Shown piece after piece: positions 1 through 24,964 of a stretch of DNA of 24,964 nucleotides. The translations under genes and the position numbers were made by a program. The notes under the pieces are model-generated. The model made no database searches. It saw nothing but the letters and a program-made list of their open reading frames with translations, and had not been told where the DNA came from. The stretch spans positions 1-24,964 of the forward strand of contig JBAXJR010000034.1 in the NCBI GenBank assembly GCA_037137755.1, given 5' to 3'. Numbering within the stretch: the first letter of the stretch is position 1; each line of letters starts with the position of its first letter. The DNA is from Methanomicrobiales archaeon (GTDB lineage Archaea > Halobacteriota > Methanomicrobia > Methanomicrobiales > Methanospirillaceae).

Positions 1-2
1 TT

Positions 3-170
3 GCCGGCATGAGGGACAAGGTGATCCATCGTTATTTCGAGATAAACTGGCAGATCGTCTGGAATGTCATCACAGAGGACCTCCCTACCCTCGAACCGAA
101 AATTTCTGCACTCCTCGATGAACTGGATGAGGTGTCCGATACGCATCATTCCTCCCGTAAGAAACCCTGA
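3..170 (+). CDS. HepT-like (DUF86) HEPN ribonuclease toxin, 3' part (5'-truncated by window edge)
   Basis: Manual translation from nt 3 gives AGMRDKVIHRYFEINWQIVWNVITEDLPTLEPKISALLDELDEVSDTHHSSRKKP* (TGA 168-170). It contains the HEPN R-x4-H-x-Y motif (RDKVIHRY) and the typical DUF86 'VW..I..DLP.L' tail. Not in the ORF track. Confidence 0.88.
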   Translation, partial: AGMRDKVIHRYFEINWQIVWNVITEDLPTLEPKISALLDELDEVSDTHHSSRKKP

Positions 171-179
171 CGGTATACC

Positions 180-3100
180 ATGCCCGGCGACTACTCCGAA
201 GATACCCTCATCGAGCGGCCGACCATCGACCTCTTCTCTGACCTTCACTGGAAAACCGCAAACTGTTATAATGAGTTTCAGCCAGGTGCAGTATCCCAGG
301 GTAGGGAAACGAGTGCCGAAGTAGTCCTCGTCCCCAGGCTCCGGGCCGCACTGGAACAGCTGAACCCGGGTGTTCCGGCAGATGCAATCGGCCTCGCAAT
401 TGAAGAGCTGGTAAAGGTCCGCAGCACAATGAGCCTCGTGAACGCCAACCGTGAAGTCTTCGGGCTCATCAGGGACGGGGTAAAAGTCAGTTTCAGGAAT
501 AAATCGGGTGAGATGGTAGTCGAGACCCTCCGGGTAATCGACTGGAATATCCCGGCAAACAATGATTTCTTCCTCGCATCCCAGTTCTGGATCACTGGCG
601 ACCTCTATAAGCGGAGGGCTGACCTGGTAGGGTTTGTTAACGGGCTCCCGCTCGTCTTTATCGAACTCAAGGCCTCGCATCGGGACCTGAAACAGGGTTT
701 CGAAGGCAACCTCCGCGATTACAAAAATACTATCCCCCAACTCTTCCGGTATAACGCCTTCATCATCCTCTCCAACGGCTCGAAGAGCATCATCGGCACC
801 ATCTCGTCAGAATGGGAACATTTCGCCGACTGGAAACGGATCAATTCAGAGGGAGAGACCGGGATCATCTCACTGGACACGATGATCGCCGGCACCTGCG
901 ACCGGCAACGGCTCCTCGATATCATAGAAAACTTCACCCTCTTCTTCGAGGCGAAAGGTGGCCTCATTAAAGTCCTTGCAAAAAACCACCAGTACCTCGG
1001 GGTCAACAACGCCATCAGTGCACTGAAAGAGATCAAGAAGAACGAGGGCAGGCTCGGGGTATTCTGGCACACCCAGGGGAGCGGAAAGAGTTACTCCATG
1101 ATCCTCTTCGCCCAGAAAGTCCTTCGGAAACTCCCCGGGAACTGGACATTCCTTGTCGTGACCGACCGCCTGGAACTTGACGAACAGATCTACAATAACT
1201 TCGTCCACTCCGGTGCAATCCATGATGCACAGGCCCGGGCTGAAAGCGGGTCTGACTTGCAACGCCTCCTTTCCGAGGACCACCGGTATGTCTTCACCCT
1301 GGTCCAGAAATTCCGGTCCGACCCGTTCACATCCTACCCAGTCCTCACTACGAGGGACGATATCATCGTCATTGCAGACGAGGCTCATCGCACCCAGTAC
1401 GACGCCCTTGCACTCAATATGCGAACTGCACTGCCTAACGCTGCGTTCATCGCCTTCACCGGGACTCCGTTAATCCAGACCGAGGAAAAGACCAGGGAAG
1501 TGTTCGGCGAATATGTCAGCATCTACACGTACCGGCAGTCCACGGAAGACGGGGCCACGGTCCCCCTCTACTACGAGAACCGGATCCCCGAGCTCCAGCT
1601 CACGAATGAGAATTTCAAAGCAGAAATGGAACAGGTAATCGACGAAGCAGCCCTAAACCCGGCAGAAGAGGCGAGGCTCGAACGGGAATTCGCCAGGGAG
1701 TATCATCTCATCACCAGGAACGAACGGCTGGACCGGGTCGCAGAAGATATCGTCTCCCACTTTACCGGCCGTGGCTGGCAGGGGAAGGGCATGGTCGTTT
1801 CCATCGATAAGGCGACCGCAGTCCGGATGTACGAAAAGGTCAGGAAATACTGGGGCCTCGAACTCAACCGGTTAAAAACAGAAACGTCCCGGGTCACCGG
1901 CGAAGAGCTTACCCTTCTCAACGAGAAGATCGACCTGATGGAACGGACAGACATGGGGGTCGTCGTCTCCCAGTCGCAGAACGAGGCCGAGGACCTCGGG
2001 AGGAAAGGCATCGACATCCTGCCACACAGGAAACGGATGGTAAACGAAGACCTGGCCGAGAAATTCAAAGACCCGAAAGACCCCTTCCGGCTTGTCTTTG
2101 TCTGTGCCATGTGGCTGACCGGGTTTGATGCCCCTGCCTGCTCGACGATTTACCTCGATAAACCGATGAAAAACCACACGCTCATGCAGACCATCGCCCG
2201 GGCAAACCGCGTCTTCGGTGAGAAAGTCAACGGGCTGATCGTGGACTATTACGGGGTGTTCAAAGACCTCCAGCGGGCACTTGCCATCTATGCCCCGGGA
2301 CTCGGTACCGGGGATGTCATGCCGGTGCAGGACAAGCAGGCACTGGTCAGCAACCTGAAAACAATCATCGACGACACAACGGCTTTTTGCACCTTGAAAG
2401 GGATCGACGTCAACAAGCTGATGCAGGCGAATAAGTTCGAAAAAGTAAAACTCATTGATGATGCTGTCGAGGCAATTCTCATCGATGACGAATCCAAACA
2501 GAAATTCCTCGGGAACACAGCAGTCATCACCCGCCTATTCAGGGCAATTAAACCGGACCCGATCGTAAACGACCTCCTACCAATCTGTACATTATACCTC
2601 GTCCTGGCGATGAAGATTAAATCGCTGGACCCAGCCGTTGATATCACCCGCCTTATGGCTTCTATCGAGGAGCTCCTTGACCGATCAATTGCTTCAGAGG
2701 GTTACACAATCAAGGCACCGACCATCCTCGACTTAAGCCAGGTCAACCTTGATGTCCTCGCCGATAAACTGAAAAAGCAAAATAAACGAACGGAAGCAGA
2801 ACGGCTACGTAAGCTCCTGGAACAGCGGGTCCACAAAATGGTGGACATCAACCGGACACGGATCGATTTCCTTGTGCGGTTGCAGCAAATGATTGAAGAA
2901 TACAATGCCGGGAGCCATAATATTGAGGATTTCTTCAGGAAACTTGTGGAGTTTACCAACGAGCTGAATGAAGAAGACAAGAGAGCTTTGAAGGAAAATC
3001 TCACCGAAGAAGAACTTACCATTTTTGACCTGCTCACAAAGCCCGAGATGAAACTTTCGAAAGCCCAGGAAGTTGAAGTAAAGAAGGTCGCAAAGGAACT

Positions 3101-3305
3101 CCTGGAGACACTGAAGCGGGATAAACTCGTGCTGGACTGGCGAAAGAAGCAGCAGACAAGGGCGATGGTCCATGTATGTATTGAGGAGACACTAGATCAT
3201 CTTCCTCCGGTGTATGAACGTGAGATCTTCAATAAAAAATGTGAAATTGTGTACCAGTACGTTTTTGATAAGTATCCGGATACGGCGGTTGGTAGCTCAG
3301 AATAG
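180..3305 (+). CDS. hsdR: Type I restriction-modification system endonuclease/translocase subunit R
   Basis: 1041 aa. Nuclease motif RADLVGFVNGLPLVFIELK, Walker A HTQGSGKS, DEAHR box, FTGTP, LTGFDAP and QTIARANR helicase motifs, plus a helical C-terminal region. Confidence 0.96.
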   Translation: MPGDYSEDTLIERPTIDLFSDLHWKTANCYNEFQPGAVSQGRETSAEVVLVPRLRAALEQLNPGVPADAIGLAIEELVKVRSTMSLVNANREVFGLIRDGVKVSFRNKSGEMVVETLRVIDWNIPANNDFFLASQFWITGDLYKRRADLVGFVNGLPLVFIELKASHRDLKQGFEGNLRDYKNTIPQLFRYNAFIILSNGSKSIIGTISSEWEHFADWKRINSEGETGIISLDTMIAGTCDRQRLLDIIENFTLFFEAKGGLIKVLAKNHQYLGVNNAISALKEIKKNEGRLGVFWHTQGSGKSYSMILFAQKVLRKLPGNWTFLVVTDRLELDEQIYNNFVHSGAIHDAQARAESGSDLQRLLSEDHRYVFTLVQKFRSDPFTSYPVLTTRDDIIVIADEAHRTQYDALALNMRTALPNAAFIAFTGTPLIQTEEKTREVFGEYVSIYTYRQSTEDGATVPLYYENRIPELQLTNENFKAEMEQVIDEAALNPAEEARLEREFAREYHLITRNERLDRVAEDIVSHFTGRGWQGKGMVVSIDKATAVRMYEKVRKYWGLELNRLKTETSRVTGEELTLLNEKIDLMERTDMGVVVSQSQNEAEDLGRKGIDILPHRKRMVNEDLAEKFKDPKDPFRLVFVCAMWLTGFDAPACSTIYLDKPMKNHTLMQTIARANRVFGEKVNGLIVDYYGVFKDLQRALAIYAPGLGTGDVMPVQDKQALVSNLKTIIDDTTAFCTLKGIDVNKLMQANKFEKVKLIDDAVEAILIDDESKQKFLGNTAVITRLFRAIKPDPIVNDLLPICTLYLVLAMKIKSLDPAVDITRLMASIEELLDRSIASEGYTIKAPTILDLSQVNLDVLADKLKKQNKRTEAERLRKLLEQRVHKMVDINRTRIDFLVRLQQMIEEYNAGSHNIEDFFRKLVEFTNELNEEDKRALKENLTEEELTIFDLLTKPEMKLSKAQEVEVKKVAKELLETLKRDKLVLDWRKKQQTRAMVHVCIEETLDHLPPVYEREIFNKKCEIVYQYVFDKYPDTAVGSSE

Positions 3306-3358
3306 GATCACCGAAATCCAATAAAACTGTGTCCAAATAAAAAGTGCAGAATATCAGA

Positions 3359-3479
3359 GGGGTCATTGCTGACCCCATGGCTCCCTTCATCGCCCCGGTT
3401 AAGGGGCATCTACTATCTTGACCTGAACGAGCTTAAAGGACAATGTCCGGTCACCATCAAAAATGGGTAATTCCCTTTT
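3359..3479 (-). other. Intergenic cluster of four inverted repeats; candidate structured RNA or terminator element
   Basis: ggggtca/tgacccc (3359-3376; loop reads GCAA on the minus strand), gcccc/ggggc (3392-3407), tgacc..ggac-aat-gtcc-ggtca (3419-3453), aaaa.ggg/ccc.tttt (3460-3479). Confidence 0.35.
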
Positions 3480-3582
3480 GTCACTTTCACACCACACATA
3501 CCCGTTCCTTATCCCCCCTCAGTGAAGTAGTGATCCAGTGCTATGCAGATCGAACTTCCCAAATGTATGGTTTTGAGGACTC

Positions 3583-5526
3583 ATGTGGATCTTTGATTCC
3601 ACCTACAGGGACGGCGGGATCGATCTCTGGACAAAGGAGGGGACCGTCTCAAAAGTCCATCACGCGTATGCCCCTCCATTCTCTGTGCATTTCCACGACC
3701 CAGACGCTCATCATGAGATGATCGACGCACTGATAGAGCGGTACGATGCGAGGGAATGCACTATTCGGACTATCTTCGGGAAAATCCCGGGTTATGAGGT
3801 CTTTGCGGGCCGGGATATTGCGGAAGCGATCGAGAAACAGGCACAGTTTGACGTAGAGATTTTCAATGTGGATATCCGCCGCGACCAGCGATTTATGGCA
3901 GAACATAGTATCTTTCCTTGTGCTGGGGAGCAGGACGACCGCTTTTCTCCGGTGATTGAACACGATCTTTCTATCATAGAAATCCGTATCAAAGAAGACC
4001 CTGGGATTTCATCACAAATGGAGATCGAAGTCGTTCATGAAAGCAATGATACACTGACCGGACCCACTTGCGACGTGTTCACTGATCTTTTCTCCCTGAT
4101 CGTAACCCTTGACCCGGATGTCGTCCTTATGCCGAATGCCGATACATTGATGCCGAGGATCCGGAACCTGGCAAGGGATCATGGACTTGTCATGCCCTTC
4201 TCGCGAAACGGGAAGTATCGACAAATGGACTCCCGCTCGTACTGGAGTTACGGTAGGGTTGAACACAAGGAATCGGCCCTGATTCCGGATGGGCGCATTC
4301 TGATCGATACAGAACAGTCATTTATGTTCCAGGAAGGGGGGCTTGAAGGGGTGCTCATGGGCGCCCGGCTCTCGGGACTCTCCCCGAACCTTGCGTCCCG
4401 GTTCACTCCCGGCACGCTCATCAGCAGTTACGAATGCTACGAAGCAGTGAAACTGGGAATCGCGGTACCGTTCCGGAAGAGTGACCCGGAGAAGATCCGA
4501 AAGGTATCGGCTCTTCAGGCAGCAGACCGCGGAGGGATGATGTTCCAGCCTAAACCGGGGACCTATGAGAATGTCGATGAGATCGATTTCACTTCCATGT
4601 ATCCCTCTATCATCGTGATGGCAAATCTTTCGCCCGAAACGGTAGGACATCCGGAGCGTCCAGGGTTCCTTCCGGAGGTGCTCGCCCCACTGCTCGAACT
4701 CCGTATCAAGACCAAGCACCTCAAGAAGACGGATAAACAATTTGCGGGAATCGATGCGATCCTGAAATGGATGCTAGTCACGTGTTTCGGCTATACCGGG
4801 TATAAAAATGCGAAGTTCGGGAGGATCGAGGTTCATGAAGGGATCACGGGAAGGTCCCGTGACATACTGCTGCAAACGAAAGACATCGCAGAGGCCATGA
4901 ATTTCCGTATACTTCATGGGATTGTGGACTGTCTCTGGGTGCAGGGTTCACCGGTAAATGCACTCAAGGAACGGGTCGAGCAGGAGACCGGTCTGCTCCT
5001 TGAGGTTGAGAACTTCGACTGGATTGTCTTTCTCCCGCTCGCGGACGGATTTGGGGCTTATAACAGGTATTACGGCAGATTGTCGGACGGAAGCATTAAG
5101 ATCCGGGGTATTGCTGCGAGGCGACACGACACACCGGATTATATCCGCTCGATGCAGCAACGGATGCTGGATGTCATGGCGGGTGCAAAGACAATTGCAG
5201 ACCTCGAAATGGTCCGGGAACAGGTTTCAATAATTTTCAGGGAAACGTTGGATAGCCTTCCTTCAGCAGATCCAATGCAGATGGTGATCAACCGTCGGAT
5301 TAGCAAGCTCAGTTATACCCACCGGTGTTTCGAGGGGGCTGCGGTGCAGGCCTGTCAGGATCACGGGATCAGGATTGCACCCGGTATGAAGATTCAATAC
5401 GTAGTCACCGATGCGAAGAAGTACCGGGTAGATCTGCCCTGGTGTGCTGAGTCGTTCGATCATTCGTATTATCGCAAGTTGATTGAGAAAGCATTTGAAG
5501 AGATCATATTAGCTTTTCAGAAGTGA
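3583..5526 (+). CDS. polB2: Family B DNA polymerase, archaeal PolB2 group (degenerate catalytic motifs)
   Basis: 647 aa. Motif A DFTSMYPSII; motif B LKWMLVTCFGYTGY (canonical KxxxNSxYG); motif C HGIVDCLWV (canonical YGDTDS); NRYYG and KIRGI motifs. No recognisable 3'-5' exonuclease motifs. GAGG just upstream of the ATG. Confidence 0.85.
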   Translation: MWIFDSTYRDGGIDLWTKEGTVSKVHHAYAPPFSVHFHDPDAHHEMIDALIERYDARECTIRTIFGKIPGYEVFAGRDIAEAIEKQAQFDVEIFNVDIRRDQRFMAEHSIFPCAGEQDDRFSPVIEHDLSIIEIRIKEDPGISSQMEIEVVHESNDTLTGPTCDVFTDLFSLIVTLDPDVVLMPNADTLMPRIRNLARDHGLVMPFSRNGKYRQMDSRSYWSYGRVEHKESALIPDGRILIDTEQSFMFQEGGLEGVLMGARLSGLSPNLASRFTPGTLISSYECYEAVKLGIAVPFRKSDPEKIRKVSALQAADRGGMMFQPKPGTYENVDEIDFTSMYPSIIVMANLSPETVGHPERPGFLPEVLAPLLELRIKTKHLKKTDKQFAGIDAILKWMLVTCFGYTGYKNAKFGRIEVHEGITGRSRDILLQTKDIAEAMNFRILHGIVDCLWVQGSPVNALKERVEQETGLLLEVENFDWIVFLPLADGFGAYNRYYGRLSDGSIKIRGIAARRHDTPDYIRSMQQRMLDVMAGAKTIADLEMVREQVSIIFRETLDSLPSADPMQMVINRRISKLSYTHRCFEGAAVQACQDHGIRIAPGMKIQYVVTDAKKYRVDLPWCAESFDHSYYRKLIEKAFEEIILAFQK

Positions 5527-5628
5527 ATAGCGTGGTGGTAAAGGCCTCTATTCGCCATTTAATTCGAATTGAATCCCCAATTCTTCAAATAGGTTTAAAT
5601 CCTCATCTTTCCTAAATAGGCTACAACA

Positions 5629-5826
5629 ATGGCTAAATATTCAAGGCATGACGAATCCGTCCTTCATCCAGCCACCTCAAAGAGTAATTCGCTAAGAACA
5701 ACAGTCCCTGCATATATCGTGAACCAGTTCAACCTCAAGAAGGGAGACAAATTAAGTTGGGGTATTGAAGATGGGTCAGTTGTTATCCAGATGGCCAAAC
5801 AGGAAAAAGAAATCATACGCTCTTAA
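5629..5826 (+). CDS. AbrB/MazE/SpoVT-family swapped-hairpin DNA-binding protein
   Basis: 65 aa. SNSLRTTVPAYIVNQFNLKKGDKLSW matches the AbrB-type S-x-x-x-x-(I/V)-P...L-x-x-G-D-x-L pattern. TTTAAAT box at 5594-5600. Confidence 0.8.
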   Translation: MAKYSRHDESVLHPATSKSNSLRTTVPAYIVNQFNLKKGDKLSWGIEDGSVVIQMAKQEKEIIRS

Positions 5827-6142
5827 TTGTAGTCCGACAAGACACTTTTTTAACTTCACTCCCGGATAAATCGTAGATCAATACAAACGAATGTTGTAGT
5901 GGCCTTGGTCTGGAACGGGTTGTAATATGCAGATCGATCGTTTGAGAAATGTCATAAAATTCTCACCTGGCCCTTATGGGAGAATGGCATTAGCTGTAGA
6001 AAGGGAAAATAAGGGGCTCTAAAAAATCGGCCTGATGGAAAGTCCGTTTAGCACATACCTACCGCGGTGCACGGAAAAAAAGCGATTCCTTTATTGTAAT
6101 AGATAGAGAGTAACTGCTAATCAATTACAAACGTGAACCAAA

Positions 6143-7051
6143 ATGCCTGTCCCAGATTTTCAAAAAGTCCTGCTCCCTCTACTTACAATAGCAAACGATA
6201 AGAAAGAACATTCCGTCAGTGAGGCATCGGAGAAATTAGCAAATGATATTTTCCATTTGAGTGCTGATGAAAGAAAAGAAACTCTTCCAAGTGGCACCCA
6301 ATCGAAATTTGATAATCGGGTAGGCTGGGCTAAAACATATCTAGTAAAGGCGGGTTTATTAACTGTTCCAAAACGAGGAATATTTTGTATTACAGAACGC
6401 GGTGCTTCTGTTTTGGCAGCAAACCCAGGAGAATTAAGTTCTAATTATTTAATGAAATTTCCCGAGTTCCAGGAGTTTCAGCATCGCACCCGGGATGAAC
6501 AAGTCACAACTACTGATGTTTTAACGACTGCACAAACGCCAGATGAAATTATTGATTCTAATTATGTATCCCTTCGTTCACAGCTCGCGTCAGAGCTTAT
6601 TGAGCGGGTGAAAAAATGCTCACCGAAATTCTTTGAAGAGTTAGTTGTTGATCTCATTGTCACAATGGGCTATGGAGGTTCGATTCAGGATGCAGGGAAG
6701 GCAGTTGGTCAGAGTGGTGATGGTGGGATTGATGGAATAATCAAGGAAGATAAACTTGGTCTTGATGCGGTTTACATCCAGGCGAAACGATGGGAGGGTA
6801 GTGTGGGTCGCCCGGTAATTCAGTCATTTTCAGGAAGTCTTGACGGGCACAAGGCAAAGAAAGGAATCGTGATCACCACCTCTCAATTTACACAAGATGC
6901 ACGGGATTATGTTACCAAAATCGATAAGAAAATTGTGCTTATCGACGGTGAATATCTCGCTCAATTGATGATTGACAATAATATCGCCGTGACAACAGAG
7001 AAGACATACGAGATTAAAAAAATCGATTTCGATTATTTCGAGGAAAATTGA
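6143..7051 (+). CDS. mrr: Mrr-family (type IV, modification-dependent) restriction endonuclease
   Basis: 302 aa. N-terminal Mrr_N winged helix (NRVGWAKTYLVKAGLL..PKRG) and C-terminal catalytic domain (FEELVVDL, GDGGIDG, YIQAKRW, ITTSQF, LIDGE). Confidence 0.95.
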   Translation: MPVPDFQKVLLPLLTIANDKKEHSVSEASEKLANDIFHLSADERKETLPSGTQSKFDNRVGWAKTYLVKAGLLTVPKRGIFCITERGASVLAANPGELSSNYLMKFPEFQEFQHRTRDEQVTTTDVLTTAQTPDEIIDSNYVSLRSQLASELIERVKKCSPKFFEELVVDLIVTMGYGGSIQDAGKAVGQSGDGGIDGIIKEDKLGLDAVYIQAKRWEGSVGRPVIQSFSGSLDGHKAKKGIVITTSQFTQDARDYVTKIDKKIVLIDGEYLAQLMIDNNIAVTTEKTYEIKKIDFDYFEEN

Positions 7052-7072
7052 TTGTGGGAAATATCGAGACTA

Positions 7073-7519
7073 TTATCCGTTCATAACGGCCTTTACCTTA
7101 TCCCTCTTTTCCTGAGAACTTTTTAGCCACGGTGCTGATGATGCCACAAGACCCACAGCCTTCAAACCTCCGGCATCGCTTGCCTGCGATAAATCTACAC
7201 AGGCCATGCGTAGATCGCTTAATCCAGCAAGATAATCCTGTTTTGCAACGGTATATTTAGAACTCACCTGAAGGTCTGAAATAGTCTGATAATTTTTGTC
7301 GATGGTAGTGATCATCTGTTTAGATCTATCTGACATCGCCTTGACATTGATGTGATCGGGTTCCAAGTAAGGGCGGATATCAGTTCCATATAAGATCACC
7401 TCTTTCTCCGATGAACTCCACGCATTTTTGAAGTTATCATCTGCACTTGCACCCGTGCACCCGGCAAATGTCACAGCAACCAAGGCAACAGCAATTAATA
7501 AAACGAGATATTTTGCCAT
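7073..7519 (-). CDS. Putative lipoprotein, unknown function (148 aa)
   Basis: Start chosen at ATG 7519. MAKYLVLLIAVALVAVTFAGC is a basic residue, a hydrophobic stretch and a lipobox (FAGC), followed by a helical-looking mature region. Confidence 0.75.
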   Translation of the reverse strand: MAKYLVLLIAVALVAVTFAGCTGASADDNFKNAWSSSEKEVILYGTDIRPYLEPDHINVKAMSDRSKQMITTIDKNYQTISDLQVSSKYTVAKQDYLAGLSDLRMACVDLSQASDAGGLKAVGLVASSAPWLKSSQEKRDKVKAVMNG

Positions 7520-8096
7520 AGTGAGACCGTATAACCTAACCAATTAAAAAGGTATGTCTGTTAGATAGGTGGATCAAAGTGCATCCGTTACCGGCGACCA
7601 CGACCAGGGATCGACAGGGTTGATAGAAAACCAACCTAAATACGCCCGAATTACCGAATAATCCTTAAAACCGGGGTATCCATACCTATCCCAAATCATT
7701 TAACCCCATTCCTGTTCGTCTAAATCGCCCGGATTCGCCTCCTTTTACCTCCGGTAGCAAATACACCCATTTATGACGATTTTACCCTGATTTGGCCTAT
7801 ATATGGCCTTTATTCGAGTTTTATCCTTTTTAAAGATAACATAAAAGGCCTCGTTTCCTCCTCGGAATTGCCATTTTCGGTCTTTCGCAATCGGGAGATC
7901 GGCCCGGCGACCGCTCATCAAGGAGGTCAGGATTATTACCGGGGTGTTAATGTGTGATAAGAGGATAGATTTCCGCAATATTGAGAATTAAGGCAATCCA
8001 CATCAGGACAGGCGTACCAATCATCCTCCACGCGAGCTTTGATATAATTCCCTGTCCATATATTAGACCAGCAAAGAAATGCAGGGGAGATTATCC

Positions 8097-8246
8097 GTGG
8101 CAAAACCGATTGAAATTGGCCTTGTGCTCGAAGGAAAAGATGCAATAGCATTCCAGAAGTACCTGGAGCACCCGACATTTACCCGTGAAGGCCTGGCTCT
8201 GATGCGTGAAGCAAAGCGCGATGCAGAGCAAGCCGGCATTGAATAA
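8097..8246 (+). CDS. 49-aa putative antitoxin partner of the downstream GNAT
   Basis: GTG start preceded by GGAGA. Translates as MAKPIEIGLVLEGKDAIAFQKYLEHPTFTREGLALMREAKRDAEQAGIE*. The stop is 15 nt before the GNAT ATG. Below the ORF-track size cutoff. Confidence 0.7.
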   Translation: MAKPIEIGLVLEGKDAIAFQKYLEHPTFTREGLALMREAKRDAEQAGIE

Positions 8247-8261
8247 AACCGGACTATCGAA

Positions 8262-8795
8262 ATGGTCTCCTCCATCCCTTTTGAAGATCTTACCTTTGTT
8301 CTTCTCAGTGCTGATCATGATTTGTCCGGGTTTCATTCGGCCGAACCAGAACTTGATGAATTTTTGAAAGAAGACGCACTCGAAAACCAGCGTAATCTTA
8401 TTTCTGTGACACGACTGGTATTCTGGAAAGGGGACCTTGTCGGATATTTTACCCTCATCAATGACAGCATCGAAGTAAGGGCTGTCGAAGAGTGTGACCG
8501 TGAGGAGCGTTATCATTTCCGGAAATACCCGGCACTGAAGATTGCACGGCTGGCAACCCATTGCGATTGTGAGCGATTTGGGGTAGGGCGTAGTATGCTA
8601 CGGAAGATCTTCACCATCTCAATCACACTCTCCCATTATATCGGCTGCCGTATCATAACGGTCGACTCAAAATACAGTGCCGTCGATTTCTATAAAAAAT
8701 TCGCATTCAAGCAGGCAATCAGAACCCCTGGTGAAACGGTTCCGCTGTACCTCGATCTGAAGAGTGCACTCCAGCGAATCTCGCCGGATTCGTAA
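8262..8795 (+). CDS. GNAT acetyltransferase of the TacT/AtaT toxin-like type
   Basis: 177 aa. N-terminal F.S....LDEFL motif, VGYFTL, YPALKIARLA, acetyl-CoA loop ERFGVG, and IITVDSK.SAVDFYKKF.F. Confidence 0.85.
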   Translation: MVSSIPFEDLTFVLLSADHDLSGFHSAEPELDEFLKEDALENQRNLISVTRLVFWKGDLVGYFTLINDSIEVRAVEECDREERYHFRKYPALKIARLATHCDCERFGVGRSMLRKIFTISITLSHYIGCRIITVDSKYSAVDFYKKFAFKQAIRTPGETVPLYLDLKSALQRISPDS

Positions 8796-8863
8796 TTTTC
8801 TTTTCTTAAATTCACATGAACAGGAATAAAAAAAGGATGACGCTTTTTGATTGCTTACAAAAC

Positions 8864-9628
8864 CTAACCGGTGACCGGCGAAACAAATGAGGACCACTTA
8901 GCCCTCCCATTAATCGCAAACACTCCACCAGCCCCGATCTGCTCGTGCACTGCGTGAACATACCCGAGAGCTGAAGTATTCCCGATGCCGGTTAAGGATC
9001 GTGAACCCGCAGAGAACTGGCCCGAACCGTGACCGGTGGCCTCCATGTTCATCAGCATACTATCCGGTTGCCCGGTGTCACCCTGGCTGATGCCACCAGC
9101 TGAACGATAATTCAAAGCATCCGTCATGAACATCGTTGAAGCCCCTGCGTATTCGCAATAGGCCTGACGGGTAAGGTTTGCTCCCTCTGCATCGAGTGAG
9201 TCAGATCCGCAAGTAACACCTGCAGAAGGTGAACCACAGCTATCGACCATCAACGACTCCGAGAGGATCCCGGGCCCCTGGCTGTCCACCTGCTGACCTG
9301 TCGAGAACTCGAGTATTTCGTTGGTTGAAAGGCCCCGGTTACTCTCCATGGTCCCGGGTCCGGATACCAGGACGGATCCCGAATATCCTCCCTGCAGGAC
9401 TTCCTGCCCGACCCCAAGCGGAGGAGTCTTCGAGAGGTCCCCGTCAGATGCAGCCCAGGTCCAGTCCGATGAGCTGGAAAGGTACGAATCTCCCGTTGCA
9501 TAGGTCTGCACCTCGAAACCGGCAGCCTGGGCCGGGGTAATCCCGGTGCAGGCCACGCCGAGCACAACAGCCGCAAATATGCAGCCGCCGATAACCAGCT
9601 TCCTCCGCTGGGAAAGTCGCTTGATCAT
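8864..9628 (-). CDS. Hypothetical secreted protein, Gly/Ser-rich (254 aa)
   Basis: Basic N-region, hydrophobic H-region and AQA|A signal-peptidase-like site. GGGGGTG RBS. ATGA overlap with the upstream gene at 9625-9628. Confidence 0.75.
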   Translation of the reverse strand: MIKRLSQRRKLVIGGCIFAAVVLGVACTGITPAQAAGFEVQTYATGDSYLSSSSDWTWAASDGDLSKTPPLGVGQEVLQGGYSGSVLVSGPGTMESNRGLSTNEILEFSTGQQVDSQGPGILSESLMVDSCGSPSAGVTCGSDSLDAEGANLTRQAYCEYAGASTMFMTDALNYRSAGGISQGDTGQPDSMLMNMEATGHGSGQFSAGSRSLTGIGNTSALGYVHAVHEQIGAGGVFAINGRAKWSSFVSPVTG

Positions 9629-10026
9629 ATAGCCACCCCCTTCCCCGAGCCACCCGAGCCCTTGATCAGCCCGTACTCAATGTCATACCAGGCAGACGGG
9701 ACCGTAATCGTGTACGTGTCCAGCCGTTCGGCCTCGGCCTCTGCCACCTGCCGGAGCAGGCTTTCGCGCTCAACCGGTGAATGGTCAAACGTGAGCCATC
9801 GCTTCGTGCTGTCGGCCATCTTGTACGAACGGCCCTGCACCTCTGGAGGAGCAACGGTCACGGTGTCGTCGGTTGCATCAAAGTAACTCAGTACCTGATT
9901 GGTCGTTTGCTTTGCCTGCTGTGTTTCAGCGATCGCGCTTGTTGCCCTCCGGTGCTGGATATACGCAAACCCGGCGGTGGCGAATACAAAAAACAATTCA
10001 ATAACATTAGTTAATTCTGGATCCAT
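9625..10026 (-). CDS. Hypothetical protein with N-terminal membrane anchor (133 aa)
   Basis: Start at ATG 10026 (MDPELTNVIELFFVFATAGFAYIQHRR...) with GAGG upstream. One hydrophobic helix followed by basic residues. Overlaps both neighbours. Confidence 0.75.
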   Translation of the reverse strand: MDPELTNVIELFFVFATAGFAYIQHRRATSAIAETQQAKQTTNQVLSYFDATDDTVTVAPPEVQGRSYKMADSTKRWLTFDHSPVERESLLRQVAEAEAERLDTYTITVPSAWYDIEYGLIKGSGGSGKGVAI

Positions 10027-10180
10027 GATACGCCTCTTTTGATTTCTGGTGTTCTTCGCGAAGGGCCTCGAACTCTGCACAAATTACCTCGTATTTTCCG
10101 ATCCTTTCGTAGATCACAAAAAGCGAGGGGTACAGCGGGAGCACTACACCAAGAACAATAACGAGAAGTTCTACATCCAT
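10007..10180 (-). CDS. Small hypothetical membrane protein (57 aa)
   Basis: GAGGTG RBS 6 nt before ATG 10180. MDVELLVIVLGVVLPLYPSLFVIY is a TM helix, followed by a charged amphipathic tail. Overlaps the next gene by 20 nt. Confidence 0.65.
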   Translation of the reverse strand: MDVELLVIVLGVVLPLYPSLFVIYERIGKYEVICAEFEALREEHQKSKEAYHGSRIN

Positions 10181-10196
10181 CCCGGCCACCTCGAAG

Positions 10197-10258
10197 AAAA
10201 GGCAGGGGTCTGGTTAGTCCAAAGATAGAGAAGACTGGTCCTCTACCCCTGCCATTTT
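10197..10258 (-). terminator. Intra-operon stem-loop followed by a U-tract (partial terminator or stabiliser)
   Basis: Perfect 9-bp arms ggcaggggt (10201-10209) / acccctgcc (10245-10253) with inner agtc/gact pairing. On the minus strand the stem is directly followed by TTTTCTT. Confidence 0.6.
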
Positions 10259-10267
10259 CACACCTGC

Positions 10268-10774
10268 CTAAGCAAGTGCGGGCTTTGTGTTCGCCCAGGT
10301 GTTCACGCGAGCGACAATCGCATTATCCTCGTACGAGGAAATGGTGATGGCCTTTCTGGCGAATGTGACCGTATAGTCCTCGCCGTTCGCGTCGTGGCAG
10401 TTTAGTGAAATGGAATACCCTTCGGTTTCAGTGTCCTGGATGGGGTCCCCGCCGATTGCGGTCGCAAGTGCCGTGTTTCCGACAAGTGCGGTTGCAGCTG
10501 CGGAATAGCCTGCAACAGTTGATGCCTTTGCGGTCGCAGTACCCATGTTCTTCAGGGTTGTCGGGTTCTCATAGATCACACGGATGCCGAATGACTGTGT
10601 TCCACGGCTGGTCCCGGGGTGAGCCTCGCCGGCTACAACGTGGTCCACGCACTGGAATGCGTTGGTATCGATGACTCCCTGCACGAGGGTGTTCAGTGTC
10701 GCTACATCAGCGATCTTGGTCGTGATAACACGGACAGACCGCTTTACATTTGCCTTTTGGACAAAATCTGACAT
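10268..10774 (-). CDS. Hypothetical protein (168 aa), first gene of a four-gene operon
   Basis: Clean ATG-TAG ORF, Ala/Thr/Val-rich, no signal peptide. From memory it resembles an uncharacterised Methanomicrobiales family starting M(A/S)DFVQK and ending W-A-x-T-x-P-A-L-A; not verified by search. Confidence 0.85.
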   Translation of the reverse strand: MSDFVQKANVKRSVRVITTKIADVATLNTLVQGVIDTNAFQCVDHVVAGEAHPGTSRGTQSFGIRVIYENPTTLKNMGTATAKASTVAGYSAAATALVGNTALATAIGGDPIQDTETEGYSISLNCHDANGEDYTVTFARKAITISSYEDNAIVARVNTWANTKPALA

Positions 10775-10782
10775 GGTTTGGT

Positions 10783-10812
10783 AATTCCTGCCCGTTTGGG
10801 CAATCAGGAATT
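10783..10812. promoter_or_regulatory. Inverted repeat just upstream of the 168-aa gene (operator or 5'-UTR hairpin)
   Basis: aattcctg (10783-10790) / caggaatt (10805-10812), with inner ccc-gttt-ggg. It ends 8 nt before the ATG and covers the AGGA motif. Confidence 0.5.
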
Positions 10813-11015
10813 TTGGTTAAAAGGAAAAGAATAGTTAGATGGATGTCTGAACGGGCTTTCTTGCGGTGTAGGTTTGGGGATTTGAGGAGATTCTGGATTT
10901 TTCTGAATGAGGTTGGGGGTGGGGATGGGGTGATAAGAGGGCGCTTGTTGATAAAATTTGTTTCCAATGAGGATCGAACCTCTAGAATTTAAGAGCATTC
11001 GTAGTTCCTGTTCCA

Positions 11016-11195
11016 ATGCAGTTCGAAGACGAGAAGGAGAAGATCTTCGAACGAGGATACGGAAAGAACACTGGCCTTGGTTTAGCACTTTCGCGGGAGA
11101 TCCTTGATATCACCGGTATCACGATTACCGAGACTGGGGTGCCGGGCAAGGGGGCACGGTTCGAGATGTTAGTGACGAAAGGGGCATGGAGATAA
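11016..11195 (+). pseudogene. Orphan 3' fragment of a sensor histidine kinase (HATPase F/G2 region)
   Basis: Translates as MQFEDEKEKIFERGYGKNTGLGLALSREILDITGITITETGVPGKGARFEMLVTKGAWR*, clearly paralogous to the C-termini of the three full kinases in the window. No H-box or N-box upstream. Confidence 0.85.
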
Positions 11196-11292
11196 TTTTT
11201 TCCGGTCTTGGGGGTTACAGGACTATTATTTATTTATGGCCAACCATATTTTTTTTAAGGATTCAACTTTTAAAATTCTCCACAATCAGATC

Positions 11293-11374
11293 TGTATTAT
11301 TTAAAAATAATACATCAGTGATTTAATCGTTTCACCGAGCAGAAAAGATACGTATGGAGGGTTTTTAAAACCCT
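11293..11374. promoter_or_regulatory. Two palindromes upstream of the hybrid kinase
   Basis: tgtattattt-aa-aaataataca (11293-11314, 10-bp arms) and agggtttt-t-aaaaccct (11358-11374, 8-bp arms). Confidence 0.4.
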
Positions 11375-11418
11375 GAATAATTAAAACGCAAATTTCCTTT
11401 TAGCACGATACGTAAAGG

Positions 11419-11427
11419 TATGTAGTA
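11419..11427 (+). promoter_or_regulatory. Putative TATA-like element TATGTAGTA (also at 22639-22647; variant TATCTACTA at 16734-16742)
   Basis: The same motif begins 29, 30 and 29 nt before the ATGs of the three REC-kinase genes, each preceded by an A-rich stretch. Confidence 0.5.
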
Positions 11428-11447
11428 ACAGTATCCATTTGAGTTCG

Positions 11448-14354
11448 ATGTCTGCGGTTCTCCGGGTCCTCTATGTTGATGACGAACCCGGTCTGCTGGA
11501 TATTGGAAAACTCTTTCTCGAAGCAAAAGGGGAGTTTATCATCACCACGCTTTCTTCTGCGCGGGCGGCACTGGAGCTGCTAAACGCAGAGCGGTTTGAT
11601 GCAATTATCTCCGACTACCAGATGCCGGAAATGGATGGCATCCAGTTCCTTGACGAGGTACGGGCTAATTTTGGCTGGATCCCGTTTATCCTGTTCACCG
11701 GACGAGGGCGGGAAGAGGTAGTAATCCAGGCAATAAACCGTGGAGCGGACTTTTATATTCAAAAAGGTGGCGAACCACGTTCGCAGTTTGCCGAACTGGC
11801 CCATACGATCCGCCAGGCAATATCCCGGAAGAATGCAGAGGACTCCCTTCGTAACAGGGAAGAAGAATATCGGTTTTTAGTCGAACATTCAAATGAGGCA
11901 ATTATTGTAGCCCAGGATGGAATGGTCCGGTTATTCAACCACCGGATTGTGGAAATCACCGGCTATTCCGATCAGGAACTGCAGTCCATGCCGATATCCC
12001 TCCTTATTCACCCTGATGACCGTGCACCGGTGGTTGAGCGCTACCAGAAACGAATGAATGGAGAAGATACCCCCTCACAGTATAAGTTCCGGATGACTGG
12101 AAAGGAGGGACAGACAATCTGGGTAGAGATCAGTGTTATGAACATTGCCTGGGAAGGGCGTCCGGCAACGATAAATTTCCTGATCGATATAACCAGTCGC
12201 ATGCTTGCTCTGAAGGCGCTGCGGGAGAGCGAAGAACGTTTCCAGAGCTACATCAGCAATGCCCCTGACGGTATTTTTATCGCGGATGAAACAGGACGCT
12301 ACATCGAAACCAATCCCGCTGCCAGCAGGATAACCGGGTACGAAAAAGAAGAACTTTTGGCGATGCGAATTGCGGATTTGTTACCGCCAGAATCCCTTGA
12401 AGCGGGTGTTAGGAGCTTTCGGGATGTCGTTGAAACGGGCCACTCAATGTATGAACTTGCTTTCCGCCATAAGGATGGCTCTGATCGGTACTGGTCAGTT
12501 GAGGCAGTCAGGCTCCCTAACGCCACCTTAATGGGTTTTGTCAAGGATATCACGGAACGCAAACAAGCGGAAGATGAACTCCTGCTCACCAAAGCCCGGC
12601 TGGATTCAGCCATGGAGGTGGGAAAAATAGCCTGGTGGGAGATGGACTGCGTTAACGGTGCTGTATTTTTCAATGAACGGAAGGCCCGCATGCTCGATTA
12701 TCCGGCTGAACAGTTTTCTCACTATTCCGATTTTACCAGGCTTGTCCATCCCGATGATTATGAACCGATGATGCAGGGAATGCGTGACCATCTGACCGGA
12801 ATAAAAAAGATGTACGATGTCACGTACAGGATACGTAAACGGAACGGTAATTACCTGTGGACCCAGGATATCGGAGGAGTGTCCGAGTTTGCTCCTGATG
12901 GGACACCACTCAAAGTAACAGGATTTGTCATTGATGTAACAGCACGTAAACAGGTTGAAGAGGTGTTAAAAGAAAGCGAGCAGCGGTTCCATTCGATGTT
13001 TGACCGGCATAATTCCATCATGCTCCTGGTCGACCCTGAAACAGGGAATATTGCTGATGCAAACCAGGCAGCTGAACAGTTTTACGGAAGGTCAAAAACA
13101 GAACTCTGTGCACAGTCCATTACTGAGATCAACACCTTATCACCGGGGGAGATTGCTGCAGAAATGAATACGGCAGCACGGGAAAATAACAACTTTTTCA
13201 TCTTCCCGCACCGGATTGCAAGTGGTGAGATCCGGACCGTCGAAGTGCATTCTTCCCCGATTGAGGTTGGTGGAAAGACGGTCCTGTTCTCAATTATCAA
13301 TGATATCACCGGGCGTAAGCAGGTAGAGAAACAGATTAACGATGATTATAAGTTTCTGCAGACGTTAATCCAGACCATCCCCAACCCGGTCTTTTTTAAG
13401 GACCGGAATGGTTTGTATACGGGTTGTAACAAGGCTTTCGAAACCTTCCTTGGCAGTTCAAGCAGCGAGTTGATCGGGAAAACAGTTTATGAAACGGCCC
13501 CGAAAGATGTTGCTGATGAGTATTTCCGAATGGACGAGGAACTGTTCAATAATCCTGGAACCCAACAGTATGAGTCACGGATCATAATGAAAAGTGGCCA
13601 GATCCGCCATGTAATTTTCGATAAAGCTACCATTCTGGATATTAATGGAGAGGTCACCGGAATTATCGGGGTGGTATCTGATATCACTTCACGAAAAGAA
13701 GCTGAAATGCTAATTTCCCTGATGAATAAAAAGCTGGCTCTCCTATCCGGTATCACCCGGCACGACATCGGCAACCAGCTTTCGGTGATCCTGGGATACC
13801 TCGATATGTTGAAGAGTAAGCTGCACGATCCAGCTCTTAACGAGTATTTCAAGACCATATCCCGGTCAGCAAAACAGATCTCCAGGATGATCCAATTTGC
13901 GAAAGACTACGAGCTCATTGGTGTCCATGCCCCCACCTGGCAGGACTGCCGGACACTTGTAGAATCCGCCGCAAAGGAGTCCGCACTGGGAAATGTCGAA
14001 GTAAAGAACAATATTCCTGCCGGGGTGGAAGTTTTCGCGGACCCCCTGATAAGCAAGGTCTTCTATAACCTCGTGGATAACGCTGTCCGGTATGGTGGGA
14101 AGATCACTACGATCCAGTTTTTAATTGAGGAATCCGGCGGTGATAATGTGATCATATGTGAAGATGATGGGGAGGGTATACCGGCCGGAGAAAAAGAAAT
14201 GATCTTCATGCAAGGCTATGGAAAGCATACCGGGATTGGCCTGGCTTTTTCGCGGGATATCCTTTCGATTACTGGTACTACTATCTGCGAGACAGGTGAA
14301 CCAGGTAAGGGTGCCAGGTTCGAGATGGCGGTGCCGATGGGGATGTTCAGGTAA
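11448..14354 (+). CDS. Hybrid sensor histidine kinase: REC + 5 PAS + HisKA-like + HATPase
   Basis: REC (VLYVDDE, ISDYQMP, FTGRG), five PAS/PAC units ending in D(I/V)T, H-box ITRHDIGNQL, N-box YNLVDNAVRYG, CEDDGEGI, GKHTGIGL. ATG 11448 preferred to TTG 11439. Confidence 0.95.
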   Translation: MSAVLRVLYVDDEPGLLDIGKLFLEAKGEFIITTLSSARAALELLNAERFDAIISDYQMPEMDGIQFLDEVRANFGWIPFILFTGRGREEVVIQAINRGADFYIQKGGEPRSQFAELAHTIRQAISRKNAEDSLRNREEEYRFLVEHSNEAIIVAQDGMVRLFNHRIVEITGYSDQELQSMPISLLIHPDDRAPVVERYQKRMNGEDTPSQYKFRMTGKEGQTIWVEISVMNIAWEGRPATINFLIDITSRMLALKALRESEERFQSYISNAPDGIFIADETGRYIETNPAASRITGYEKEELLAMRIADLLPPESLEAGVRSFRDVVETGHSMYELAFRHKDGSDRYWSVEAVRLPNATLMGFVKDITERKQAEDELLLTKARLDSAMEVGKIAWWEMDCVNGAVFFNERKARMLDYPAEQFSHYSDFTRLVHPDDYEPMMQGMRDHLTGIKKMYDVTYRIRKRNGNYLWTQDIGGVSEFAPDGTPLKVTGFVIDVTARKQVEEVLKESEQRFHSMFDRHNSIMLLVDPETGNIADANQAAEQFYGRSKTELCAQSITEINTLSPGEIAAEMNTAARENNNFFIFPHRIASGEIRTVEVHSSPIEVGGKTVLFSIINDITGRKQVEKQINDDYKFLQTLIQTIPNPVFFKDRNGLYTGCNKAFETFLGSSSSELIGKTVYETAPKDVADEYFRMDEELFNNPGTQQYESRIIMKSGQIRHVIFDKATILDINGEVTGIIGVVSDITSRKEAEMLISLMNKKLALLSGITRHDIGNQLSVILGYLDMLKSKLHDPALNEYFKTISRSAKQISRMIQFAKDYELIGVHAPTWQDCRTLVESAAKESALGNVEVKNNIPAGVEVFADPLISKVFYNLVDNAVRYGGKITTIQFLIEESGGDNVIICEDDGEGIPAGEKEMIFMQGYGKHTGIGLAFSRDILSITGTTICETGEPGKGARFEMAVPMGMFR

Positions 14355-14605
14355 TTTTTCACGGGTGTCTTTGCATAACATTCCAATACCCCTTCCAGGT
14401 TTTCCAGATTTTTTTACCGGGATTATCTCTTTCCGGTTCCCCGGTTTAACTATGAATGTTCACGCGATCAGTCATGTTTATGGGGGGAAATCCAAAAAAA
14501 TACAATATTCATAGAAATATTTTGCATCCGGCACAATGAATTAATAGTCTGACAGGCGTAATGGGATATCATACCTTTAAATTGCAGGTTATTTTTCAGG
14601 GGAAC

Positions 14606-14971
14606 ATGATGAAACAAGCTAAGATTTTTTTTGTGGAAGATGATGAAGTCCTTGTAAAAGTCATTGAATGGCGATTGGAGCAGCTCGGGCATATTGTCTG
14701 CGGTTATTCAACAAATGGTGCTGATGCCATCGAAAAGTTACAACATTTAAAGCCGGACCTTGTCCTCCTGGATATCGAATTAAAAGGTGGAATGGATGGC
14801 ATCGAAGTCGGAGAATTCCTGGCGGCGAATACCAGGGTCCCGTTTATCTACCTGACCTCGCACACCAATGATGAATTCCTTAAACGTGCAAAGAAAACCA
14901 GCCCGAAAGGATTTATTAAAAAGCCATTTGATGATGAGGGACTCAGGGTTGCTATTGAGCTTGCAATATGA
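14606..14971 (+). CDS. Single-domain response regulator (REC only)
   Basis: VEDD, LVLLDI (phospho-acceptor Asp), YLTS and KKPF are all conserved; no output domain. Start placed at the ATG-ATG at 14606/14609. Confidence 0.92.
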   Translation: MMKQAKIFFVEDDEVLVKVIEWRLEQLGHIVCGYSTNGADAIEKLQHLKPDLVLLDIELKGGMDGIEVGEFLAANTRVPFIYLTSHTNDEFLKRAKKTSPKGFIKKPFDDEGLRVAIELAI

Positions 14972-15201
14972 TTATTTTCAATTTCTCAAGGATCCACTGG
15001 TCCGAATACCTGATATCACAATTGTATTGTCTAGGTCTGTATATTTGTGCTCTCAATTCAGAGATTGATACCTCATGGTTGTATTACTGAACGGAGTTAT
15101 TGAGACATTCTTTACGATAATTCTAACTATCAAATGCCGGTAAATTTCCGCCGAAACAGGACTGCATTCCCGCCCCTATTTTATTTTCATAATTTGCGTT
15201 C

Positions 15202-15290
15202 TTTGCCCAACAAAGAAAGCCAGGTCGATGCCCGGGACCGGCCGGGTCCGCCCGGTTATCGACTTCGGGCCGGGCACCGAATATCACGAT
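15202..15290 (+). repeat. Degenerate copy of the segment at 22362-22453 (frameshifted gene remnant)
   Basis: Shared collinear blocks tttgcc, aaagaaag, gatgcccgggacc, tccgcccggttatcga, ggccgggc and gaatat. Confidence 0.75.
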
Positions 15291-15320
15291 TTCGAAGCTT
15301 CACCGGTCTGGATAAAAAAG

Positions 15321-16196
15321 TTAACTTTCACATCCTGGCCGGATAGCCTTCAAATATCCGGGGACCCCGGTTGAAACCACAATATCCGCTTCGGTAACCG
15401 ATGACCGGCCTGCCCGTTCGGCAGCCATTACACTCCACTTCACCAGGTGAATTCCTGCCCGCACATCCCCGGCCGGCTCGATGTGACTGACAAGAAATGA
15501 GAGCATTCCGGGGGGTATGACACCTGGGTGAAGCCCGGCCTGAATCCTGTCGTGGAGGATTTCCCTCATGTGCTTCTTTTGGTAGAGCGGGAAATTGATT
15601 TTGTCAGGTTTGAGGTCGGAAGTGAAACAGGAATCCAGGGCTAACCTCAGGTTAACCTCCATATCACTCGTCATAAGGAGGAATCCCACCTTCGCTTTCG
15701 GGTATTTCTTTGAAAGGCCGAGGAATGAGGAGAGAATGTCATCGAGGAGATGGTTCGGCAGGTGGTGGTCCGCATTGTCAAAACACGCAACAAGGACCGC
15801 CTCTCTTTGACTGATTGTCTTACCGATCAGTTCGATAAGCGGGCCTATCGTTTGCCCCTTGGGCACGGACTTTTGGATATGAAGTTCCTCGAATATCCTG
15901 GCGAAAACACCGAATTTTGATCCTTCCACATGGAAGTTGATGTATACCGGAATAATACCCTCATGAGACGCACCGATTTCAGAAAATATCCTGTTGATTG
16001 CGGTTGTCTTACCGGTCCCGGGCGGACCCCGGATCACCAGGTTAACCGGGCTGTTGCCTTGAAGTCCCGATTGTATCGCAGAAACAATTTTAGTGACCTG
16101 GGCCTCCCGGAACCGAAATATTTCCGGGATGAAATCCATTTCGAATACGTCACGGTCGAGGAACAGGGTCTCTTTCATTTCGAAGTATTTCTTCAT
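15321..16196 (-). CDS. cdc6: Cdc6/Orc1-family AAA+ ATPase paralogue, C-terminally truncated and degenerate
   Basis: 291 aa. LFLDRDVFEMDFIPE..FRE.Q N-terminus, Walker A GPPGTGKT, VYIN, altered Walker B (CFDNADH), FPLY, GDVRAGI sensor 2. It ends after the AAA lid with no winged-helix domain. Confidence 0.8.
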   Translation of the reverse strand: MKKYFEMKETLFLDRDVFEMDFIPEIFRFREAQVTKIVSAIQSGLQGNSPVNLVIRGPPGTGKTTAINRIFSEIGASHEGIIPVYINFHVEGSKFGVFARIFEELHIQKSVPKGQTIGPLIELIGKTISQREAVLVACFDNADHHLPNHLLDDILSSFLGLSKKYPKAKVGFLLMTSDMEVNLRLALDSCFTSDLKPDKINFPLYQKKHMREILHDRIQAGLHPGVIPPGMLSFLVSHIEPAGDVRAGIHLVKWSVMAAERAGRSSVTEADIVVSTGVPGYLKAIRPGCES

Positions 16197-16327
16197 TGGA
16201 TACGATTATATCACTCGTGCGGTATTAGAGCTGGAGCGTATATGGTGTGAAAGTGAAAGGGGTAATGCGGCACCTAAAAAAAAACAAGTTTCAACGTGGT
16301 TGCAATCCACAGTGAATACTATTAAAA

Positions 16328-16531
16328 TTAACTTCTGATTGGCTTTGGTTTAATAACCAAATTACAAGGATCGGATCCTGCAAGGTGTTTGTGAGTACCA
16401 CCCGAAACATGAGCATCACATTCGGCCAGATGTGGACATCGCGTACAATCCGATAAGATTTTGCTGGTCATGATATCATTTGATAGCCAATAACACGGAA
16501 CAGTCTGTATAATCCTTTTGTCAATTTGCAA
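16328..16531 (-). CDS. Possible small Cys/His-rich protein
   Basis: 67-aa ORF with C..CxxCPH...C pattern filling an intergenic gap. TTG start without a clear RBS. Confidence 0.3.
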   Translation of the reverse strand: MQIDKRIIQTVPCYWLSNDIMTSKILSDCTRCPHLAECDAHVSGGTHKHLAGSDPCNLVIKPKPIRS

Positions 16532-16762
16532 TTTTTGCGGTAACTTTAGGATGGTATCCCATCGTCGTTAACTCTCTTTTCATGAGTTCGCCAGGTTATC
16601 GACATCAGGCCGGGCGTATGAAGGACCTCGTTATTTCACCTTATTAGTATACAGTGCCTTGACCTTAGGCATTCGTGGCCCCGAAAAGAAAAACCTGGAA
16701 TGCGATGATGTCCGGGATCCCTGTACAAAAATGTATCTACTATTAGCCTACAAGGGAAGTTC

Positions 16763-19657
16763 ATGTCTGGTGCATGCCAGGTACTCTATGTAGATGACGA
16801 AATGGATCTCCTAGACCTCGGCAAGCTGTTCATAGAGCAATCCGGAGACTTTTCTGTTACAACAATGGCCTCTGCACCTGCGGCATTAACACTCCTTCAG
16901 AAGGAGAAATTCGATGTCATCATCTCTGATTACCAGATGCCAGATATGGATGGCATCCAGTTCCTCATAGAAGTCCGGAAAAATTTCGGGAATCTTCCAT
17001 TTATTCTTTTTACAGGAAGGGGGAGGGAAGAGGTAGTCATCCAGGCAATAAACAATGGAGCTGACTTTTATCTCCAGAAAGGGGGTGATCCAGAACCGCA
17101 ATTCGTTGAACTGACTCACAAGATTAAAAAGGCAGTTGAGGGAGTACGTTCAGATATAGCGGTTCATGAATCCAAAGAACGACTTATCAGATCCGAATCA
17201 GACCTCAGTATTAAAGAGATCGAACTTGAGATGCAGGCAGAAGAGGTAAAAAGAGCTAATCTTGCACTTGAGGAGTCACGGGACAGGTACTTAGACCTCT
17301 ACGAATTCGCCCCGCTTGCCTATCTCATGCTCAACGATAAGGGCATGATTATGGATCTGAACCTTACAGCCGCCACACTCCTAAGCATTGAAAGAGGCAA
17401 CCTAAAAAAGGCTCCATTCAGTAAATTTTTGTCAGAAAAAGACTCCGATACGTGGCACCTGTATTTCATGAATTTACAGAAGCAGGAAAACAAACAGACC
17501 TGCGTCCTCACCATCAAACGAGAGGACGGCTCCTTTTTCCACGCACGACTGGAAAGCCTCCGACTTATCAGAGATGGTGATGCAGGAGCAACAGTCCGGG
17601 TTGCAATCAGCGATATTAGTGATATCTGGAAGTTGAATGCAGATCTAATGGAAAGCAAAGAGAGATTCCAATCGCTCTATATGCACATGATTGAAGGAGC
17701 CGCCCTTCATGAACTCACCTATAATATAAAAGGGGTACCAGATGATTACGTCATCCTTGAAATCAACCCAGCATTCGAGAAGCAGGTTGGCGTTTCCAGA
17801 GATATGGTTATTGGGAAGACCAGCCGGGAAGCATATGGTGTAGATGAGCCGCCGTATTTTGATATATACAAACGAGTGGCACTTGAAGGAGGACAAGAGG
17901 TCTTTGAAACCTACTTCCCACCCCTGGACAAGCATTTTTTAATATCTTTATATTCTCCTTCTAAAGGCAGGTTTGCCACGATATTTGAAGATATCACCGA
18001 CCGGATACGGAAAGAAAAACGTCAGGCACTAACGCTGACATTGTTACAGATCCTCAACGATTATTCCAGTGAAGAAGACAGCATCAAACAAATCCTTCAT
18101 GCCATTAAGGAATCCACCGGTATTGAAGCGGTTGGAATAAGGCTGGAAAACGGAGAAGACTATCCTTATTATGAAACCAACGGATTTCCAGATACATTCG
18201 TGGAATCTGAACGATCCCTCTGTGGTCGTGATAGTTCCGGGAATGTGAAACGGGATTCAAATGGCAAGGTAATTCTTGAATGCATGTGTGGGAATATTAT
18301 CTGTGGACGAACCGATCCTCAGTATCAGTTCTTTACGACGGGGGGTAGTTTCTGGTCAAATTGCACAACCGAACTTCTTGCATCAACAACGGACCAGGAA
18401 CGCCAGGCAACGACCAGGAACCGCTGTAACGGTGAAGGGTACGAATCAGTGGCACTGATACCATTGCGTTCCGATAAAAAAATCATCGGCTTGCTCCAGT
18501 TGAATGACCACCAAAAAAATATATTTTCCCTTGAACGGATTCAGTTCTTCGAAGGACTAGGAAACACTATAGGTATTGCTTTACACCGCAAGCGGACAGT
18601 GCAGGAATTGATCTCAGCTCAGAATTATCTGAAAGAGGCTCATAAGATCGCAAAAATCGGTACTTGGGATTGGTTAATGGAGAAAGATACTGTCACCTGG
18701 TCGGAGGAACTATCCAATATTGCAGGACGTGACCCATCCTTACCCGCACCTTCCTTCGCCGAGCACCCACGTTTCCATACACCTGCAGGTTGGGATCTCC
18801 TAGAAAAAGCTGTTTCGAGAGCTGTCAACACCGGTGAACCATACAACCTCGAGCTGGAAATGATCCGTTCTGATGGCCGTATCATGTGGACATATGCAAC
18901 CGGCAGTGTCAGACGTGACAATAAAGGAAAGGTCATCGGACTTCATGGCATGGTGCAGGATATTTCTGAAATTAAACAAGCTGAAGAGGCATTCCGCCTG
19001 GCGAATAAAAAGCTCAACATTCTTACGGGAATTACCCGGCACGACATCAACAACCAGCTTCTGGTAATAGATGGATTTGTCAAATTATTACAGAAACAAG
19101 TTCCTGATCCAAAATTAGAGGATTATTTCAACCGGATATCGGTGGGAAGTGACAGGATTTCGGCAATGATCCGATTCACAAAAGAATATGAGGAAGTAGG
19201 TGTGAATACCCCCGTTTGGCAGGAGGTTCACAAACTTGTCGAAACAGCGGGAAAAGAGGTACCACTTGGAAATGTCAAAGTGAAAAATGACATCCCTGGC
19301 GGATCAGAGGTATTTGCGGATCCCCTCATTATCAAGGTATTTTACAACCTGATGGATAATGCAATGCGGTACGGTGAGAAGATCACGACTATTGAATTCG
19401 CACTCGAAAAACGAGAAAATGACTATATCCTGGTATGTGAGGATGATGGTAGTGGAATTCCAGTTGATGATAAAGAAAAGATCTTCGAGAAGGGCTATGG
19501 GAAGAACACCGGACTTGGTCTTTTCCTCTCCCGTGAAATTCTCGCTATAACGGGTATTACTATCAGTGAAACTGGCGAAGTGGGGAAGGGAGCACGGTTC
19601 GAGATGGCGGTGCCGAACCTGGCTTGGCGTATGTCAGGTGAGGGAAACAGAAAATGA
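16763..19657 (+). CDS. Hybrid sensor histidine kinase: REC + 2 PAS + Cys-rich GAF + PAS + HisKA-like + HATPase
   Basis: REC motifs (VDDE, ISDYQMP), PAS units, GAF ending YESVALIPL..IGLLQLND, H-box ITRHDINNQL, YNLMDNAMRYG, CEDDGSGI, GKNTGLGL. Confidence 0.95.
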   Translation: MSGACQVLYVDDEMDLLDLGKLFIEQSGDFSVTTMASAPAALTLLQKEKFDVIISDYQMPDMDGIQFLIEVRKNFGNLPFILFTGRGREEVVIQAINNGADFYLQKGGDPEPQFVELTHKIKKAVEGVRSDIAVHESKERLIRSESDLSIKEIELEMQAEEVKRANLALEESRDRYLDLYEFAPLAYLMLNDKGMIMDLNLTAATLLSIERGNLKKAPFSKFLSEKDSDTWHLYFMNLQKQENKQTCVLTIKREDGSFFHARLESLRLIRDGDAGATVRVAISDISDIWKLNADLMESKERFQSLYMHMIEGAALHELTYNIKGVPDDYVILEINPAFEKQVGVSRDMVIGKTSREAYGVDEPPYFDIYKRVALEGGQEVFETYFPPLDKHFLISLYSPSKGRFATIFEDITDRIRKEKRQALTLTLLQILNDYSSEEDSIKQILHAIKESTGIEAVGIRLENGEDYPYYETNGFPDTFVESERSLCGRDSSGNVKRDSNGKVILECMCGNIICGRTDPQYQFFTTGGSFWSNCTTELLASTTDQERQATTRNRCNGEGYESVALIPLRSDKKIIGLLQLNDHQKNIFSLERIQFFEGLGNTIGIALHRKRTVQELISAQNYLKEAHKIAKIGTWDWLMEKDTVTWSEELSNIAGRDPSLPAPSFAEHPRFHTPAGWDLLEKAVSRAVNTGEPYNLELEMIRSDGRIMWTYATGSVRRDNKGKVIGLHGMVQDISEIKQAEEAFRLANKKLNILTGITRHDINNQLLVIDGFVKLLQKQVPDPKLEDYFNRISVGSDRISAMIRFTKEYEEVGVNTPVWQEVHKLVETAGKEVPLGNVKVKNDIPGGSEVFADPLIIKVFYNLMDNAMRYGEKITTIEFALEKRENDYILVCEDDGSGIPVDDKEKIFEKGYGKNTGLGLFLSREILAITGITISETGEVGKGARFEMAVPNLAWRMSGEGNRK

Positions 19658-21636
19658 CAGCCGGGAAAATGAAGCCGGAGCATAAGGACACAGACACCCC
19701 GGTCATTGAACAAACACTCCGGGATGATGCAGAGGAGCAGCCCGCATGTATACCGAAGAATTCACCCGGGTTAAAAGGACTTACGACAGAACGACTCTTC
19801 CACGAACTCCAGGTAAATCCGAACGAGATCGAAACGATTACAGAAAATTTACTTACGTCATCAGAGAGCCGGTATCGCCGGTTCTTTGAGGCGGTGAGGG
19901 ATGGCATCCTGATTGTCGATGCCGAAACGGGAACCATCCTGGATGTGAATCCCTTCCTGATCGAATTGCTGGGATTCAACCATGAACAGTTCCTTGGGAA
20001 GAAACTCTGGGAGATTGGAGTATTCAAGGATATCGCAGCCAGCAAAGATAATTTTAAGGAATTGCAGGAGAAGAAATACATCCACTTTGAAAATCTGCCG
20101 CTGGAAACCGCCGATGGGCGTCAGATCTACGCGGATTTTGTCAGTTTCGTCTATGATGTGGGAGACAATAAAGTGATGCAGTGCAATATCCGGGACATCA
20201 CCGAACGGAAACGTGCGGGCGAACTGATCTGGCTTCTTGCACGCATGTCAGACGATGCCCCGGCATCTATCACTGTCCATGACTTTGACGGAAATTACCT
20301 CTATGTTAACGAGGAGACATTGCGACTCCATGGATATACACGTGAGGAGTATCTCGCGAAGAACCTCCACGAGATCGATGTGCCCGGGAGCAAGGAATTG
20401 ATCACCGAACGGATGCAGGAAATCCATGACACGGGAGAAGCTGATTTTGAGGTGGAACATTTCCGGAAAGACGGCACCATATTCCCGCTCTATGTAAATG
20501 CAAAAATTATCGACTGGGGCGGCAAGAAGGTCCTGATGAGTATCGCGATTGACCTGACGGAGCGGAAGTGTGCTGAACTTGCTTTACGGGAAAGCTATGC
20601 ACTGGCGAAGAGTGAGCGGAAATACCGGGACTTGTTCGAGAGTTCTCGTGACGCTATCATGACTCTTGAACCTCCTTCCTGGAAATTCACCTCCTGCAAC
20701 CAGGCGACAGTTGCGTTGTTCGGTGCGAAGAGTGAGGGGGAGTTCGTATCTCTTGGACCATGGGATGTGGCCCCGGAGTTCCAGCCGGACGGGGTCGATT
20801 CTGTCAGCAAGGCAAAGAAAATGATCAAAAAAACCGTGATTGACGGGTCTGCCTCCTTCGAATGGGTTCATAAGCGGATCGATGGTCGGGAGTTTATTTC
20901 AACGGTCCTCCTGACCCGGATGGAGCGGCAAGGCACCGTGTTCCTCCAGGCTACCGTCAGAGACATCACCGATCGCAAGCGGGCGGAAGAAGCACTAGCC
21001 CTCGCAAACAAGAAACTCACCCTGCTTTCCGGCATTACCCGGCACGATATTAACAACCAGCTCACGGTGCTCGTTGGGTATCTTCGCATTCTTGAAAAGA
21101 AGCAGCCCGATACAATTCACAACGAGTATTTCCAAAAGATAGCAACCGCAGCACAGCGCATATCGTCGATGATCCAGTTTACCAGAGAATACGAGAGCAT
21201 CGGTGTTAATGCCCCTACATGGCAGGAATGCCACACTCTCGTAGACACTGCGGCAAAACAAGCCCCGCTCGGAATGGTCGTGGTGAAGAACGACCTCCCT
21301 GCCGGAGCCGAAATGTTCGCCGACTCGCTTGTTGTCAAGGTGTTTTACAACCTGATGGACAATGCGGTGCGGTACGGCGGGAAGATCACAACCATCCGGT
21401 TCTCTGTTAAGGAATCCGAAAACTACCGTCTGATAATATGCGAGGATGATGGCAATGGGATCCCTATCGGAGAGAAAGAAAAGATTTTTGACCGTGGGTT
21501 CGGGAAGAATACCGGGCTCGGTTTGGCCCTTTCCCGGGAAATTCTCGACATTACCGGCATTTCGATCACCGAGACCGGCGAGCCGGGCAAGGGAGCACGG
21601 TTTGAGATGACGGTACCGAAAGGGATGTATAGGTAA
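19654..21636 (+). CDS. Sensor histidine kinase: 3 PAS + HisKA-like + HATPase (no REC)
   Basis: ATGA overlap with the upstream kinase. Three PAS/PAC units (RDITERK, IDLTERK, RDITDRK), ITRHDINNQL, YNLMDNAVRYG, CEDDGNGI, GKNTGLGL. Confidence 0.94.
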   Translation: MTAGKMKPEHKDTDTPVIEQTLRDDAEEQPACIPKNSPGLKGLTTERLFHELQVNPNEIETITENLLTSSESRYRRFFEAVRDGILIVDAETGTILDVNPFLIELLGFNHEQFLGKKLWEIGVFKDIAASKDNFKELQEKKYIHFENLPLETADGRQIYADFVSFVYDVGDNKVMQCNIRDITERKRAGELIWLLARMSDDAPASITVHDFDGNYLYVNEETLRLHGYTREEYLAKNLHEIDVPGSKELITERMQEIHDTGEADFEVEHFRKDGTIFPLYVNAKIIDWGGKKVLMSIAIDLTERKCAELALRESYALAKSERKYRDLFESSRDAIMTLEPPSWKFTSCNQATVALFGAKSEGEFVSLGPWDVAPEFQPDGVDSVSKAKKMIKKTVIDGSASFEWVHKRIDGREFISTVLLTRMERQGTVFLQATVRDITDRKRAEEALALANKKLTLLSGITRHDINNQLTVLVGYLRILEKKQPDTIHNEYFQKIATAAQRISSMIQFTREYESIGVNAPTWQECHTLVDTAAKQAPLGMVVVKNDLPAGAEMFADSLVVKVFYNLMDNAVRYGGKITTIRFSVKESENYRLIICEDDGNGIPIGEKEKIFDRGFGKNTGLGLALSREILDITGISITETGEPGKGARFEMTVPKGMYR

Positions 21637-21658
21637 TCTTTTTCCGGGGCTGAAATTT

Positions 21659-22207
21659 TTAAGTCATTTCCGGAACCAGCACCCAGGATGCTTCCTCGTT
21701 ACCAAAATGGTAGTGGAAAACAAGGCCCGGAAGTGCCAGGTCCGGGACATCCGCAATCTCAACAGTACCTTTCCGTATTTCCCCGGGTTTAAGTCCCATC
21801 AAAGCAACATGGGTGGGTACACTGTACTGCTTTCCAGATCGGTCAACAGCGTATAAATCTGACAGTTTTTTCTGGAGTTCGGCAACCGTCTCATTCCCTA
21901 CATTTTTTACAGTCAGCTCAAAGCTTACCGTTTGCTTAACCGAATCACGGCTTTTATCCGTAACTAAAAAGACAAGCGATAAATTTCCTGCATGCAATTC
22001 GGCTTCCTGGTTGAGATTAAGATTTGAAGACGAATTTTTTAATTGAGTGATGCCAGGTGTAACAACGGGCCGCGGGCTTTCTGGTATAATGATCGTTGGG
22101 GTTGCAGGCACCGTCTTTACCTGACTTGAGGTACATCCTGCAATCATGCACACAGAAAATAGGATAAGTGTGCAGAAAAAAAATGCGAATATATCCTTTT
22201 CAGACAT
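21659..22207 (-). CDS. Putative lipoprotein with Pro/Thr linker and Ig-like beta-sandwich domain
   Basis: Hydrophobic N-terminus with lipobox IAGC, PATPT linker, and beta-rich domain (FELTVKNVG, AVDRSGKQY, LKPGEIRKGTV). Start at 22207 or 22213. Confidence 0.75.
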   Translation of the reverse strand: MSEKDIFAFFFCTLILFSVCMIAGCTSSQVKTVPATPTIIIPESPRPVVTPGITQLKNSSSNLNLNQEAELHAGNLSLVFLVTDKSRDSVKQTVSFELTVKNVGNETVAELQKKLSDLYAVDRSGKQYSVPTHVALMGLKPGEIRKGTVEIADVPDLALPGLVFHYHFGNEEASWVLVPEMT

Positions 22208-22278
22208 TATCATTCCCTTGTAACGGTCTTTGCCAAATTATGCTTTTTATCAGCTGAATATTTAACAATTGTGATGTT

Positions 22279-22344
22279 GAGACCGGGGAGCCTGGTAAAG
22301 GTGCACGGTTCGAGATGACGGTGCCGAAAGGGATGTATAGGTAA
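22279..22344 (+). pseudogene. Orphan 66-nt kinase 3' end; direct repeat of 21571-21636
   Basis: Encodes ETGEPGKGARFEMTVPKGMYR*, identical in amino acids to the end of the 19654-21636 gene. 59 of 66 nt are identical and all 7 differences are synonymous. Confidence 0.9.
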
Positions 22345-22361
22345 TCCGATCCTGGGCTACA

Positions 22362-22541
22362 TTTGCCTACAATAAAGAAAGGTTGCCTGATGCCCGGGAC
22401 CTGGCTCGATCCGCCCGGTTATCGATGTCTGGCCGGGCGTTGAATATTACTATCGGGTCTGTTTATTACACGGTGCCGTTACGATCGTTTTTAGCTGTGT
22501 TGGATGGCAGGAACAGGAAGGCGGCGGTATTTGTTGGGAAA
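22362..22541 (+). pseudogene. Probable fragment of an unknown gene (partly repeated at 15202-15290)
   Basis: Open frame ...DARDLARSARLSMSGRALNITIGSVYYTVPLRSFLAVLDGRNRKAAVFVGK. It looks protein-like but has no good start or RBS, and begins right after the kinase-tail fragment. Confidence 0.5.
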
Positions 22542-22668
22542 AATATAAAACGAGATCCAATCGTTCATACTCTAAGTCATACTGAAAATTCTCGAAGATG
22601 GGGATAGTGGTTGAGACCGGCAGAACTATGGAAACCAATATGTAGTACTCCTCAAGAATTTTGATAAG

Positions 22669-24964
22669 ATGGCTGAGGCACTCCGGGTCCTTTATATCGA
22701 TGACGAGCCCGCCCTCCTTGATTTGTGTAAAATCTACCTTGAAAAGACCGGGAAATTCAGCGTCGATATTTCTATCTCGGGTAAGGAAGCACTCACACAA
22801 CTGGGTAAACAACAATATGATGCAATAATTTCCGATTACCAGATGCCAGGTATGGATGGCATTGACCTTTTAAAAGCCGTTCGCGACAGTCACGGAAATA
22901 TCCCGTTTATCCTTTTCACGGGGCGGGGCCGTGAGGAGGTAGTGATCGAGGCGATCAACAACGGTGTGGACTTCTATCTCCAGAAAGGCGGAGACCCGAA
23001 AGCCCAGTTTGCCGAGCTGGAACATAAGATCCGGCAGGCGATAGCCCGTCGGCAGGCCGAAAATTCTCTAAATGAATCTGAAAAGCGACTCGCCGATATC
23101 ATCAACTTCCTGCCCGATGCCACGTTTGCAATCGACCGTTCAGGCCAGGTCATTGCATGGAACCGCGCAATCGAAGAGATGACCGGTGTCACGGCAGCTG
23201 ATATTCTGGGGAAGGGGGAGTACGAGTATGCGATTCCCTTCTACGGAAAACGACGCCCCATTCTTATTGACCTGCTTTTTAAGCCGGAAGAAGATATCAG
23301 CAAACATTATAAAGGCATTTCTCGCGAAAAAGACGTCCTCATTGCTGAAACGGACCTCTCACAACCGAAAGGGGTGCAACGGACACTCATGGGCAAGGCG
23401 AGCCCGCTTTTTAACCAGAAAGGCGAAATTAGCGGTGCAATAGAGTCAATCCGGGATATCACCCGGATGAAAGAAACGGAACAATCGTTGCAGGAACAAA
23501 ACCAGGTCCTCGCCGCAATGAACCAGTTCTCCCTGGAACTTGCATCGCTGCCGGTCGGTGAAAGCATCGGGACATTCATTGTCCGGAAGCTGATGGAGTT
23601 AACCGGGGGAGTGGCGGCCTGGTATTCGGATTATCATCCTGCTGACCACACCCTTATTATCAGCCACCTCGAGTCCGGGCACGGCCTCCTCGAAAAAGCG
23701 GTAAAGATTCTGGGAAAAGATCCCCACGAGATAAAGACGGTTGTCAGTGCGGATCAGTACATGGAAATTGTCAGTAGTGCTGTTAAAAAGCTCCCGACTC
23801 TTACTGACGTCAGTTTTGGACAAATCCCCCCTGCAATGAGTTTTGCAATCCAGAAAGTCCTTGGTATTGACCATTTCTTCGGCCTTGTGTACGTTATTGA
23901 AGGGGAGCTCTTTGCCACTTCGGTCCTCGCGATTGGAAAAGGTAAGCAGGCCCCTTCTGTCGGGCTCCTCGAATCCTTCTCGCACATGGTTGCAGTATCC
24001 CTGCGCAGGCGCTCTGCAGAGGAAAAACTGCGTGCAGGCGAAGATAAATTCCGTACCGTTGCTGATTTTACCTATGGCTGGGAATACTGGGAGGCACCGG
24101 ATCACAGTATTATTTACATGAGTCCTTCCTGCGAAAGGATATCCGGTTATAGCAGGGAAGAATTCCAGCAGAACCCCTCTCTCAATGACTCCATCGTTGA
24201 CCCCCGTGACATGGAGGTGTGGGAGAACCACCGGAAGGAAGCTGATGAAACAAAAACGGCACTCAGCTTGGATATCCGTATCTTGAGAAAGGATGGGGAA
24301 CTATGCTGGATCAACCATACATGCCATCCGGTCTTTGATTCAGCGGGGCGCCACCTGGGCAGGCGTGCAAGCAACCGTGATATTACCGAAAAGAAACGGG
24401 TGGACGATGAACTGAGGGCAGCATACGAGGAGCTTAATGCATCCCAGGAAGAATTACAGGCCCAATTTGAAGCATTAATCCAGGGAGAACAGCAGATTAG
24501 GGAGAGTGAGGAGAAGTTCCGCTTGTTGCTCCAGCATGTCCCCTCAATATCGGTACAGGGCTACAACATGGATGGCACTACGCAATACTGGAACGATGCA
24601 TCCGAATCTCTCTATGGATATACTGCGCAGGAGGCTGTCGGAAAGAATCTTATCGATCTTGTCATCCCACCGGAAATGAAGGACGAGGTCAGGAAAGCGA
24701 TAACCTATATGGCGGAGAGCGGTCAACCCATTCCGGCGTCAGAACTCTCCCTCATGAGAAAGGATGGAACCCGCGTTGCGGTATTTTCTAGTCATGCAAT
24801 TGTCAAAAGGGCCAGGGGCGGAACAGAACTGTTCTGCATAGACATTGATCTTACCGAACGCAAACAGGCGGAGGAGGCGCTGAGCGAGAGCGAGCAAAAA
24901 TACCGCGAGATTTTTGAAAAATCGGTAACAGGGATATTCAAGACCACACATGACGGATTGCTGG
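22669..24964 (+). CDS. REC-PAS-GAF-like-PAS sensor protein, probably a hybrid histidine kinase (3'-truncated by window edge)
   Basis: Manual translation MAEALRVLYIDDEPALL...ISDYQMPGMDG...FTGRGREEVVIEAINNGVDFYLQKGG, then PAS (LADIINFLPDA..RDIT), a GAF-like region, PAS (FRTVADFTYGW), a coiled coil (RAAYEELNASQEEL) and further PAS units. Absent from the ORF track because no stop lies inside the window. Confidence 0.92.
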   Translation, partial: MAEALRVLYIDDEPALLDLCKIYLEKTGKFSVDISISGKEALTQLGKQQYDAIISDYQMPGMDGIDLLKAVRDSHGNIPFILFTGRGREEVVIEAINNGVDFYLQKGGDPKAQFAELEHKIRQAIARRQAENSLNESEKRLADIINFLPDATFAIDRSGQVIAWNRAIEEMTGVTAADILGKGEYEYAIPFYGKRRPILIDLLFKPEEDISKHYKGISREKDVLIAETDLSQPKGVQRTLMGKASPLFNQKGEISGAIESIRDITRMKETEQSLQEQNQVLAAMNQFSLELASLPVGESIGTFIVRKLMELTGGVAAWYSDYHPADHTLIISHLESGHGLLEKAVKILGKDPHEIKTVVSADQYMEIVSSAVKKLPTLTDVSFGQIPPAMSFAIQKVLGIDHFFGLVYVIEGELFATSVLAIGKGKQAPSVGLLESFSHMVAVSLRRRSAEEKLRAGEDKFRTVADFTYGWEYWEAPDHSIIYMSPSCERISGYSREEFQQNPSLNDSIVDPRDMEVWENHRKEADETKTALSLDIRILRKDGELCWINHTCHPVFDSAGRHLGRRASNRDITEKKRVDDELRAAYEELNASQEELQAQFEALIQGEQQIRESEEKFRLLLQHVPSISVQGYNMDGTTQYWNDASESLYGYTAQEAVGKNLIDLVIPPEMKDEVRKAITYMAESGQPIPASELSLMRKDGTRVAVFSSHAIVKRARGGTELFCIDIDLTERKQAEEALSESEQKYREIFEKSVTGIFKTTHDGLL

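What the first reader, a model, noticed from the sequence alone, without database searches (positions are those of the whole stretch)
8864..10812. Uncharacterised four-gene envelope-spanning operon with built-in stoichiometry control
Seen: on the minus strand, a soluble 168-aa gene, then a stem-loop with U-tract, then three overlapping genes each with its own RBS (57-aa single-TM, 133-aa N-anchored, 254-aa secreted Gly/Ser-rich with a Cys cluster). None matches a family I can name. Inference: an abundant first product plus translationally coupled minor membrane and secreted parts is the layout of an assembly with one major subunit. Candidates are a virus-derived structural or egress module (holin-like small TM proteins), a vesicle or particle system, or a surface appendage. 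No terminase, portal, integrase or ATPase is adjacent, so it may be a domesticated mini-module. This is the best candidate for an undescribed system in the window.
Basis: partly seen in the sequence, partly recalled or inferred. Interest (0 to 1): 0.72.

Follow-up and report, generated by a model that had tools for sequence, protein, structure and literature searches.

The report
Orphan operon of methanogen mobile elements
Four real but unnamed genes form an operon that recurs many times in one order of methanogens, usually at the far end of small integrating DNA elements that carry no known capsid gene, so it is the best candidate for how these elements act at the cell envelope or leave the cell.

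Summary
All four minus-strand genes sit where stated: A (168 aa), B (57 aa), C (133 aa) and D (254 aa). All four are under purifying selection. A hairpin with a T-tract lies between A and B.

None of the four proteins matches Pfam, PHROGs, NCBIfam, PADLOC or PDB sequences. The predicted folds of A and D have no convincing structural relative.

The operon is not a single-copy oddity. This genome holds four complete A-B-C-D copies and two truncated A-only copies. The A family was found in 44 of 47 sampled Methanomicrobiales genomes and in 0 of 253 other genomes of the phylum.

The conserved core is A plus a tiny membrane protein. C and D are one of at least three alternative downstream sets.

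A-operons lie far more often than chance just downstream of a replication module. That module is integrase, nuclease, small protein e3, a ~1000-aa ATPase/zinc-finger replication protein (e2) and Orc1/Cdc6. It matches the small integrated elements that Makarova et al. 2014 proposed as capsid-less "satellite viruses".

The window's copy has lost that replication half. Only a truncated Orc1/Cdc6 gene remains, and the copy lies in a toxin-antitoxin/restriction island.

Function is still inferred. An envelope-acting exit or particle module is my best guess. A lysis cassette, an addiction module and a host surface operon remain open.

The parts
10268..10774 (-). Gene A, 168 aa, soluble. It is the founding member of a multi-copy family specific to Methanomicrobiales. 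The model shows two beta-alpha-beta4-alpha half-domains. The N-terminus (MADFVQ-type), the CHDANGE loop and the C-terminus (W-A-D-x-x-P-A-L-A) are conserved.
10775..10928 (-). Upstream leader/promoter region of A. It is conserved at 94% with the same cassette type in a sister genome, and homology stops at about 10928. The other paralogous copies share only about 40 nt before the ATG.
10194..10253 (-). GC-rich hairpin (10201-10253) plus T-tract (10194-10200) between A and B. It is a candidate attenuator or terminator. Its position is conserved in related operons.
10007..10180 (-). Gene B, 57 aa: an N-terminal TM helix followed by a conserved amphipathic tail (KIG-x-Y ... EF-x-x-LR-x-EH).
9625..10026 (-). 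Gene C, 133 aa: an N-terminal TM anchor, HRR directly after it, then a domain of about 100 aa. It overlaps B by 20 nt.
8864..9628 (-). Gene D, 254 aa: a strongly conserved N-terminal hydrophobic anchor/signal segment, then an all-beta domain with long strands and conserved Cys residues. It is the most divergent of the four genes between copies.
8867..8879 (-). Short hairpin just upstream of D's stop codon (8864-8866), with a T-rich run following (past the stop). It is terminator-like and marks the end of the repeated unit: nucleotide homology between copies ends at about 8880.
15321..16196 (-). Truncated Orc1/Cdc6 gene (291 aa against about 400 aa in intact elements). It is the remnant of the element's replication half. 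In a sister genome the same remnant lies between the replication protein and the cassette.
11016..11195 (+). C-terminal fragment (59 aa) of a histidine-kinase gene just beyond the upstream end of cassette homology. It marks the rearranged junction.

Best explanation
The four genes form one operon. It is the conserved non-replicative end module of a family of small integrative elements found only in Methanomicrobiales.

The layout of an intact element is: tyrosine integrase, Holliday-junction-resolvase-type nuclease, small protein e3, a ~1000-aa P-loop/HTH/zinc-finger replication protein (e2), often Orc1/Cdc6, variable cargo, and then A-B-(C-D) directly next to host genes. In this window the replication half has decayed. 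Only a truncated Orc1/Cdc6 gene is left, histidine-kinase genes have intruded, and the operon stands alone in a toxin-antitoxin/restriction island.

How it works (inferred): a promoter and a strong ribosome-binding site give much A. The hairpin and T-tract let only part of the transcripts run on. B, C and D are then made in small, coupled amounts through their overlapping start and stop codons.

B, C and D would sit in the membrane. D's beta-rich domain would face outside, and C's soluble domain, possibly also B's tail, would face inside. A would work with them at the envelope as the abundant component.

The role I think most likely is the element's exit or transfer: building or releasing a membrane-derived particle. 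D would be the exposed, fast-changing part.

Shown: the genes, their conservation, their copy number, the order-specific range and the link to the elements. Inferred: expression ratios, topology, assembly and function.
For: **Real genes.** dN/dS is 0.07-0.24 in all four genes.

**Copies in this genome.** There are four complete copies and two truncated A-only copies. Nucleotide homology between copies is limited to 8880-10774, that is, exactly the four ORFs.

**Range.** A was found in 37 of 41 relatives. It was found in 44 of 47 genomes of the order and in 0 of 253 other genomes of the phylum.

**Core.** Of 40 metagenome loci with at least 2 kb downstream of A, 12 are A-B-C-D, 14 are A-B-c26-c6, 8 are A-c22 and 6 are other.

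**Element link.**
- Of 31 metagenome loci with at least 5.5 kb upstream of A, 8 have e2 on the same strand, and 12 have e2, e3 or Cdc6.
- By my reading of the tables, 14 of 38 full-length e2 copies in 41 genomes have an A within 15 kb on the same contig. I expect roughly 4% by chance (my own estimate).
- The order integrase-e3-e2-...-A-B, all on one strand, occurs in L082 and in G003:C305.
- G010:C182 carries nuclease, e2, a Cdc6 remnant, then an A-B-C-D cassette 94% identical to the window's, with the host gene cbiM following directly.

**Published counterpart.** Makarova et al. 2014 (PMC4158269; passages read) describe small integrated elements of this kind. These carry a primase/helicase/HTH/Zn-finger protein (arCOG07809, example from Methanosphaerula), an associated HJR nuclease and integrases. 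The authors note the absence of any capsid gene and propose a satellite virus.

**Envelope link.**
- A is nearly always followed by a tiny TM protein (38 of 40 loci).
- Of 112 full-length A-domain proteins, 4 have an N-terminal lipobox or TM anchor fused with no internal start. A fifth type has a lipoprotein-like leader.
- D is anchored and all-beta.

**Attenuator.** 38 of 68 spacers have the hairpin plus T-run, against 20 of 340 shuffles.
Against: - No protein of the operon resembles any known virion, vesicle or egress protein. PHROGs gave no hit. BFVD gave no hit at E <= 0.001. A has no relatives in IMG/VR, in phage records or in plasmid records.
- A is not tied to the elements. Twelve of the 37 A-positive genomes show no e2, including a 99%-complete genome with 6 A matches. 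Most A loci have no e2 nearby. Some e2 elements have no A within their contig (C58 and C59).
- In contigs C54 and C10 of this genome, ordinary cellular genes lie between e2 and the operon. Co-location in islands, or integration next to the operon, could therefore explain part of the linkage.
- Within the genus, A (88-94% identity) is far better conserved than e2 (48-58% identity). That is unusual for a structural gene.
- Lipoprotein-anchored variants of A are odd for a capsid-like protein.
- Abundance of A is not shown. The RNA evidence is only short metatranscriptome contigs at 85-99% identity.
Confidence: 0.4

Rival explanations
1. It is a lysis or egress cassette. B would be a holin-like pore former. 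A would be a leaderless envelope-degrading enzyme released through B. C and D would be helpers that link the membrane to the S-layer. This would be the functional analogue of holin, endolysin and spanins, for hosts whose wall is a protein layer.
For: - The core across the order is A plus a tiny single-TM protein.
- Most A proteins have no leader, but a minority carry signal, lipobox or signal-anchor N-termini. From my own knowledge, the same split occurs among phage endolysins.
- A has invariant or near-invariant C42, C126, H127, D128, E132, R15 and R140. These could form an active or metal site.
- The operon lies on integrative elements, at their distal end.
Against: - A matches no peptidase or hydrolase family or fold.
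- A terminator-like hairpin that favours A over B is the wrong way round for a lysin/holin pair.
- By the positive-inside rule, C should have its domain in the cytoplasm, unlike an inner spanin (sequence reading).
- A is very well conserved across an order, whereas lysins are usually modular and diverse (my own knowledge).
- Many intact copies lie far from any element.
Confidence: 0.17
2. It is an addiction or exclusion module. The small membrane protein B would be toxic or would block entry, and the abundant A would hold it in check or sense infection. The module spreads and persists selfishly, like toxin-antitoxin and abortive-infection genes.
For: - The module is multi-copy, with variable copy number (1 to 12 matches per genome).
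- Its contexts are scattered and non-syntenic.
- In this window it sits between three toxin-antitoxin pairs, Mrr and a type I restriction gene.
- The order of an abundant first gene and a weakly expressed small TM second gene fits an antitoxin-then-toxin logic.
- Decayed copies are common.
- Cassette types are swapped between conserved loci in sister genomes.
Against: - PADLOC, Pfam and NCBIfam give no toxin, antitoxin or defence match. The one weak hit of B to a 4TM effector has E = 0.019.
- The 80-150 nt spacer with a hairpin is unlike tightly coupled toxin-antitoxin pairs.
- An externally exposed D and the alternative multi-TM partner c6 have no place in a simple two-part addiction module.
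Confidence: 0.15
3. It is an ordinary host cell-surface operon, serving for example adhesion, envelope maintenance or lipid handling. It merely lies at spots where the elements integrate or recombine, so the link to mobile DNA says nothing about its function.
For: - A is nearly universal in the order (44 of 47 genomes) and is present in 12 genomes without e2.
- A follows host relatedness: about 90% identity within the genome, 63-67% within the genus, 37-49% across families. e2 copies are about 50% identical both within and between families.
- The operon always abuts host genes at the element's edge. Cellular genes separate it from e2 in C54 and C10.
- D's best, though weak, structural match is the open beta-jellyroll of LptA (Z 7.7, 99 residues, rmsd 4.3).
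Against: - There is no conserved chromosomal neighbourhood, even in genomes with a single copy.
- Many truncated and stop-containing copies exist.
- Copy numbers of up to a dozen are untypical of housekeeping surface genes.
- In compact elements, A lies 1.4-3.4 kb from e2 on the same strand with no host gene between (G003:C305, G030:C4, G031, G242).
Confidence: 0.15

Closest known systems
Small integrated elements with the arCOG07809 primase-polymerase/helicase/HTH/Zn-finger protein (Makarova, Wolf, Forterre, Prangishvili, Krupovic, Koonin 2014, Extremophiles 18:877; PMC4158269, passages read)
   Same: - The host group is the same; the paper's example is from Methanosphaerula.
- The elements are small.
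- There is a large replication protein with a P-loop, HTH and C-terminal zinc fingers. In my e2 alignment, AAA_22 matched in 8 of 12 members and HTH_23 in 5 of 12, both weakly, and conserved Cys pairs are present.
- An HJR-type nuclease lies next to it.
- Tyrosine integrases are present.
- There is no recognisable capsid gene.
   Different: - The passages I read do not mention the A-B-C-D operon or any conserved non-replicative module. I did not see Figure 7 itself or the supplements.
- I could not test membership of e2 in arCOG07809, because no arCOG library was available. The primase motifs are my own reading of the alignment.
- The window holds only the operon and a Cdc6 remnant, not the replication protein.
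Phage lysis cassettes (holin, endolysin, inner and outer spanin), recalled from general knowledge
   Same: - Both have four small genes on a mobile element.
- In both, the genes are one soluble protein, one tiny TM protein, one N-anchored protein and one protein with a signal/lipobox-like N-terminus.
- Both have overlapping reading frames.
- Both show leaderless and signal-bearing variants of the soluble protein.
   Different: - There is no sequence or fold match to any holin, lysin or spanin family.
- The gene order and the attenuator favour the soluble protein.
- The predicted topology of C is opposite to that of an inner spanin.
- The host has an S-layer, not murein plus an outer membrane.
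Structural gene blocks of small membrane-containing or filamentous viruses (pleolipoviruses, fuselloviruses, inoviruses), recalled from general knowledge
   Same: - Both have a compact one-direction block.
- In both, an abundant first product is separated by a terminator from small TM proteins and from a Gly/Ser-rich, Cys-containing exposed protein that varies fastest.
- Both are carried by a small replicon with an integrase.
   Different: - No homology was found to any of their proteins (PHROGs, BFVD, IMG/VR, phage records).
- No morphogenesis ATPase was seen among the neighbours scanned.
- A is acidic and soluble, not a hydrophobic coat protein and not a basic nucleoprotein.
TBP-like / KA1 / SRPBCC alpha+beta half-barrel folds (structural class only)
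   Same: In the model, the first half of A has the strand-helix-four-strand-helix order of a TBP-like repeat. The best structural alignments are to such domains: METTL16 VCR at Z 7.4, adaptin appendage, Aha1, Bet v 1-like proteins, RnlA NRD, and archaeal TBP at Z 5.4.
   Different: All Z values are below 8, and only about 70-100 of 168 residues align. The tool itself warns that such scores are common for unrelated models. Foldseek TM-scores are 0.2-0.35. No function can be drawn from these matches.

Membership tests
arCOG07809-type small integrative elements (Makarova et al. 2014) | A large primase/ATPase/HTH/Zn-finger replication protein within the element | tested here: not met
   tblastn with five e2 proteins finds none on the window's contig C34. 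The protein is present next to the same cassette type in G010:C182 and in many other loci. The window therefore holds a fragment of such an element, not a whole one.
arCOG07809-type small integrative elements (Makarova et al. 2014) | An associated HJR/PD-(D/E)xK nuclease and a tyrosine integrase | tested here: not met
   Neither is present in the window in that role. Mrr at 6143-7051 is a full type IV restriction enzyme. In relatives, an Mrr_cat/Hjc nuclease lies beside e2 in C58 and in G010:C182. Phage_integrase genes lie in L082 and in G003:C305.
arCOG07809-type small integrative elements (Makarova et al. 2014) | Sequence membership of the replication protein in arCOG07809 | not testable with these tools
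   No arCOG library was available. Pfam gives only weak P-loop, HTH and Zn hits, and PDB gives none.
Holin/endolysin/spanin lysis cassette | A soluble protein with a known wall- or envelope-degrading domain | tested here: not met
   A has no hit in Pfam, PHROGs or NCBIfam. No fold match to hydrolases was found.
Holin/endolysin/spanin lysis cassette | A small TM protein that forms membrane lesions | not tested
   B has the size and one TM helix. No holin family match was found. Pore formation needs an experiment.
Type II toxin-antitoxin or abortive-infection system | A recognised toxin, antitoxin or defence-effector domain | tested here: not met
   There are no significant hits in PADLOC, Pfam or NCBIfam for A-D. 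The only hit is B against a 4TM effector at E = 0.019.
Known archaeal or bacterial virus structural proteins | Sequence or fold similarity to a capsid, coat, spike or nucleoprotein family | tested here: inconclusive
   PHROGs gave none. BFVD Foldseek gave none at E <= 0.001 for A. D was not searched against BFVD. IMG/VR and phage records hold no relative of A. A missing match does not exclude a new structural protein type.
TBP-like fold superfamily (for protein A) | A confident structural superposition over a whole domain | tested here: inconclusive
   The best Z is 7.4 (87 residues, rmsd 2.8). TBP itself scores Z 5.4. Foldseek probability is at most 0.75 with TM below 0.35.

The most novel reading that the evidence does not exclude
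The A-operon is the morphogenesis and exit module of a so far unrecognised family of small archaeal viruses, or of vesicle-borne plasmids, specific to Methanomicrobiales. A would be a major particle protein with a new fold. The tiny TM protein B would be its membrane partner. D, or the alternative partners c26/c6, would be the exchangeable host-recognition part. The many solo copies would be the remains of, or recombination targets for, such elements. This would supply the missing "capsid" of the elements that Makarova et al. 2014 called putative satellite viruses.
Probability: 0.25. Interest if true: 0.8.

Novelty: new variant of a known kind. Interest (0 to 1): 0.6.

Why it matters
Very few viruses and mobile elements of methanogens are known, and almost none for the S-layer-only Methanomicrobiales. 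This is a gene set present in nearly every genome of that order, in up to a dozen copies. It has two confidently modelled folds without known relatives.

It is also the only conserved non-replicative part of a family of integrating elements whose way of spreading is unknown. If it builds or releases particles, it defines a new virus or vesicle type in a group that matters for methane emission. If it is a lysis or addiction module, it gives the first handle on how such elements kill or hold their hosts.

Either way, it offers four small, well-defined proteins and cultured carriers (Methanoregula, Methanolinea, Methanolacinia and others, by the source names). The question is therefore directly testable.

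Tried and rejected
- **Family scans of A-D.** Pfam, PHROGs, NCBIfam and PADLOC gave nothing usable.
- **PDB sequence profiles.** Profiles for A, D and e2 gave nothing below E = 0.07.
- **Fold searches.**
  - A: no Foldseek hit at E <= 0.001 in PDB or BFVD. The VIA wide search gave a best Z of 7.4, which is generic.
  - D: one Foldseek hit at E = 3.5e-4 to a perforin-2 pore, but with TM 0.11. I reject it as long-hairpin resemblance only. The best VIA match is LptA at Z 7.7.
- **ESM Atlas.** There was no usable hit for A. D gave only scores of 0.81-0.82, which is within the noise range.
- **Rfam** on 8000-11500 gave no match.
- **Complex prediction of A with B.** No verdict was returned (score 0.01, controls not run). 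This says nothing either way. It used the only job, so homo-oligomers of A could not be tried.
- **Metatranscriptome contigs.** Two runs from two studies cover parts of A, C and D at 85-99% identity, and nothing over 10086-10316. The contigs are too short and too mixed to show a step-down or even transcription of this strain.
- **Viral, phage and plasmid collections** hold no relative of A.
- **Repeats in the window.** I tested whether the repeated stretches at 5566-5870 and 7628-7892 are cassette-separating repeats like those noted earlier in this genome. One is a small toxin-antitoxin-type gene (MazE-like at 5629-5826). The other holds an unnamed small ORF. Neither is a separator.
- **Circularity of contig C54.** I looked for a circular contig, which would mean an episome. 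The missing start of A is not at the other end of the contig.
- **att repeat.** I looked for one beside the tRNA-Gly that flanks one element in G031. No direct repeat of 12 nt or more was found.
- **Literature.** Two full-text searches ran. They found no description of these proteins.
Full report
**1. What is in the sequence**

On the minus strand the window carries four genes and one structured spacer.
- A: 10268-10774, 168 aa.
- A GC-rich hairpin at 10201-10253, followed by TTTTCTT at 10194-10200.
- B: 10007-10180, 57 aa.
- C: 9625-10026, 133 aa. It overlaps B by 20 nt.
- D: 8864-9628, 254 aa. Its ATG overlaps C's TGA.

Each start has a GGAG/GAGGTG-type motif in front of it.

Taken alone, the hairpin is unremarkable: -32.6 kcal/mol, z = -1.06. 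Its place, however, is kept. In 38 of 68 distinct spacers between A and the following small TM gene in related loci, a hairpin of dG <= -10 is directly followed by at least four T. The figure for shuffled spacers is 20 of 340.

All four frames are genuine genes. Between the paralogous copies in this genome, dN/dS is 0.07-0.24, at dS of 0.4 to above 2.

**2. No known family**

A, B, C and D have no hit in Pfam, PHROGs, NCBIfam or PADLOC. They have none among PDB sequences.

*Protein A.* AlphaFold2 on a 42-sequence alignment gives a confident model, with mean pLDDT 90.7.
- The model shows a ten-stranded sheet with four helices, in two beta-alpha-beta4-alpha-like halves.
- Only residues 1-7 are disordered, although that N-terminus (M-A-D-F-V-Q) is among the best conserved parts.
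- Also conserved are a C-H-D-A-N-G-E hairpin and the C-terminal W-A-D-x-x-P-A-L-A.
- Foldseek finds nothing at E <= 0.001 in PDB or BFVD.
- The exhaustive VIA search peaks at Z 7.4, on TBP-like, KA1 and Bet v 1-like half-barrels. The tool itself rates that range as common for unrelated models.

*Protein D.* The model has pLDDT 77.3 and is all-beta with strands of up to 25 residues.
- Its best matches are LptA (Z 7.7) and assorted barrels. They are again generic.
- D's N-terminal hydrophobic segment is its most conserved part. It therefore looks like a retained anchor rather than a discarded signal peptide.

*B and C.* C has basic residues (HRR) straight after its TM helix. In B the residues after the helix are R/K offset by E, so its orientation is unclear. 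C's soluble domain probably faces the cytoplasm. This is my reading of the sequence and is not tested.

**3. A multi-copy, order-specific family**

*Copies in this genome.*
- It holds complete A-B-C-D cassettes on contigs C34 (the window), C10, C6 and C54.
- Truncated solo A genes lie on C43 and C20.
- Nucleotide similarity between copies runs from 8880 to 10774 and stops there. This means from about 15 nt beyond D's stop to A's ATG.

*Range.*
- A relatives occur in 37 of 41 related genomes, with 1 to 12 matches each, many of them fragments or with stops.
- With a profile, A is found in 44 of 47 sampled genomes of the order and in 0 of 253 genomes of other orders of the phylum.
- The exhaustive profile search counts 595 clusters at 50% identity.
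- All named members are "hypothetical protein", from Methanoregula, Methanolinea, Methanoregulaceae, Methanolacinia or Methanomicrobiales.
- The C and D families are likewise unnamed and narrower.

**4. What is conserved around A**

I compared 45 loci from 18 genomes and 80 metagenome loci. The constant partner is a tiny single-TM protein right after A. It is B in Methanoregulaceae, and c22 or c17 elsewhere.

Of the 40 metagenome loci with at least 2 kb downstream of A:
- 12 are A-B-C-D;
- 14 are A-B-c26-c6, where c26 is a soluble protein of about 160-200 aa and c6 is a multi-TM protein;
- 8 are A-c22;
- 6 are other combinations.

In three other families of the order, a small tail-anchored coiled-coil protein (c2) sits divergently upstream of A (12 loci, 7 genomes).

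The four-gene order is thus real but lineage-specific. The core is A plus a small membrane protein.

**5. The link to mobile elements**

*A replication module near A.* A set of genes recurs near A.
- e2, a protein of about 850-1060 aa. It has no strong family hit.
- Across 12 aligned e2 members there is an invariant GKGKS P-loop, weak AAA and HTH matches, and C-terminal Cys pairs.
- e3, a small protein just upstream of e2.
- Orc1/Cdc6.

*How often e2 lies near A.*
- In five complete or near-complete genomes, 4 of 11 full-length e2 copies lie within 3 kb of an A.
- Across the 41 relatives, by my reading of the tables, 14 of 38 full-length e2 copies have an A within 15 kb on the same contig, 11 of them downstream on the same strand. 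My rough chance expectation is about 4%.
- Of 31 metagenome loci with at least 5.5 kb upstream of A, 8 have e2 on the same strand, and 12 have e2, e3 or Cdc6.

*Two loci with the whole layout on one strand.*
- L082: host aminotransferase, tyrosine integrase, small ORFs, e2, three small ORFs, a TPR protein, A, B.
- G003:C305: integrase, e3, e2, and A only 1.5 kb further on, then B.

*The most telling comparison.* G010:C182 carries, in order:
- an HJR-type nuclease;
- e2;
- a Cdc6 remnant, 78% identical to window 15323-15656;
- an A-B-C-D cassette 94% identical to the window's;
- the host gene cbiM, about 120 nt further on.

The window has the same Cdc6 remnant at 15321-16196. Between it and A lie a response regulator and a histidine kinase, and no e2 is present.

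The window's cassette is therefore the surviving end of such an element.

**6. Known counterpart**

Makarova et al. 2014 (PMC4158269; I read the passages found, but not the figures or supplements) describe "yet uncharacterized putative elements".
- They encode arCOG07809 (Mpal_2033 of Methanosphaerula palustris), a protein with primase, helicase, HTH and Zn-finger domains.
- They are associated with an HJR nuclease (arCOG09441), and some carry integrases.
- The authors note the absence of capsid genes and propose an integrated satellite virus.

The domain make-up and the neighbours of e2 fit this description. I could not test membership in the arCOG. Those passages do not mention the A-operon.

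**7. Points that complicate the simple picture**

- A is more widespread than e2. Twelve of the 37 A-positive genomes show no e2, including a 99%-complete genome with six A matches. Two A-negative genomes do have e2.
- In C54 and C10 of this genome, ordinary genes lie between e2 and the cassette: SnoaL, CDGSH, isochorismatase and MscL in C54; a binding protein and a cation efflux protein in C10. In C54 the order is also permuted, with the cassette before e3-e2.
- A copies are 88-94% identical within this genome, while e2 copies are 48-58% identical.
- Cassette types move between loci. G011:C18 has a C6/C54-type cassette (74% nucleotide identity to the window's) directly beside lipoprotein and Mrr genes that are 95% identical to window 6798-7527. 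G010 has the window-type cassette at the cbiM locus, where this genome (C6) has another type.
- B is identical between C6 and C54, while the adjacent C gene has dS 0.54.

These last points indicate recombination or gene conversion among cassettes. Cassettes might even serve as landing pads for the elements.

**8. Where A acts**

Most A proteins have no leader. Among 112 full-length A-domain proteins, however, four carry an N-terminal lipobox or TM anchor fused without an internal start codon. A fifth type, also seen in G032, has a lipoprotein-like leader in frame.

The A domain can therefore work while tethered to the membrane, probably on its outer face. Together with the obligatory small TM partner and the anchored, beta-rich, fast-diverging D, this places the module's action at the envelope.

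**9. Mechanism**

I commit to the following, at about 0.4 overall. The split is about 0.7 that the operon is an element module and about 0.3 for the specific role.
- The operon is the exit or transfer module of these integrative elements.
- A is made in excess.
- The hairpin and T-tract pass a minority of transcripts on to the translationally coupled B, C and D.
- B, C and D form a small membrane complex.
- A and this complex build or release a membrane-derived particle, with D as the exposed, variable part.

The rivals, detailed in their own section, are:
- a holin/lysin-like lysis cassette (0.17);
- an addiction or exclusion module (0.15);
- a host surface operon that merely flanks integration spots (0.15).

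None of them can be excluded with the data in hand.

**10. Novelty and limits**

The kind of element has been noted in print. Its conserved second module, the four protein families and their folds have not been described, as far as two full-text searches and four family libraries show.

Several things remain untested.
- Expression levels are not measured. The RNA evidence is too thin.
- The one complex prediction, A with B, returned no verdict.
- Homo-oligomers of A remain untested.
- att sites were not found.

Noticed in passing
window 3583-5526 (+): A 647-aa family B DNA polymerase gene lies between a type I restriction R subunit (180-3305) and the toxin-antitoxin/Mrr island. A 69%-identical stretch lies on contig C1. 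I did not examine whether it is a cellular paralogue or an element-borne polymerase.
   Followed up: no
window 5500-8800: This is a dense island of small addiction and defence genes. It holds a MazE-like antitoxin (5629-5826), Mrr type IV restriction (6143-7051), a lipoprotein (7073-7543, minus strand), small unnamed ORFs at 7574-7978 that recur on other contigs, and a GNAT acetyltransferase with a small upstream partner (8079-8795). Sister genomes lack parts of it: G011 joins the cassette directly to the lipoprotein gene, and G010:C72 lacks the GNAT pair.
   Followed up: partly
window 22381-22541: A 160-nt stretch is 76-83% identical to the small gene (o8, about 145 aa, no family) that follows e2 in contigs C54 and C59, and to a site beside e2 in C10. 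It is probably a remnant of a second element, in the opposite orientation.
   Followed up: partly
L019 (G014:C1) 5415-6000: In this single-copy genome, the spacer between A and B is 586 nt long. It is filled with about ten tandem copies of a unit of about 45 nt (TCTCATGAACGATGCAC...GATCCCTTGCGAGGT). I found no explanation.
   Followed up: no
L044-L048 (G310:C1, five loci): In this genome, each of five A copies is preceded on the same strand by the same block of small genes: 49 aa, about 120 aa, an HNH/HTH protein of about 175 aa, and about 190 aa. This looks like a different multi-copy element that also carries A.
   Followed up: no
proteins P0227, P0243, P0250, P0235, P0220; L022 3821-4504: These natural variants of protein A have an N-terminal lipoprotein signal, a signal anchor or a multi-TM domain fused in frame. 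In one type, the ADFV motif of the N-terminus is duplicated in the leader.
   Followed up: partly
window 11016-11195 (+) and contigs C43, C20: The last roughly 59 codons of a histidine-kinase gene lie just upstream of A in the window. In C43 and C20, complete kinase genes end about 100 nt before the truncated solo A genes. Kinase arrays and A copies seem to be shuffled together, and A copies often sit at contig ends in fragmented assemblies.
   Followed up: partly
L011/L054 (G031:C1 about 2225900-2233500): This is a compact element of about 7.5 kb lying directly beside a tRNA-Gly gene. It carries A, c2, a small wHTH-like protein, Orc1/Cdc6, e2 and e3. No integrase was seen, and no direct repeat of 12 nt or more was found.
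   Followed up: partly
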